From the sequence record SRR9188677_181: a stretch of DNA of 64,000 nucleotides; one strand, written 5' to 3'. Below the pieces are notes generated by a model. That model did not search any database, was not told the origin of the DNA, and saw only the letters and a program-made list of their open reading frames with translations. This document shows positions 1-64,000 of the stretch, piece after piece (positions within the stretch are counted from its first letter, which is position 1; each line of letters opens with the position of its first letter). The position numbers and the translations under genes were made by a program.

Positions 1-1
1 A

Positions 2-142
2 AGCAGACTCAACAAAAAAGTATTCACAGCACTTCAAGTTTCCGAAAGAGTCGGGAAACTATTTTGCGAATTGATTGATGATAGAGTACTCATCAGCGGT
101 CAAGCCAAAACGTACTCAATTGGTACTTTATGGATGGAATGA
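2..142 (+). CDS. 3' end of a PhzF-family (phenazine biosynthesis-like/isomerase) protein, truncated by the window start
   Basis: Not in the ORF track. Frame from base 2 reads SRLNKKVFTALQVSERVGKLFCELIDDRVLISGQAKTYSIGTLWME* (TGA 140-142), which fits the PhzF C-terminal 'Q.S.R.G.L.C....RV.I.G.A' pattern. Confidence 0.75.
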   Translation, partial: SRLNKKVFTALQVSERVGKLFCELIDDRVLISGQAKTYSIGTLWME

Positions 143-224
143 GGTTGGTGAGTTTTTCTATCGTTAGAACTACTGAGGCTACTCAAACATTATCAAAACC
201 AAATTTCATGTGTAAATAAAAGTC

Positions 225-264
225 ATTTCGCAATGGGTAGTAAATACACCACCCATTGCGAAAT
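225..264. terminator. Inverted repeat, probable bidirectional terminator between convergent genes
   Basis: Perfect 14-bp arms ATTTCGCAATGGGT (225-238) and ACCCATTGCGAAAT (251-264), between the PhzF and DUF1080 stop codons. Confidence 0.65.
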
Positions 265-267
265 CAC

Positions 268-1002
268 CTACAATTCCTTTACCTTAATATTTCTAAAAGC
301 CACTCCTTTCGACCATTCTTGAAGGGCAATTCGACCAACAGTATTTTTACCGAATATCGGGAAATTCTTAAAGTAGCTATTACTGACCATTTTTTTCCAA
401 GTTTCAGCGGTTAAATCTTGTTCGGCAGTTAGTACTCCATTCAAATAAAATTCAATTTTCCCGTTGTTTTGTTTGATATTCGATTCGTTCCATTCGCCAA
501 ATGGTTTGAGTTTTGCCATATTCTTTTGAGGTGCAAAACTATACAAACAAGCAGACCATTTAGTGGAATCTTTTAGATAGTCTGCTCCAATATTTTCGTG
601 TTCGAGTAGCTGATATTCTGGCCCAGAAGCCCAAGCCGTCGGAATTGTATCTTGCTCAATTACATTGATAAAAACGCCACTATTGCCAGCTTTTGAGATT
701 TTCCATTCAAATTTTAAATCAAAATTTTTATATACTTTGTCTGAAACCAAATCGCCATGCAGTAAGTTTGCAGAATCTGGATTACACAATAATTCTTCGT
801 TTTTCACCATCCAAGTCGATGGTGCTTTTCCTTGGTTGTATAAATGCCAACCATTCGTGGTTTTCCCATCAAAAAGCAAAGTCCAACCTTCTTCTTTTTC
901 TTGGTCACTTAATTCATTATTAGCAACTTTTTTTTCAGAGCATGAACCTAATAGTGTAACGATTAAACCAAACGAAAGTAAGGAAATGATTGTCTTTTTC
1001 AT
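268..1002 (-). CDS. DUF1080 (3-keto-disaccharide hydrolase/hydratase family) lipoprotein
   Basis: Lipobox LLGSC; typical motifs GWTLLFDGKT, NSGVF, GPEYQLL, GEWN and FRNIKVKEL. Confidence 0.85.
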   Translation of the reverse strand: MKKTIISLLSFGLIVTLLGSCSEKKVANNELSDQEKEEGWTLLFDGKTTNGWHLYNQGKAPSTWMVKNEELLCNPDSANLLHGDLVSDKVYKNFDLKFEWKISKAGNSGVFINVIEQDTIPTAWASGPEYQLLEHENIGADYLKDSTKWSACLYSFAPQKNMAKLKPFGEWNESNIKQNNGKIEFYLNGVLTAEQDLTAETWKKMVSNSYFKNFPIFGKNTVGRIALQEWSKGVAFRNIKVKEL

Positions 1003-1264
1003 AAAGCTGTATTTTGATTGTTTAAGAATATTTTTTCATTCAAAAATACAAATAACGTTCTAGGATTATGACCCGCTTAGTTAGGAAAGACCCATTATGG
1101 CTGGCAAGCAAAGTGCTAAATTCAAAATTGATAAAATCCAGAATTTGACCGAAAATATATAACTTCAAGGTTTAGAAACTTTTGTTTACAAAAAGTAAGT
1201 AAATTCCTACCGTAAGAAACAACTATACAAAACATAAATTTTTAACATTAAACCTAAACAAAAC

Positions 1265-1540
1265 ATGTTTGAAAAAAAGGATTACTCGCAATTGACTCTT
1301 GAAGAGTTATTGATTGAAGAAAAAAAGATTAAACAAAATGAAACCCTCTCGGCAGGCTTAATAGGATTTTTAATTGGCGTAATGGTTTTCGGACTTGTAA
1401 AAAATGGTTTTGGTTTTCTCTATCTTGCTATTCCAATATTCTTGATCGGTGGAATTTACAAGAATTCTCAGGTTCAAAAACAAAATCTTAAAGAAATTCA
1501 AGTAGAAATCAACAACAAAAATGGGGAAAAAGATAAATAA
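1265..1540 (+). CDS. Small two-TM membrane protein of unknown function
   Basis: 91-aa ORF with an AT-rich leader, N-terminal 'DYSQLTLEELL', two hydrophobic segments and a coiled C-terminus; followed by a hairpin. Confidence 0.7.
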   Translation: MFEKKDYSQLTLEELLIEEKKIKQNETLSAGLIGFLIGVMVFGLVKNGFGFLYLAIPIFLIGGIYKNSQVQKQNLKEIQVEINNKNGEKDK

Positions 1541-1549
1541 ACCCTTGTC

Positions 1550-1588
1550 AATCAATAGGGGCGGACTTAAAGTCCACCCCTATTGATT
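1550..1588. terminator. GC-rich hairpin (bidirectional terminator or REP-like palindrome)
   Basis: AATCAATAGGGGCGGACTT-A-AAGTCCACCCCTATTGATT, a near-perfect inverted repeat between convergent genes. Confidence 0.65.
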
Positions 1589-1620
1589 TGATTGAAAGTA
1601 TAAACTAAAGGTAATATTTA

Positions 1621-3909
1621 TTACTCCATCACCACCACATCGCTTTTCCTAGATGCTGGCGAAACTGTTAGTTTTTCTATCTTTCCATTTTTCACGATGC
1701 CTTCAATCGTTGTGTTATAAGGTGCATGTAATTTGAATTGAGCATTCCAATCTTTTGGCCAAGCAGGTAATAAATAGATTTTTTTATCATCTACTTGCAT
1801 CAACATTTCTTGTAAACCAATCATTGCTGAACCGCCCCAATTATGGTCGGGCGTCCAGTCGAAAGCTGGTCCCCAAAAAGTAGGAAAACGATGATTTGCA
1901 TCTTTGAATTTCTCTCTTGTCAGTTCTTGTGCTTCTTGTTTCAAGCCTAAACGTGCCGCAAAAATACTGTGTTGTCGCCAACCGATATGCGTTCTATATT
2001 TCTGCACGTGTGGGTCTAAACGATAAGTATTGATAGCCGTTTCAAGATTTGGTTTTCCAAGTCCATAAAGTCCCCAAGGATAAACAGGATACAATTGTGG
2101 CGCTTCTGAATTCTGAATTCTTGCCCACGTTTGTGCTGGCGCAAGGGTTTTATGTCCTTCAATTTCCTGCAAAGGAATCGGCGGAATACGTTTTAACATC
2201 ACCGTCCATTTTTCTTTGCGAGTACTGTCAAGGTATTTTTCAGGAAGTTCGATTACTCTTGATAAAATTACTTTTAATGCTGAAATCACGGTAGTAGAAT
2301 TATAAGTCATCTTATAGCTTTCTGCGGCCGAACTTGGGTAAAAAATGTATTGTCCTTGCTCGTCAAAGGTTTTTACCCCACGTTTTCTGGCTAATTGCTG
2401 ATAATGTTCATCATAAAACGAAAGGCAACTTTCTATAAAAGGCACATATTCCGAAATATTTCTGCCTTCGTATCGCTCGGTTTCTAGCATCATCAAACAA
2501 AATTCCAACACCGTTTCCCATTCATATTCAAGCCAAGCGTTATACTCAATACCCGCATCATAGCCTTCTGGTCGTTTCAAACCATATTCAAAAACATTAG
2601 GTAACCCAAAATTTTCAATTTGTTCGGTAAAACAAGCTCCTGCATGATTCCAATAGACTTTACTCCTTAATTCCGCATTTTTCAGTGAGCGCAAGTAAAA
2701 ATCAAATTGAGGTTTCAGCATATCAAAATCTCCATTTTTAAACATCGGAAAATAAACCAAACGCTGATTTTGGGCAGTCATCGTTCCGCCACCCCAAAGT
2801 CTGAAATCTACCGAAAAAGGATAAATTTTATCGACATGAGCAGGATCAAAAGTAAATAATCCACCATTGAATTTTGTTGGCCATTTACCATAAGCATTGC
2901 AAGCCAATTGATAACGAAAGAGTTGATAATTGCGAGAAACAGTACTGTCTTTGCCTTCGATGTAGATATAACTTCTGTTCCAGAAATTTTTCCACCAAGT
3001 ACTTGTTTGCTGAAAAGCTTCTTTTTTATGATTTTCAGCTTCGGTTAAAATATTATTTAATCCTTTTTGCCATTCTTCAAAAGTTTCGGTTTGCGCAACG
3101 TGCAAAGCAATATCAATTTGCTGTGAACGACTGGCTTTGATACTTTCGAGCGACCAAACTTTAAAGTCAGTATCAGCATATTTCCCGAAAGTATTACCTA
3201 CAACTTTTAGATTTTTTCCTGAGATGATTCCACCAAAAGTATTGTTTTTGATAGGATTATAAAGTTGGTCTTTCACCGAATTCATCCCTTCCATTTTCAC
3301 GGTATAATCAAAAACGTTTTCTAGGTCACTCCTATTTCTGTGGTAAAAAAGAATGTTATTTCCTTGAAAATCAATATTATCTTTAAAAGTTTTTACTTCA
3401 AACTTCTGCTTTACTTTATAAGAATTGGCTCTTAATTCTTTTGAATCCGTGATAAGATGGTCTTCATTTCGCCAAGATTCGAAGGAAGTTTTTAGGGTAA
3501 TGGCTTTGTCACTTTGCAAATCAAGATGAACAAGGGGACGAAAAACATCTACCCAAATTTTCAATTTCGTTTTCCCAGCGGAAATACTCACAAAACCTTC
3601 TTCCAAATGTAATTCTTGTTTAAAATCAGAAGTATTAAAAGGATTGGAAGATAATTGAAGACGCACACGACCAAGCTTGAGGAAAGCATTGTTTTCATCA
3701 AAAGTACCGCTTCTGGAAAGGTAAAAAAGTACATCACCATTTTCAACCCAAACGTTCAACCCAATATCGCCACCGCCACATGGCATTGATTCAGACGAAT
3801 TTTTACTCTGGCTATTCCAAACGACATTGTAATCCCTTATTGATTTATTTTGTGCTTTTAGGCTCAAAAATAAACCAATCAAAACAACTGAAAGAATATA
3901 TTTTCTCAT
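1621..3909 (-). CDS. DUF5703 six-hairpin glycosidase, probable GH139 (alpha-2-O-methyl-L-fucosidase-like)
   Basis: Signal peptide (likely start MRKYIL at 3909; ORF track starts 3921). Motifs NSSESMPCGGGDIGLNVWVE, WGGGTMTAQNQRLVY and WTPDHNWGGS match my recollection of B. thetaiotaomicron BT0984 (GH139). Confidence 0.7.
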   Translation of the reverse strand: MRKYILSVVLIGLFLSLKAQNKSIRDYNVVWNSQSKNSSESMPCGGGDIGLNVWVENGDVLFYLSRSGTFDENNAFLKLGRVRLQLSSNPFNTSDFKQELHLEEGFVSISAGKTKLKIWVDVFRPLVHLDLQSDKAITLKTSFESWRNEDHLITDSKELRANSYKVKQKFEVKTFKDNIDFQGNNILFYHRNRSDLENVFDYTVKMEGMNSVKDQLYNPIKNNTFGGIISGKNLKVVGNTFGKYADTDFKVWSLESIKASRSQQIDIALHVAQTETFEEWQKGLNNILTEAENHKKEAFQQTSTWWKNFWNRSYIYIEGKDSTVSRNYQLFRYQLACNAYGKWPTKFNGGLFTFDPAHVDKIYPFSVDFRLWGGGTMTAQNQRLVYFPMFKNGDFDMLKPQFDFYLRSLKNAELRSKVYWNHAGACFTEQIENFGLPNVFEYGLKRPEGYDAGIEYNAWLEYEWETVLEFCLMMLETERYEGRNISEYVPFIESCLSFYDEHYQQLARKRGVKTFDEQGQYIFYPSSAAESYKMTYNSTTVISALKVILSRVIELPEKYLDSTRKEKWTVMLKRIPPIPLQEIEGHKTLAPAQTWARIQNSEAPQLYPVYPWGLYGLGKPNLETAINTYRLDPHVQKYRTHIGWRQHSIFAARLGLKQEAQELTREKFKDANHRFPTFWGPAFDWTPDHNWGGSAMIGLQEMLMQVDDKKIYLLPAWPKDWNAQFKLHAPYNTTIEGIVKNGKIEKLTVSPASRKSDVVVME

Positions 3910-3925
3910 TTTAAATTGCACGATT

Positions 3926-5035
3926 TTATACTCTTGTTAATTTTACGGGTGCTGTATGATTGGCATTCCACTGGCAGATATACAAGTTTTTGTCTTCATC
4001 CACACAAACATCATGTCCGTGTTGGAAAATAGGATTTGTAGCTTGTAAGGTAGCTTGCAAAATTCCATTTTTATAGGTCGGCGCCGTTCCTCCCGGACTA
4101 GAAACTACTTTATTATTTTTATCCAGAATGGTTACAAAACCAGAATCACCTCCTAATTTTTGCCCGTTCGCATCCTTTGACCAGCATACTCCTGCATAAA
4201 CATTTTCAGCATCAAGTACGGGGCGACAAACGTACATTCCTGGCAAATCTACTCTTTTGATAAACTTTCCATCTAAAGTGAAGAATTTAAAGCAATTTTC
4301 ATCACGAGAAGTACAAATCAATACTGGATTATTTTTGTCTCGTAAATCAATCGCCACGCCGTGGGCATTGTACAAATTATGTTCTTTGTTTGCATTATGC
4401 TGTCCGCCAAAATGGCGAATATATTGACCACGACTATTGTACTGAATGATATAATCTGAGCCATACCCATCAGCTACATAAATATCTCCGTTGGGCGCAA
4501 CGGCTGTTTCGGTTGGCATAAATGGCTCATTATCTTTATAAATACCAATAGTGCGTGGGTGACCGATTGTAAAAATCACTCTCCCGTTCAAATCAGTTTT
4601 TAATACTTGCCCTGCCTGAGGATTCCATTTTCCAGTTTTATCTTGATACCAACCGCAATCTACAATTAATAAAAAATCTTCTCCGCCTTCTTTTGTCAAT
4701 GTCAAACCATGTCCTCCAGGAAAAGCCGTTCCCCAAAAATCAAGAAGTTTGCCAGATTTATCAAAAATTAAAATATTGTTTCTGACATTATCGCCCAACA
4801 TAATCAATCGCCCCTTGCTGTCTTGCACCATTTCGTGGCAATTGAAAATCGGATTTGAATTCGCACTGATTTTTGCCCAACTTTTATCTACTTTATATTT
4901 AAAATCTCCATGACCAATGATTAATTCTTCCGCTTTTTTATCTTGATGCAAGATAGAAAAACCAAAGCTTGAACTTGATAAAGTAGTAGCAGTAGCGAGC
5001 GTTGTATTTTTAATAAAATTTCTTCTGGTTGTCAT
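3926..5035 (-). CDS. Tat-exported six-bladed NHL beta-propeller, PAL (peptidyl-alpha-hydroxyglycine alpha-amidating lyase)-like
   Basis: Tat motif TRRNFIK; NHL blades; motifs GGHGL, YVADGY, NAHGVAID, TSRDEN and HGHDVCVD. Confidence 0.75.
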   Translation of the reverse strand: MTTRRNFIKNTTLATATTLSSSSFGFSILHQDKKAEELIIGHGDFKYKVDKSWAKISANSNPIFNCHEMVQDSKGRLIMLGDNVRNNILIFDKSGKLLDFWGTAFPGGHGLTLTKEGGEDFLLIVDCGWYQDKTGKWNPQAGQVLKTDLNGRVIFTIGHPRTIGIYKDNEPFMPTETAVAPNGDIYVADGYGSDYIIQYNSRGQYIRHFGGQHNANKEHNLYNAHGVAIDLRDKNNPVLICTSRDENCFKFFTLDGKFIKRVDLPGMYVCRPVLDAENVYAGVCWSKDANGQKLGGDSGFVTILDKNNKVVSSPGGTAPTYKNGILQATLQATNPIFQHGHDVCVDEDKNLYICQWNANHTAPVKLTRV

Positions 5036-5061
5036 AGTTATTAGGTTCTGATTGATTGAAA

Positions 5062-6579
5062 TTAAGCTAAAATATCCTTCACTACTTTGCCATGCACATC
5101 GGTCAATCGGAATCTTCTTCCTTGAAACTTATAGGTCAGACGTTCGTGGTCAACGCCCATCAAGTGCATTAAAGTAGCTTGAAAATCATGCACATGAACG
5201 GGGTCTTTTACAATATTATAGCTAAAATCATCCGTTTCTCCATAGCTCAAGCCAGCTTTTACACCAGCGCCAGCCATCCACATGGTAAAGCATCTTGGGT
5301 GATGGTCACGACCATAATCATTCGCACTGAGTTTTCCTTGCGAATAAACCGTTCTGCCAAATTCACCACCCCAAATCACCAAAGTATCTTCTAGCATTCC
5401 TCTTCTTTTTAGGTCTTTGATAAGTGCTGCTGTGGCTTGGTCTGTACTTTTACATTGTTGGGTAATTCCTTGTGGAAGTCCGCCATGTTGGTCCCAACCT
5501 TGATGATATAATTGTACAAATTTTACATCTTTTTCCAACAATTTTCTGGCTAAAAGGCAATTCGCCGCATACGTTCCCGCATCACGACTATCGGCTCCGT
5601 ACAAATCAAATACTTCGTCTGGTTCATCGGCTGTACTCATTACTTCTGGCACAGAAGTTTGCATACGATACGCCATTTCGTACTGTGCAATTCTGGCTTC
5701 TACTTCTGGGTCGGCATAAGTATCGTTTTGTAGTTTATTGAGTTTTGAAAGATAATCCAACATTTCTTTGCGGTCTTTGCCATCATATCCTTCGGGGTCA
5801 TTTAAAAACAAAACAGGGTCTTTGCCCGACCTAAACTGAACGCCTTGATGTTTGGAAGGCAAAAAGCCATTTCCCCACAAACGAGCATAAAGTGGCTGGT
5901 CTTTCTGACCATTTTTAGAAACCAATACAATAAAAGTTGGTAAATTCTGATTATCAGAACCCAAACCATAACTCACCCAAGAACCGATTGACGGTCGTCC
6001 GGGAAGTTGATTTCCTGTCTGAAAAAAAGTAATGGCAGGGTCATGATTAATGGCTTCTGAATGAATAGATTTAATGATACACAATTCATCTACCACTTGT
6101 GCTGTATGTGGTAACAATTCGCTAATCCACGTTTGGCTTTGCCCGTGTTGATTGAATTTAAAAGCAGAAGGCACCATCGGCAAAGCACTTTGGTTGGCAC
6201 TCATACCCGTCAATCTTTGTCCTTTTCTAACAGAATCTGGTAAATTTTGTCCTGCTAAACTGATGAGTTTGGGCTTATAATCAAAAGTTTCAAACTGCGA
6301 AGGACCGCCACTCATAAACAAATAAACTACTCTTTTAGCTTTGGGGGCAATATGTGGCAAAGCCTTTAGAATTTCTTCTTCAAGATTAGGAGTACTTTCT
6401 TGAACAATCTTTTTGGGTGCATCAAAAAAGCCAGATACACCAGTCAGCAATGAGCCAACTGCCAAAGAACCTAAACCCAAAGAGGTTTTGGTCAAGAAAT
6501 TTCTTCTGTCTAATTTATTATGTAAATGGTTGAATTCGGGCGTGTGAAGCCTAAATTCTTCGTCATGATGATGTGCCAT
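5062..6579 (-). CDS. DUF1501 protein (alkaline phosphatase/sulfatase-like fold), Tat-exported
   Basis: Tat motif DRRNFL; DUF1501 motifs LFMSGGPSQFETFDYKP, GWDQH, WGGEFGRT and GRDHHP. Confidence 0.85.
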   Translation of the reverse strand: MAHHHDEEFRLHTPEFNHLHNKLDRRNFLTKTSLGLGSLAVGSLLTGVSGFFDAPKKIVQESTPNLEEEILKALPHIAPKAKRVVYLFMSGGPSQFETFDYKPKLISLAGQNLPDSVRKGQRLTGMSANQSALPMVPSAFKFNQHGQSQTWISELLPHTAQVVDELCIIKSIHSEAINHDPAITFFQTGNQLPGRPSIGSWVSYGLGSDNQNLPTFIVLVSKNGQKDQPLYARLWGNGFLPSKHQGVQFRSGKDPVLFLNDPEGYDGKDRKEMLDYLSKLNKLQNDTYADPEVEARIAQYEMAYRMQTSVPEVMSTADEPDEVFDLYGADSRDAGTYAANCLLARKLLEKDVKFVQLYHQGWDQHGGLPQGITQQCKSTDQATAALIKDLKRRGMLEDTLVIWGGEFGRTVYSQGKLSANDYGRDHHPRCFTMWMAGAGVKAGLSYGETDDFSYNIVKDPVHVHDFQATLMHLMGVDHERLTYKFQGRRFRLTDVHGKVVKDILA

Positions 6580-6582
6580 TTT

Positions 6583-9500
6583 CTATCTTTTGGTTAAAGT
6601 AGCATCAGAATTTAAAATTGTATTCGCCACCACGGCATTGGCTGCAATCAATGAAGTATCCATTTTTTTATCTACTTGATATTGCCCAGCCTTCAAAATA
6701 CCTTTTGCTTTTTGTGGATGTTGCTTAAATTTTGCCAACGATATTTGTTGAAGTTGTACCAATAATGTTACTTCTTTATTCTGTGGCATTCTTCCCGTTA
6801 GCTTTCGATAAGTATCAATAATTGCTTTTCTAACATCTGGAGTTCTTGCCATTTGCTCGCCCATTACTCTACTTGCTTCCACAAAAGTTGGGTCGTTTAA
6901 TGTTACTAAAGCTTGCAAAGGCGTATTAGTTTTTTGTCGCCTCACTACACAAAAGCTTCTTGAAGTAGCATCAAAAGTTGCTAAAGTAGGATTCGGAACG
7001 GCTCTTTTTACAACAACGTATAAACTTCTACGATAGACCGATTTTCCAGAATCTGCTTTATAAGTAGTGTTATTAATTTCCCAAAGTCCTTCTGGTTGAT
7101 AAGGTTTTACACTTTTCCCACCAATGATAGGATTCAACAATCCGCTTGCCATGAGCGCATTATCTCGAATCATTTCTGCCGTCATTCTGTTGACTGGTCC
7201 ATGCGCCAATAAGCGATTTTCAGGGTCTTTTTCTCTCGCTTCTTTCGTCGCACGGGAATCTTGTCTGTAAGTAGCCGACATTACAATCAATTTATTGAGC
7301 TTTTTAACATCCCAACCAGATTCTCTGAAAGTAATTGCCAACCAATCTAACAATTTTGGATGCGTTGGCATTTCTCCTTGGTTTCCAAAATCTTCCGTTG
7401 TTTTTACTAAACCAACACCAAAGAAATTTTGCCAAAAACGATTTACAGCTACTCTTGCCGTCAGCGGATGGTCTTCATGCGTAAGCCATTGTGCTAAGCC
7501 AAAACGATTTTTAGGTAAATTTTCAGGATAACTTAAAATGGATTCTGGCGTATTCGGAAATACTTCTTCCCCAAAAGCATCATAATTACCACGAAGTAAA
7601 ATATGTGCTTTTTTAGGTTTTGGCATTTCTTGCATCACCATCAATTCATCAACTTTTTCTGTTGAATCTGCTAAGGCAGTCCGCAATTGCGTTAATACTT
7701 TTCTTGAATTTTGTAATGCAGGAGAAACTGCTGATAAGTAATATTGCTTCAAAGCTGATACTTCTTGTCCCGAAAGTTGATTGCTATTTTTATTGGCTAA
7801 TCTCGACCAATTAGCTTTTCGAGCCAATATTTTTAATTCATGAGGACTCAACACTCGGTTATAGACCGAAATATCATCTACTTTCCCATTTTTAAAACCC
7901 AAACCACGCCACCAAGCGCCAATTTGCAAACCCGGTTGTACATTAAAACCAAACAAAATATCTTTGGTCAATTGATCTGTTGTGGTTTCCATCGCCATTT
8001 CATCTCCATTTTGATACAACCTAAAACCATTTGCTTTTGACGAACCATCATAAGTAATCGTCAATTGAATCCATTGATTACGAATAACTGGCTGTTTTGA
8101 AATTTTTGTGATGGCATTTGATGGAGCTGTGTGTGCCATATTGATTTCTAAACGATTGTTTTTCAAGTACAAATGATAACCTCTGAAATTATACAATCGC
8201 TCTGCTTGGCTTTTGTGTAGAATTACTCCTTCTTTCAAATCTTTGGGAATATTTACCCAAACACCGACTGAAAATGCTTGAGATTTTCTGAAAACACCAA
8301 CTTGGTTCAAATCCAGAAAAACATCTCCATTCATCAGCATTGATTTTCCGCTTGCTATATTTTCTAAAACAGGTTTATCACCCAATTGTCCCGATTCTCT
8401 TTTCATAACACCCACTTGTTTTGGATTGACTGAATTTTTCAAAGAACCGTCGTCAAAAGTAAAAAATGCCTGTAAACCAGCCTTTGGAATACTTTCTTTC
8501 GCAAGATTTTGATAGCTTTTATTGGCGAGCCACAGCTGAAAATTTTGATTTTCTTGAGTAACTGTTTGAGCTATTACTTTTTCTTGTTGGGCAATTTTGG
8601 TATTGATAAAATGAAGTATTTGTTCTTGTTGCTTGCTTGGCAACATCATCGTTGGGCTTGGCAAAGCATCATCCCAAGAGATTTGTCCCGCTTCTTTTAT
8701 ATTGTTAAAAAAACTGAATAATTGATAATAATTTTTCTGAGAAATAGGGTCATATTTATGGTCATGACATTTGGCACAGCCTACCGAAAGCCCTAAAAAA
8801 GCATCGCCAAAAGTATTGGTTCTGTCAATTACATACTCGGTTTGGAATTCTTCTTCCACAATTCCACCTTCCATATTTTGCTGATGATTGCGGTTAAATG
8901 CTGTGGCAATCATCATTTCTTTACTTGGTTTTGGCATCAAATCGCCCGCCAATTGCCAATGCACAAATTTGTCGTAAGGCAAATTTTTATTGAAAGCATT
9001 AATGACAAAATCACGGTAAGGCGACATATCTCGCAATCTATCCACCGTATAACCGTGTGAATCTGCAAAACGAGCTAAATCTAGCCAATCCACAGCCATT
9101 TTTTCGCCATAATGTGGCGAATTTAGCAATCTGTTTACTTGCTTTTCGTAAGCGTCTGGAGTATTATCTTTTAAAAAAACGTCTATTTCTTGAATTGTTG
9201 GCGGTAATCCTGTTAAATCAAGCGATAAACGGCGCAATAAAATTTCTTTAGGAGCTTCTTTGGAAGGGACTAATTTTTCTTGACTCAATTTCTCCTGAAT
9301 AAAATTATCAATCGGATTTTTCACCAATTCTTCATTTTCTACTTCAGGTACATCTGGCATTTCAGGCTTTACAAAAGCCCAATGTGTTTTATATTCTGCT
9401 CCTTTTTTTATCCATTGAATTAAAATTGCTTTCTCTTTAGCACTTAAACTTAAATGCGATTCAGGAGTGGGCATTATATAATTTGGGTCGTCGGAAATGA

Positions 9501-9810
9501 TTCTGTGAAAGAATTCACTATCTGCCAAATTTCTGGGATTGATGGCTACTTTATTCGGATTTTCTGGTAAATCTGCATAAGCAAATTCGGCTAAATCTAA
9601 TCGTAAACCAGCTTTTTGCTTAGCTTTGTCGGGTCCATGACAAGCAAAACACTTATCTGAAAGAATGGGTTTTACATGAATATTATAATCCAATTCATCA
9701 GGAAGTTCCTTCATGGCAATTTCAACCTCTTCGGGTAATTTCGGCGAACAGGAAAGCAAAGAAAAACTTGCCAAGAAAATTAATATCAACAATAGTCGGT
9801 TCATTATCAT
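6583..9810 (-). CDS. Planctomycete-type cytochrome c / DUF1549 / LamG-like / DUF1553 lipoprotein
   Basis: Lipobox LLSCS (start probably 9810 or 9804; ORF track 9834). CxxCH motifs CFACH and CAKCH; HWAFVKP, WLDLARFADSHG, central LamG-like region (..GKVDDISVYNRVLS), HPLTARVAVNRFWQ and NTPLQALVTLND. Confidence 0.85.
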   Translation of the reverse strand: MIMNRLLLILIFLASFSLLSCSPKLPEEVEIAMKELPDELDYNIHVKPILSDKCFACHGPDKAKQKAGLRLDLAEFAYADLPENPNKVAINPRNLADSEFFHRIISDDPNYIMPTPESHLSLSAKEKAILIQWIKKGAEYKTHWAFVKPEMPDVPEVENEELVKNPIDNFIQEKLSQEKLVPSKEAPKEILLRRLSLDLTGLPPTIQEIDVFLKDNTPDAYEKQVNRLLNSPHYGEKMAVDWLDLARFADSHGYTVDRLRDMSPYRDFVINAFNKNLPYDKFVHWQLAGDLMPKPSKEMMIATAFNRNHQQNMEGGIVEEEFQTEYVIDRTNTFGDAFLGLSVGCAKCHDHKYDPISQKNYYQLFSFFNNIKEAGQISWDDALPSPTMMLPSKQQEQILHFINTKIAQQEKVIAQTVTQENQNFQLWLANKSYQNLAKESIPKAGLQAFFTFDDGSLKNSVNPKQVGVMKRESGQLGDKPVLENIASGKSMLMNGDVFLDLNQVGVFRKSQAFSVGVWVNIPKDLKEGVILHKSQAERLYNFRGYHLYLKNNRLEINMAHTAPSNAITKISKQPVIRNQWIQLTITYDGSSKANGFRLYQNGDEMAMETTTDQLTKDILFGFNVQPGLQIGAWWRGLGFKNGKVDDISVYNRVLSPHELKILARKANWSRLANKNSNQLSGQEVSALKQYYLSAVSPALQNSRKVLTQLRTALADSTEKVDELMVMQEMPKPKKAHILLRGNYDAFGEEVFPNTPESILSYPENLPKNRFGLAQWLTHEDHPLTARVAVNRFWQNFFGVGLVKTTEDFGNQGEMPTHPKLLDWLAITFRESGWDVKKLNKLIVMSATYRQDSRATKEAREKDPENRLLAHGPVNRMTAEMIRDNALMASGLLNPIIGGKSVKPYQPEGLWEINNTTYKADSGKSVYRRSLYVVVKRAVPNPTLATFDATSRSFCVVRRQKTNTPLQALVTLNDPTFVEASRVMGEQMARTPDVRKAIIDTYRKLTGRMPQNKEVTLLVQLQQISLAKFKQHPQKAKGILKAGQYQVDKKMDTSLIAANAVVANTILNSDATLTKR

Positions 9811-9831
9811 AAAATTGAGCAAACAATTCCA

Positions 9832-9896
9832 CAAATCTATAATACAATATATTATTAATATTATACAAAACTGACGAATATTTTCACAAATCCGAC
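9832..9896 (-). promoter_or_regulatory. Promoter of the DUF1553 operon with tandem AraC-type half-sites
   Basis: + strand CAAATCTA (9832-9839; TAGATTTG -7 box on the minus strand), a 22-nt gap, then TATACAAAACTGAC (9862) and TTCACAAATCCGAC (9883), 21 bp apart; divergent AraC gene adjacent. Confidence 0.6.
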
Positions 9897-9944
9897 TTTT
9901 ATGAATATTTTTACAAAAGGAATCAAGCTGATAAAATAAATAAA

Positions 9945-10820
9945 ATGCTCAGGAAATCATTAAAAAATACTTTTTCACTCTTAAATGCAGATTACGTAAA
10001 GTTGAACAAAACTTGGAATTTCAAGCATGTAATTAGCCCATTTTATAGAATGTATTTGATTGATGAAGGCGAAGGTTTGCTTTTTAATGCCCAAGAAAGT
10101 CAAATTCTAGCACCCAATTTTTTGTACTTAGTACCAAGTTTTACCATTTGCAATTATCAATGTAATCACTTCTTGAGCCAGTATTACATCCAATTTATTG
10201 AAGAATCTATTGATGGAAATGCCTTATTTTCGAATCATCGAAAAATCATTAAAGTACCAGCTGAAGCCCAAGATTTTACACATTTTAAAAGACTTTTAAG
10301 CCTGAATAAAGGAAGAGGATTAACGCAATCTAACGACCCAAAAGACTATGAAAAGTATCCAATTCTTCAGGAATTCAAACAGAAAAATGATACTTTAGAT
10401 GCTTCAGCATTCATGGAAACACAGGGAATTATTATGCAATTACTCTCTCGTTTTTTGGCGAAAGAATATTTTGAATTAGCAGAAACGACAGTAATTCCCT
10501 CCAATATTTTAGAAGCCATTAATTACATTCAGACACATCTTGAAGAAAATCTAACCGTTGAACATTTAGCAGACCGTGCCAATTTAAGTCCAGATTATTT
10601 TTCAAGAATTTTCCATGAAAATACAGGAGAAAGACCGCTGAGTTACATACAATTCAAGCGTATTGAAAGAGCACAATTATTGATGATTACTTCAGATTTC
10701 CAACTTCTTGAAATAGCAAACAAAACTGGTTTTGAAAGTTTATCTTATTTTTCAAGAAGTTTCAAAAAAGTAACACAACAAACACCAAGTGAATATAAAA
10801 AGAATAATCGTGTGGTGTAA
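9945..10820 (+). CDS. AraC-family transcriptional regulator
   Basis: C-terminal double HTH (LTVEHLADRANLSPDYFSRIF...GFESLSYFSRSFKKVTQQTPSEYKK). Confidence 0.95.
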   Translation: MLRKSLKNTFSLLNADYVKLNKTWNFKHVISPFYRMYLIDEGEGLLFNAQESQILAPNFLYLVPSFTICNYQCNHFLSQYYIQFIEESIDGNALFSNHRKIIKVPAEAQDFTHFKRLLSLNKGRGLTQSNDPKDYEKYPILQEFKQKNDTLDASAFMETQGIIMQLLSRFLAKEYFELAETTVIPSNILEAINYIQTHLEENLTVEHLADRANLSPDYFSRIFHENTGERPLSYIQFKRIERAQLLMITSDFQLLEIANKTGFESLSYFSRSFKKVTQQTPSEYKKNNRVV

Positions 10821-10874
10821 AACACTTTTGATAAGTGATTAGGAAAAATAATTTCTAAGCAGACTTATTGTTTT

Positions 10875-10896
10875 TTATTTAGATTTAGTCTAATTT
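10875..10896. promoter_or_regulatory. Candidate Fur-family operator upstream of fur
   Basis: Palindrome TTAGA-TTTAG-TCTAA (10879-10893) inside TTATTTAGATTTAGTCTAATTT, about 110 bp upstream of the Fur gene. Confidence 0.45.
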
Positions 10897-11007
10897 CACA
10901 CAATGATTTTAACCTAGATACGATAAATAGGTAATTCTTTGGTAAGTATATTTTACACCGTTCAAAATTATAGGAAAACAATCTATCAATTATATCATCA
11001 ATAGTGC

Positions 11008-11499
11008 ATGGCATTATCAAACATCAATACAGTTAAAAAAACCTTTCAGGAATTTCTTGATATAAAAGGATACCGCAAAACTCACGAGCGATTAACAATC
11101 CTAGAGCATATTTATGAAAGAAATGACCATTTTGAAGCAGATGAATTGTATTTGGCATTAAAACATCTGAATTATCATGTTAGCCGAGCAACAGTTTATA
11201 ATACTTTAGAACTGCTTGTTGAAGCAGAGTTGATTATTAAACATCAGTTTGGAAATAAAATATCATCAAGATATGAGAAAGCTTATGGAAGACGCCAACA
11301 CGACCATGTAGTATGTGTTGATTGCCAGAAAGTTACAGAATTTTGCGATCCTAGAATTCAGAATATACAAAATATGGTTGGAGAGTTTTTTAATTGCGAA
11401 ATTCTTCATCATTCTCTCACTTTTTACAGCAAATGCAAACAAATTGACTGTAGTGAAAGAATGAAGATGAATATCAAAGAACAAAATAATGAAAAGTAA
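11008..11499 (+). CDS. fur: Fur-family transcriptional repressor
   Basis: R.T..R..IL, VSRATVYNTLELL HTH, QHDHVVCVDC metal motif and C-terminal CxxxxC. Confidence 0.9.
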   Translation: MALSNINTVKKTFQEFLDIKGYRKTHERLTILEHIYERNDHFEADELYLALKHLNYHVSRATVYNTLELLVEAELIIKHQFGNKISSRYEKAYGRRQHDHVVCVDCQKVTEFCDPRIQNIQNMVGEFFNCEILHHSLTFYSKCKQIDCSERMKMNIKEQNNEK

Positions 11500-11520
11500 T
11501 TTGCTCTAAATTAGGCAGTT

Positions 11521-12459
11521 TTAATAATTCAATGCCATTTTCAAATCTAATTCGTCCTGCAAAAGTCCGTAATTATTATAAAGCGTTTCGATTTCTTTAG
11601 TGATTGACGCAGTAAAATTGCCTACTTTTCTACGAGTAAAGGTCGAAATATCTAAACCTCTTTTTTGCAAGAAGTATTTTGAAACTATAGGATATACGTT
11701 GTGCATTACATCCATGTTATCAATCAAAAATTGTTGCACTCTAGCAACTTCACTTTGTTGAGATTCATCCTCATAATTATCGCAAAGCCATACAATCAAT
11801 TCAGGAAAATAATTTCCTTGAATACAAGAAAGTCCAGCCGAACCCGCTTTCAGAGAATCCACCGCATGGGCCATATAAGCATCATACAAGCCAAATTTAT
11901 ATCCTTCAGTCAGCTTTATTTTCTCTTTTACTTGTTCAATATCCAAACAAGTATCTTTGTGATAAATTACTCTTCCGGTTTCTACAAAACCTTTTAACTG
12001 TGTTGGCGTAAGCACTTTTTTATAAGGAACTGGGCATTCATAAAAGCCCACTGGAATTTTCTCTGTTTTATCTAATAAAGAAAAAACTCTTTCATCAAAT
12101 ACTTCATCCGCTTCATTTTCATCCGCTAACAAACTGGTTATCAGGATTACAGCTTCTGTTCCAGTATCGTTTACTCTTTTTACAAAGTCTGCTTGTTTTT
12201 CAATTGCTCCGCCAAAAGTTCCAGTTGCTACAACAGGTACAGCTCCGTTTACAACTTTAATAACGTGCTGTATTGATGCTATTCTTTCTTGATCTGAAAG
12301 CTCAAACATTTCACTCGACAAGCAATTGGCAAACAAACCGCTTGCTCCAGCTTCTAAATAGATTTCTGTGAGTTTTGTTAAAGCATCAAAATCAATGTAT
12401 CCGTTGTCATTAAAAGGCGTAAGCATGACTGGGATAAAACCTTTTTTCGATTTTTCCAT
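11521..12459 (-). CDS. Dihydrodipicolinate synthase/N-acetylneuraminate lyase family class-I aldolase
   Basis: PVMLTPF...G.ID, FYECP, putative Schiff-base Lys in YHKDT; the usual GxTGE is replaced by CLSSE. Confidence 0.85.
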   Translation of the reverse strand: MEKSKKGFIPVMLTPFNDNGYIDFDALTKLTEIYLEAGASGLFANCLSSEMFELSDQERIASIQHVIKVVNGAVPVVATGTFGGAIEKQADFVKRVNDTGTEAVILITSLLADENEADEVFDERVFSLLDKTEKIPVGFYECPVPYKKVLTPTQLKGFVETGRVIYHKDTCLDIEQVKEKIKLTEGYKFGLYDAYMAHAVDSLKAGSAGLSCIQGNYFPELIVWLCDNYEDESQQSEVARVQQFLIDNMDVMHNVYPIVSKYFLQKRGLDISTFTRRKVGNFTASITKEIETLYNNYGLLQDELDLKMALNY

Positions 12460-12618
12460 CGTAATTTAAATTAGATAAACTGTTACCGCTAATAAATTCA
12501 AATGAAAATAAACAGGAATAATCTGTTCATTCGAATCCAAAAGGGCACAGAAGATTCAGGGTGAAAACACTAACGTTTACACCAAAAATTTTAATGATTA
12601 AATATTGTTATTTCTTTA

Positions 12619-14169
12619 TTATGCTCGTTTTTTAAACTTTGTAATCAGGATTCCCGTCAGAAAAATGCTCAGTGTTCCTATTACAATAATCATGTTTTTA
12701 TGCAGTGTATTTCTCAAAAAAGCATACTCTTCTGGAATACTCGGAGAGAAAGTCATCCAGATAATTACTAAAATTCCAATTATCGTAGCAATCAATGCTT
12801 CGTGATTTTTACTTTGGCGACTTATGATTCCTAATAAAAATAAACCTAACATTCCAGCCGCAAAAATTCCTGATAATTGCCACCAAACATCCAAAATACT
12901 TTTTACGCCAATCATCGCAATTCCCGTTCCCATTCCCAACAAACCAAAGACAACCGTAGCGATATGGAGTAAATTCATTTGTTTCTTTTCACTATTGTCT
13001 TTGCTGATGTATCGTTGATAAATATCTACAGAAAAAACCGTTGCCGATGAATTCATTCCTGAACTAATGGTACTCATCGCCGCTGATAAAATTGCGGAAA
13101 TAATTAAGCCCATTAATCCCGCTGGGATTTTCGTTACCATAAAATGTGGCATTACTTTATCTCCATAATCTGCTGGTTGTAAAGTTGCCATCATCGCCTG
13201 AATTTCTGCTGGCGATGCGTTGGGTAATCGCTCAAGTGCAACCTGATGTTTTACTGCTTCAATCAGTTCTGGATTTACCTGATAATAGGCAAATAAACAT
13301 GCGCCTATTACAAAGAAAATTAAAGACGCTGGTACATATAACCACACACAAAGCCATAGTGATTTTGACGCTTCTTTTACCGATGATGTGGTATGATAAC
13401 GTTGGATATAGTTTTGATCCATCCCAAAATTATTGAGGTTGATAAAAAAACCATACAACAAAACTACCCAGAACGATGAATCCACAAAATCTGGCGAAAA
13501 ACTGCCTAAACTAAACTTATTATTTGCTACACCAATGTCAATAATTTTACCGACTCCACCTTGCATCTCACTGATAATCAGATACAAAATCAAAATAGCG
13601 CCAAAGGTTTTTATCACTGCCTGAACTACTTCTGTCCAGATAACTGCCTCAATTCCACCTAAAACGGTGTAAATAATGATACAAACACCCATCACCAACA
13701 TGATTAATTCCATCGAATAACCTGTAAGTGCCTGTAAACTAAGCGCTATTCCAAAAAAAATGGAACCCATTCTAGCCAATTGTGTCAATAAAAAACAAAC
13801 TACAGCGTAAGTTCTAGCCCAAGCACCAAAACGATGTTCGAGGTGCGTATAAGCGGATACTTCTCCCGTATTTCGATAAAAAGGCACAAAATATTTCGAC
13901 GCAACCCAAGCTGCCAAAGGCATCGACAAACTGAATACAAAAGCATTCCAATTACTCCCGAATGCTTTACCTGGCACACCTAAAAATGTGTTACTACTCA
14001 AGAAAGTAGCATAGATAGATGCTCCGATTGCCCAACCCGGAATTTTACCAGAGGCCGTTGTAAATTGCTCAGCGTTTTTATTCTTTCTCGAAAAATAAAA
14101 CCCTACCAAAACCATCCCAATTAAATAAATAATGATGATGGATAAATCAAAAAATGGAAGGTTTTTCAT
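12619..14169 (-). CDS. Sodium:solute symporter (SSS family)
   Basis: Multiple TM helices; SSNTFLGVPG, GGIEAVIWTEVVQ, DQNYIQRY and SAAMSTISSGMNSSATVF. Confidence 0.95.
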   Translation of the reverse strand: MKNLPFFDLSIIIIYLIGMVLVGFYFSRKNKNAEQFTTASGKIPGWAIGASIYATFLSSNTFLGVPGKAFGSNWNAFVFSLSMPLAAWVASKYFVPFYRNTGEVSAYTHLEHRFGAWARTYAVVCFLLTQLARMGSIFFGIALSLQALTGYSMELIMLVMGVCIIIYTVLGGIEAVIWTEVVQAVIKTFGAILILYLIISEMQGGVGKIIDIGVANNKFSLGSFSPDFVDSSFWVVLLYGFFINLNNFGMDQNYIQRYHTTSSVKEASKSLWLCVWLYVPASLIFFVIGACLFAYYQVNPELIEAVKHQVALERLPNASPAEIQAMMATLQPADYGDKVMPHFMVTKIPAGLMGLIISAILSAAMSTISSGMNSSATVFSVDIYQRYISKDNSEKKQMNLLHIATVVFGLLGMGTGIAMIGVKSILDVWWQLSGIFAAGMLGLFLLGIISRQSKNHEALIATIIGILVIIWMTFSPSIPEEYAFLRNTLHKNMIIVIGTLSIFLTGILITKFKKRA

Positions 14170-14228
14170 GTATGCTAAATCGGGATTGTATGATTATAAA
14201 ACTGTATTTTGTTCTATATTCAACAGTA

Positions 14229-14293
14229 CAAATATACAGTAGTATTTCTCTGGTTATTTATAGGATTTTTCTTTTGTATTATACGATATTATC
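14229..14293 (-). promoter_or_regulatory. PUL regulon promoter 1 (SSS-aldolase)
   Basis: + strand CAAATATA-N22-TATAGGATTTTT-N6-TATTATACGATATTATC. Confidence 0.7.
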
Positions 14294-14336
14294 TTCTTCT
14301 GAAAATTTTTGCTGACTTTTTAGACAAATCAGCAAT

Positions 14337-17300
14337 TTATTGCACATCAATAGCATCAAGGCTTAGATTTTCAGCGTCTTCAGCTATCAATTTTATTTGA
14401 TACGTTCCTGCATTAATCATTGTTCCAGTACTTGTGCTGTAATAACTCCATTTTCCTTTTTTTGAAGGTGGTAACGAAATTAAATCTCCTTTTTTTATCA
14501 CTGTTCCATTTGTGGCAACAATTGCTAATCTTGCTTGTAAAACTTTTTCAAGAGGATTATGGTACTTTATTGTAAGCGAATAAGTATCTGCAACACCCAC
14601 TGAAATTGTCCATTCTAAAGCATCACCAGATGGTTTTTTGAATGAAACTCTTTCTTTTTCCATCAATACTTCCTTCACAGTACCTCCTAGCAATTTACCT
14701 TCAATGGCTTTGTAACTTTTTACCGTTTTTAAATCATAAGCGGGTTCAATGGTACTGCTTTGGTTTATCATCAACAAGTAATGTGCTGAATTTTCAGGAT
14801 TTTTACCCAGCGTTAGCTCCTCTCCTACCGATAAGCGTTTTCTTAACACTTTATAAGCTGTATTGTTTTGATAAGTACTTTCGATGAAAGAACCTGTTTC
14901 TTCAAAATTAGCAAGCCAATTTGGTATTTGAATGACAGATGTTGGTATTGCTACAGAAACATCAATATTTTCTGTAGCTGTAAATGTAAGCTTTTCTGTA
15001 TTCTCATTTTTAGCAAACTGTAAGGATGTTGCACTGTATAAATTTGATGGCAAGGACACAAATTTCGCTTCATCGTCTAAATATACTTTATCACCTGTGT
15101 CCAACCAATATTGCATTTTTGTATCAGTATTTGCTTCTTTTACTTGAATCAAACCTGAATTTAGGGAAACCGTACTTAGTCTTTTATCCAAACTGGCAAT
15201 CGCAATGGCTGAAATAAGTGCTTGCCCAGCCTTAACATTCGGGAATGAAATCTCCAATTGACCGCCTCTTATTTTTACTTTCACTGTTTTCTTCAATGCG
15301 CCATCGTGTCCTACTTCTTTCCAAATATCTACATTTTTCAAAACTACTTGCTCATTCACTGCAACATCGAATAAACGCCAAGCCGAACAATCCATGCCAC
15401 CACCTGTACCAAGCCAAGGTTCTGTAAAGTACAATTCTATTAAATATTCTCCGGCTGGAACATTAAAATGATACTTCAATTTTTCACGACCATAACGAAA
15501 TGTTTGAAATAATTGCCAATCTTTTGTACCAAAAATTGGGTCATTCGTTTTTCTTTGACTGGCAAAAAAACTTGGCATTCCTTTAAAATCATCTGTCCAA
15601 GAACTTGAACCCCAAGTATTTTTTTCGGTTTTATGTTGGTCGGCTAACCACGTATTTCCTTCATGATCGATGTACTTATTTCCACCACAATTTACTCTGT
15701 ACAAATATTGGTAATCTTTTTTGGCACTTACTACTTCTGACTTAACCGAATAAAGGCTCTGAAAATGTGGGGCTTTCGGTAGATGATTGAGTACGATATA
15801 ATCTTTTGCTACAGCTTTTCCATTTACATAAGCTACCGCATACAAAACATTGTATTGAATATCTACGCCATCCCATTGAAAATGTGTACCAATTCCATTT
15901 CGTTTTCTTTTTCCTAAAGAAATATGATTGGCGTCGTTAAATAATTCTACTTCATCGGCATTAGAATACACAACGATACTATCTTTTTTGCCCGTTTTCG
16001 TCCATCGATCTGCCCAAGTATGTGAGGAAATATACACCATTGGCTCTTTTTCCTTTGGAGCATAATTTGCCCGAAACATATAAAAAACATCCAATGGTTC
16101 TTCCCAAGGCGTTAATAATCCTTTGTAATTCACAGGACCAACACGGTCGATTTCACGCAAACCTTCTCCGCCCTGCACTCTTCCTGGATTATCATGCGAA
16201 TTGAATAACCAAAAGAAATGTCCTGTCGTTTTATCTTTAGCAGCTTCCGCCAAACGTACTTTCAGTTCCATTAAATTGGTCATTTTATCTTCGCTGAAAC
16301 CTTGATTTTTGTGTAAATCTATGGTTCGCCAAGCGCCGTATTCCCCAATTAATACTTGTCTTTCAACATCTTCTCCATATAAATTTGGGTCGCCTCCATA
16401 AGTACCAGTCCAGTTTTGCGGAACGTCCCAATCTGTCCCTTTTCCTCCGTTGCAGGTCGTAACTTTTCTTTGAGAAGAAGCCGTTGGGTCTAACTGACGA
16501 ATCAATGCTGTGCATTCTTTGGCAAAATCTTCGGGTAAAGTACTTTCGTTTTCCAAACCCCAAAGCACAATCGAAGGACTATTTCTGCGTTCCTTAATCC
16601 AATCTTTCAAAAGTGTTTTAAAATTTTCTCTGAAAGCAGGCGTATCGTACCAAACGTGTGCCGCCATTTGTGGCCACCACAAAATTCCAGATTCGTCCCA
16701 ATATTGCTGATAACGTAAATTATGAGGTTGATGCGCATCCCGAAAGGCGTTGAAACCAGCCGCTTTAATTTGTTGTACTCTAGCATGAATTTGCTCTTTG
16801 CTGAAAGCATGGCTATTGCCAATCAGATGCTCGTATTCTGCAATGCCATTGATAAAAACAGGTTTCCCATTCAATAAAAACTGTTTGGCGCCTTTTTTAC
16901 CAATTGGCCAACTGATGCTACGAATGCCATAATCTGTTTTTATTTCATCAATCAAATTACCATTTTCAATGATTTTAGTGCGAACTTGGTACAAATACGG
17001 ATTTTCAATCGACCAAAGTATGGGATGTTTAATTTCAGGAAATTGTTGATTGATATTAGCAACAGCATTGGAAGCAAGCGTACTTTTTGAACTTATTTCA
17101 CTTACCTTCTGTCCATTTTTATCGAATAATTCATTGAGAATTATCAGTGATTTAAGCTTATTGCTGTAGTTTTTAATTTCTGTAGAAAGATGCAACAAAG
17201 CAGATTTTTCTGAAACCGTAGAATCATTCCAAATGTGAATCCCAAAAGGTTGAATTCGTACTTCATTCGTAATGACTAAATGCACAGGACGAAAAATTCC

Positions 17301-17858
17301 CATCGGTTGAGAGCCTTCTGAAAAGCCACGTTCGGGAGAACAGCCACCACAAACCCAAGGTAAGTCTTGAATATTTGCAGGATGGTCGGCACGAACAGCC
17401 AAAGTATTTTCTTGATTTTGCGTTAGAATAACATCCGTAACATCCAAAGTAAAAGTAGTTCTTCCCCCAGCATGAGTACCTACTTTTTTGCCATTCAGCC
17501 AAACAGTTGCATAAGAACTTACGCCTTCAAAATACAGAAAAAAACGTTTTCCATTTTTGAGTTCTTGTACTTTAAACGTTTTACGATACCAGGCATAGCC
17601 ATGTTTATTGCCGTGAAGCATTCTGCGATAACCTTCGTACTGATCCCAATTGTGTGGCACATTTACTTTTTCCCAATTTTTCACCGAAAATGTGCTCGTT
17701 TCAAAACCTGAAAAATTATTAGCAAGTGAATCTTTAGCAGTGGTAAACCAATTATTATCTAATGAAATATCTTTCCGAAGAAGTGTTTGCGCTTTGAGTT
17801 GAGTTGCATTCAACAACAAAAAAGCCAAACAAAATAAACTATAAAAGCATCTTTTCAT
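14337..17858 (-). CDS. GH2 glycosidase with malectin (CBM57) and C-terminal CBM-like domains; probable beta-glucuronidase/galactosidase
   Basis: GH2 sugar-binding, Ig and TIM domains (GFNAFRDAHQP, RNSPSIVLWGLENE, IGEYG) followed by malectin (YRVNCGG...LYFTEPW...RLFDV). Confidence 0.85.
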   Translation of the reverse strand: MKRCFYSLFCLAFLLLNATQLKAQTLLRKDISLDNNWFTTAKDSLANNFSGFETSTFSVKNWEKVNVPHNWDQYEGYRRMLHGNKHGYAWYRKTFKVQELKNGKRFFLYFEGVSSYATVWLNGKKVGTHAGGRTTFTLDVTDVILTQNQENTLAVRADHPANIQDLPWVCGGCSPERGFSEGSQPMGIFRPVHLVITNEVRIQPFGIHIWNDSTVSEKSALLHLSTEIKNYSNKLKSLIILNELFDKNGQKVSEISSKSTLASNAVANINQQFPEIKHPILWSIENPYLYQVRTKIIENGNLIDEIKTDYGIRSISWPIGKKGAKQFLLNGKPVFINGIAEYEHLIGNSHAFSKEQIHARVQQIKAAGFNAFRDAHQPHNLRYQQYWDESGILWWPQMAAHVWYDTPAFRENFKTLLKDWIKERRNSPSIVLWGLENESTLPEDFAKECTALIRQLDPTASSQRKVTTCNGGKGTDWDVPQNWTGTYGGDPNLYGEDVERQVLIGEYGAWRTIDLHKNQGFSEDKMTNLMELKVRLAEAAKDKTTGHFFWLFNSHDNPGRVQGGEGLREIDRVGPVNYKGLLTPWEEPLDVFYMFRANYAPKEKEPMVYISSHTWADRWTKTGKKDSIVVYSNADEVELFNDANHISLGKRKRNGIGTHFQWDGVDIQYNVLYAVAYVNGKAVAKDYIVLNHLPKAPHFQSLYSVKSEVVSAKKDYQYLYRVNCGGNKYIDHEGNTWLADQHKTEKNTWGSSSWTDDFKGMPSFFASQRKTNDPIFGTKDWQLFQTFRYGREKLKYHFNVPAGEYLIELYFTEPWLGTGGGMDCSAWRLFDVAVNEQVVLKNVDIWKEVGHDGALKKTVKVKIRGGQLEISFPNVKAGQALISAIAIASLDKRLSTVSLNSGLIQVKEANTDTKMQYWLDTGDKVYLDDEAKFVSLPSNLYSATSLQFAKNENTEKLTFTATENIDVSVAIPTSVIQIPNWLANFEETGSFIESTYQNNTAYKVLRKRLSVGEELTLGKNPENSAHYLLMINQSSTIEPAYDLKTVKSYKAIEGKLLGGTVKEVLMEKERVSFKKPSGDALEWTISVGVADTYSLTIKYHNPLEKVLQARLAIVATNGTVIKKGDLISLPPSKKGKWSYYSTSTGTMINAGTYQIKLIAEDAENLSLDAIDVQ

Positions 17859-20665
17859 TATTTCAATTCACCATTAAATGTATAAACTTTCCCTTTTGTC
17901 GTTTGGAAATCAATTTCCTTCTTTCCGTATCTCAAATAACAATGTTCTCCTGCTTTTGAAAGAATTTTCAGGCTCGTCAACTTACCATTTTTCCAAATAA
18001 AATCTAATTCAAAACCACCTCTGGCTTTAATGCCTTTTACACTTCCTTCTTTTAAATCAGTGGGTAAAGCGGGAAAAATATCAATGTATTTGGTATGACT
18101 TTGTAAAAGCATTTCGGCAATACCAGCCGAACCACCAAAATTTCCATCAATCTGAAATGGCGGATGTGCATCAAATAAATTGACATAAGAACCGCCCGCA
18201 CCACTAGCAGGACGAATCAACATTTTTACCATTTTCATGGCATGGTCGCCATCTTTGAATCTTGCCCAAAAATTAATTTTCCAAGCTAAACTCCAGCCTG
18301 TTCCTTCGTCGCCACGATAAATTAAGGATTGTCTAGCCGCCTTCATTATTTCGGGAGATTCTTCCCAAGTAATATCATTGCCAGGATGCACGCCCCATAA
18401 ATGTGAAACATGACGATGTTTGTTGGTGGTATCGTCTTTGTCTTCCAACCATTCTTGCAATTGACCATATTTTCCAATTTGATTTGGTGCAATCTGTTTG
18501 TATTTTGTCAATAAAGTATCTCGAAATTTCTCGTCTAAATGCAATACTTTACTTGCCTCAATACAGTTTTTAAATAGATTTCTGATAATCTGATGATCCA
18601 TCGTTGGACCAGCCACCAAGCCACCATTTTCAGGAGAATTCGCTGGTGTACTGATTAACCAACCAGTTTTGGGGTCTTTTACCAGAAAATCAACAAAGAA
18701 TTCCGCCGCTCCTTTCATGATAGGATAAGCTTTGTTTTTTAGAAAATTTTTATCTTGGGTAAACAAATAATGTTCCCAAAGATGCTGACTCAACCACCCG
18801 CCACCACTTACCCAAATACCATGATTTGACGCATTAATAGGAGCAGTTCCACGCCAAATATCTGTATTATGATGCACCAACCAGCCACGTGCATCGTAAT
18901 GCGTTTTGGCAGTTTCTTTCCCATTTTTTGCCAACTCCTCAATCATCTTGAAAAGTGATTCGTGCATGGGCGAAAGATTGAGTACTTCGGCTGGCCAATA
19001 ATTCATTTCTGCATTGATGTTGGTGGTGTATTTACTTCCCCAAGGTGGCGTGAGTAAATCGTTCCAAATACCTTGTAAGTTAGCAGGATGCGTGTCTAAT
19101 CTAGAAGAAGAAATCAACAAATAGCGACCGTACTGCACATATAATGCTGCAAATGATGGGTCTGAATGATGTTGAAATTGTTGTATTCTTTCGTCTGTTG
19201 TAAGATTTTCGTACTTGTCTTTCACAAAATCAATTGAAAAAGTATTGTAATATTGTTGATACTCTTTTAAATGTTTTTGTTTGATTTTGGTAAAATTTTG
19301 CGAAGTAGCAAGCTTACTTTTTTGAATATTGGCTAGTCTTTGCTGACAAATGGCGAAAGGATTTCCCGAAGTGTTTTTATAATCAATAAAGTTTGTCGCA
19401 GCGACTAAATACAAGCTTACTTCGTCTGCATTCTCCACTGAAATTTTGTTATTTTCTGTCGAAATATTTCCGTTTTTTGCTTGAATCAATAAATTACTTT
19501 CTCCCTTTAACACACCATTTCTAACCGCTACCGATAAACTTAAAGTATGTTTGTCAACCTGACGAACAACATATTTTTTATGCGGACTGCTAAAACTTGC
19601 ATCAAAGCTGATACTTTTTAACTGACTGGCAGAAAGGTGAATAACGATAGCTTGGTCTGGTTCGCTGGCAAAGTATTCTCTGGTAAATTGAATGCCTTTT
19701 GAAGTATAAGTTGTTCTAACAATCGCTTCTGAAAGCGACAATTCACGTTTATAATTGGTGAAGTTTTGAAGTCCTTTAAAATCAAGAAACAAATCTCCAA
19801 AAGGCTGATAATCAGCCTGATATTTCCCAACGGCTGGTGGTTCATCGTTTTGAATAAAGTATTTCCAATCTTTTACCAAAGAAATTCTTTGTTCGCCATT
19901 TTCTTTGGCTGGATAAATTCCGATGTGGCGAGTTGTGTCTTTGTAGCCCGCAATTCCGCCTTTATCGAAATAATTTATTACTTGAATGGCGATGCTATTT
20001 TTCCCAACTTTTAATACTTCCGCAGGAATTACATACTTTCTGACATCTGTATTATTGGTACTTCCAATTAATTTTCCGTTGATATAAGTAAAATCTTGGT
20101 CACGGACTCTGTTTAAATCCAATGTCAAATTTTTACCTTTCCAGTTTTCAGGTAAATCAAAAGTTGTTCTGAACCAAAGTGCGCCGTCTAAACCTTCAAA
20201 ACCTACGGTTTCCCAACCTTCATAAGTTGGCACTTTAATTGTTTTCCAAGCTGAATCATCAAAGTTTTCTGCGGCTGGATTTCCCACAAAACCTTTTAAT
20301 TGACGAATTTCTGCTAACCATTCTTCACGTTTCCCTTCGTTACTTTTGGTTCCCATGAATTTTTCTTCCGCCAATTGTTCCGCTTCTTTTTGTTTCCCTT
20401 CTTGTAATAATTGTCGAATTTTACCTAAGTATTTAGCAGCGTCAGGATGGTTATAATTGCGTGGTTCGCCCGTCCAAAGCGTTTCTTCATTGAACTGAAT
20501 TCTGTCTTTTTCAACGCCTCCAAAAACCATTGCGCCAAGTCTTCCATTTCCAATTGGCAAAGCATCCGTCCATTTTTCCGCAGGCTTTTTGTACCAAAGT
20601 TTATAAGCTTGAGCATTGGTCAGCAATGGCAAAAAAATGAAAAGAGCAAGACTTTTTAAGTTCAT
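17858..20665 (-). CDS. GH95 alpha-L-fucosidase/alpha-L-galactosidase with an inserted jelly-roll domain
   Basis: ALPIGNGRLGAMVFGG, PANLQGIWN, YTTNINAEMNYWP, HRHVSHL and HPPFQIDGNFG; start 20665 or 20695. Confidence 0.9.
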   Translation of the reverse strand: MNLKSLALFIFLPLLTNAQAYKLWYKKPAEKWTDALPIGNGRLGAMVFGGVEKDRIQFNEETLWTGEPRNYNHPDAAKYLGKIRQLLQEGKQKEAEQLAEEKFMGTKSNEGKREEWLAEIRQLKGFVGNPAAENFDDSAWKTIKVPTYEGWETVGFEGLDGALWFRTTFDLPENWKGKNLTLDLNRVRDQDFTYINGKLIGSTNNTDVRKYVIPAEVLKVGKNSIAIQVINYFDKGGIAGYKDTTRHIGIYPAKENGEQRISLVKDWKYFIQNDEPPAVGKYQADYQPFGDLFLDFKGLQNFTNYKRELSLSEAIVRTTYTSKGIQFTREYFASEPDQAIVIHLSASQLKSISFDASFSSPHKKYVVRQVDKHTLSLSVAVRNGVLKGESNLLIQAKNGNISTENNKISVENADEVSLYLVAATNFIDYKNTSGNPFAICQQRLANIQKSKLATSQNFTKIKQKHLKEYQQYYNTFSIDFVKDKYENLTTDERIQQFQHHSDPSFAALYVQYGRYLLISSSRLDTHPANLQGIWNDLLTPPWGSKYTTNINAEMNYWPAEVLNLSPMHESLFKMIEELAKNGKETAKTHYDARGWLVHHNTDIWRGTAPINASNHGIWVSGGGWLSQHLWEHYLFTQDKNFLKNKAYPIMKGAAEFFVDFLVKDPKTGWLISTPANSPENGGLVAGPTMDHQIIRNLFKNCIEASKVLHLDEKFRDTLLTKYKQIAPNQIGKYGQLQEWLEDKDDTTNKHRHVSHLWGVHPGNDITWEESPEIMKAARQSLIYRGDEGTGWSLAWKINFWARFKDGDHAMKMVKMLIRPASGAGGSYVNLFDAHPPFQIDGNFGGSAGIAEMLLQSHTKYIDIFPALPTDLKEGSVKGIKARGGFELDFIWKNGKLTSLKILSKAGEHCYLRYGKKEIDFQTTKGKVYTFNGELK

Positions 20666-20688
20666 CAGTTTAGCGTTTGTGAGTAAAA

Positions 20689-20751
20689 AGTTCATGAGTT
20701 TAATGTTTATGAGTAGATTTTATTTACTCATAAACATTAAACTCATGAACT
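20689..20751. repeat. Long intergenic palindrome (27-bp perfect arms)
   Basis: AGTTCATGAGTTTAATGTTTATGAGTA-gattttatt-TACTCATAAACATTAAACTCATGAACT. Confidence 0.85.
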
Positions 20752-22298
20752 CATAAACTCCCTTCCAATTGTTTTAATTTTTTAGCTTTAGCTATTTGTT
20801 TTCCATCAACAAATGCCATGAAACCTTTTCCTTTTCCGTACTTTTTACCTGTTTTATCCCAAAGAATTGTCAGATTTTTTCCGTGATAAAAAACGTTGTC
20901 TAAACAAAACCAATCCCATTGTTTTTCAGAAATTAATGGCTTGATTTCAAGAACATTATCTGCTCTTGGTTTTAATCCAACCAAATCGTTAATAATCAAA
21001 TCTGCAAAGCTTGAATGATTGTAAAACTTACTTCTTGGATTATCACCTTTAAGCCATTCTCCATTTTTTTCATCCTGATATTCTCCCAAGTACAATCTGC
21101 CATTCATTTGATGCGAATTGGCATATTTGTATAATTCATCGTAAAAAACTTGGGCATTCATCGCTCCATGATTCTTATAATTTGTCAACAAATTCGATAA
21201 GCCTTTTAAGGTTTGGGTCGTGGCATAAGGCCAAAGTGGTCCGTCCCATTCGCAACCGTGACCAGAACCGTGTGTTCTAAATAATGGGTGACGACGTTCG
21301 GCAGTAGTAATTCCCCAAGGTGCTTTAAAACCCGTTGTATCAATCAATTGATTCCATGCTTTAGCGATATTCGCTTTATCATCTGGCAAATTAAAGTACC
21401 AAGGAATAAACCCAATAGCTTCACGAGCATCCGAAAATCCGTTTGTCTTTTCAAGTTTTACTTTGAAGAAAGCCGCTTTTTCATCCCAAAGATTATCAAT
21501 CGTCAATTTTCTGAGTTCCGTTGCTATTGCTTCATATTTTTGAGCTAAAGTATCATTCTGCACCAACTTCGCCATAGCCACCAATGCTTTTGCATTTCCA
21601 TACATATAACTATTGATGGTAGGACGAATATTTTTCTCTTTTCTGCCACCGCTGATAGATTCTTCCATCGCATCTTTTACATCAAATTGATAGAAAAGTT
21701 GATTGGGCAATTGCTTTTCTACTTCCCATTTTCTGTAATCGGCTTCTAAAGTCAAAAGATTTTTTTCGATAAAAGATTTATCTAAATTGACCAAATAACG
21801 ATTGTAAACCGCATCGTCAATCCAACTACTGAAACCATGAAAACGCTGAACAGTATGCTTCGGGTCAACATCTAACCAGAACGAAGTATATTCATTGATA
21901 TATTGCTGATTACGCAACCAACGCCCTTCGTAAATATGGTGTCCCAACGCACTACTTACAGCATTGTGCTTACCTGCGTGATTTACTTTGGTGATAAATT
22001 CTGTAAAAATAAAGCCATCGGACGTTTGTTTCAGATGCTTGCGCAATGCCCACCAACGATAATAATATACTTTTTGAATGACAGAATCTGGACATTCAAA
22101 AAGCGGAATATTTTGTGAAAGCCATTCAAAAGATTGGGCATTTGGCACAAAGTTTACGACTGCTTCGTCGTCTGAGGCGTTAAATTCTGTGACAAATTTT
22201 TTAAGTTTATCTGTCGATAAAATGCTTGATTTTTGTGCGAAAGTATTACTTATTACAAAGAGTAAAAGTATGGTGATAAAATGTGATTTATATTTCAT
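20751..22298 (-). CDS. GH142-like beta-L-arabinofuranosidase (six-hairpin/MGH1-like)
   Basis: NIPLFECP, YYYRWW.LRKH, DAMEESISGGR, RPTINSYMYGNAKAL, TTAERRHP, CEWDG and YNHSSF match my recollection of the C-terminal module of BT1020. Confidence 0.75.
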   Translation of the reverse strand: MKYKSHFITILLLFVISNTFAQKSSILSTDKLKKFVTEFNASDDEAVVNFVPNAQSFEWLSQNIPLFECPDSVIQKVYYYRWWALRKHLKQTSDGFIFTEFITKVNHAGKHNAVSSALGHHIYEGRWLRNQQYINEYTSFWLDVDPKHTVQRFHGFSSWIDDAVYNRYLVNLDKSFIEKNLLTLEADYRKWEVEKQLPNQLFYQFDVKDAMEESISGGRKEKNIRPTINSYMYGNAKALVAMAKLVQNDTLAQKYEAIATELRKLTIDNLWDEKAAFFKVKLEKTNGFSDAREAIGFIPWYFNLPDDKANIAKAWNQLIDTTGFKAPWGITTAERRHPLFRTHGSGHGCEWDGPLWPYATTQTLKGLSNLLTNYKNHGAMNAQVFYDELYKYANSHQMNGRLYLGEYQDEKNGEWLKGDNPRSKFYNHSSFADLIINDLVGLKPRADNVLEIKPLISEKQWDWFCLDNVFYHGKNLTILWDKTGKKYGKGKGFMAFVDGKQIAKAKKLKQLEGSL

Positions 22299-22312
22299 TA
22301 TTTGAACCTTTT

Positions 22313-22345
22313 AAACCTATAAGGTTTTAGAAACCTTATAGGTTT
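22313..22345. repeat. REP-like palindrome
   Basis: AAACCTATAAGGTTT-TAG-AAACCTTATAGGTTT, 15-bp perfect arms between co-oriented genes. Confidence 0.7.
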
Positions 22346-22358
22346 GAGATTAGATTAA

Positions 22359-25121
22359 TTACTCAAATAGCCAATCAATATTTTTCTTGTTTCCAGCTAA
22401 ACCTGTATCTGAAATTGGGATTTCTTGATTGCCTTTCATAAAACCTACAACCAAACAAGCTCCTTTTCCTAAATTCAATGTATGCGTGCCAGCTTTGAAA
22501 GAGTAAGCATGAATATTTACCGCTGGAAACCCTGCTATCAATACTGCGTTTGAAATCTTAATTTCCGACTGACCGTAATCATTAGCACTTGCATCTGTTT
22601 CTAATTCAGGTGCTTGCAAGAATTTACGATTTTTGTCATTGAAAAAACCTACTAAAAGTTTTACGGGTTCGGCAGTAGTAAATGTCAAACTTGTTCCAAC
22701 AGATTGTTGCTTTTTTCGGTTAAATTTCAAGCCTTTTAATTGCTTTAATTGAACGGCTAAATCAGTAATTGCCGATAAAGTATCTGTGAATACTTGTTGT
22801 CCTTTTTCGTTTTGATAAAAACCTTCAACACCAGCAGAAACTTTAACATCGACATTTTCAAAAAGTGTAGCTTGTTTTACAGTTACATTTTTTTGAGACT
22901 TCAGAGAATCAATTGAAAACTTAAAACGAGCTAATTCTTTTTGATACACTGGCAACATTTCTTCCCAATGAATAAAAGTAGCATCCACACCACGCATCGG
23001 AATTTTACGCTGTTTGGTTTGCATGCTGTTGGCATACAAATACGCATTTTTAGTATATTTTACTAAATCTGAAAAATGATTTACACTACTTTGTAAAAGC
23101 GGTAAAGCTTTTTCTAAATCCTTCACATCGTTTGAGTATTTATAACGAAGTATTGAAAGACTTGCTCTTACTTTTTCTGCATAAAAATTCGCCATTGCAT
23201 CGTAGCAATAAGTATCATTTTTCAAACGAGCGAATTCTGTTTTATCTTTCGTCACAAATTTGGCAGCTTTATCAATGGCTTCAACGGCTTTTTTACCATG
23301 TGCTACTACTTCATCTGCTACTCTTACAGGCGTTTCGCCAATGTGTTTTTCATTTTTCCATTCTTTTTCGGCATATTCTATAATCATTTCGCCTTCGGGT
23401 GCTTCCGATTCATACAACATCGTGAACAAACCATAACGGAAAGGATTTATGAATTGTGTCATCAACATTCCTAAAGTAAGTGTTTGGCGGTTTCCGTCAG
23501 TAATGCCATAGCGTCTAAGTAGCTTCGGAGAAATTTCTCCCGTTTCTTCCATCGCTGTCAAGACATTTTTGGCTTTTTCTTGCGGTAAACCGTACTTTTT
23601 CGCTAATTCTTTTCCCCAATAATTTACTTCATTTTCTCGTTTTCTGTTTGAATTCCAAGCATATCTTGCCCAAGTTTTGTACCACATCCAATCACGGTCA
23701 ATTTGCAGTAAACGCTTGTCTGCTTTATCAGCCGTAAATGGCCAATCCCAATAAGACGCTTGTGGGTATAAGTGCAAAGCATTGGCTTCATAAACACTGT
23801 GCATTGCCAAAACTGATTTCTGGATAAAGTCAGGCGAGCTATAACGGAAAGGCTCTAGGTTGGCTAAAATATGTACATTTTCTACGTGAACCGTTCCGAT
23901 TCTACTGAGTTTTCTATGCAATTCTGACCAAGAACCTCTTGGAGTATAAGTGGTCAACGCTTCTCCGTTGAATTTTGCCATTGTAAATAAATTCTTGTAA
24001 AGTGGCAATGCTTCTTTCATTACTCTCGGTGCATCGGTGTCGTGCGCACGCAAAACAATTGGCGGTTCTGTCGTTTGTCCGATTGCCTTCAAACCATCTT
24101 GCACACCCGGAATAATGGTTTTCGTAAACCAATCAACATCATCCTGACCAACGCCTTCCATCGCTTCGCCTAAAGTAATCAGCAAACCAACATTTGGATA
24201 TTTTTCAACAAAAGCAGCGATAGATTTACGAGTATAATCAGCAATGATGGGAATAATCGGACGGTTTCGGTCTTGTGTTTCAAGATTGTGTTTTTCAGCG
24301 AAAGGTTTCGGAATGATAATATTGTAAAACATTTGAATCACCCAAATGCCTCTTTTGTCGGCTTCTTGGGTTAGAAAACGGAAAATATCTTCATTCTTTT
24401 TGAAAGTTTCGTCATCAACTTCTACCGCATAAGGATACTCTTTTAATTTCACTAAAGATGAAAAAGGATGTCCATTCCATAAGTACAAAGAATTATAACG
24501 GTTTTCAACCATCATGTCCAAATACTGAATCCACATCGCTTTATCATAAAACCAAGGAAAACTTTCGGGCGTATAAGGATATTCGTAAGTTCCTCTTCCG
24601 GGCAATAAAGTCGTTTTCTGCAAACCGATACAAGTACCACGCAAAACCATTTCTGGTTGTTCGCTGATATTAATTTGTTCGGATAATTTCCCTGTTTCTT
24701 TAATTTGATTCACCAATTCCAAACAACCATACAAAACGCCAGAAGCATCTTTTCCAACAATCAACATAGGTTTATCGATTGCTTTTGAAATAGAGAATCC
24801 TTCTTTTTTTAAATCCTTTTTATTGTCAAGATTGTATAAAGAAAGAGTATTTTGAAGCTTTTCATCAGATAAAGTACTTATCACAATGACATTCCCAGTT
24901 TCTTTTGTATTTGAAACAGGTTTAATCTTTACTTCATAGCCAATTGTCGTTAAAGCCGAACGAAGTTTCTCTACACCAAATTTGATACGAATTTGACTAG
25001 AATCCGTTACTAAAATTGTAGCTAAACGTTTTTTTTGTGGAATTATCTCAGCGAATGTTATCGCACTGAAGCTACAGCAAATGAGCAGGTTAAGGATAAT
25101 ATATTTCAAAAACTTATTCAT
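22359..25121 (-). CDS. GH138-like alpha-D-galacturonidase
   Basis: Signal peptide; PEMVLRGTCIGLQK, YEYPYTPESFPWFYDK, LYLWNGHPF and LHLYPQASYWDWP resemble BT0997 as I recall it. Confidence 0.8.
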   Translation of the reverse strand: MNKFLKYIILNLLICCSFSAITFAEIIPQKKRLATILVTDSSQIRIKFGVEKLRSALTTIGYEVKIKPVSNTKETGNVIVISTLSDEKLQNTLSLYNLDNKKDLKKEGFSISKAIDKPMLIVGKDASGVLYGCLELVNQIKETGKLSEQINISEQPEMVLRGTCIGLQKTTLLPGRGTYEYPYTPESFPWFYDKAMWIQYLDMMVENRYNSLYLWNGHPFSSLVKLKEYPYAVEVDDETFKKNEDIFRFLTQEADKRGIWVIQMFYNIIIPKPFAEKHNLETQDRNRPIIPIIADYTRKSIAAFVEKYPNVGLLITLGEAMEGVGQDDVDWFTKTIIPGVQDGLKAIGQTTEPPIVLRAHDTDAPRVMKEALPLYKNLFTMAKFNGEALTTYTPRGSWSELHRKLSRIGTVHVENVHILANLEPFRYSSPDFIQKSVLAMHSVYEANALHLYPQASYWDWPFTADKADKRLLQIDRDWMWYKTWARYAWNSNRKRENEVNYWGKELAKKYGLPQEKAKNVLTAMEETGEISPKLLRRYGITDGNRQTLTLGMLMTQFINPFRYGLFTMLYESEAPEGEMIIEYAEKEWKNEKHIGETPVRVADEVVAHGKKAVEAIDKAAKFVTKDKTEFARLKNDTYCYDAMANFYAEKVRASLSILRYKYSNDVKDLEKALPLLQSSVNHFSDLVKYTKNAYLYANSMQTKQRKIPMRGVDATFIHWEEMLPVYQKELARFKFSIDSLKSQKNVTVKQATLFENVDVKVSAGVEGFYQNEKGQQVFTDTLSAITDLAVQLKQLKGLKFNRKKQQSVGTSLTFTTAEPVKLLVGFFNDKNRKFLQAPELETDASANDYGQSEIKISNAVLIAGFPAVNIHAYSFKAGTHTLNLGKGACLVVGFMKGNQEIPISDTGLAGNKKNIDWLFE

Positions 25122-25224
25122 AGAAATGAGTTGATGTATTGATAAAACGATTGGAGAGCTTTTGTATTTTTAAGAAAAATCTAATAAAGTATTAATAAAA
25201 TTCAACTTACCCAAAATAACGTTA

Positions 25225-25289
25225 CAAATTTATTGTTAAAGCTAGGGATTTTACTCTATCATTTTTTCTAACTATTGTACAATTTTATC
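25225..25289 (-). promoter_or_regulatory. PUL regulon promoter 2 (GH138 operon)
   Basis: + strand CAAATTTA-N22-TCTATCATTTTT-N6-TATTGTACAATTTTATC. Confidence 0.7.
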
Positions 25290-25395
25290 ATTTCTAAATG
25301 ACAATGATTTTTTGATAAAAAGATTTCAAATCTATCAAGAAAGAACTTTCAAGCACAAATATTCAATTGAAGTATTTCTATTGGGCATTGACAAT

Positions 25396-25425
25396 AAAAA
25401 AACGGACGAAAATTCGTCCGTTTTT
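25396..25425 (-). terminator. Intrinsic terminator after GH78
   Basis: AAAAACGGACGAA-AA-TTCGTCCGTTTTT hairpin with a U-tract on the minus strand, just after the stop at 25444. Confidence 0.8.
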
Positions 25426-25443
25426 AATCAATATTCCTAAATA

Positions 25444-27636
25444 TTATAACCCATAAAATACTTCGTAAGTCTTGCCTTTTTCAAGCGTTAACTCATATAA
25501 ATCATTTGCCAAAGCTTTGATTTCTCCATCTTTGCTGCTTGGCTTTATTTTACTTTTAAACCTTAAAGTTCCTACTCCAGCTGCACCAGTTACTTTGATT
25601 TGCTGCGTGCTACAATACACGTTTACATCGCCATCGGGTGTTGGTACTTTTCCTTCCATCCATTGCAAACCACCTAATTGTGGTTCTACTAAATAGGTTT
25701 TATATGCGGCAGAAGTAGGTTTTACGCCCAAGAAATATTTCCCTAACAAATAGATAGGACTTGCGCCCCAAGCATGACAAAGGCTTTTCCCAAACGGACG
25801 ACCATACATGGCATAATGTTCATCCCCTTTTTTGTTGGGATTGTATTCTTCCCAAAAAGATGTGGCACCTAAATTCAACATCCCTCCCCAATAATCTTTC
25901 ATTTCTTTTAATACATAACTTTGTTCGCCCAAAGCACAAAGTGCTTCTAACTCATAAAAACGCATATATGGTGTTGTAATTTTCTGAATTTTATCGTTCA
26001 AAAGTACATGTGTTTTAACATCTTGTTTTTTAGCTTCGTCGAGATAATTAAAGAAAATTGCAAACATATTGGCATAACGAGTTACGTTTTCGGTTTGCTT
26101 TCCATCCACTCGACTGTGTACCAAAGCATGTTTTTCGTTGTTCCAATAATTGGTGAAAAGTTTTGCTTTTAGTTCAGTTGCCAATTGTTTGTACTTTTCT
26201 TCATTTTTGGTATCGTTTACAATATTGGCACAAGTTGCCATCGTCTCTAAACTTCTCGCCAAAAGCAATTGCTCAAAACTTACTTCTCCTTTTTTACTTA
26301 AACCTTCTGCCCAGTCGATAAAAACCCAATCGCCAGTTAAGCCTTCCATCATTCCATTGCTATTTCTTCTTGACAAACAGTAATCCATCAAACTTTGCAT
26401 TCTAGGATAAAACTGTTGAATGAAAGTTTTATCGCCCGTATATTGGTAATAATCGTTGATACCGATAAACCAATAAAAGGTATAATCCATGATGGTATTG
26501 ATGTGACTTGTCACGGGGTCTTTTCCTCTGAGTGCCAATAAAGTACGAGTAACCGAAGGAGAATCGAACAATAAATAATAGTTCATCAAATAACTTTGAT
26601 AAGCATCGCCCGACCAAATCCAGCGGTCACGTTTGATTCCGTCAATGAAAAACTCACGAGTATTCAAATGAAAAGTATAATTTGAAACATCATAAATTTT
26701 ATTGATTTGTTCGTCAGAACAACGGAAACCGCCACGGTCGGCTACAGGTAAAAACTCATACAACATCGATACTCCATCAAGCGAAACGCCAGCCTCAAAT
26801 TGCACATTTACAAAACGAAAAGCTTTTGAAAGCTCCATCGTCATGTCTTTTTTCTTGGCTTCATTTACTTCAATTTCGTCTAACGTTTCGCAAGTTTCAG
26901 TCGCCAAAGCTTCTTCTTTAGACTCTCCATAGTAAATTTTCAGTTTTCCTTTTCCTTTTAAACCTTGCAATTTGATAAAACCAAAAGTCTCTTTACCAAA
27001 ATCCAATAAAAGGCTTTGGGCTTTTATTTCTGTTTTTACAGCTTGTTGAATTTTTGTGTCTAATTTGAATTTTGAAGGAGGTGTTAAAGCTGAATTAAAA
27101 TTCCAGAAACCAGCATTGAGCCATTTTGTACCAGATTGGTCAGACGCTTTTCCTGTTTCATCAATCCATTCTTTGTCTTCAAAAGTAACGAGCCAAGAAG
27201 CATCTGAAACCACTTTTTTGCCTTGCACAAAAATGGCAGGAACACGGTCTTGACAAAATACTTTTAAACTTACTTTATGTTTTCCAGCGGGTACAGTGAT
27301 TCTTTTCGGAAAACCAGCAATTGCTTTTCCATCAATTTTCACATTGAACTGTCCTTCTACAGCCAGTAAAACTTCTTCGGAAACGGGCAAATCAAAATCT
27401 TTATGAAAATCAACTAAATTATAATGACTGTCCAATTTCCAAAATGGCGGAAAAAACGAACCACGTTCTGTTCTTCTATTTTGCATTTTGTTACTCAACC
27501 AAACTTCAAAATCACCTGGATACCAAATCCAAGTAGCTTGATTTTGAGCCAAAGTAGGCGAACAAAAAGACAGGAATGTCAAGAAAGCTAATAGCTTTGT
27601 TTTCAAAGAGATTTTTGTGGAAAGTATTTTCATCAT
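25444..27636 (-). CDS. GH78 alpha-L-rhamnosidase (BT1001-like)
   Basis: WIWYPGDFEVWL, DFGKETFG, FFIDGIKRDRWIWSGD, GATSFWEEY and SLCHAWGASP. Confidence 0.9.
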   Translation of the reverse strand: MMKILSTKISLKTKLLAFLTFLSFCSPTLAQNQATWIWYPGDFEVWLSNKMQNRRTERGSFFPPFWKLDSHYNLVDFHKDFDLPVSEEVLLAVEGQFNVKIDGKAIAGFPKRITVPAGKHKVSLKVFCQDRVPAIFVQGKKVVSDASWLVTFEDKEWIDETGKASDQSGTKWLNAGFWNFNSALTPPSKFKLDTKIQQAVKTEIKAQSLLLDFGKETFGFIKLQGLKGKGKLKIYYGESKEEALATETCETLDEIEVNEAKKKDMTMELSKAFRFVNVQFEAGVSLDGVSMLYEFLPVADRGGFRCSDEQINKIYDVSNYTFHLNTREFFIDGIKRDRWIWSGDAYQSYLMNYYLLFDSPSVTRTLLALRGKDPVTSHINTIMDYTFYWFIGINDYYQYTGDKTFIQQFYPRMQSLMDYCLSRRNSNGMMEGLTGDWVFIDWAEGLSKKGEVSFEQLLLARSLETMATCANIVNDTKNEEKYKQLATELKAKLFTNYWNNEKHALVHSRVDGKQTENVTRYANMFAIFFNYLDEAKKQDVKTHVLLNDKIQKITTPYMRFYELEALCALGEQSYVLKEMKDYWGGMLNLGATSFWEEYNPNKKGDEHYAMYGRPFGKSLCHAWGASPIYLLGKYFLGVKPTSAAYKTYLVEPQLGGLQWMEGKVPTPDGDVNVYCSTQQIKVTGAAGVGTLRFKSKIKPSSKDGEIKALANDLYELTLEKGKTYEVFYGL

Positions 27637-27654
27637 TTTAAAATTGAATTTTCA

Positions 27655-29238
27655 TTAGTTAAAAAAAAGGTAAAGTCCAATCATGACAATCGTTAATAAA
27701 AGCCACGAAATCCATACTTTTTTACTTGGTTTTTCAATGCTATTTTGTTCCTCTAAAGTTGCCAGATAAACAGTAGGTGTTTTGTCTAGCAATGAAATAA
27801 TCATGGCTAAAACAGCTAGAAACGCAAAAATGAAAAAAGAAAGTAACAGATAATGTGGCCAAATAGGATATTTATCAGGCGTAAAAACCCAGAGATACAT
27901 TACTCCGACACCCAAACTAAAGACTGAGCCTGCCGAGAGAATGAAGTTTACTGCTTTCTTGGTAGTTCTTTTCCAGAAAACAGTCAATAAAAAAACAACA
28001 GCTAAAGGTGGCGCAATAAAGCCCAAAACCGATTGAAAAACATCGAATAAATTCAAGCCTTTGATACTATCAATTGCCAAAGCCATCATGATGGCAAAAA
28101 AGCACCCAGCAATTACCGTCATACGACCAACCCTGATAATTTCATTATTGGTAGCTTGAGGATTTATTTTCTTCAAATACACATCCATCGTAAAAACGGT
28201 ACTTAAAGAATTTAAAGAAGAACCAATTGTTCCGACAAGTACTGCAATCAGCACAACGATGACCAAACCATTCATACCGGGCGGGAAAAGATTCGTCACC
28301 ATCGTCATATAAGCTTCAGATGGGTCTTTTAAATTCGGGAAAAGTATGTAGCATAAAATTCCTGTCAGGATAAATAAAGGCAAAGAAAGTATTTTAAGCC
28401 AAGCGATAAAGTTCACACCTAATTGACCTTGCTCCAAATTTTTCGCTCCCAATACCGATTGAACCATCGCTTGGTCGGTACAGAAAAAAGCCACTGCCGC
28501 TACTGGATAACCCAATAAAATGGCATACCAAGGATATTTTGGGTCGCTTGCGGGATGAATTAATGTCCAATAATCAGCAGGAACGCTGTGATATACTTTG
28601 GAAATTCCACCGACTTTGATAACACCCAAAACAGTAAGCGTCAGCGAAACAGCAATGAGTAAAATCATTTGGAAAACATTTACTTTAGCAATGGCTTTGA
28701 GTCCGCCTGCAAAAGCAAAAAGTCCAGCAAACAATACCAAGACAATCACAGATTGCCACATCGGAATGCCCAAAATTTGTCTTACTAAAAACCCACCAGC
28801 GAACAAACCTAATGATAACCAAGAGATTAAAATTTTAATCAAGGCATACCACGCTAAAATTGTTTGGGTAGAATCGCCATAGCGTTTTCCCATAAATTCG
28901 GGCATGGTACTTACATTCGCTGCTAAGTATTTGGGTGCAAAAACAATTGCGAGCAAAAACAAAAATACAAAAGCGTACCAATCAAAATTAACGGCTACGA
29001 TTCCAGTACTGTAACCGATGCTGGCAAAGGCAAGTAACATAGACGGCCCCACGTTTGTCCCCCACATATTAAAGCCAATACTTGACCAGCCCAACGATTT
29101 ATTGGCTAAAAATAAGGTTTCTTCTTTATCAGATTTGTCTGAAAAACTTGCTCTATAACCAATAACAATCAATATCACCAAGTAGGAAACAACGATGCTA
29201 TAATCTAAAATGGTTAGGCGTTCTACAATGCTTCCCAT
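27655..29238 (-). CDS. Sodium:solute symporter (SSS family)
   Basis: Multiple TM helices; TMPEFMGKRY, GGLKAI, CTDQAMVQ and SSLNSLSTVFTMD. Confidence 0.93.
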   Translation of the reverse strand: MGSIVERLTILDYSIVVSYLVILIVIGYRASFSDKSDKEETLFLANKSLGWSSIGFNMWGTNVGPSMLLAFASIGYSTGIVAVNFDWYAFVFLFLLAIVFAPKYLAANVSTMPEFMGKRYGDSTQTILAWYALIKILISWLSLGLFAGGFLVRQILGIPMWQSVIVLVLFAGLFAFAGGLKAIAKVNVFQMILLIAVSLTLTVLGVIKVGGISKVYHSVPADYWTLIHPASDPKYPWYAILLGYPVAAVAFFCTDQAMVQSVLGAKNLEQGQLGVNFIAWLKILSLPLFILTGILCYILFPNLKDPSEAYMTMVTNLFPPGMNGLVIVVLIAVLVGTIGSSLNSLSTVFTMDVYLKKINPQATNNEIIRVGRMTVIAGCFFAIMMALAIDSIKGLNLFDVFQSVLGFIAPPLAVVFLLTVFWKRTTKKAVNFILSAGSVFSLGVGVMYLWVFTPDKYPIWPHYLLLSFFIFAFLAVLAMIISLLDKTPTVYLATLEEQNSIEKPSKKVWISWLLLTIVMIGLYLFFN

Positions 29239-30326
29239 TATCTATGATTATTTAAAATGTCTGCACTTAATTGATGCGTTGCCAATACATCGGCAATTTT
29301 TACGGGTAAACCTGTTTGTAAAGATTTATCCATTGCCTGCAATAAAGCCACAGTTCCAACGCCCTCTTTGATGTTTGGATAAGCCATTTTGCCACTTTCA
29401 AGACAATCAGCAAAGTATTCTAAATAATTTTGGTACTCGCCAGCATGGTGACTTTTCCCTTCAAAACGGAAGTAATGTTTTAGCTTATGTTCCCACGTTT
29501 GTACAATTTCTTCGCCTGTATTTGTGGTAACAGCATAGCGTAAATCCATATAATCGGCTTGGCTACAGCCTTCTGTTCCTCTTAAAATACAGCTCATTTC
29601 GCTATCACGCACCACGGGCTGAACTGGACCAGTATATGCACCACTTACTCTTGCGATTCTTCCGTCAGTCGCTTTAAAAATAAAGTGCATAGTGTCCGCA
29701 TTTTTCAAACCACCTTTTAAACCGTTTGAACTCAACATGCCATAACCCATTACTTCTTCAATGTTTGGCAAATACCATCTGATAAAATCTACTGGATGGC
29801 TCAAACCACCATAAAGCCATTTAAAAGCATTTTCTAGCGACCAACCTTTGTCTAAAAACCATCTATGGTCCGCATGATAATAGCCTTCAATCGTGATTAG
29901 TTCACCGATTAATCCCGCTTCAAAGTCGGCTCTTTGCTTTTTCATCGGTTCAAAAAAACGAGAGCTTTGTCCTACAAATACTTTCTTTCCAGTACTTTCT
30001 GAAAGCTCAATTAATTCTTTAGCCTTTGATAAATCATCAATAAAAGGCTTGGTGCAAACAACGTGTTTGCCATGCAATAAAGCTTGTTTGGTATGTTCTG
30101 CATGAAATTTATCGGGCGTATAAATGGCGATAATATCAATGCTTTTATCATCTAATAAATCTTGATATTCAGTTGTGTAATTGTGAAAGTCAAATTCTTT
30201 GGCTCTTTGCTTACACAAATCAATGTTGCGGTCGCATACTTTTACCAGTTCTAATTTCGTACTTGCCAAAGCTGCCGACATCGTACTTCTTCCTTCTCCT
30301 AAACCTAAAATTCCTAATTTCAACAT
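29238..30326 (-). CDS. Gfo/Idh/MocA-family NAD(P)-dependent oxidoreductase
   Basis: N-terminal Rossmann LGILGLG, IAIYTPD..H, GKHVVCTKP and GGLSHPVD; no signal peptide. Confidence 0.9.
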   Translation of the reverse strand: MLKLGILGLGEGRSTMSAALASTKLELVKVCDRNIDLCKQRAKEFDFHNYTTEYQDLLDDKSIDIIAIYTPDKFHAEHTKQALLHGKHVVCTKPFIDDLSKAKELIELSESTGKKVFVGQSSRFFEPMKKQRADFEAGLIGELITIEGYYHADHRWFLDKGWSLENAFKWLYGGLSHPVDFIRWYLPNIEEVMGYGMLSSNGLKGGLKNADTMHFIFKATDGRIARVSGAYTGPVQPVVRDSEMSCILRGTEGCSQADYMDLRYAVTTNTGEEIVQTWEHKLKHYFRFEGKSHHAGEYQNYLEYFADCLESGKMAYPNIKEGVGTVALLQAMDKSLQTGLPVKIADVLATHQLSADILNNHR

Positions 30327-30361
30327 TTGTATTGCTATTTTTAATTTTGAGAATCTAATTT

Positions 30362-32878
30362 TTAATTACCAGCAGGTTTTAGAAAAACCCATGTTTCACC
30401 TTTTTTTGTACCAGAAATTCCTTCTTGATATTTCGTCATTAACTTATTCCATTCCACTACTTTAGGATTATTTTCTATCGTTTTGGGATTGAGTTTATCC
30501 AAATTTTCGCCTTTAGGAATGCTGATGACCAACATCAATTGTCTTCCATTTTTATAAATTAATAATTGTTGAAAATCGGCATTACAAAAACCTTGTGAAA
30601 CTTCTGGCCATTTTTCAAATTGTGTAGCATGATAGCTTAAGTACTCTTTTTGTAAAGTAGTATCAGCTACTAAATTGGCTGTGAGTATTGTGTGCGACCA
30701 TTCTTTCGCTGACTTCCCATTTTTACATTTTTCTTGGTTGAACTCATAAAACAAATCATCATAAGTCTTGATTTGAACTTTCGGAAAAGCATTTTTCAGT
30801 CTTTCTCGCAACAAATACACATCTTGTACTTTATCAAAAATCACTAAATGATTTTCCCATTGAAATAAAGCTTCTTGCGAAACCTTACTTTTCAAGAGTA
30901 TTTCATCTAATTTTTTTCTGTCAATCGTTTGTCCATTTTCAGTAATCAATTCTACAATAACTGGTTTTTCAACATTGATTTCCCAATACTGATCTGCTTG
31001 CTTTTTGTCTTTTAACAAATAGGCATATTCTGCCTGAATCCCTGCTTTTACTTTGATGCTGTCTGCTACTTGTGGGCCGTTATTTTGCCAAGTATTTCCT
31101 GGGCCATTGGCATTTTGCAGAAATTTTGCAGAGGGACTCCAATTATCTTTTATCGTAAAATAAGAGGAGCCTTCGTCTGTGTATAAATAAAACCAATGGT
31201 TAGGGATATGTGCATAAGGAGCTTTGTAAATACTATCGACATAGTTTTCGGAAATGACAGAACCGGGCTGAGCCGACAATGTATAAATTGCTGCAACATC
31301 GTACATGTGTTTGGCATAATGATGAATTTTGTTGGCTGAAATGTAATTATTTTTCATGGCGTTGACAGTTTTTGTCCAGCCCCAACCCATACTTATTCCA
31401 GAATATGATACATCAGAAATTTCATTATGTTCGATATTAATGCCTTTTACAAAACCTGCCCCAATACCAACTGCACCCCAATCTTCGTTAGTAACATCCG
31501 AAATTAAGTTATTGCTAATCAGCAAGTTTGTACAAACTTCTCTTTCATCTGAAGGATTATAAGGCAAATGTATTTCAGTGGCTTCATCCGCAAAAACACC
31601 TGCTTGAATACCCGTTCCGCCAATATCTTTAAAGAGATTTCCTTTGATGGAATTATCATGAACGCCTTTATGATAATCTAAACCAGTAGAAGCCAAATGT
31701 TCAAAACGGCAAGCCTCAAAACCTGTGTGATTCGCATAAGAAACTTCCACAGCGGCTTTTGGGCGACCAACCCAAGCTTGATTTTCTAAGGTTTTTTTGT
31801 CGGGTGTTCCGGGAATTTTAAGTTTGTAAGCATCCAACATGTACAAACCCGCTTGATGCGGAACGTGTCCTTGCTGAGAAGGACGCAACCATGAAGTATG
31901 ACAAAAAGCAATATTTTTGAAGAAAATATGAGATACTTGATGATCAATTGTCCCTTCTATTCGTACCAAAGTTTCAAGCGAAGGAACAATTACTTCCGCT
32001 TTTTCCATTACTTCATTTGCTCGTGGAATGTAATATAATTTCTCTGTTTTTTTATCCAAAAACCACTCGCCAGCTTCGTTCAAAAACTGAATGGCATTGG
32101 TTAAATAAAAAGCAGAATTTCCCGTTTCTTTTGAAATCCAAGGTGCAGGCCAAGGGTGTTCCGATTGAATTTTACTTTCTGGTTGAAAAAAGGAAAGCTT
32201 TGTACTGTCGCCTTGTACTTCCATCTTTTTGATACGCAAATTAGCAATTGCCCACCATTGATGAATAAACATTTCTACACCGTTGGCTTTTGCTATTTCT
32301 GCAAATTTTGGGGTTGGAATCCAACAAGTTTCTTCTTTTTTATTCCAAGATAAAATACGATTCATTTTTGGATAAGGAGTATCTTTTGCACGAATCGCTT
32401 TTTGATTATTCACCCATAATTGTCTGAAATCCAATACATTTCCTCCAACTTTTGGTGCATCTGCTACCCAAACTTTTCCAATTGCTTCTTTGGGTAAGCC
32501 AATAAAGTTGCCTTTTACTTTTGTCCAACCACTTAATGAAATACCACCGCTGATGATTGGTTTTTCGTTGGGAGCCGCTTCTATTATCGTTGGACTCAAT
32601 GAAGTTCCAGCATCTTCTGGACGAATCGTGATGGGTTCGTATAATTGATAATTTCCTTCACTAACATAAATATGAATGGCTTTTGTGAAATTGTTTTCTG
32701 ATAATCTACGCATTTCACGGACTTTTCTAATCGCCATTGAAACCGTTTGAAGCGGATTTTCTTTTGTCCCTAAATTAGTATCAGCACCATTTGGAGCAAC
32801 CCAAATATCCGTCTGTGCCTGAATTTGCATTGAAAAACAGCAAGTCAAAAAAGCAAGTATGTAGTGGCAATGTTTCAT
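30362..32878 (-). CDS. GH141-like beta-helix alpha-L-fucosidase fused to a C-terminal L-rhamnose-mutarotase-like domain
   Basis: IWVAPNGAD.N.GT.E.P, HQWWAIANLR, EHPWP, parallel beta-helix repeats and YLYTDEGSS; tail EYLSYH...WPEV...QLLIYKNGRQL...NPKVVEWNKLM. Confidence 0.8.
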   Translation of the reverse strand: MKHCHYILAFLTCCFSMQIQAQTDIWVAPNGADTNLGTKENPLQTVSMAIRKVREMRRLSENNFTKAIHIYVSEGNYQLYEPITIRPEDAGTSLSPTIIEAAPNEKPIISGGISLSGWTKVKGNFIGLPKEAIGKVWVADAPKVGGNVLDFRQLWVNNQKAIRAKDTPYPKMNRILSWNKKEETCWIPTPKFAEIAKANGVEMFIHQWWAIANLRIKKMEVQGDSTKLSFFQPESKIQSEHPWPAPWISKETGNSAFYLTNAIQFLNEAGEWFLDKKTEKLYYIPRANEVMEKAEVIVPSLETLVRIEGTIDHQVSHIFFKNIAFCHTSWLRPSQQGHVPHQAGLYMLDAYKLKIPGTPDKKTLENQAWVGRPKAAVEVSYANHTGFEACRFEHLASTGLDYHKGVHDNSIKGNLFKDIGGTGIQAGVFADEATEIHLPYNPSDEREVCTNLLISNNLISDVTNEDWGAVGIGAGFVKGINIEHNEISDVSYSGISMGWGWTKTVNAMKNNYISANKIHHYAKHMYDVAAIYTLSAQPGSVISENYVDSIYKAPYAHIPNHWFYLYTDEGSSYFTIKDNWSPSAKFLQNANGPGNTWQNNGPQVADSIKVKAGIQAEYAYLLKDKKQADQYWEINVEKPVIVELITENGQTIDRKKLDEILLKSKVSQEALFQWENHLVIFDKVQDVYLLRERLKNAFPKVQIKTYDDLFYEFNQEKCKNGKSAKEWSHTILTANLVADTTLQKEYLSYHATQFEKWPEVSQGFCNADFQQLLIYKNGRQLMLVISIPKGENLDKLNPKTIENNPKVVEWNKLMTKYQEGISGTKKGETWVFLKPAGN

Positions 32879-32881
32879 TGT

Positions 32882-33760
32882 TTATTTCTGGAAAATGCTT
32901 TTCAAAAAAGCAGTATTTGCACCAAAATTTCCTTTGACATCTCTTGGTCTATTCGCATCTCTTGAACGCTCTATAACCAACCAGCCAGACCATTTCATTT
33001 TATCTAGCGTGGCTTTTACTTTTTTCATGTCAATTTCAGGGTCATTTTGTAGCCAAACACCATCTTTATTGGTGCAGTGAATCATACAAATTCTATTTTT
33101 ACCCAATATTTTCAACTCTTTGTATAAATCTCTTCCTTCTTTTAAAGGATTAGAAAAATTAAAGTAAATTTTAATTCCTTCAGAACCTATTTCCTTTAAT
33201 AATTTTACTTCTTCACTTGCACTCAACGCTGTTTCTATTCCGATTATAACGCCAGCTTTTTTTGCCATTTCGCCTGCAACTTTTAATCTAGCCACTACCG
33301 AATCTCTCACGGCTGGGTCTTTTTTCAAATCACATTGAACGCCTAAAGGCAAAAAAGCGATTTTTATATTCATCAATTGCATAGTTTTGATACAATCTTT
33401 AATTGATTTTTTGTACTCTTCTCTTCCACAAAATGACTGAGCATAATAACCAGTCATCGCCAATGAAAACATTTCAATGTTCAATTCTTTGGCTTTGTTC
33501 ATAAAAACTGTTCTGATAGAATCATTCGCCAAGGCATTTTCGAATGTTGGGCGTTTGCCCAAACCACCCATGTCAATTTCTACTCCATCTGCTCCGATTT
33601 CCTTCGTCAGCGTCAATGCTCCCAGTTTTTGCCTTTTCAAAAGCATTAAATCAATGACACCGATTTTATATTTTTGATTAATTTGGGCAATACTCTTCAA
33701 TGGCAACGAGCAGAAAAAAGTCATTGTCGTTGCTAAAATCGCTATGGTTAGCTTTTTCAT
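32882..33760 (-). CDS. Exported xylose-isomerase-like TIM-barrel (sugar phosphate isomerase/epimerase family) protein
   Basis: Signal peptide; IGADGVEI, GVIIGIET, ICMIH and WSGWLVIER. Confidence 0.8.
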   Translation of the reverse strand: MKKLTIAILATTMTFFCSLPLKSIAQINQKYKIGVIDLMLLKRQKLGALTLTKEIGADGVEIDMGGLGKRPTFENALANDSIRTVFMNKAKELNIEMFSLAMTGYYAQSFCGREEYKKSIKDCIKTMQLMNIKIAFLPLGVQCDLKKDPAVRDSVVARLKVAGEMAKKAGVIIGIETALSASEEVKLLKEIGSEGIKIYFNFSNPLKEGRDLYKELKILGKNRICMIHCTNKDGVWLQNDPEIDMKKVKATLDKMKWSGWLVIERSRDANRPRDVKGNFGANTAFLKSIFQK

Positions 33761-33765
33761 TTTAT

Positions 33766-35154
33766 CTAATTTTTTATCGCTTCGGCGAATATTTTCTCTA
33801 AAGTTTCAAAATCTTTTACCGCATTTTTGGGCAGATTTTCACCTTTTTCACCGAAAACATACATGGCAGGAAATGGCTCAATCGTTACTTTCCTTTCATC
33901 CATTACTCCCGTTTTATCTTTCAATTTTTTCACATCCAACTGGAAGTTTTTTGCTAGAAAATCATACAATGCCAAACGTTTACTTTTTCCATAATCATGA
34001 CCTTCTTTGGGAAAATGCACATTTTTTACTTCGTCTGTTTTTCCGTAAAAACCATAGATTTTTTGAAGAAAAGGAAATTCTGTTTCGGGAACATGTTGCG
34101 TCCAATCTTTACCGTCGGATAAAATCAATTGTGGTCTTGGTGCTGCCATTGAGGCAATTTCTACATTATTTGTTCCATTTCCACAAAGATGTACGCCCAT
34201 TCCGCTTTCGCAAGGACAGCCTCCAGAATGGTAAGAAGACAACATCACGACGGGTACGCTCAAAGTAATTCTATCATCCAAAGCTGTGATTAACATCGTT
34301 TGACTTCCACCTCCCGAACCACCAGTAATGCCCACACGACTAGCATCTGCATTGCTAAATGACAATAACCAATCTAAAATTCGGATACTGTTTAGCGTCT
34401 GCATGGTCTGCGCAAGACTTTTTCTATGATTTTCAGATTTGAATTGTAAAGTAGATTCCCCCCAAGCAAAAAGGTCATAACTAAAAGCGATAGCACCCAT
34501 TCGGGCTTGCATCGCACAACGATACTGACAATCAGCACGATAACGTCCGTCACCAAAGTGACCGTCAGGATTTAAAATCACAGGTATTTTTCCTTTACTT
34601 TCAAAAGGCATATACAAAGACCCACAAACATAAACACCCGGAAGCGTTTCAATTGCCACATTTTCAACGGTATAACCGTCCATTGTGCGTTTATTACTAG
34701 TAATTACTTTACTTGTTCGCTTCGCTGGTAAAGGTGAAAGTTTCAGCGCTTTCCACATACAAGCTTGTAATTCGTCTTTGCGTTTTTCCCAACTTGCTTC
34801 ATCATTGTATAAAGTTGATAAGTACGCAAGTTGTTGTTCGCCTTCTTCGGGTGTTTTTAAGTGATATTGATAAGGCTGAAGTTTGTACTTTTTCTCGCCT
34901 TCTTTGGCAAAAGTAATGTCTTGCGAAGACAATACATTCGTCATCGTTTTTTCAAAATCTGGTCTGAAACGCCAATCTGCATACGTAACCCATTTATCTT
35001 TTACTAAATCTTCTGGATAACGAATCTTCACTTTAAAGCGAGTTTCGATTTGCGCTATGACCTCTTTCAAAGGTTTTTTGAAAGCATTATCAGCGTTTTG
35101 AGCCAAAGAACAATAGCTCAACAACAAGAAACAGAAAGTTTTTAGGAATTTCAT
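33766..35154 (-). CDS. Alpha/beta-hydrolase carbohydrate esterase (CE19/BT1017-like pectin methylesterase or acetylesterase)
   Basis: Signal peptide at MKFLKTF (35154; ORF track 35223 would overlap the upstream gene); nucleophile elbow GGSGGG, GGCPCE and EGHDY. Confidence 0.75.
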   Translation of the reverse strand: MKFLKTFCFLLLSYCSLAQNADNAFKKPLKEVIAQIETRFKVKIRYPEDLVKDKWVTYADWRFRPDFEKTMTNVLSSQDITFAKEGEKKYKLQPYQYHLKTPEEGEQQLAYLSTLYNDEASWEKRKDELQACMWKALKLSPLPAKRTSKVITSNKRTMDGYTVENVAIETLPGVYVCGSLYMPFESKGKIPVILNPDGHFGDGRYRADCQYRCAMQARMGAIAFSYDLFAWGESTLQFKSENHRKSLAQTMQTLNSIRILDWLLSFSNADASRVGITGGSGGGSQTMLITALDDRITLSVPVVMLSSYHSGGCPCESGMGVHLCGNGTNNVEIASMAAPRPQLILSDGKDWTQHVPETEFPFLQKIYGFYGKTDEVKNVHFPKEGHDYGKSKRLALYDFLAKNFQLDVKKLKDKTGVMDERKVTIEPFPAMYVFGEKGENLPKNAVKDFETLEKIFAEAIKN

Positions 35155-35158
35155 GCGC

Positions 35159-36289
35159 TTAGTCTTTAGTAATTTCTCCGCCTTTGGGTGCTTCGTATCC
35201 TTTGATTTTCGGCCATTCTCCATTTGTAATTTTCTTCAATTTCAATTTTGAAGGGTCGATTACGGCATGTTTAATTTTCTTTCTTCGCCAAGTATAAATT
35301 ACATGCACTAAACCATCTGAAGTTTGAATAATAGAAGGATACGAATATTGGCTAATCGGAGAATCTTCGATAATCAAAGCGGCATACCATTCTTTTCCGT
35401 CTTTCGTTAATGATAAATTCAAAGGTGTTCTTGGGCCTTTTGCTAAATCGCCCGGAGGTAAAACATGGTTATAAACCAATAAATGTTTCCCATTTTTTAA
35501 GGTTACAGCGTCTGTTCCAGAATTATTGTTTGGTAAACTAGCTTTTGCCAAAGGCGACCAAGTTTCTCCATTATCTGTTGACCAAGATTCAATAATTGCT
35601 CTGTCTCTACTTCTTGCTAGAATTTGTAATTTCCCTTTTCCATGATTTAAAATACTTGGTTGAATGGCATTAAAGGTTTTTCCATCATTGATTGGTCCAA
35701 CGATTCTCCAAGTTTTCCCAAAATCTGGCGTTACTTCAAAGTGCAATTTCCAACCTGAACCTTCTGTACTTGTCGGACAAAACAGGTTTCCATTACTTAA
35801 CAAAACTGGCTTATTTTTTACGGGTCCGATATAACCTTCTGGCAAAGCTTTCGCTTCCGACCAAGTAAGACCATTATCTGAAGAAGTTTTTAACCAACCT
35901 TTCCATTTCGCAGGGCTTGATCCAATTTTGTAGAAAAGCATTAAATCGCCATTTGGAATTTGGAACAATACTGGATTCCAACAAGCATAGCGCAAAGTAT
36001 CGTTCACAATGCCATTTGCAACATTTTGTGGCGCTTGCCATTTACCATTTTCATTTCTGCTTACCCAAATACAAACATCAGGATTTCGCTCTTTCGTACC
36101 ACCAAACCAAGCGGCAACTAAACCTTTGTGCGTTTCAGCAATGGTGGCGGCATGGCTTTCTGGAAAAGGCGGATTTTCAACCACAAATTCATCGACTAAT
36201 AATCCCGATTTCCACTTTTGTGCATTCACTTGGTTTGTGAAAAGTACACAAATCATTGAAAATACTATAAATAAGCTTTTTTTGAACAT
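35159..36289 (-). CDS. GH33 sialidase-fold (BNR) protein, probable Kdo hydrolase
   Basis: Asp-boxes SSDNGLTWS, TPDFGKTW, STDNGETWS and TKDGKEW; YSYPS; adjacent to GH78 as in the GH78-GH33 protein BT1013. Confidence 0.8.
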   Translation of the reverse strand: MFKKSLFIVFSMICVLFTNQVNAQKWKSGLLVDEFVVENPPFPESHAATIAETHKGLVAAWFGGTKERNPDVCIWVSRNENGKWQAPQNVANGIVNDTLRYACWNPVLFQIPNGDLMLFYKIGSSPAKWKGWLKTSSDNGLTWSEAKALPEGYIGPVKNKPVLLSNGNLFCPTSTEGSGWKLHFEVTPDFGKTWRIVGPINDGKTFNAIQPSILNHGKGKLQILARSRDRAIIESWSTDNGETWSPLAKASLPNNNSGTDAVTLKNGKHLLVYNHVLPPGDLAKGPRTPLNLSLTKDGKEWYAALIIEDSPISQYSYPSIIQTSDGLVHVIYTWRRKKIKHAVIDPSKLKLKKITNGEWPKIKGYEAPKGGEITKD

Positions 36290-36339
36290 GATATTCTTAT
36301 TAAATTTTAATATTTTGAGAGTATTTTTCTGAATATTTA

Positions 36340-39096
36340 CTAATTGACGCTAAACGAATAATTGCCAGAACTTACTTCTACAATCAATTTATTGCCTTCT
36401 GTTTTTACAAATTTGATTCCTTCAAGTCCTACAATTTTCTTTCCACCTTCTGTTACTTTATCTAAAGAATTTGTTGGCAAGTAAACTAAAGATTTAGTAT
36501 TGGCAGGAATACTGATATTCCATTGAAATTTGTTTCCGTCTTTTTTCCAATCTGATTTTATCGTTCCGTACATGGAATGATAAGATGCTTTTCCTGCATT
36601 TAAGCCATCAATCATTTCAGGCTTCATGATTATTTTCTTGAAAGCCACAGCATCTTTTGCAGATTTAATGCCTGCAATATTTTCATAATACCAAATAATC
36701 AAATCGCCCAAAAGCATCACGTGATTTCCAGAATTCATTTCTGGATTGGCTTTATCGCCATTCCAAAGCTCCCAAATGGTTGTTGCGCCATTTTCAGCCA
36801 TATAGCCCCAACTTGGATAATCACGATTTGAAGCAATTTTATAGGCAATATCTGCACGACCATTTTGGCTTAAACCACGCATTAACCATTGCGTACCAAT
36901 TACTCCAGTACTGATATGCCCTTTATTATCGACCAAAATTTTGTTGACAATATTATTCCAAACTTTAGTTTTTTCGTTGACAGGAATCATTTCATATACC
37001 AAAGGCAAAAGATTGGCGGTAACCGTTCCGTTACTGTATTGTCCTTTTTGAGTGTTCAAGAATTTTTGATTAAAAGCCTTTTTAATATCCTCAGCAACTT
37101 TTGAATATACTTTTACATCTTCAGGCTTGTTCAATAAATGGGCAAATTTTTGCATTAATTCTAAAAGCCTGACATAAGTTGCAGAAGCCAACAAAATGCC
37201 ATCCGTTTGTAAAGCTGGGTCTTTTGCATGAATCAATTCTAAAGATTCTGGCGGAACGCACCAATCGCCATACTTATCTTTGGTAATCAAGCCATTGACC
37301 AAGTATTTTTCTTGCATATAATCTATCCATTTTTTCATGGAAGGATAATGCTTTTTTATCGTTTCTTTATCGCCAAATTGATGATACAACATATCAGCAA
37401 TGGTGATATAAGTACCTGGCCAAGTAACATTATCGCCATAATATCTCCAAAAAGCTGGCGCAACATCAGGAATACTTCCGTCAGGTTTTTGCGCTTGTTC
37501 AATATCATTCAACCATTTTGAGTAAAGACGCACATTGTCGAAAATAAAGCTTTCGCCATAAGCTCCTGTAGTTCTATCACCCAACCACGGCTGACGCTCA
37601 TTTCTTTGTGGACAATCAACAGGCATTCCTTTATAATTACTTCTGATGCCCCAATAAGCATTTTTATAGATTTGATTAATGGTTTTATCAGACGTTTCAA
37701 ATTCACCAATCGTTGCCATATCATCATAAACGACTCTCCCATCAAAATCCTCAATCGTTGGAACAGTCGGAAACCCTGTAATTTCTACATATCTAAAACC
37801 GTGATATACAAATGAAGGCTCCCAAATTTCTTGTCCTTCGCCTTTCAAAGTATAAACATCTGTTACTTTAGCATCTCTTAAATTTCTAACGAACAATTCC
37901 CCAGTACTTTGTAAAGTTTCGGCGAAACGTAAAGTAACTTTATCGCCTTTTTTCCCTTTTACTTTCAACCTCAACCAGCCCGCCATATTTTGCCCCATAT
38001 CCAAAATATAAGTATTGGCTTTCAAGTTTTTAATCGACACAGGTTTGATGGTTTCCATTACTTTCATGTTTTCCGTCATCTGTGCTTCAAACATTCCTCC
38101 AGCTTCTTGCACCAATTGAGCTTTTAGCCAATTGCTATCAGAAAAACCAACTTTATTCCAGTTAGGCATTTCTTTGGTCGCATCGTACTCTTCACCATCA
38201 TATTCATTGTTAGTTCTGATAGGTCCATCGGCAGTTACTTTCCAACTTTCATCGGTAGAAATCGTTTCTTTTGTGCCATCTGTGTATTCAACATCCAAAT
38301 TCAACAACATTTTCGGATAACCAAAAGTCTTGATTTTGTATGGTTTATAATCTTGACGCATCGTGTAAAAACGTCCATTTCCCAATACTGTTCCGATGGC
38401 ATTATTACCCGTTTGCAACAATTTTGTCACATCGAAAGTATTGTACTTTACTCCTTTTGCATAATCTGTTGGCACAGGTGCTAATACTTGGTCGCCTACT
38501 TTTTGACCATTCAAATACAATTCGTACATGCCCAAGCCCACGATATAAACCGTTGCTTGTTTAATTGTCTTTTTCGCTTGAAATTCTTTTCTGAAATACC
38601 TTGCCGAAAGTCTTGAAAATTGTGTTTCATTATCCCATTCAAAAGAGCGGTCTAGTCCAATCCATCTGCCTTTCCAATCTACATAATTCAGTAAACCGAT
38701 ACTCCAAAAAGCATTTTCAGACCAAGTAGATTCCCCTCTATTCGTCCAGATTTTTACTTTCCAAAAAGCTCTTTTTTTACTTTTTAGAGTCGTTCCAGCG
38801 TATTTTACATGGATAGATTCTTCAGAATTTACTTTTCCAGAATTCCATAAATCTGCTTCATTATTGGCTAATTTTTCTGGACTTGAAGCCACCAATATTT
38901 GATAGGCAATTTGTTGAACATTTCTTTGTGGACTAATAATTTCCCAACTTAAACGTGGTTTTACTACATCAATTCCTTCTGGATTCACGAGCATTTCGCA
39001 ACGTAAATTTTGTAATTGAATATCTTCCTCTTGCTTGCTAAATGAAGCAAAAAGTATGGTAGCAACAAAAAGGAAGATGTGTTTTGTAATTTTCAT
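36340..39096 (-). CDS. GH78 alpha-L-rhamnosidase
   Basis: LRCEMLVNPEGID, DMGQNMAGW, FVYHGFRYVE, PVDCPQRNERQPWLGD, GATTIWELW and MNSGNHVM; start probably 39096 (track 39144). Confidence 0.92.
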   Translation of the reverse strand: MKITKHIFLFVATILFASFSKQEEDIQLQNLRCEMLVNPEGIDVVKPRLSWEIISPQRNVQQIAYQILVASSPEKLANNEADLWNSGKVNSEESIHVKYAGTTLKSKKRAFWKVKIWTNRGESTWSENAFWSIGLLNYVDWKGRWIGLDRSFEWDNETQFSRLSARYFRKEFQAKKTIKQATVYIVGLGMYELYLNGQKVGDQVLAPVPTDYAKGVKYNTFDVTKLLQTGNNAIGTVLGNGRFYTMRQDYKPYKIKTFGYPKMLLNLDVEYTDGTKETISTDESWKVTADGPIRTNNEYDGEEYDATKEMPNWNKVGFSDSNWLKAQLVQEAGGMFEAQMTENMKVMETIKPVSIKNLKANTYILDMGQNMAGWLRLKVKGKKGDKVTLRFAETLQSTGELFVRNLRDAKVTDVYTLKGEGQEIWEPSFVYHGFRYVEITGFPTVPTIEDFDGRVVYDDMATIGEFETSDKTINQIYKNAYWGIRSNYKGMPVDCPQRNERQPWLGDRTTGAYGESFIFDNVRLYSKWLNDIEQAQKPDGSIPDVAPAFWRYYGDNVTWPGTYITIADMLYHQFGDKETIKKHYPSMKKWIDYMQEKYLVNGLITKDKYGDWCVPPESLELIHAKDPALQTDGILLASATYVRLLELMQKFAHLLNKPEDVKVYSKVAEDIKKAFNQKFLNTQKGQYSNGTVTANLLPLVYEMIPVNEKTKVWNNIVNKILVDNKGHISTGVIGTQWLMRGLSQNGRADIAYKIASNRDYPSWGYMAENGATTIWELWNGDKANPEMNSGNHVMLLGDLIIWYYENIAGIKSAKDAVAFKKIIMKPEMIDGLNAGKASYHSMYGTIKSDWKKDGNKFQWNISIPANTKSLVYLPTNSLDKVTEGGKKIVGLEGIKFVKTEGNKLIVEVSSGNYSFSVN

Positions 39097-39337
39097 TCTT
39101 TTATAATCAATTGATATAAATCTTGTGATTCTATTGGTAAACATAGAGCGATTTATAATTTTTTATCTATTTGTAAAAGCTTATAACCTGACTTTTTGAT
39201 AATTTCTCAAACAAAAAGTCATACTTTTTGTAGAATTTTTAATCAGATTTGCACATTTAAGTGACCTATTATAAAACACTAAAAATTATTATTCGTGTTA
39301 AATATTTGAACATCAGTTATTTTAAATTAAAAACCCC

Positions 39338-39365
39338 ATTCACAACTCATCATTCACAATTCATA
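39338..39365. repeat. Four degenerate heptamer tandem repeats
   Basis: ATTCACA ACTCATC ATTCACA ATTCATA immediately downstream of the GH2 stop. Confidence 0.55.
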
Positions 39366-39370
39366 ACTTT

Positions 39371-42145
39371 CTATTTATTTCCAACAAAATCAAAATACAA
39401 AACCAACTCTTTCGCTCTGGCTGGTTCTTTTTCGTAATCGTAATAAATATTCTTCATACCCATCGGTCCAGAATTTTCGGTTTTATTGGTTTTCGAACCG
39501 ATTCCTGCAATACCCTGTAGAAATGAAATATCTCCATTCGGGAAATTAATTTGATAATTTTTGTAAGGGTCTTGTTTAAAGGCTGGCGTAAACAAACGGA
39601 AGAAAATATCTTCATTTTCGGTAACAACCGTAAAAGCTTGTTCTTTCCCAATAAATTTACACCAATACATATTTGAATGATAACCCTTAAATTCTGGATA
39701 GAGAAAAGGTATTTCTCCTGTTTCCGTAGTGTTATACTCTTTTTGCCAAATCCCAAATTGGTTTCCCTTCATTCTATTTTTCCAAACTCTGAAAGGTCCA
39801 TTTCCCATGTATTCAACACCTTTTATTTGGTTTTCAGGAAATGAAAAATTTACTCCAAAAAAAGTGGTAAAGTAATCTCCAGGGAAATAATTTACCTTCA
39901 TTTTTACCCAACCAGATGGATAAATTGTCCATTCCAAAGTATTGTAACTATTTTTTCTATCGAAAGTAGAAGTAATAATTACATTTCCGTTTTCAATACG
40001 TTGCGAGAAATTTTTGAAATTAGTCGCTCCTTCTTGTACAATTGGACCATTATTGAAAGGAATTACTCCTTTTTCGTTCTGTACTTTCTGTAAAAGTCCT
40101 GTGAATTTATTGATTGAAATCTGCAAGTTCTTTACAGAAATGGTATAGAGTGAATCTACCCTTGTAATCTTCACTTCATCATTTCCACTTTTCTTGACAA
40201 TACTTTCTGCAATTTTATTTGGCAAAGAAATCTTAAAACTCCAAGTAAAAATTTCTTGTTTGTTCGCATCTTTGGCAGTTACATACAACACATCATGAGC
40301 TTGCCAATCTGTTGGAAGTGACAATTTGATAATGCCTTTTTCATTCGGCTTAATATTAGGAGAAACAACAGAACCCGATTTTTCTAAAAGGTTTTTGTTC
40401 CCAAATTGTTTCAATTTCCACGAAAAAGTACATTCGTTAATATTGGTAAACGAATAACGATTTTCAATATTTAAGACTCCATCAAAATCTGAAGTAATTT
40501 CTTTGGCTTCAAATTTTATCGGACTCCAAACTTCTTTAATGGTAAAATAACTTCCCTCCTTTTCACGATATGGCCCTACGATTCCATCTGCGGCATGATT
40601 TCCGTCTGTATCTAAAACTCCATTTTTATCCGTTCTTACGATTCCTTGATCAACAAAATCCCAAAGAAAACCGCCAGCAGACAAAGGACTCACCCACATT
40701 TTTTCCCAGTAATCTTCTAAACCTGCACCGTGACCACCATCGTACATTCCATGTAAAAACTCCGTTGGCATTACGATATTATGTCCGTTGTCATAATTTC
40801 CAATTCCATAATTATATTCACGATAATGTTGGGTATCGAAACCTGCAAATGCTTCCCAAGCGTGAATTACAGGACGTTTTTGAATATCTTCTTGCGGAAA
40901 AATTGGGTCTAATTCATAATTATGACCGCCTTCATTGCCATTAATCCAGAAAATTACCGAAGGATGATTTTCATCATGCACCATTAATTCTTTCAATAAT
41001 TTTGTACCCGTTGGCGTATCATAATTACCATGCCAGCCTGCCAATTCATCCATCACATACAAACCTAAAGAATCACAAACCTCCAAAAAGTGGTCATCAG
41101 GCGGATAATGCGACATTCTCACGGCATTCATGTTCATGTCTTTCATCAATTTTACATCCAAAAGACTAATTTCTTTACTGGTTGTTCTACCAGAAGTTGG
41201 CCAAAAAGAATGGCGATTTACGCCTTTGAATTTTATCTTTTTGCCATTTACATAAACGCCATCTCTTTGTTTGACCAATACCGAACGAAATCCAAATTTC
41301 TTTTCAACCGAATGAATTACTTTATTATTTTCCGTCAAATTAACGATTACTTTATAACGATTTGGTTTTTCGGACGACCATAATAATGGCGAGTTTACTT
41401 GTGTTTTTAATCCTACAATTTCATCCGTCTTACTTACTTTTTGATGTATTGGCGTACCAACTTTCTTTCCATCAAGCGTATAAATTTGGGCTGAAATTAA
41501 CTGAGAAACTTTAGCATTTTTTAAATAAACATTGGCTTTAAAAATTCCTTTGTCGTCGGCATCTAAAGCGACTCTTTCAATGTGTTGCGTCGGCAAAGCT
41601 TCTAAGTAAACAGGACGAAAAATACCTCCAAATATCCAAAAATCGCCTTTTCGCTCTGCTTCATTTACTGAAGCATTGGCTGAATGTTTGGCAACTGTTA
41701 CTTCAAGCAAATTATTTTCACCAACATTTACCAATGAAGTAATGTCATAACGAAAAGCATAATAAGCACCTTCATGCGTAGCTCCAGCCGATTTTCCGTT
41801 GATTTTTACTTCGGTATCAGTCATTACGCCTTCAAAAACAATATTGATAGTTTTGCCTTTCCAAGCATTTGGTACTTTGAAAGTATGTTTATACAAACCT
41901 TTTTCTTTTCCTCTTGAACTATCTTTCGAAAAACCATAATTGTACTTTCCAAAACCTTGTAATTCCCAGTTCGAAGGCACAGGAATACTTGTCCATTTTC
42001 CTGAATTATTACCCGCAGTACAGAAAAAATCCCAGTTAACGGTTTTGTCATTTCCTGTTCCAGACAAATACAGTTTTTGAGTCTCTTGGGCTTTTACAAG
42101 GCAAGAAATCAGGCAAAGAAATATGATTAAAAAATTACGCTTCAT
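39371..42145 (-). CDS. GH2 glycosidase (beta-galactosidase/beta-galacturonidase-like)
   Basis: VPSNWELQGFG, GGIFRPVYL, KGVNRH, MNMNAVRMSHYP, NHPSVIFWINGNE, TEFLH and GGFLWDF.D. Confidence 0.9.
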   Translation of the reverse strand: MKRNFLIIFLCLISCLVKAQETQKLYLSGTGNDKTVNWDFFCTAGNNSGKWTSIPVPSNWELQGFGKYNYGFSKDSSRGKEKGLYKHTFKVPNAWKGKTINIVFEGVMTDTEVKINGKSAGATHEGAYYAFRYDITSLVNVGENNLLEVTVAKHSANASVNEAERKGDFWIFGGIFRPVYLEALPTQHIERVALDADDKGIFKANVYLKNAKVSQLISAQIYTLDGKKVGTPIHQKVSKTDEIVGLKTQVNSPLLWSSEKPNRYKVIVNLTENNKVIHSVEKKFGFRSVLVKQRDGVYVNGKKIKFKGVNRHSFWPTSGRTTSKEISLLDVKLMKDMNMNAVRMSHYPPDDHFLEVCDSLGLYVMDELAGWHGNYDTPTGTKLLKELMVHDENHPSVIFWINGNEGGHNYELDPIFPQEDIQKRPVIHAWEAFAGFDTQHYREYNYGIGNYDNGHNIVMPTEFLHGMYDGGHGAGLEDYWEKMWVSPLSAGGFLWDFVDQGIVRTDKNGVLDTDGNHAADGIVGPYREKEGSYFTIKEVWSPIKFEAKEITSDFDGVLNIENRYSFTNINECTFSWKLKQFGNKNLLEKSGSVVSPNIKPNEKGIIKLSLPTDWQAHDVLYVTAKDANKQEIFTWSFKISLPNKIAESIVKKSGNDEVKITRVDSLYTISVKNLQISINKFTGLLQKVQNEKGVIPFNNGPIVQEGATNFKNFSQRIENGNVIITSTFDRKNSYNTLEWTIYPSGWVKMKVNYFPGDYFTTFFGVNFSFPENQIKGVEYMGNGPFRVWKNRMKGNQFGIWQKEYNTTETGEIPFLYPEFKGYHSNMYWCKFIGKEQAFTVVTENEDIFFRLFTPAFKQDPYKNYQINFPNGDISFLQGIAGIGSKTNKTENSGPMGMKNIYYDYEKEPARAKELVLYFDFVGNK

Positions 42146-43560
42146 TATAAATTTGTTCTAAAAGGTCGGGCTGGTAAGCCTTCTTGATTAAATAAGTTAG
42201 GTTGTGCGGCTTCGTCCCAAGCAAAACGAAGTTTGACTGGTTTGGAAATTTGTGGCGACGACAGTATGACTTTGTTATCTTTCAAAGTCGCTTCGGCATT
42301 TACAAAATTTCCATCTTCGCCAGCAATCTGAAAATCACTCAATTTTTTTCCGTCTTTGCTGATTAGTCCTGTTCCGATTTCATCAAAAGTTATCTGGATT
42401 TCATTACCTTTTACTTTCGCTTTTTTAAAGATTGGACCAGAAGCAACAATATTTTTCATGTTGTAATCCTGATTCAAAGCGACAAGTGCCAAGCGTCTTC
42501 CAATTTCCCATTTATAAGCAGGATGAATATCTCTAATACTATCGACCAAATCCGTCGTGATTATCATTCCTGTATTCGGAAGTTTCAACACATTTGTTTG
42601 CGCTTCTCTAAATTCGGGCAAAGTTTCCTTCGTCAATACCAATTTTCCTTTTGCATCCGAATAATTATGCGGTGCAATTTGCACAAAATTGAAAGCCAAT
42701 TTTTTATCGCCCCAAGCTTTTCTCCAGCTGTTAATTAAGGTTGTTAATTTCTGTGTGTATTCAGTGGTTTCTTTCAAAAAGCAATTCGTTTCGCCTTGAT
42801 ACCACAAAAAACCTTTTAGTGCAAAAGGTACAAGTGGCTTAATCATTGGCGTATAAAATTTGGCTGGTTCACCTTCTACTTTTTGATCTTTGAAGTAAGC
42901 CGATTCAGCAAAGGCTTCTTCCGAAATCCACGGTTCAATTCTACTTCCCGGAATGGCTGAAGAAATCATACCGATTGGAACATTTAGATTTTTGTATAAT
43001 TCTTTCGCAAAAAAATAGGCAGCCGCTGAAAACGAACGCAAAGCAGAATCTTTGGCAATACTCCAACCACGATGCAATGAATCTGGCTTGATTAATTCTT
43101 TCCGATTCACTAAAAAAATACGGATTTGTGGGTTTTTAGCGAATTCCAATTCATCGACAGGATTTTCAGTGGCTATATTCGGTCTTTTTACTTTGCTATT
43201 TTTGCGCATGGTATATTCCATGTTCGACTGCCCCGAACACAGCCATACTTCACCCACTAAAATATGTTCAAGTTTGATAACATTCTTTCCAGAAATAGTC
43301 ATTTCGGCTTCTGTAGAAGACGCTTTCAAAGGTTTTAAGACAATCGCCCATTTTCCATTTTCATCGGCAAAAGCAGTTTTTTCCTGTCCTGCAAATTGTA
43401 CACTTACTCTTTCGCCTACAGAAGCTTTTCCCCAAATGGTAATTGGTTTATTTTGTTGCAAAACCATGTTATGCCCCAGAATTCTAGGCAACACAATTTG
43501 CGCTTGAACATTCAGCGAAAGCAAACAAAAAAGGAAAAATATGATACTCTTTTTGAACAT
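42145..43560 (-). CDS. Sialate O-acetylesterase (SASA/SGNH) family carbohydrate acetylesterase
   Basis: VGEVWLCSGQSNM, FSAAAYFF, GFLWYQGETN, DIHP and NQEGLPARPFRT. Confidence 0.9.
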   Translation of the reverse strand: MFKKSIIFFLFCLLSLNVQAQIVLPRILGHNMVLQQNKPITIWGKASVGERVSVQFAGQEKTAFADENGKWAIVLKPLKASSTEAEMTISGKNVIKLEHILVGEVWLCSGQSNMEYTMRKNSKVKRPNIATENPVDELEFAKNPQIRIFLVNRKELIKPDSLHRGWSIAKDSALRSFSAAAYFFAKELYKNLNVPIGMISSAIPGSRIEPWISEEAFAESAYFKDQKVEGEPAKFYTPMIKPLVPFALKGFLWYQGETNCFLKETTEYTQKLTTLINSWRKAWGDKKLAFNFVQIAPHNYSDAKGKLVLTKETLPEFREAQTNVLKLPNTGMIITTDLVDSIRDIHPAYKWEIGRRLALVALNQDYNMKNIVASGPIFKKAKVKGNEIQITFDEIGTGLISKDGKKLSDFQIAGEDGNFVNAEATLKDNKVILSSPQISKPVKLRFAWDEAAQPNLFNQEGLPARPFRTNL

Positions 43561-43561
43561 C

Positions 43562-45406
43562 TTAATAAGGACTCGTTTTAAATGATTTGATGATATAAAC
43601 CGCTTCTTTGTCTAATTCTCCAGCATTTTTCAAATCAAAGTTTTGGTCGGTTGGCGTATCGGCATCAGGGAAACGGCGAATTTCTCCCGTTCTGAAAGTT
43701 ACTCTTTTGAAAGAAGCAACAGGTGCAAAAAAGAGTTTTGTACCTTTGCTTTGTCCGTTGACAAAAATATTAAACATGCGTTTGTGGCGGTCTAATTCAA
43801 TGCGAACATTGTACTCTTTTCCAGCTTCGTACTTCATAATGCCAGAATTTCTGTAGCCTACTTTTGCTTTAAAAGCAGAGTCTGCATCAAAAATTAATCT
43901 TACCGCCGTTGTTCCTTTTCCATCCTGAAAATCAATGTGCAATAAACCTTTGTCAGATTGTTGTGGAATAATGGTAAATTCAACCGCTACTTTTTTTGAT
44001 TCGGGAATTACTCTTTCTGCTTTGGCGAAATCAAATTTATCTTTATCTCTCAGAACCAAGGCTTTAGTTCCATCAGCGATTTTTTCAATTGCCACAGGAG
44101 CATAAATTGGGCTGAAAATATTCCAATACTTTAATTCTTCGCCATTTTTCATTTGTGCAAAAACTTCATTCGGATGGCTTTTTACTTCATCGCTTACTGG
44201 TACAGGTACTTTACTTACCCAAAGGTCTTCTTTGTTCATGCTATAAGTAAGCCACATATTTCCATCAGGCACAACGCCATTTCCTTCAATAATTCCACGG
44301 ACATATTGTGGACCGTAAGACTTAAAATTTCCGCCATAACGCATGGTAGAAATTTCTCCATTTACCAATAATAAGTTGGTGTAATTCAAACCATCTTTGC
44401 TGGTTGAAATTGCTAATGGCCAACGAAATTCTGAAGGATTATAAACCGTTGCATACTTCCCATCCGAAGTTTTTTGTCCCCAAATTTTAGCATTACTATT
44501 CACAAAACCCGGCGCTCTTAAAGGATTATATTGCCAAGTTTTTCCTTCGTCATTACTGATAGAAGTCAGAGCGTGTTTCCATAAACCAACCACTCTGTTA
44601 TCTGGCAAATGATAATAACTAAAAGCTTTTGCTTCTCTTTTTAGTGGAATCAAAGGGTCGTTTCGGTCGGCTTCTTCTACCCATTGTTGCATCATCAAAG
44701 GCATTGCCAACAATTCGTCGCAAGCTTCAATAAAGCCTTTGTCTTTACTTGTGGTGTAAAAAGGATACGCAGATTTACTTTTATCCCAAGAAGAATTATT
44801 TCTGATAAAATAAATTTCGCCATATTTTCCATCGGCATAAATTTCTCTTACTACTCTTCCTATTCCCTTTCCATCATTTGGGTCGTCTTTGGCATCCATC
44901 GCAATGCCATAATATGCTAAAGTCAACAAGCGTTTTTTCTTTGATACAAAAAAGCCCATGCGCTGGTGCATTACCGCATATAAATCTTTGGCAATTCCTT
45001 GATAACCTTCTTTTTTCCAGCCGTCAGGAATTTTGTATGGCGGAAAAATAACGGTTGGATTCGACCAATGATAACCATCTTTTGAAGTCAACAAAAGTGT
45101 TTGTCCGGGAGGAATATGCTCGCCAACAGGGTCGCTGAGGTATTGCAAGTAAAAAGTATTATTCCAATAAGCCAACATTGGCGCATGATTGTATGTCCAA
45201 TTACTCCCTCCAGCTAATGCAGGATTTTCTCTATTTGCATGAAAAACCTGAATATTATGCACTCCCACCGCAGGACTCAATTGTCCATGATGATAATCAA
45301 CATTTGAAAGTGTTTCGCCAGTATAACGCACCGTATCTTGAGCATTTGCCGTGGCAAAACTCAAGATAAGCGACAAAGAAGAAAGTATATATTTTAAATG
45401 ATTCAT
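43562..45406 (-). CDS. GH143-like DHA (3-deoxy-D-lyxo-heptulosaric acid) hydrolase
   Basis: YHHGQLSPAVGVHNIQ, WTYNHAPMLAYW, DDPNDGKGIGRVVRE, NSNAKIWGQ and YNPSEFRWPLAIS match my recollection of the N-terminal module of BT1020. Confidence 0.8.
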   Translation of the reverse strand: MNHLKYILSSLSLILSFATANAQDTVRYTGETLSNVDYHHGQLSPAVGVHNIQVFHANRENPALAGGSNWTYNHAPMLAYWNNTFYLQYLSDPVGEHIPPGQTLLLTSKDGYHWSNPTVIFPPYKIPDGWKKEGYQGIAKDLYAVMHQRMGFFVSKKKRLLTLAYYGIAMDAKDDPNDGKGIGRVVREIYADGKYGEIYFIRNNSSWDKSKSAYPFYTTSKDKGFIEACDELLAMPLMMQQWVEEADRNDPLIPLKREAKAFSYYHLPDNRVVGLWKHALTSISNDEGKTWQYNPLRAPGFVNSNAKIWGQKTSDGKYATVYNPSEFRWPLAISTSKDGLNYTNLLLVNGEISTMRYGGNFKSYGPQYVRGIIEGNGVVPDGNMWLTYSMNKEDLWVSKVPVPVSDEVKSHPNEVFAQMKNGEELKYWNIFSPIYAPVAIEKIADGTKALVLRDKDKFDFAKAERVIPESKKVAVEFTIIPQQSDKGLLHIDFQDGKGTTAVRLIFDADSAFKAKVGYRNSGIMKYEAGKEYNVRIELDRHKRMFNIFVNGQSKGTKLFFAPVASFKRVTFRTGEIRRFPDADTPTDQNFDLKNAGELDKEAVYIIKSFKTSPY

Positions 45407-45412
45407 GCTTAA

Positions 45413-46333
45413 TTATTTCTTTGATTGAATCTCTTGCTGAATAGCTTTTAAGATTCGTTTTTTTACTTTAAAAATTGTTCCGTGTTTATGTCCTTCTGGA
45501 ACTGATGTTAGTTCTGACACTTCTGTAAAAGTCTTAAAATCAGTCGTTTTCATCGAACCATAAGTTTTATCTTGATATGAATCATAATAAACCAACCAAT
45601 CTTTTCCTACTTTTTCAACACTTGGACCTTCTGTAAAATTTTTCGTAAATGGTGCTGAAACGTTTGTAAAAGGACCAATCGCACTTTCGCCAAAAGCTAC
45701 TTTGATATTTCTATTCGGGCGAGTATTATCTTTTAAAACCAAGACATAATCTTTTGCTTTTCGTTTCACAATCACTGCATCAATTACACTGAAATTGGGG
45801 TCAATTAACAGTTTCGTAGGCGAAAAACTTTTAAAATCTGTAGTCGTTGTATAATACATTCGATGGTTATTGTCTTCGGCTTCTAAGGCTTTTGGAAAAC
45901 GCAAAGGAATGCAAGAAGCCCAAATAATGACAAATTGTTTTGTTTCATCATCATAAAATAATTCTGGCGCCCAAACATTCACCGTAGTGGGTTCATGTTC
46001 CATTACGGGAATCATTTTTTGTTCAGACCAATGAATCAAATCTTTTGAACTCGCATAACCAAAACCTTTATCGCCTTTCCAGCTACTTGTCCAAACCAAA
46101 TGAAAAGTGCCATCAGGTCCTTGTACAATCGAAGGGTCTCGCATTACTTTTTGATTACCGACATTGGGTTTCAAAAAAACATGATTTAAGTCTTTCCATT
46201 GATAGCCATTTTCACTGTATAAAAATCTTAGTCCGTCTGTTGCTGGTTCGTGAAATGAACTAAACATGTAAACTTCTTTCGAGCAAGCACTCAATAAAAG
46301 TGTAATTAATAATATTCTGAATAAACGTTTCAT
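45413..46333 (-). CDS. GH43 (GH43_18-like) alpha-L-arabinofuranosidase lipoprotein
   Basis: Lipobox LLSAC; MRDPSI, VWAPE, SVIDA, TEGP and HKHGT. Confidence 0.85.
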   Translation of the reverse strand: MKRLFRILLITLLLSACSKEVYMFSSFHEPATDGLRFLYSENGYQWKDLNHVFLKPNVGNQKVMRDPSIVQGPDGTFHLVWTSSWKGDKGFGYASSKDLIHWSEQKMIPVMEHEPTTVNVWAPELFYDDETKQFVIIWASCIPLRFPKALEAEDNNHRMYYTTTTDFKSFSPTKLLIDPNFSVIDAVIVKRKAKDYVLVLKDNTRPNRNIKVAFGESAIGPFTNVSAPFTKNFTEGPSVEKVGKDWLVYYDSYQDKTYGSMKTTDFKTFTEVSELTSVPEGHKHGTIFKVKKRILKAIQQEIQSKK

Positions 46334-46345
46334 TTGATTTTCAGG

Positions 46346-47743
46346 CTATTTTGAATCCAAGATTAATACCCAATCATTGCCATTTTTAGGTTCTGCTGGC
46401 GGATTAAATGCCTGTTCTCCTTTGTTATCGAATACTCCAATTTCAAGCGTTTTTCCATCTCTTGGACTATACCAAGAAGCTTTTACTTGCTCTCCAGCTA
46501 TTTTTCCAATATTTACTTTGAAATTTCTACCCGTGTAAGTATAAATCAAAGCGGTATTTTTCGCTTTCGTTGCCACTAAATAATCATATCTTGAACCTTG
46601 GTCAACTACTAAACTTTGGTCTGGTACAAAATCAAAAAATGGTTTTGATAACATCAGATTTTTCAGGTGAATCATTTGGCTTGAACCTAAAGCTTTTATC
46701 CCAACCGACCATTTTTCTATTGGTCCAAAAGAAGTAGAACTAGAATAGCCTTTGTGCATTTGCATTACTTCATTTTGCCCATAAGTATAACCAAATGCTC
46801 CTGCAAAAACCGACCAATATCCATATCGACGAACATCATCAGCAGTCCATCTCGTTGCTAAAGAATCATGTAAACCGTGTGGAATTCCTTCGTAAGATGG
46901 TTCGCCATCGATTGTTGGTTTAATTGGATTCATGCGATAATCATCGTTAATAAACTTCCAATTATCTTCTCCAAAATGACGAGTTTCATTGGCAGAAGTA
47001 TCTTGTTCATACGATTTATGTCCCGATTGAACCATGTTAAAATCTAACCAATTTTCGTTGTGAAACCAATCAGATGAAGAAGTTCTTCCTCTTGGATGAA
47101 ATGTAATTAAATGCTTCGTATCAATATCATTAATGGTTTTTCCAATCGTTTTCCAAACAGCCAAAGAATCACTTCCTTTAATATCTCCGCCATTTAGCCA
47201 GATAATATTTGATTGATTTTTGTAACGATTCGCTAAAAAAGACGCATATATTTCAGCCTGTTTTTGTGAAACATGACCAGCTTTTACATTACCTCCCCAA
47301 ATAGGAACTAATGCCATATAAATGCCTTTCTCTTCCGCCTTTTTGATGACAAAATCTACATGGTCCCAAAAATCATACTCCTCTTCATTGGTAAAATTAT
47401 TCCCTTCTGTCAATTTTGGATTCGCCACATCTCGTTTCACCAAAGCAGAATCTCCATAAGCATTTACAGCCTCTGTGGTATGCAAAACCATTACTTGAAT
47501 CACATTAAAACCTTTTTGTTTTCTATCTTCAAGATATGTTTCGGTTTCTTCACAAGTCAATTTATTGAATAAAAGCCAGCCTGTATCGCCCAACCAAAAG
47601 AAGGGTTTGCCATCTTTAGTCGCAATAAATCTTCCATTTTCTGATACTTTTAAATCAGCTAATTTTGACGAATTACAAGCCGAAAGCAATATCAAACAGC
47701 TAAAAAGAATACTTATTTTGTTATATAAAGAATTGTATTTCAT
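46346..47743 (-). CDS. GH140 endo-apiosidase (DUF4038) lipoprotein
   Basis: DGKPFFWLGDTGW, GFNVIQ, NIIWLNGGD, ITFHPRG, QSGH, DGEPSYE and DWVLIL. Confidence 0.88.
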   Translation of the reverse strand: MKYNSLYNKISILFSCLILLSACNSSKLADLKVSENGRFIATKDGKPFFWLGDTGWLLFNKLTCEETETYLEDRKQKGFNVIQVMVLHTTEAVNAYGDSALVKRDVANPKLTEGNNFTNEEEYDFWDHVDFVIKKAEEKGIYMALVPIWGGNVKAGHVSQKQAEIYASFLANRYKNQSNIIWLNGGDIKGSDSLAVWKTIGKTINDIDTKHLITFHPRGRTSSSDWFHNENWLDFNMVQSGHKSYEQDTSANETRHFGEDNWKFINDDYRMNPIKPTIDGEPSYEGIPHGLHDSLATRWTADDVRRYGYWSVFAGAFGYTYGQNEVMQMHKGYSSSTSFGPIEKWSVGIKALGSSQMIHLKNLMLSKPFFDFVPDQSLVVDQGSRYDYLVATKAKNTALIYTYTGRNFKVNIGKIAGEQVKASWYSPRDGKTLEIGVFDNKGEQAFNPPAEPKNGNDWVLILDSK

Positions 47744-50700
47744 GATATTTTTCTAAGCCAAATGACTGTTGTTTCAGAGGATTTATTGTTTAATTGTATC
47801 GTTTTACCGCCTTTTACTTTATCTCCTTGTTTGCTAACTTCTCCCGTTTTAGGATTAATATAACTTACTTTGAAAGTCGCTTTTTGTTGGGATAAATCAA
47901 GTTTTACGGCATTTTGTCCTTCATTATAAATTAGATAGCCTTTTTCTGGATTAGCTATTGCCCATTGATTGGCAGTTTTTTCGGTCAATTCAACAGGTTT
48001 CATCATTGCTACATCTTGTAAAAACTGTGGGTTTTGAACGACAGGAATATTCGGCAAAGAACCACCTGCCATTAAAACTGCCCAACCCATTGCATCAAAA
48101 CTATCGGCAGAATACATCACGGCTTTCTCTGGAAATTTTTGTTTGTATTCATTCACGGCACGATATACTTGTTCAAACGAGCTTTTTTTAGGATTCAGCA
48201 ATCTTGCATGTTGGCGTGGGGCTAAATTTTGACCGCCCAATGGAGCGTAAGATGTTCCATTTGCCTGAAAGTGCCAATAACGAATGTCGATTACATCAAT
48301 TACAGAAGCTCTTTCTGCATCAGCCAAAATGGCATCTTGTACATCTTTTGTGGTACTTAACCCAACGATTGCTTTTTTACCTGTTTCTTTTTCCCATTCT
48401 TTGATAACGTCTATCCAGAACTGTACAAAATGTAATGGACCTGTATATTCTGCTCCAATGAGCTGAATGACGCCAGCATTTTCTTTGAAATTTTCAAGAC
48501 ATTTACGGATATAAGCCCTGTGGATTTCTCGACGAACAGGATGCGAAACATCATAAAACTGTTCTGCCATAAAAATTCGCTTATCGCCCGCATAAGGCAC
48601 AGGTTCTGGAAAACCTGTATTGTTAATATTATTGGCTGGTCGCCAAGGGAAATCAGCATAATGTGCGCCAGCTTCAATAATATTGTGTTGAAAGTAATTT
48701 TGGTGTATTAGTAATAATCCTTTTTGGTCAGCTAAATCGGCAAATTGCTTTAGCCTGTTCCAATACCATTTATTATATTTTGTTAAATCGTATTTACTTA
48801 AGCCATCGTAAGCTATTTCTTTACCACTTCTAGCAAAAGGCAATTCATAAAATGGAGGCCAAACATCACCATCAATTCTACGGATTCGTTCATGGTCATC
48901 ACGGCGACGTTCATACCAAAGTCCGTAATTATGGTCGATGGCACTTACATTATTTTCTTTCATCCAATCCGTTAAAGTTTCCAAATTATCCGTCAAACCT
49001 TTGCCCGTTTGTCCCGGAACAAAACGAGTAATATGTGCTTTAGCATTTTCTAAAGCATAAGGTCTGGCACTTCCCGACCACCAAGGAACTTCTTGTTTTC
49101 TACCTGAAACAAGACTATTGCCACGGACTAACCACCCATTTTCGATGTGTAAAATGCCTGCTTTACTTACTGAATTAACTTTTTTGATTCCGATTTGGTC
49201 AATGGTTGAAACATTAGCTTGGATAGAAATTGCTTCTCGTGTTCCTGCTTGAGCAATGAATTCTTGAAGTGTTTGAGCTGAATTTTGTGCTTGTTTCGTC
49301 AAAGCCATTGCTACTTCTACTTTTGGACTACTTGAAGCTTCTGAAGGAACAGCTAATAAAATGGCTCTGTTTGCTAATTTCGAACCAATTCTATCTTTCA
49401 ATTGAGCGTAATACAAACTTCTTGGATTGATATGTTCGTTAGACATTTCCCAATAACCATTTCCAGTAAATTGCGACCAAGTACCAAATGCCCAATTTTG
49501 TGCGGTTGGTGCTTGAAAACAATCAACCCTTGAAGCAGAACATTGCCAAAAAACTGAATTCGCTGCTGTCCAGCCTGCACCCTGTCCGTCTTGTCCACGA
49601 TTGGCGTAGCTCAATGCTTGTCCATCGATATTAACAATATCAAACAAAACGCCCGAAGCCCAGCTATCAATCGTTCCACTAAAGCTAAAAGGTAAATGCG
49701 CTTCGCATTGAACAAAAGCGTTTGGTCCGGCTGCGCAAAAACCAACTGCAAAATCATGATAACCAAATTCAGAATATAACCTTTGGAAAAGTGTTTGCTG
49801 ACCAGTCGTAAAAAAAGTAAAACGACGCTGACCACCGATTTCTGAAATTGGGGCTAAAGATTGACAATCTTCTACTGTAATTCTTTTTGCTGTTTCCAAC
49901 ACATTCACGGCAGAACCCGCAAAATGCTTGAAAGTAACTTGTCTTATCCAAGCATCAGTAATATTTTCAAAGGCAATCGCCACCCAACGATGGTCTTCAT
50001 CTTTGGGATTAGCAGTGTCATAGTTTGATTCTAAACTAAGGTTCTCCACACCAGATTGTGCGATTCTTCCATTCCATTGATATTTTGAAATAAATCCGCC
50101 TCCATAAGTTTCATCTAAAGCTGTGGTAAGAGGAACGTCTAAAGTAATTTCGTTACCGTCGATGCCTACAATAGTTCTATCCCAAAAAATATCTCGCTGA
50201 CCAGCTTTCCAACCCAAAGCTGTTACGCCACCACCAAAATGGTCAGCTCCTAATTTTTCAATCCATTCTTTTGTGGAAGGACGATGAATAATTACTTTAT
50301 CTCCAATTTTATATTTGCTGGCAAGCTCAACCTTTACTTTAGCAGAATTGACAGGCACATAATTATTGATAATTTTCTCTTCTGCTTCTTTTACTTTATC
50401 ATTCTTTCCAGCAATTGTAACTAAGTTTTCACGACTTTCGCCCGTTCCTAGAATTATTGTTCCCTTCTCTCCGACTCCACTCCCACGCAAAACAACTCCA
50501 GAAGTATTTATTTTTAAACTGCCCGATACTTCAAAAATTCCTTTTTCCAACAAAACTGCACCTCGAAAGCCATCTTTATCTGGAGACAAAGTAGCTACAT
50601 AATCAATGGCAGATTGAATACGAAGTGTTGCATCTCCAGTTTTAGCAGGAACGATTACTTTGATGGAAACTGTAGGAATCGCTTGTTCGCCAGCCATGTA

Positions 50701-50886
50701 GCCACAATATGAAAAATCTGGAATACGATTCCCTTGGGCATCGGGAGTATAGGCAAGTGTTGAATTAGCACCAAGATAAACTGGCGGAAGAGGTTTCTCA
50801 ACTTTAGGCTTTTGCGCAAAAAGATGAAAACTGTTCAATAAAACAGCTGTAAGGATAAATATTATTTTATATTTTAAACCCGCCAT
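47740..50886 (-). CDS. DUF6298-containing two-module protein (N-terminal beta-helix/pectin-lyase-like, C-terminal putative TIM-barrel), function unknown
   Basis: GNRIPDFSYCGY, DATLRIQSAID, SGVVLRGSG; C-terminal HNYGLWYERRRDDHER, YFQHNIIEAGAHY and GGQNLAPRQH; start probably 50886 (track 50913). Confidence 0.7.
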   Translation of the reverse strand: MAGLKYKIIFILTAVLLNSFHLFAQKPKVEKPLPPVYLGANSTLAYTPDAQGNRIPDFSYCGYMAGEQAIPTVSIKVIVPAKTGDATLRIQSAIDYVATLSPDKDGFRGAVLLEKGIFEVSGSLKINTSGVVLRGSGVGEKGTIILGTGESRENLVTIAGKNDKVKEAEEKIINNYVPVNSAKVKVELASKYKIGDKVIIHRPSTKEWIEKLGADHFGGGVTALGWKAGQRDIFWDRTIVGIDGNEITLDVPLTTALDETYGGGFISKYQWNGRIAQSGVENLSLESNYDTANPKDEDHRWVAIAFENITDAWIRQVTFKHFAGSAVNVLETAKRITVEDCQSLAPISEIGGQRRFTFFTTGQQTLFQRLYSEFGYHDFAVGFCAAGPNAFVQCEAHLPFSFSGTIDSWASGVLFDIVNIDGQALSYANRGQDGQGAGWTAANSVFWQCSASRVDCFQAPTAQNWAFGTWSQFTGNGYWEMSNEHINPRSLYYAQLKDRIGSKLANRAILLAVPSEASSSPKVEVAMALTKQAQNSAQTLQEFIAQAGTREAISIQANVSTIDQIGIKKVNSVSKAGILHIENGWLVRGNSLVSGRKQEVPWWSGSARPYALENAKAHITRFVPGQTGKGLTDNLETLTDWMKENNVSAIDHNYGLWYERRRDDHERIRRIDGDVWPPFYELPFARSGKEIAYDGLSKYDLTKYNKWYWNRLKQFADLADQKGLLLIHQNYFQHNIIEAGAHYADFPWRPANNINNTGFPEPVPYAGDKRIFMAEQFYDVSHPVRREIHRAYIRKCLENFKENAGVIQLIGAEYTGPLHFVQFWIDVIKEWEKETGKKAIVGLSTTKDVQDAILADAERASVIDVIDIRYWHFQANGTSYAPLGGQNLAPRQHARLLNPKKSSFEQVYRAVNEYKQKFPEKAVMYSADSFDAMGWAVLMAGGSLPNIPVVQNPQFLQDVAMMKPVELTEKTANQWAIANPEKGYLIYNEGQNAVKLDLSQQKATFKVSYINPKTGEVSKQGDKVKGGKTIQLNNKSSETTVIWLRKIS

Positions 50887-51021
50887 ATTGCTTGGGTAGT
50901 TTTTACCGATCAATCTTTTTAAAATTCACTTACAATTAAGCAATAATTTAGGAATAGCCATAAATTCGTCAAAGAATATAATTTATTTGATTTATTATTT
51001 TGCTATTTCTATACTTCAATA

Positions 51022-51086
51022 CAAAATTAGAAAGAATCAATCTCATGTATTTATATCATTTTCTCAAGCTATTATACAATATTATC
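51022..51086 (-). promoter_or_regulatory. PUL regulon promoter 3 (DUF6298 to GH78 operon)
   Basis: + strand CAAAATTA-N22-TATATCATTTTC-N6-TATTATACAATATTATC. Confidence 0.75.
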
Positions 51087-51304
51087 AAATCTTTTCTTAA
51101 AAAAGAACCCTATAAATCAGGTCAAATACGATGAGTATTAGCTTGTTTTTTCAAGCAATATTCCCTATAATTTCTTAAAATATTTCTATATATACTGAAA
51201 ATCAGTAGTTTATTCCCGTTTTAAAGAAGTTAATCATAATGTTAAAAACACTGATTTGTAGCTTCCACTTTTAGCTAATTTATTACATAATAATGATAAA
51301 AATA

Positions 51305-51332
51305 AAAAGGGAGACTGCTTGAACAATCTCCC
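51305..51332 (-). terminator. Intrinsic terminator after PL1
   Basis: Minus strand GGGAGATTGT-TCAA-GCAGTCTCCC-TTTT. Confidence 0.65.
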
Positions 51333-51355
51333 TCCTACTCTTTCAGAATATTCAA

Positions 51356-52996
51356 TTATGGTTTTACTGTTTTTAAAGTAACCACACTGTTTAAATATTC
51401 TTCGATATTGGTGTAACCATCCTTGTTTCTATCTTTTGCAGCATCAGAAGCATCTTTAGGATTCAATCCATTTTTCAATTCCCAAGCATCTGGCATACCA
51501 TCGCTGTCTGAATCTTTATATGGAACACCTTTGTAAACTGGGTATCCTCCTACTTGATTGATGTCTGTAATGATACCATTTTTATAAGAATCAATCGGTA
51601 AACGACGGTGCTTGAATTGCGTTTCAGGCAATTTAACATCTTCTTTATAAGTAATTTTACCTGTACGAACCTGCTCGATAACACGAGTATCAACAGCATC
51701 TCTGATGGGTAAAATTGCTCCTGCATTTGCCAATACATAATCACGAGCTTGAGTAGCTGGAAGTATCGTCAATTTTGGCATTGGCAATGGGCTATTCCAC
51801 TTCATATCTGCCGTATATTTATCGGCGTTCGGGAAGTTTTCTACTTGTACGCCACCATCCCAGTTATCTTTCGTAACTCGTTCATTGCCTTCCATAATAT
51901 TTCCATTCACATAAGCACGACCAAAAGTTAAATAACCTAATTTACTTCTTCCTGATTCTGGTTTTAAAATACGATAACCGATTGGAGAATCCTTTGGAGT
52001 GAGCGGTCCTGGTTTATAATAGTTATTGATAATATTGTACATTGCACGGTAATCTCCACCATCAGTAGAACGGTGTACCCAGTTGAACATTACGTTGTTT
52101 ACAAAGTTGAAAATACCAAACCAACCGATAGATGGATTACGTCCAGCATTATCTGCCCAAAGGTTTCTCATGAATGTACAGTTTTCACCCCCCAAAGTAC
52201 TTCCGAAAGCGTGATTCCAAGTATCTAATGCTTCAGAAAAAATGGAATTTTGAATCGTGATATTGACGGTTGGTAATTTATCTTCAATTTTTCCTGTGCT
52301 ATCATTATACATGTGACGATACATCGACATGTTTTCATCTAAACCCCAACTTGCTGAAACGTGGTCAATCATAATATTTCCAATGGGGTTTCCACCGATT
52401 GAATCATCACGACGTCCAACTCCAGTTTCGCCTCTTCTGAAACGCATGAAACGAATCACGACATCGTGCGTGTTAATCCAAACAGACTCTCCAGCTACAC
52501 AAATTCCATCACCCGGCGCTGTTTGACCAGCAATCGTAATATATGGAGCACGAATAATAAGCGGAGTTTTTAAACGAATAATACCAGAAACATTAAATAC
52601 AATTGTTCTTGCACCACCTTTTTCACAAGCTTCACGCAATGAACCTGGTCCATTATCTTCAAGACTTGTAACTACATATACTTTACCCCCACGACCGCCA
52701 AAAGAGTAAGCGCCACCGCCTTCAGCACCCGGAAAAGCAGGAATATTAGCCTGAGGCAAATCTATAGGACGAGCCGCCCAAGGAATATATGGTTTACCTT
52801 CACGAGATTCTTTTTGAATAATTGGCAAAGCCTGTTGCCAAGCAATATCAGATTGTTTTCTAGCTGCATTGAGCAATGAGTCACTTTGTTTTTGGATATC
52901 GGCGGGAATCTGTGGATACTGTGCCACAACCGATTGCTGTACTGTTAGCAAAACCAATACTACTCGGAGTATCGTTGAGAAAGACATCTTTTTCAT
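51356..52996 (-). CDS. PL1 (PL1_2-like) pectate lyase with C-terminal Ca-binding DxDxDG repeats
   Basis: AFPGAEGGG, GGRGGKVYVVTSL, TIAGQTAPGDG, IDHVSASW, RNP; DSDSDGMPDAWE and DRNKDGYTNIEEYLN. Confidence 0.9.
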   Translation of the reverse strand: MKKMSFSTILRVVLVLLTVQQSVVAQYPQIPADIQKQSDSLLNAARKQSDIAWQQALPIIQKESREGKPYIPWAARPIDLPQANIPAFPGAEGGGAYSFGGRGGKVYVVTSLEDNGPGSLREACEKGGARTIVFNVSGIIRLKTPLIIRAPYITIAGQTAPGDGICVAGESVWINTHDVVIRFMRFRRGETGVGRRDDSIGGNPIGNIMIDHVSASWGLDENMSMYRHMYNDSTGKIEDKLPTVNITIQNSIFSEALDTWNHAFGSTLGGENCTFMRNLWADNAGRNPSIGWFGIFNFVNNVMFNWVHRSTDGGDYRAMYNIINNYYKPGPLTPKDSPIGYRILKPESGRSKLGYLTFGRAYVNGNIMEGNERVTKDNWDGGVQVENFPNADKYTADMKWNSPLPMPKLTILPATQARDYVLANAGAILPIRDAVDTRVIEQVRTGKITYKEDVKLPETQFKHRRLPIDSYKNGIITDINQVGGYPVYKGVPYKDSDSDGMPDAWELKNGLNPKDASDAAKDRNKDGYTNIEEYLNSVVTLKTVKP

Positions 52997-53132
52997 GAAT
53001 GATTGTTAATAAATTTAGTCTTGATTATCAGCAAGAAATCTGCTTTTTCGACCCTCAAAACTAAGCATGTTACGTTTATGAAAACTTTTGCTAGACCAAT
53101 AATTACAATTAGCTAAAAAAGTATATTATTTC

Positions 53133-53197
53133 CAAAATTAGTACTAATTATTGAGATTGATATATAAAAAATTTTCAATTTTATGTAGGATATTATC
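53133..53197 (-). promoter_or_regulatory. PUL regulon promoter 4 (PL1)
   Basis: + strand CAAAATTA-N22-TATAAAAAATTT-N6-TTATGTAGGATATTATC. Confidence 0.7.
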
Positions 53198-53253
53198 TCA
53201 AATAAATGTTATTTTTTTATGATAAAAGCAAGATAGAACAGGACAAGTAAAAC

Positions 53254-53285
53254 AAAAAATGAAGGCTTCAAATGAAGCCTTCATT
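53254..53285 (-). terminator. Intrinsic terminator after susD
   Basis: AATGAAGGCTTCA-AA-TGAAGCCTTCATT with a poly-T tract on the minus strand. Confidence 0.8.
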
Positions 53286-53315
53286 ATAGTATAATATCAA
53301 AAGATTTAATCAAAT

Positions 53316-55145
53316 TTATTGTAAAGGGTCAAACGAACCGCCCCAAGAATTATTTTGTATAATCAATGGATTGTTATTCAATGCACCTGTTGGAATTGGG
53401 AAGAAATAATACTCTGGTTTCCAAGTAATTGCTGGTCTTGACATTAATCCGTTTGGCGTTAATGTTACTGTAAAGTAATTTGTATAGACATCATCTAACT
53501 TCATTCCATCACGAGTAGTTGCAAAGTCAGCAGGTACACCTGTAGTTTTTAAAGTAATAGCAACTTTTGTTCCTTTACTTCCGTTGAATGTTTTCTCAAG
53601 CAATTTCCAGCGTCTCAAATCCCAGAAACGTTTTCCTTCAAAAGCAAACTCAATTTGTCTTTCATCTAAAATTGCTGTAAACATTTCGTCACGAGTCATA
53701 TTTGCTTTTAAACCGTAAAGCCCATCTGTCCCTGCTTCAATGCCTGCTCTAGCACGAACTGCCTTCAATTGTGTATAAGCTTCGTCTAATCTTCCTACTC
53801 CAGTCGCTGCTTCTGCTAAGTTCAATAATACTTCTGCAAAACGAATTTCCATCCAGTCTGTTCCAGAATAAATAGTATTTGAAGCATCAAGCGTTGAACC
53901 AGCCACATCAGAAGTCTGTAAAGCTTTACGACAATAAAAGCCTGTATTACTGATATTTACATTTCCATTTTCTACACTTTTACCCGCTGCAACGTAAGTC
54001 CACAATCTATTATTTGTAACATTTGTCATCGGCCAAGTACAGCCATTATAAGCAATTGTTTTCTCAAATCGTGGGTCACGATCTTTGTAAAATAATTGGT
54101 CTGAATAAGTGTATTTCGTAGAAGCTCCCGGCTTTTTACCATCTTTCATTGGAAATGCCTTTACTAAATCCCATGAAGGAATGTTTGAACCACCACCCGA
54201 AGAAGTAGAATATTTCGGACGAGTACTTGCTTCATAACCATTATTTCTTTTTTGTTGATCTCCAACAGAAGTATTATAACCTGCAATAAAAACAGCTTCC
54301 GTATTTCCTACTTCAGTAAACCACATTTTACCATAATCTGCAAAAAGCTTCGAACCACTCGCCGTTAAAACATCAAAAGCTTGTTTGTTGGCATCGTAAG
54401 CAGACTGCCATTTACTGGCTACGTCATTGGCATTGAATTGAGGACTAGCAGCATATAACAATACTCTACCTTTCAAAGCAGCAGCAGCTCCTCTGGTAAT
54501 TCTTCCCCAGTTAGCCGATGGCGACTGCCAAACAGTTGGTAAATACTTGATAGCAGTATCTAAATCTGCTGCCATTTGAGTGTAACACTGAGTTGTTGAA
54601 TTTCTTGGGATAAAAGTTGCTTCACGTGCTTCATCGCCAACTGCATCTTGTGGTGTTAATACCAAAGGAACACCCCCATACAATTTCACTAATTCGAAAT
54701 AACGCCAAGCCCTGAAAAAGTAGGCTTGAGCCAATAATCTATTTTTAGCGCCATTATCCATTAATTTATCAGAACCCAAATCATAAATAAATGAATTGAT
54801 TGTTCTGATTTTTCCATAATTATTGGTAGCACTTAAAGACGTTCCAAAATCTGTTACATCTGTAGCAGTGATTGTTCCTTCTAAATATTTATTCGCTGAA
54901 CTCCCTTGATTATAAGATTCTTCAGAATAGACACTTCCACCAAGTCCGCTGACGGCTGTTGCACCACCCCAATCTGGCAAATTCTGATTATACACATAAT
55001 TCAAGGCAATATTGGCTAAAACAGAGTCTCCAGCAATTAAATCAGGAGAAGCTGCTCCTAAGTCCGTTTTATCTAACACACTTTCGCAACTTGCCAAAGC
55101 AAGCATAGAACAAAGTGCCGACCATAAAATATATTTCTTTTTCAT
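53316..55145 (-). CDS. susD: SusD/RagB family glycan-binding lipoprotein
   Basis: Lipobox LASC; AYFFRAWRYFELVKLYGGVP, RFAEVLLNLAEA and ERQIEFAFEGKRFWDLRRW. Confidence 0.95.
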   Translation of the reverse strand: MKKKYILWSALCSMLALASCESVLDKTDLGAASPDLIAGDSVLANIALNYVYNQNLPDWGGATAVSGLGGSVYSEESYNQGSSANKYLEGTITATDVTDFGTSLSATNNYGKIRTINSFIYDLGSDKLMDNGAKNRLLAQAYFFRAWRYFELVKLYGGVPLVLTPQDAVGDEAREATFIPRNSTTQCYTQMAADLDTAIKYLPTVWQSPSANWGRITRGAAAALKGRVLLYAASPQFNANDVASKWQSAYDANKQAFDVLTASGSKLFADYGKMWFTEVGNTEAVFIAGYNTSVGDQQKRNNGYEASTRPKYSTSSGGGSNIPSWDLVKAFPMKDGKKPGASTKYTYSDQLFYKDRDPRFEKTIAYNGCTWPMTNVTNNRLWTYVAAGKSVENGNVNISNTGFYCRKALQTSDVAGSTLDASNTIYSGTDWMEIRFAEVLLNLAEAATGVGRLDEAYTQLKAVRARAGIEAGTDGLYGLKANMTRDEMFTAILDERQIEFAFEGKRFWDLRRWKLLEKTFNGSKGTKVAITLKTTGVPADFATTRDGMKLDDVYTNYFTVTLTPNGLMSRPAITWKPEYYFFPIPTGALNNNPLIIQNNSWGGSFDPLQ

Positions 55146-55222
55146 TTTTCTGTAATAATTAAGTTTTCAATTTCATTGATAGTGATTATCTATCTTTTGA
55201 ATAAGAAAATATGGGTAATTAA

Positions 55223-58200
55223 TTATAGATTCAAGTTTAAACCTACTGAGAATGAACGCAATGTTGGATATACATCATACGCTCCAGAATACTGCTTGTA
55301 AGTATAAGGATTGTATAAATTCAACGGGTTTGTTGATGTAAGATATACTCTAGCACCATTTACGTTCAATTTTTTAAGCAGATTGGCAGGAAGTTCATAC
55401 GATACATTCAATGTTCTAACTGACATTTGGAATGAGCTAACAAACCAGAAATCTGAATCTAAACTGTTTTGACCTCTATAGTTTGGTGCTGGATATTTAG
55501 CATTTGGGTTTTCTGGAGTCCAGTGGTCTGTTAAGTGCTGTGGTAAATTTGTTTTAGCTGAAACTTGTGCTGAAGTTCCCCAACCTCTTGCACCAGACTC
55601 AAGCATACTTTGTCCACCAAAAGAACCACCCATCGCAAATGAGAATGACAAACGCTTGTAGCTAGTTGAGAAGTTCAACCCAAAACCATAATGATTATCT
55701 TGTTTGTTTGTCAAGTATTGTCTGTCGTTTACATCAATCTTGCCATCAGGTTCAGCATAAGAATATGTACCGTCTGCGTTTGGTGTTGCATTCTTCGCTC
55801 CACGAACGTCTTCATAATACAACATACCCGGTAAAGGTTTTGTACCATCAATGGTATAATTAGGATATTTTGCCAAAAGAGCATCAACATCTGCTTGTGT
55901 TCTTAACATTCCTAAACATTTGTATCCTAATAAACCCATATCAGTAGATTTACCTGTTGGATCTAAATAAGTTCCTGTTAAGCCTTTATCGAAGTCAACT
56001 TTTACTTGTTTGTTGTCATTCCAAGCAAAGAATCCTCTGATTTTATACGACCAATCTTTATTGATTTTACTTGACCAACCTAATGAAATTTCTGTACCGA
56101 AACCATCAACTGTTGCAAAGTTTTCAGATGGTAATGCAGCACCAACTGTTAAAGGTACAGATGAAGCCAAAGTTACAAGCATGTCGTAACGGTGATCATA
56201 GAAAGCATCAATCCCTAATGAAAGACGGTTTTGTAAGAAGTTAGCATCAATACCAGCATTTAATTTTGTATCACTATCCCATCTTACTTCTGGGTTTGGA
56301 ATAGCATTTTTCAAACGGAAGATACCTGCACGATCTAAGTTTCCACCAAATACAGGGCCATTTCCTGTTTGAATTAAGTTATAGCTTTTCAACCAGTTAT
56401 AAGCTCTGGTATTATCCATCCCTGTTAAACCACCTGATAAACGAACTTTTAAGAAATCAACAAAACGTACATTATTTTTGAAGAAAGGTTCTTCGGAAAC
56501 AACCCAACCTACAGATAAAGAAGGGAAAGTTCCCCAACGATTTTCAGGTGCAAAATTGGTAGAAGCATCTCTACGAACAGAAAACTCTGCTAAATATTTG
56601 CCTGCATAAGTATAATTTAAACGCCCTGCGAATGATAATCTTCCAGATTCGGATTCAGATTCATTAATTGTACCAACACCTGCACCAGAAGCTGTACCAC
56701 CCAAAGCATATCCAGCATTATCTAAAGCACCGTCAACCATATTATCTAAATATGAAGTGATACCATCAGAATACGTTTCATTTTGCTCAAATAACGCAAT
56801 AGCAGAGATTGAATGTTTACCAAAAGTTTTATCGTAATTCAAATAACCATTTAATTGATATGAATCAGAATAATTTGGAGAGAAGTAAATTCTATTACTG
56901 TTACTGATATTTGAAACACTTCTTACACCACCACCAAAAATATGTTTGTTTGTACCCAACATATTAAAGTTATAAAGCGAGTATCTTGTACCAAATTCTT
57001 TTCCAAAAGAGTTCTCGAAGTTTCTATTATAGGTTACTTTTGCTTTTAATCCTTTTAAAAATGGTACATCGTATTCTACATAAGCATTGATGTTTAAACC
57101 ATTGTTTTTTGCTAGTAAGTAGTTATTTGATTTTTGTGCTTCAAAAAAATGGAAGTTTTCACTTGTTGAACCACCACCTGTTGTGTTTACTGGTAAACCA
57201 TCTACATAAGCTGGAATAAATGGCGCAGCATAAATCAAAGACTTATAATCTTTCTCATTATCAGAACCACCTTGTTTTAATAAATATCTATCTTTCTTAG
57301 ATAAATCTCCTGATAAACCTAATCCAACTCTTACGTTTGCAGATACTTTTACATCAGTACTTGCACGGAAAGTCCATCTATCAAAATTAATTTTCTCGAA
57401 ATTTCCATCTTGTTGGTTATAAGTAATCCCAGCAAAATAAGTAGCTTTTTCTGTACCGCCACTTACGTTGAGCGCATGACGAGTTACACTTGATGATTTC
57501 CAAGCTTGGCTCAACCAATCTTGGCTATTTGCTTTAAAGTAATCAAGCTCATCTTGTGAATAAAGAATGCTTGGAGTTGTTGTTTTAAAGTTATAATCAT
57601 TAACATAAGTAGCTAATTCATATCCATTCATCATTTTGGGTAATTCAGCATCTGAAGTACCATAAGATGTACTGTAAGAGAATTTGGGTGCTCCAGTTTT
57701 TCCTCTTTTAGTTGTAACAACCACAACGCCATAAGCACCTCTAGCACCATAAATAGCCGCTGCCGCATCTTTTAGAATTGAAATATTTTCAACTTCCGAA
57801 ACGTCTAATACGTTGAAATCGTCTTCTGAACGAACAATGTTATCAATAACGTACAGTGGACGCAGTGAGCCTCCATCTTTAGAAAGTAAAATCGGGTTAC
57901 GAATGGTAATTGAAGCATTATCTCCTGGACGGCTAGTACCACCAGAAACTCCTACTCCCGGTTGCTGACTCACCAATGCAGCTGATAAACTACCAACTGC
58001 TAAATCTTCAATTGCTTTCATATCAATTGTAGCTACAGCACCAGTTAAGTTGATTTTTTTCTGTTGTCCATAACCTACAAATACTACTTCATCTAAAGCA
58101 GAAACATCATCTTCCATCGTTAAATTGATTTCCGAACGACCATTCACAGCAACTTCCTGTGTTTTCAAACCGACAGAAGTAAATACTAACGTTTCGTTTC

Positions 58201-58492
58201 CTTTTGGAAGATCTAAACTAAATGCTCCTTTCGCATCAGTTACAGTTCCTAATTTTCCTCCTTTTACTCTTACACTTACTCCTGCTACAGCTTCTCCTGA
58301 GGCATCTTTCACAACTCCTTTTACAGGCGTATTTGCTTTTTTGATGGCAGTAATTGACTGTTTCGAGGCTGCAACCTCTTTATGCTTTGTTGCAAAGGAT
58401 GTTCCTGAGAACAAAAGTACAGCCAAAATTGGCGAGCAAGCCAGTAATGACTTCTTTACCAAATTGGGCTGGGTTTGTAAAAATAATTCCAT
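55223..58492 (-). CDS. susC: SusC/RagA TonB-dependent outer-membrane transporter
   Basis: N-terminal CarboxypepD-like domain, LDEVVFVGYG, ISILKDAAAAIYGARGAYGVVVVTTKRG and C-terminal YPTLRSFSVGLNLNL. Confidence 0.97.
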   Translation of the reverse strand: MELFLQTQPNLVKKSLLACSPILAVLLFSGTSFATKHKEVAASKQSITAIKKANTPVKGVVKDASGEAVAGVSVRVKGGKLGTVTDAKGAFSLDLPKGNETLVFTSVGLKTQEVAVNGRSEINLTMEDDVSALDEVVFVGYGQQKKINLTGAVATIDMKAIEDLAVGSLSAALVSQQPGVGVSGGTSRPGDNASITIRNPILLSKDGGSLRPLYVIDNIVRSEDDFNVLDVSEVENISILKDAAAAIYGARGAYGVVVVTTKRGKTGAPKFSYSTSYGTSDAELPKMMNGYELATYVNDYNFKTTTPSILYSQDELDYFKANSQDWLSQAWKSSSVTRHALNVSGGTEKATYFAGITYNQQDGNFEKINFDRWTFRASTDVKVSANVRVGLGLSGDLSKKDRYLLKQGGSDNEKDYKSLIYAAPFIPAYVDGLPVNTTGGGSTSENFHFFEAQKSNNYLLAKNNGLNINAYVEYDVPFLKGLKAKVTYNRNFENSFGKEFGTRYSLYNFNMLGTNKHIFGGGVRSVSNISNSNRIYFSPNYSDSYQLNGYLNYDKTFGKHSISAIALFEQNETYSDGITSYLDNMVDGALDNAGYALGGTASGAGVGTINESESESGRLSFAGRLNYTYAGKYLAEFSVRRDASTNFAPENRWGTFPSLSVGWVVSEEPFFKNNVRFVDFLKVRLSGGLTGMDNTRAYNWLKSYNLIQTGNGPVFGGNLDRAGIFRLKNAIPNPEVRWDSDTKLNAGIDANFLQNRLSLGIDAFYDHRYDMLVTLASSVPLTVGAALPSENFATVDGFGTEISLGWSSKINKDWSYKIRGFFAWNDNKQVKVDFDKGLTGTYLDPTGKSTDMGLLGYKCLGMLRTQADVDALLAKYPNYTIDGTKPLPGMLYYEDVRGAKNATPNADGTYSYAEPDGKIDVNDRQYLTNKQDNHYGFGLNFSTSYKRLSFSFAMGGSFGGQSMLESGARGWGTSAQVSAKTNLPQHLTDHWTPENPNAKYPAPNYRGQNSLDSDFWFVSSFQMSVRTLNVSYELPANLLKKLNVNGARVYLTSTNPLNLYNPYTYKQYSGAYDVYPTLRSFSVGLNLNL

Positions 58493-58647
58493 AATACTTG
58501 GTATCTTAAAATTTAAAAATGAGATTAAATCAATGGGTTACTAAAAAGCGGAATATTAAAAACTATATTTTATGTGGTTTTTTCTCTAAATATTTATATT
58601 TCAAAAATGACAAAAAAATGCTTCGTCTGAACATAATTACTACGCAT

Positions 58648-58712
58648 CAAAATTAGAGTAATATAAGCCCAATTTTGTATATAATTTTTTCAAGATATTA
58701 TAAGATATTATC
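58648..58712 (-). promoter_or_regulatory. PUL regulon promoter 5 (susCD)
   Basis: + strand CAAAATTA-N22-TATATAATTTTT-N6-TATTATAAGATATTATC. Confidence 0.75.
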
Positions 58713-58767
58713 ATGCGGCATGCTTTCTATGATAATATAAAGCATATTTTACCTTTATTGTGTACTA

Positions 58768-59460
58768 TTAATTTTGCTTAGCGGCTTTGGCAGCGGCTAT
58801 TCTTTGCTCCCATTCCAAGCCTGCTTTTTTCATATCAATCCCTGCGGCAGACAAATAATTGTTGATTTTACCTTTGTATTTTCCGAACCAAGCATGTTTT
58901 TTTTCTGATGATTCAGCATCCATTGCATGTTCACGTGCTTCTGTTAAGTATGCTAATATCTGCGTCTTTTGTGCTTCGCTAAGGTTTGGGAGCATTTCTT
59001 GATAGCCTTTATAAGTAATCGGTAAAACGCCATAAGTCATACCGTCTTTTACTTTTTCTACTTGGCTATCAGAGAGTTTTTTGGATAGATTTTTCAAGTA
59101 TTTTTTATGCAATTTATTCATTGCTAATTCCGCCTCAGATTCTGCTTGTTTTACTTCAGCTTCGCTTTTCTCTTTATCTTCTTTTGCTTTTTCCTTCGCA
59201 ATTTTCAGCTTTTCTTTTCTCAAATCATGGATTTCACTTAAATCACGATATTGTTTGCTAATAATATCTCTTACTTTAATACTTTTTTCTACATCGCTAA
59301 TATCTAGCGATGTTACAATTTTCGCCGCTCTGTCTGTAATCATTTTGGTGTAATTTGCTTCTTTTTGCTCTTTCGTTTGAACATCCTGAGCCCAAAGCAT
59401 TTTCGATGATACAATCATCAAAGTCAATACTACCAATACTTTTTTCGCTACTTTTTCCAT
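58768..59460 (-). CDS. DUF3826 exported helical protein
   Basis: Signal peptide; QVEKVKDGMTYGVLPITY, L.EAREHAMDAESS and HAWFGKYKGKINNYLS. Confidence 0.8.
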   Translation of the reverse strand: MEKVAKKVLVVLTLMIVSSKMLWAQDVQTKEQKEANYTKMITDRAAKIVTSLDISDVEKSIKVRDIISKQYRDLSEIHDLRKEKLKIAKEKAKEDKEKSEAEVKQAESEAELAMNKLHKKYLKNLSKKLSDSQVEKVKDGMTYGVLPITYKGYQEMLPNLSEAQKTQILAYLTEAREHAMDAESSEKKHAWFGKYKGKINNYLSAAGIDMKKAGLEWEQRIAAAKAAKQN

Positions 59461-59716
59461 AATAATATTTGATAATGCTATGCTGTTATTGTATTAATTT
59501 ATCATTCCTAAAAGCTATTAATAAAAGCAATTGGTCTTTTATCTAAGCAATACTACTCTTGATACTTTTTACTCTTCTTTCTTCAAATACAATCAGTATA
59601 TTTTTAAGTTTTCTTACTTATATCTTTTACTGAGAAAATTTGCTAAAACCTACAAAACCTAAATTGATTATAATATCTTATCTTTTTCTATTGTATCATA
59701 ATACATGACTAGAATA

Positions 59717-59781
59717 CAAATTTCATCAATCAAACAGGTATTTTAGTATAAATTTTTACCAACTTAGTATATGATATTGTC
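59717..59781 (-). promoter_or_regulatory. PUL regulon promoter 6 (DUF3826), back-to-back with the araC promoter
   Basis: + strand CAAATTTC-N22-TATAAATTTTTA-N6-TAGTATATGATATTGTC (degenerate -7 box); the divergent + strand -7 box TACATTTG lies at 59802-59809. Confidence 0.6.
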
Positions 59782-59914
59782 ATAATTAAACTAAGAATCG
59801 TTACATTTGGTACTTCGTAGCATAATTTGATAGAATTTTCGTTCTTTTTATGAATCATTACTATAGTCCAACTCTTTATCAGAAAATTTATTTTAAATAA
59901 AAAATATAGCAGAA

Positions 59915-60784
59915 ATGAAGCCACTTTTTCATAAAGTTCCTGTAAAACCTGAGAGTTCATTCAGTATTCGCCATGATATAAGACCCAATTTTGATACCAT
60001 CTGGCATTATCATCCAGAATTAGAATTGCATTATATCATTAAAGGAGAAGGTGTTCGCTTTATTGGGGATAATATCAGCAACTTTTCTTATGGAGAAATC
60101 ATTTTGATGGGCGAAAACCTTCCCCATACTTGGCGTTGTAAAGAAGAGTATTTTGAAAACAATCCTAACCTTGGTGTAGAAGCAATTGTGATTCATTTTT
60201 TACCCGATTGCCTAGGAAAATACTTATTGACTTTACCAGAAGCTTACATGATTCCTAAATTGTATGAAAAAGCAAAATGCGGAATGGTGATTGGCGGTGA
60301 AGCTCGTGAAAAAGTAGCAAAACTGATGCACGAAGTAACTAAGGCTAATAATTTAGAAAGAATCATTTTACTTTTATCTATTTTAAATATCCTTGCCGAA
60401 ACAGATGAATACACAACGATTGCTACCGACCATAGTTTTTATCAATCTAATGAATCGGATACCATTCGTTTGAATAAGGTTTGTACTTATACGCTTTCCA
60501 ATTATAAAAAGGATATTACTTTAGAAGAAATTTCTGCTATCAGCAACCTTAGTGTTACTTCGTTTTGTCGATATTTTAAATTGATGACGAAAAAAACCTA
60601 TTATGATTTTCTTATCGAAATTAGAATTAGCCATGCTTGTAGAGCTTTGGTGGAAGATAAACTGCCCACAGAAGTAATCTGTTTCGATTGTGGTTTCAAT
60701 AATGTTTCAAATTTTTATCGACACTTCAAAAAAGTAACGGGCATCACTCCTTTAGAATATAAAAGAAAATATCTGACTCAATAG
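59915..60784 (+). CDS. AraC-family transcriptional regulator with cupin sensor; candidate PUL activator
   Basis: WHYHPELEL, G.NLPHTW, ITLEEISAISNLSVTSFCRYFK and CGFNNVSNFYRHFKK. Confidence 0.95.
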   Translation: MKPLFHKVPVKPESSFSIRHDIRPNFDTIWHYHPELELHYIIKGEGVRFIGDNISNFSYGEIILMGENLPHTWRCKEEYFENNPNLGVEAIVIHFLPDCLGKYLLTLPEAYMIPKLYEKAKCGMVIGGEAREKVAKLMHEVTKANNLERIILLLSILNILAETDEYTTIATDHSFYQSNESDTIRLNKVCTYTLSNYKKDITLEEISAISNLSVTSFCRYFKLMTKKTYYDFLIEIRISHACRALVEDKLPTEVICFDCGFNNVSNFYRHFKKVTGITPLEYKRKYLTQ

Positions 60785-60801
60785 GCAAATTTTCATTTCA
60801 T

Positions 60802-60844
60802 TTAGCAGTTTAAAAATCAACATAAACTCTTTTTAAACTGCTAA
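60802..60844 (+). terminator. Hairpin after araC
   Basis: TTAGCAGTTTAAAAA-N13-TTTTTAAACTGCTAA followed by TTTT. Confidence 0.55.
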
Positions 60845-61118
60845 TTTTCAGACATTTACATTAAAATAAATCTTAAATCAAAAGCTTGAGATTTCTACAG
60901 AAAAAATTATTAAGAATTCTGACCAATATTTTCTTTCTACAAAGCGAAAAAAAATCATTATTATCCCTTTTTTCTCAATTTGCTTCCCTCCTACCCTCTG
61001 GTTTTTCTTTTTCTGAAAATTCTTTTGGCTTTTTCGAGCAAGTTTTCGTCAAAATGCTTTTGGATAAAAAAAGTTATTTTTACATTTACAAAAGATAATT
61101 TTTTATCCCTCCTAAAAA

Positions 61119-62063
61119 ATGATTACACAAGAAAAGGTTGTTAAGTTTTTACGCTCAAAGCAGGCTCTTAACTTGACTCAAATTGAAAAAGAAGCTGGGA
61201 TTCCTTCCAAAACTTTACATAAAGCATTAGCTGAACAAAAAGATATTCCAACCAAACATTTACCTGCCATCGACGAAGCCCTGAGACAATACGGTTATTC
61301 TGGAACTATGTTTGATAAAGCTGTGGTTATTTCAATCGTAAACCACAAAGGTGGCGTTGGAAAGACGACCACAACTATCAATGTCGGAAAAGCGTTGAGT
61401 TTATTGGGAAATAAAGTATTGATGGTGGATATGGATTCTCAAGGAAATTTATCACAATGTTTTGGTGTGCATGAACCCCAAAATCAAGTGATTGATGCTT
61501 TATTGGGCAATACTGAATTACCAATCATTCCCATTACAGAAAGTATGTTCTTGGCTCCTTCCGACATCAGAATGGCTTACAAAGAATCTGAATTAGCAAA
61601 TGCAATTGGTGCCGACAGAAGGCTTTCTTTAAAACTTGACGAAGTAAAAGGAATGTTTGATTATATATTAATTGACTGCCCGCCAAGTTTGGGAATTTGT
61701 ACTACTTGTTCATTGGTAGCTTCTAATTACTGTGTGGTGCCGATTCAGCCCGAAGCGAGTGCTTATCATGGTGTAGAAAGTCTGTTTAATAGAATAGCAG
61801 AAGTGCGTGCTTATATTAATCCAACTTTAACAGTTAAAGGAATTGTGTTTACGATGGTTCATAAAAACCAAAGTGTACACAAAAGTATGATGACGCACAT
61901 CGAAGAAAAATTTAAGAGTTTTAATATTTATAATACGATTATTGAAGGCTCAACAGTGATTAAGCAGTCGCAAGTTGCGAAAGAAGATTTGTTTACTTAT
62001 GCACCAAAATCTTCTTCATGGCAACAATATCACAATTTGGCAACTGAAATAATGGTTCTTTAA
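61119..62063 (+). CDS. parA: ParA partition ATPase with N-terminal HTH extension
   Basis: Deviant Walker A NHKGGVGKTTT, VDMDSQGNLS and DYILIDCPPSLG; about 60-aa HTH-like N-terminus (LNLTQIEKEAGIPSKTLHKAL). Confidence 0.93.
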   Translation: MITQEKVVKFLRSKQALNLTQIEKEAGIPSKTLHKALAEQKDIPTKHLPAIDEALRQYGYSGTMFDKAVVISIVNHKGGVGKTTTTINVGKALSLLGNKVLMVDMDSQGNLSQCFGVHEPQNQVIDALLGNTELPIIPITESMFLAPSDIRMAYKESELANAIGADRRLSLKLDEVKGMFDYILIDCPPSLGICTTCSLVASNYCVVPIQPEASAYHGVESLFNRIAEVRAYINPTLTVKGIVFTMVHKNQSVHKSMMTHIEEKFKSFNIYNTIIEGSTVIKQSQVAKEDLFTYAPKSSSWQQYHNLATEIMVL

Positions 62064-62064
62064 T

Positions 62065-62931
62065 ATGGCAAAGAAAGATTTTATGAATATCATGAAAGAG
62101 AAAACTAGCGATCTTCGCCCCTCTCTTTTATCTTCTGAAGAAAATATAAAAAGTCAAATTGTAATACTTGACCAACTCCGTGAGTTAATTCCACCCCTTA
62201 CTGGCGACGAATTACATCAATTAGAACTCAATATTTTAAAACATGGCGTAAAAGACCCTCTATCTATTTGGGAAACTACCGCTTCGATTGCTCAAATTGA
62301 CGACAGCAATACGCCAGTATATGTGTTAATCGACGGGCACAACCGTTATGATATTTGTAAAAAGAATCGTTTAGACTATCGTATCAATCTGTTGAAATTT
62401 ACTTCATTGGATGAAGTAAAAGACTATATGATTGATTTTCAATTAGGGCGTAGAAATTTATCTCCTGAACAAGCTTCATATTTAAGAGGCTTACGCTATC
62501 TTCAACAAAAATCAATGCGTGGTGGCGATAAATTCTCAACAGAAGGTCAACAAGATGTATCCATCGCTCTCGGAACTGAATATGGAGTAAGTAGCCGAAC
62601 GATTAAAAGAGACGGAGAATTTGCTTCTGGTTTAAATAAATTATCGACTAGTTTAAAACAAGAAATCCTGACAGGAAAACAAAAACTACCGAAAGCAACA
62701 ATCAATGCTATTTCAAAATTAGAAACGTCTGAGCCATTAGAAAGTATTAAGCAAATCACCAACGAATTGTCAAAAAACAATCAAGTTTTTTCTGCTACTT
62801 CTGAAAACCAACAAAATAATCAAGTAATTAAATTACAAAGTGAGATTAGAGAAATTGCCAAAGGAAATTTAAGCAAATACGATTGTGAATCAATGCTTAG
62901 TAGAATTCATCAATTGTTAGAAATATTATAG
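62065..62931 (+). CDS. parB: ParB-like partition protein
   Basis: 1 nt after parA; ParB/Srx domain (IPPL..EL..LE.NI..HG, LIDGHNR), QLGRRNL and HTH ALGTEYGVSSRTIKRD. Confidence 0.85.
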   Translation: MAKKDFMNIMKEKTSDLRPSLLSSEENIKSQIVILDQLRELIPPLTGDELHQLELNILKHGVKDPLSIWETTASIAQIDDSNTPVYVLIDGHNRYDICKKNRLDYRINLLKFTSLDEVKDYMIDFQLGRRNLSPEQASYLRGLRYLQQKSMRGGDKFSTEGQQDVSIALGTEYGVSSRTIKRDGEFASGLNKLSTSLKQEILTGKQKLPKATINAISKLETSEPLESIKQITNELSKNNQVFSATSENQQNNQVIKLQSEIREIAKGNLSKYDCESMLSRIHQLLEIL

Positions 62932-63020
62932 CAAAGTGACACGTTGTCACTTTGGTTTAGTCCAACAAAAAACCAAACAAAAAAACCAAAGTGACAACGT
63001 GTCACTTTGGTTTTTTTGTT
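62932..63020. repeat. Two inverted copies of a palindrome; candidate parS and/or bidirectional terminator
   Basis: CAAAGTGAC-ACGTT-GTCACTTTG (62932-62954) and AACAAAAAAACCAAAGTGAC-AACGT-GTCACTTTGGTTTTTTTGTT (62976-63020). Confidence 0.8.
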
Positions 63021-63036
63021 GAGAATAAATTTAAGA

Positions 63037-64000
63037 TTAGATTAATTGTATTCCTAAACGATTGGCTGTTTTTTCAAATTGAGTTTTTACAGCCATAATA
63101 TCTGTAAATTCTGATGTCATCGCATTCATTACTCCTGCAAAAAACGAAGCATCATCTGTGAAGTATTGAATGAACGATTCGTTAGAAACCCTTTTCTCGC
63201 AGTAATTCATATAACTATTGTAATTCATTTGTCCCAATAAACTTCCTTGTAATTTATTCAATACCAATAAATACAATTCTGGGTTTGATACTAAAATTTT
63301 CAAAGCTACTTCTCTTTTTGCGTTTGAAAACGCTACTTTCAATTCTTCTCTTTTTGCTTCTAGTTTTTTAGCATCATCTTGCTTTTTCTGTTCTTCTTTA
63401 TTCTGCTGTTTTTTCTTTAATGCCTCGCTTTTTGTTTGTGCACTCTTTTCAAACAAAATCGGATTCCTAACCATTTGATTCAAGTAACCGCCAACGTTAG
63501 TGATTTTTTTCCCTGTTTTTACTTCATTCAATACATAATCAATTCCTAGTATGATTTGCTCTTCTGGAATTTCTTTTAACCAATTCTCAACGGTTTTTAA
63601 GGTAATTTCATAATCTTTTACTTTTGAAAAAATTTGATTGAGCGTTGATGTCAAATCTGTTGTAATTTCTGGGCTTTCTTCAAAATCTGTATTTTTAATA
63701 ATCGAAATCGTTTGAACGTCGTCATTAATAATTACATTTTTCTTGATATGAAATTCTATGCTTTCTACTTTTTTACCATTTTTGATTTCCTGATATTCAA
63801 AGTAAATTTCAGCATTGAGTGAAAGTTCTTTCTTAGCCTGTTCAATTACTTTTTTCTTAAAATCAAAGTAATTTTTATACCTAGCCGACAAACCCAAAGT
63901 AGCTTTCAATTCATCTACATCAAATCTGAATTTCCCGAAACGTTCATACTCTTTACAGAATTCGTAAAAACGCATGGCATAAACGCTGTCGAGTCTCAAA
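63037..64000 (-). CDS. Rep_3 (RepA/RepB) replication initiator, 5' part outside the window
   Basis: Winged-helix signature S.YAMRFYE....Y...G.F...VDELK..LGL...Y..Y.DFKKKVIE.A.KEL..GKKVESIEF, followed by a long C-terminal extension. Confidence 0.85.
   Translation of the reverse strand, partial: LRLDSVYAMRFYEFCKEYERFGKFRFDVDELKATLGLSARYKNYFDFKKKVIEQAKKELSLNAEIYFEYQEIKNGKKVESIEFHIKKNVIINDDVQTISIIKNTDFEESPEITTDLTSTLNQIFSKVKDYEITLKTVENWLKEIPEEQIILGIDYVLNEVKTGKKITNVGGYLNQMVRNPILFEKSAQTKSEALKKKQQNKEEQKKQDDAKKLEAKREELKVAFSNAKREVALKILVSNPELYLLVLNKLQGSLLGQMNYNSYMNYCEKRVSNESFIQYFTDDASFFAGVMNAMTSEFTDIMAVKTQFEKTANRLGIQLI

Follow-up and report, generated by a model that had tools for sequence, protein, structure and literature searches.

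Proteins of the DUF1501 and DUF1549/DUF1553 ("planctomycete cytochrome") families are abundant in Planctomycetes and Verrucomicrobia. Modules combining DUF1501 with PSCyt1/PSCyt2/PSD1 proteins have been described in the Planctomycetes-Verrucomicrobia (Kamneva et al. 2012, PMC3542564; He et al. 2017, PMC5615132); the available text of these reports suggests a link to carbohydrates or electron transfer and gives the function as unknown. As far as they are described there, these modules resemble the locus analysed here in the adjacency of the two families, Tat export of DUF1501 and the domain order PSCyt1/PSCyt2/(Laminin_G_3)/PSD1, and differ from the form found in Bacteroidota, which has two added fixed partners: a Tat-exported PAL-like propeller and a membrane-anchored cytochrome c, here called C3. 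Our comparison of 80 loci shows that DUF1501 and DUF1549/DUF1553 proteins also occur in many Bacteroidota. The initial annotation of the locus, made from the sequence alone, treated the pair as an orphan, and our literature search indeed found no function assigned to DUF1501 or DUF1549/DUF1553 since their description in 2004-2012.

Parts of the module recall other known systems. The PAL of peptidylglycine alpha-amidating monooxygenase (3FVZ) has a zinc site of three His, plus a catalytic Tyr and Arg. The propeller of the module shares its six-bladed NHL architecture and has conserved His, Tyr and Arg residues, but is only 16% identical, is exported by the bacterial Tat route, and is partnered by a cytochrome c instead of a PHM copper monooxygenase. 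Tat export, a c-type heme outlet for electrons and sugar oxidation in the periplasm are combined in the periplasmic complexes of sugar dehydrogenases with cytochrome c and in the 3-keto-glycoside route. The module would share these features, and a gene of the DUF1080 (3-keto-disaccharide hydrolase) family follows the operon, but a catalytic subunit of the FAD, PQQ or GFO type is absent from the module. In marine Flavobacteriia the P450 sugar O-demethylase CYP236A strips a methyl ether that stands in the way of sugar catabolism (Robb et al. 2018, PMC6292453; Brott et al. 2023, PMC10033563). As the available text of these reports describes it, the CYP236A system lies among CAZyme genes and is cytoplasmic, with a P450, ferredoxin and reductase; the module is periplasmic and has c-type hemes, and no P450 is found in the stretch analysed, although a close CYP236A homolog adjoins the propeller of one related locus (L024). 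The last gene of the operon encodes a close homolog of BT0984, the GH139 enzyme of the Bacteroides thetaiotaomicron RG-II system (PMC12282258), with all of the catalytic and -1 subsite residues given in the available text conserved. An RG-II-type PUL is likewise present. BT0984 presumably has no adjoining heme/Tat module.

Organization of the locus

We analysed a 64,000-nt stretch of DNA (the window; sequence record SRR9188677_181) from Arcicella rosea, a freshwater bacterium, in which an RG-II-type PUL lies alongside the module. Four minus-strand ORFs follow each other at 6583-9834, 5062-6579, 3926-5035 and 1621-3921; ATG 9810 is the probable start of the first and ATG 3909 the start of the last. 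Domain searches, which covered 35 ORFs of the window, bear out the gene content initially proposed. The first gene (6583..9810) encodes a lipoprotein with two c-type heme motifs and the domains PSCyt1, PSCyt2/DUF1549, Laminin_G_3 and PSD1/DUF1553 (Pfam 45, 284, 65.5 and 335.5 bits). It is followed by genes for a DUF1501 protein (5062..6579; PF07394, 529 bits) and a six-bladed NHL/PAL-like propeller (3926..5035), both with predicted Tat export, and for a GH139 2-O-methyl-alpha-L-fucosidase homolog with a Sec signal peptide (1621..3909; DUF5703_N, 383 bits).

The four genes are flanked by a divergent AraC-family regulator gene on the plus strand (9945..10820; HTH_18, 78.8 bits, and HTH_AraC) and by a hairpin. 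The intergenic gaps read from the sequence (3, 26 and 16 nt) are too short to leave space for internal promoters, which agrees with the single promoter proposed in the initial annotation. The AT-rich spacer of 134 nt shared with the AraC gene (9811..9944) contains, about 21 nt upstream of ATG 9810, a TAnnTTTG-type motif that resembles what we take to be the Bacteroidota -7 consensus. A sigma-70-type scan, which does not model Bacteroidota promoters, gave the promoter no further support: its site at 9889..9860 is not above chance, and neither promoter-like sites (40 versus 32.3 +/- 4.9 in shuffles) nor terminator-like sites (5 versus 7.5 +/- 2.2) are in excess. The hairpin 3' of GH139 (1550..1588, minus strand) has a perfect 18-bp stem, a 3-nt loop and a T-rich tract after it; its folding energy (dG -38.2 kcal/mol, z = -8.5) was equalled by none of 200 shuffles, and it is a probable terminator. 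The gene for a DUF1080/3-keto-disaccharide-hydrolase-family lipoprotein (268..1002, minus strand; PF06439, 136 bits) lies 618 nt downstream of GH139, beyond the hairpin, and is kept in this position in loci L001-L004. It is a conserved neighbour, probably on a separate transcript.

The GH139 enzyme and the RG-II locus

GH139 enzymes release 2-O-methyl-L-fucose from chain B of RG-II. With residues 30-765 aligned, the product of 1621..3909 matches the BT0984 structure 9HYQ at E = 8e-269; both 9HYQ and 9HMB are GH139 structures given in the available text of PMC12282258, in which N412 is assigned the role of catalytic base and E561 that of the acid. Both residues, together with Q411, W683, D723, N729, N639, E641, W403 and F378, are identical in the aligned window protein (residues were matched with the chain index equal to the residue number minus 1). 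By its sequence this protein is thus a true GH139 of the 2-O-methyl-L-fucosidase type, as had been proposed. The PUL in the window comprises SusC/D, GH138 (NCBIfam 1529.8 bits against a cutoff of 1300), an apiosidase-type GH140, GH141_M, a BT_1020-like propeller, GH95, GH78, GH2, DUF3826 and a PelZ-like lyase. Judged by this gene content, SusC/D plus an RG-II enzyme set, the PUL is of the RG-II type; the assignment of its families to RG-II is in part our presumption.

Conservation of the module in Bacteroidota

We compared the neighbourhoods of 80 Bacteroidota loci out of 163 confirmed relatives, leaving singleton ORFs of 110-199 aa unannotated. The heme protein, DUF1501 and the propeller form a conserved unit in these loci. 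In 65 of 71 informative loci the propeller gene directly follows that for DUF1501, and the heme protein and DUF1501 occur together in 53 of 58. Most often the fourth gene is C3, which lies downstream in 50 of 67 informative loci, and the median gaps across related loci are 3, 49 and about 0 nt. C3 has a DUF2231-cytochrome c-LRR architecture with invariant membrane histidines, a CxxCH motif and a Met. Natural fusions join the same elements: the 816-aa protein P0264 consists of C3 (33% identity over 432 aa, E = 3e-59) with the propeller (E = 2e-35) after it, and P0248 and P0257 combine PSCyt1 and the propeller in one protein.

Arcicella has no C3 at the module locus, and GH139 takes its place. 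This arrangement persists in five Arcicella genomes of four species, and the AraC-module-GH139-DUF1080 block is intact in L002, L003 and L005 although the upstream flank there is not the RG-II PUL. A link between the module and GH139, expected from the initial annotation, is weak in the narrow sense, since GH139 occurs within 10 kb of the propeller in 6 of the 80 loci, from two lineages (the five Arcicella and one Chitinophagaceae MAG). It holds more broadly for fucosidases: there are 11 independent contexts with GH139, GH95 or GH29 no more than 10 kb away, two of them with 6-deoxyhexose catabolic genes as well, and these families account for 14 of the 25 context-dereplicated GH-type genes near the module, an enrichment tabulated by hand against an assumed background rate. 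Of the 80 loci, 16 have an orthologous AraC gene (cluster 4). It is divergent from the module and upstream of it except in two Runella loci with the propeller alone, L009 and L013, in which it runs in the same direction as the propeller.

The proteins of the module

The lipoprotein and Tat targeting initially assigned to the proteins agree with their sequences. The heme protein has a lipobox cysteine and two CxxCH motifs, both of which are present in all 55 full-length orthologs examined; a PDB search recovered no sequence relative of it. Twin-arginine motifs are found on DUF1501 and the propeller and are conserved in both family alignments, the RR of DUF1501 being invariant (alignment A2). 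DUF1501 is 80-88% identical and the propeller 70-78% identical between orthologs of different orders.

In the window the Tat-exported DUF1501 gene is separated from the PSCyt1/PSCyt2/PSD1 gene by 3 nt. Complex prediction among the module proteins, suggested in the initial annotation, places DUF1501 against the DUF1553 (PSD1) region with a score of 0.75, compared with 0.00 for the best of three controls; among 78 solved complexes 51 attain the score mark behind this value, as do 2 of 108 mismatched pairs. Contacts agree by at least 94% between runs, with a partner pLDDT of at least 81. The run, made without alignments, comprised three chains, of which two were parts of a single protein, and so departs from the tool's calibration. 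The DUF1553 region is thus predicted to bind DUF1501. The AF2 model of DUF1501 is poor (pLDDT 49.4) and unusable for fold comparison. DUF1501 has invariant metal-site-like motifs, and a profile search against the PDB returned eight matches, all of them sulfatases or ENPP4 aligned over one shared motif and none significant (E = 0.07-0.9). The formylglycine motif of type I sulfatases, (C/S)-x-(P/A)-x-R, has no match in the window DUF1501 protein.

The propeller model is confident (pLDDT 91.6) and shows a six-bladed NHL fold whose top PDB match is PAL 3FVZ (E = 1.6e-13, TM 0.69 on the target, 16% identity), in line with the fold initially named; the family profile aligns with PAL in one global stretch (E = 5.8e-22). 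H225 and H341 are invariant, and at least 90% of sequences retain H67, H109, Y166, Y191, R232 and R244. None of the 35 window ORFs scanned contains a PHM-type copper monooxygenase domain. Nor did domain searches recognise a cofactor domain of a dehydrogenase or oxygenase (FAD, PQQ, P450, Cu) in the module.

Neighbouring genes

Immediately downstream of the propeller lies GH139 in Arcicella, a GH29-like gene in L024 and L025, and GH95 in L027; a 6-deoxyhexose oxidative pathway is encoded in L065 and rhamnose catabolic genes in L011. In L024 alone, the propeller operon adjoins a CYP236A-type P450 and a ferredoxin-reductase-type flavoprotein. The best PDB match of this P450 is the 6-O-methyl-galactose demethylase CYP236A2 (6G5O, E = 2.6e-194; next match 3.8e-46). 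A P450/ferredoxin/ferredoxin reductase system was found in none of the 35 window ORFs and only beside the L024 propeller. In L025, again a single locus, the propeller and GH29-like genes are followed by genes for a PhyH-family dioxygenase, a Zn-ADH and an esterase. We considered these last two as a formaldehyde-detoxification pair, but the ADH scores under every NCBIfam cutoff and the esterase has no match. The recurrent Zn-ADH c22 was likewise rejected as the known demethylation-cluster ADH: its top matches are RspB and polyol dehydrogenases, and 8H2A/8H2B are absent from its 11 matches.

Most of the 80 contexts contain no carbohydrate genes. Housekeeping genes surround the Chitinophaga, Chryseolinea and Flectobacillus loci and those of a synteny group of 12 Sphingobacteriaceae/Daejeonella loci. 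L068 and L079 have classical sulfatase genes in the vicinity of the module, and the available text of He et al. 2017 (PMC5615132) places sulfatase genes near PSCyt genes.

Possible function

We favour, with a probability of roughly 0.4, a module that acts as a cytochrome-c-coupled periplasmic redox unit on fucose-type sugars, possibly methylated ones. The four genes would form one operon in Arcicella, with GH139 occupying the last position of a Bacteroidota-wide module. The heme lipoprotein would complex with the Tat-exported DUF1501 through its DUF1553 region, its LamG domain serving as a sugar-binding element, and the propeller would be a metal-dependent catalytic partner that normally works against C3. 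Because Arcicella has no C3 at the locus, the PSCyt1 heme of the lipoprotein would there carry the electrons. The substrates would most likely be L-fucose-type 6-deoxy sugars or their methyl ethers, freed in the periplasm by GH139, GH95 or GH29. We infer the redox role, the direction of electron flow and the substrate, and favour an oxidation of the substrate whose electrons pass out via heme c. The anatomy of the operon, the conservation of the unit, the fusions, the conserved residues of C3, the complex prediction and the fucosidase, 6-deoxyhexose and AraC genes nearby speak for this reading, as does the persistence of the Arcicella block beside other upstream flanks. Against this reading stand the presence of GH139 in only 6 of 80 loci, the lack of a cofactor domain and the mostly non-carbohydrate contexts; moreover, the alkaline-phosphatase superfamily, to which the non-significant DUF1501 matches belong, is hydrolytic rather than redox-active.

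The joining of GH139 to an orphan heme module in Arcicella provides a concrete sugar to test as a substrate. The four-part unit, the propeller-cytochrome c fusions, the predicted DUF1553:DUF1501 complex and a short list of candidate substrates (2-O-methyl-fucose, L-fucose and RG-II fragments), in cultured, aerobic strains, open an old question to ordinary experiments. A methylated sugar as the substrate would show how aerobes handle RG-II sugars that hydrolases on their own do not clear.

The housekeeping neighbours in most synteny groups, the unusually high conservation of DUF1501 and the propeller, and the iron-related genes flanking the Arcicella block would also suit a role independent of sugars, such as general periplasmic electron transfer or metal/heme handling, with GH139 having displaced C3 in a genus-specific rearrangement. 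We consider this rather unlikely: in 16 of 80 loci the module has a substrate-type AraC as its partner, the heme protein contains a carbohydrate-binding-type LamG domain, fucosidase families recur in 11 independent contexts, and five Arcicella genomes of four species share the GH139 arrangement.

The initial annotation proposed heme-dependent O-demethylation followed by lyase cleavage. In such a periplasmic oxidative O-demethylase, a heme centre would hydroxylate the methyl ether of 2-O-methyl-fucose or another sugar and the propeller would cleave the hemiacetal to fucose and formaldehyde. This is possible but improbable. It agrees with the joining of GH139 to the module in two lineages, the P450 and dioxygenase-ADH-esterase genes beside the L024 and L025 propellers, the PAL-like fold with its conserved His/Tyr/Arg set, and the periplasmic location of all parts, GH139 included. 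However, GH139 is absent from 74 of 80 loci, domain searches found no oxygenase domain in the module, the P450 and PhyH contexts are each confined to one locus, the c22 Zn-ADH is unlike the known demethylation-cluster ADH, and the L025 ADH and esterase are not identifiable. In addition, CxxCH hemes of this type usually carry electrons and do not activate oxygen, and a formaldehyde hemiacetal should collapse without a lyase. More doubtful still is a new enzyme class, in which DUF1553:DUF1501 would oxidise a fucose-type methyl ether or other blocking group in a c-type-heme-dependent manner in the periplasm, leading to its removal or oxidation, and the propeller would cleave the oxidised intermediate. 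With such a system DUF1501, DUF1549 and DUF1553, which are very large orphan families, would gain a first function, and their mirroring of glycoside hydrolases in oxic waters would be explained.

Least probable is that DUF1501 is the catalytic core, an ester hydrolase of the alkaline-phosphatase superfamily that removes sulfate, phosphate or a similar group from decorated fucose-rich glycans with the heme protein as a scaffold or maturation partner: the eight sulfatase and ENPP4 matches, the metal-site-like motifs and the sulfatase genes near the module and near PSCyt genes point that way, but every match has E of at least 0.07, the formylglycine motif is missing, we know of no sulfate or phosphate on RG-II, and the three or more conserved c-type hemes and the C3-propeller fusions would be left unexplained.

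The iron-related genes beside the Arcicella block are Fur in the window and genes for a TonB receptor and a PepSY_TM protein in L002, L003 and L005.

A conserved, proposed redox module with GH139 as its fourth gene in Arcicella

Four minus-strand genes are tightly packed in the Arcicella rosea window: a heme lipoprotein (6583-9834, with the ATG taken at 9810), a DUF1501 protein (5062-6579), a propeller (3926-5035) and a glycosidase (1621-3921, ATG taken at 3909). Divergent from them, at 9945-10820, is an AraC gene. Reading the junctions with these start codons yields gaps of exactly 3, 26 and 16 nt, as the initial annotation had approximately stated, and because of this close spacing a single transcript over the four genes is likely. 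An 18-bp hairpin is found 3' of the last gene (-38.2 kcal/mol, z = -8.5; equalled by 0 of 200 shuffles). The sigma-70 consensus promoter and terminator scan, which is not designed for Bacteroidota promoters, gave nothing above shuffles or chance and failed to pick up this long hairpin. The lipoprotein combines a lipobox cysteine with two CxxCH motifs, and its Pfam domains are PSCyt1, PSCyt2/DUF1549, Laminin_G_3 and PSD1/DUF1553. The second and third proteins both carry a twin-arginine motif; the second is a DUF1501 protein (529 bits), and the domain search gives just a weak NHL-repeat match for the third.

The fourth protein, which contains a DUF5703_N domain, matches PDB entries 9HYQ (E = 8e-269) and 9HMB (E = 1.5e-90), the two GH139 structures reported in a 2025 JBC paper (PMC12282258). 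The proposed base N412 and the proposed acid E561 are identical in the alignment, as are Q411, W683, D723, N729, N639, E641, W403 and F378 (BT0984 numbering). Judged by these matches and by the identity of all these key residues, the gene, initially called GH139-like, is a true GH139.

With the propeller as anchor, a scan of a genome collection confirmed 163 relatives, of which the best 80 loci, all from Bacteroidota, were examined. Across them 887 ORFs were called and clustered; annotation covered 86 cluster representatives and, among the singletons, the 192 with 200 aa or more but not those of 110-199 aa. DUF1501 lies directly upstream of the propeller in 65 of the 71 loci with enough upstream sequence (the exceptions are L009, L013, L024, L025, L027 and L064), and the heme protein and DUF1501 are both present in 53/58. 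Directly downstream of the propeller, 50 of 67 loci, including L072 and L074, have C3, a membrane-anchored cytochrome c of ~440 aa. Median gaps along the unit are 3 nt (n = 63), 49 nt (n = 67) and about 0 nt (n = 60). The module recurs in other genomes, and its proposed association with GH139 is weak there: the glycosidase occurs within 10 kb of the propeller in just 6/80 loci, five from Arcicella and L023, a Chitinophagaceae MAG in which it lies upstream. The Arcicella operon is therefore a variant with GH139 in the usual C3 position. No C3 was found in the 64-kb window, and none of the 120 C3 homologs listed was an Arcicella-named protein.

Upstream of the main module, seven loci (L016, L018-L021, L039 and L054) carry a second, paralogous set comprising a DUF1549/DUF1553 protein, a DUF1501 protein (44-47% identity) and, in addition, a C3-like protein; the propeller position is taken by a xylose-isomerase-like TIM barrel in three of them (L021, L039 and L054).

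Genomic setting in Arcicella

Arcicella rosea DSM 21163 (L001) has a propeller gene 100% identical to the one in the window. Domain annotation places a large RG-II-type PUL on the minus strand at 12619-59460, with SusC/D, DUF3826, a PelZ-like lyase, DUF6298, a GH140-type apiosidase and a BT_1020-like propeller, as well as two GH2, two GH78, GH141, GH95 and a GH138 alpha-galacturonidase (1529.8 bits against a cutoff of 1300). Together these families form an RG-II-type set. A GFO/IDH/MocA oxidoreductase (29238-30326) and a xylose-isomerase-like TIM barrel (32882-33760) also lie within the PUL. The operon sits at the PUL edge, on the far side of Fur, DHDPS-like and symporter genes. Three further Arcicella genomes (L002, L003 and L005) have an upstream flank made up of genes for a TonB receptor and for a PepSY_TM protein, and the AraC-module-GH139 block is unchanged despite this different flank; GH139 is thus part of the block and not merely of the adjoining PUL.

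Every Arcicella genome has iron-related genes next to the block (Fur at 11008-11499 in the window, the TonB-dependent receptor and PepSY_TM protein in the others), and these could be connected with the module's need for heme. Just past the operon hairpin, at 268-1002, lies a lipoprotein of the DUF1080/3-keto-disaccharide-hydrolase family, kept there in Arcicella L001-L004, which hints at keto-sugar chemistry. At 61119-63999 a ParA-type ATPase, a 288-aa ORF without a family and a Rep3_C initiator-like gene are found on the 397-kb contig. Megablast of 59000-64000 against plasmids gave no match; the region may mark the origin of a secondary replicon, or else an integrated element.

Properties of the module proteins

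The C3 protein combines DUF2231, a membrane domain, with PSCyt1 and leucine-rich repeats. Five invariant membrane histidines, one CxxCH motif and one Met are common to 16 aligned copies, suggesting a membrane heme-b-type anchor bearing a periplasmic heme c. Three long propeller homologs are natural fusions: in P0264 the propeller (E = 2e-35) comes after C3 (33% identity over 432 residues, E = 3e-59), P0248 resembles P0264, and P0257 has an extra F5/8 type C domain. These fusions argue that the propeller works directly with the C3 cytochrome. In seven loci (L016, L018, L019, L022, L039, L054 and L058) a di-heme protein of the MauG/MbnH/CCP family directly follows C3 (Pfam CCP_MauG; NCBIfam MbnH-like at 188 bits, under the cutoff). 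Enzymes of this family often modify partner proteins or reduce peroxide.

The propeller family (101 representatives at E <= 1e-30) retains 70-78% identity across orders, with H225 and H341 invariant and H67, H109, Y166, Y191, R232 and R244 nearly so. The best fold match of its AF2 model (pLDDT 91.6) is the lyase PAL (peptidyl-alpha-hydroxyglycine alpha-amidating lyase, 3FVZ); the family profile matched PAL in one global stretch, and the match was lost with fragment queries. Orthologs of the DUF1501 protein share 80-88% identity between Cytophagales, Sphingobacteriales and Chitinophagales, above expectation for vertical descent, which implies either extreme constraint or recent spread. Its AF2 model reaches a pLDDT of just 49.4, and the sole protein-atlas lead was DUF1552, another orphan family (0.80). 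Against PDB profiles it gave only sulfatase or ENPP matches, none significant, and a type I sulfatase is rejected because the formylglycine motif is absent. The heme lipoprotein has no PDB relative.

When DUF1501 was modelled in complex with the DUF1549 and DUF1553 regions, the prediction scored 0.75 (best of three controls, 0.00), a level attained by 51 of 78 solved complexes and by 2 of 108 mismatched pairs. Agreement between runs covers at least 94% of contacts, partner pLDDT is at least 81, and the predicted interface sets DUF1553 residues 852-1075 against DUF1501 residues 178-307. Because the job used three chains with alignments unused, unlike the calibration of the tool, the prediction supports but does not show binding of DUF1501 by the DUF1553 region.

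Sugar context and possible function

The best-supported reading is that the module is a periplasmic, cytochrome-c-coupled redox unit acting on fucose-type sugars. Fucosidase families occur near it in 11 independent contexts: GH139 in Arcicella and L023; GH95 in Runella L009/L013 (with SusC/D), Puia L027 and L028, and L039/L054; GH29 or GH29-like genes in L011, L024, L025, L065 and L068. By hand tabulation they account for 14 of 25 context-dereplicated GH-type genes (binomial p = 1.5e-8 against an assumed background of 10%). In four lineages a GH139, GH29-like or GH95 gene comes directly 3' of the propeller. Arcicella would then have coupled the redox module to GH139, an enzyme releasing 2-O-methyl-fucose. 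Further sugar genes neighbour the module in L065 (an MR/MLE dehydratase, an FAH-family hydrolase, a fuconolactonase-like protein, SDRs and lactate dehydrogenase; pathway genes with an NCBIfam match are all under equivalog cutoffs) and in L011 (rhamnose genes, with an aldolase/SDR at 1386.8 bits against a cutoff of 1240).

As for the chemistry, both the cytochrome outlet and the DUF1080 neighbour are consistent with a dehydrogenase route. Housekeeping genes adjoin the module in most synteny groups, and a sugar-independent role fits these numerous contexts. The O-demethylation raised initially agrees with the contexts that hold GH139 or the P450; against it, the module lacks an oxygenase and no formaldehyde-handling genes were identified. 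The P450 adjoins the propeller in L024 (Persicitalea jodogahamensis, 3046-11110); its best PDB match is 6G5O (E = 2.6e-194, 648.7 bits; second best, E = 3.8e-46), which is CYP236A2, the 6-O-methyl-galactose demethylase (PMC6292453). A ferredoxin-reductase-type flavoprotein lies beside it. In this freshwater member of the Cytophagales a very close homolog of the marine 6-O-methyl-galactose demethylase P450 sits among GH29 genes.

Pairing of DUF1501 with PSCyt/PSD1, at times with Laminin_G_3, was already described with function unknown in PMC3542564 and PMC5615132. Literature searches yielded no assigned function for the module, no propeller or C3 partners and no fucose link, and likewise no function for DUF1549, DUF1553, PSCyt2 or "PSD1 domain". 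No paper found names DUF1501 and DUF1553 together or links 2-O-methyl-fucose to demethylation; among the papers searched, PSCyt and fucose co-occur only in He et al. (PMC5615132), in unrelated passages. A 2026 fucoidan paper mentions neither cytochromes nor DUF1501, DUF1549 or DUF1553.

The recurrent Zn-ADH cluster c22 is rejected as the ADH of 6-O-methyl-galactose demethylation clusters: it has RspB and polyol dehydrogenases as top matches, and 8H2A/8H2B are absent from its 11 matches at E <= 1e-30. An ADH and esterase in L025 are not supported as a FrmA/FrmB-type formaldehyde pair, since the ADH is under all cutoffs and the esterase is without an NCBIfam match. GDSL esterases possibly tie the module to acetylated sugars: a propeller homolog (P0139, 733 aa) is fused to a GDSL esterase domain, and GDSL esterase genes lie downstream of the module in L077 (12544-15679).
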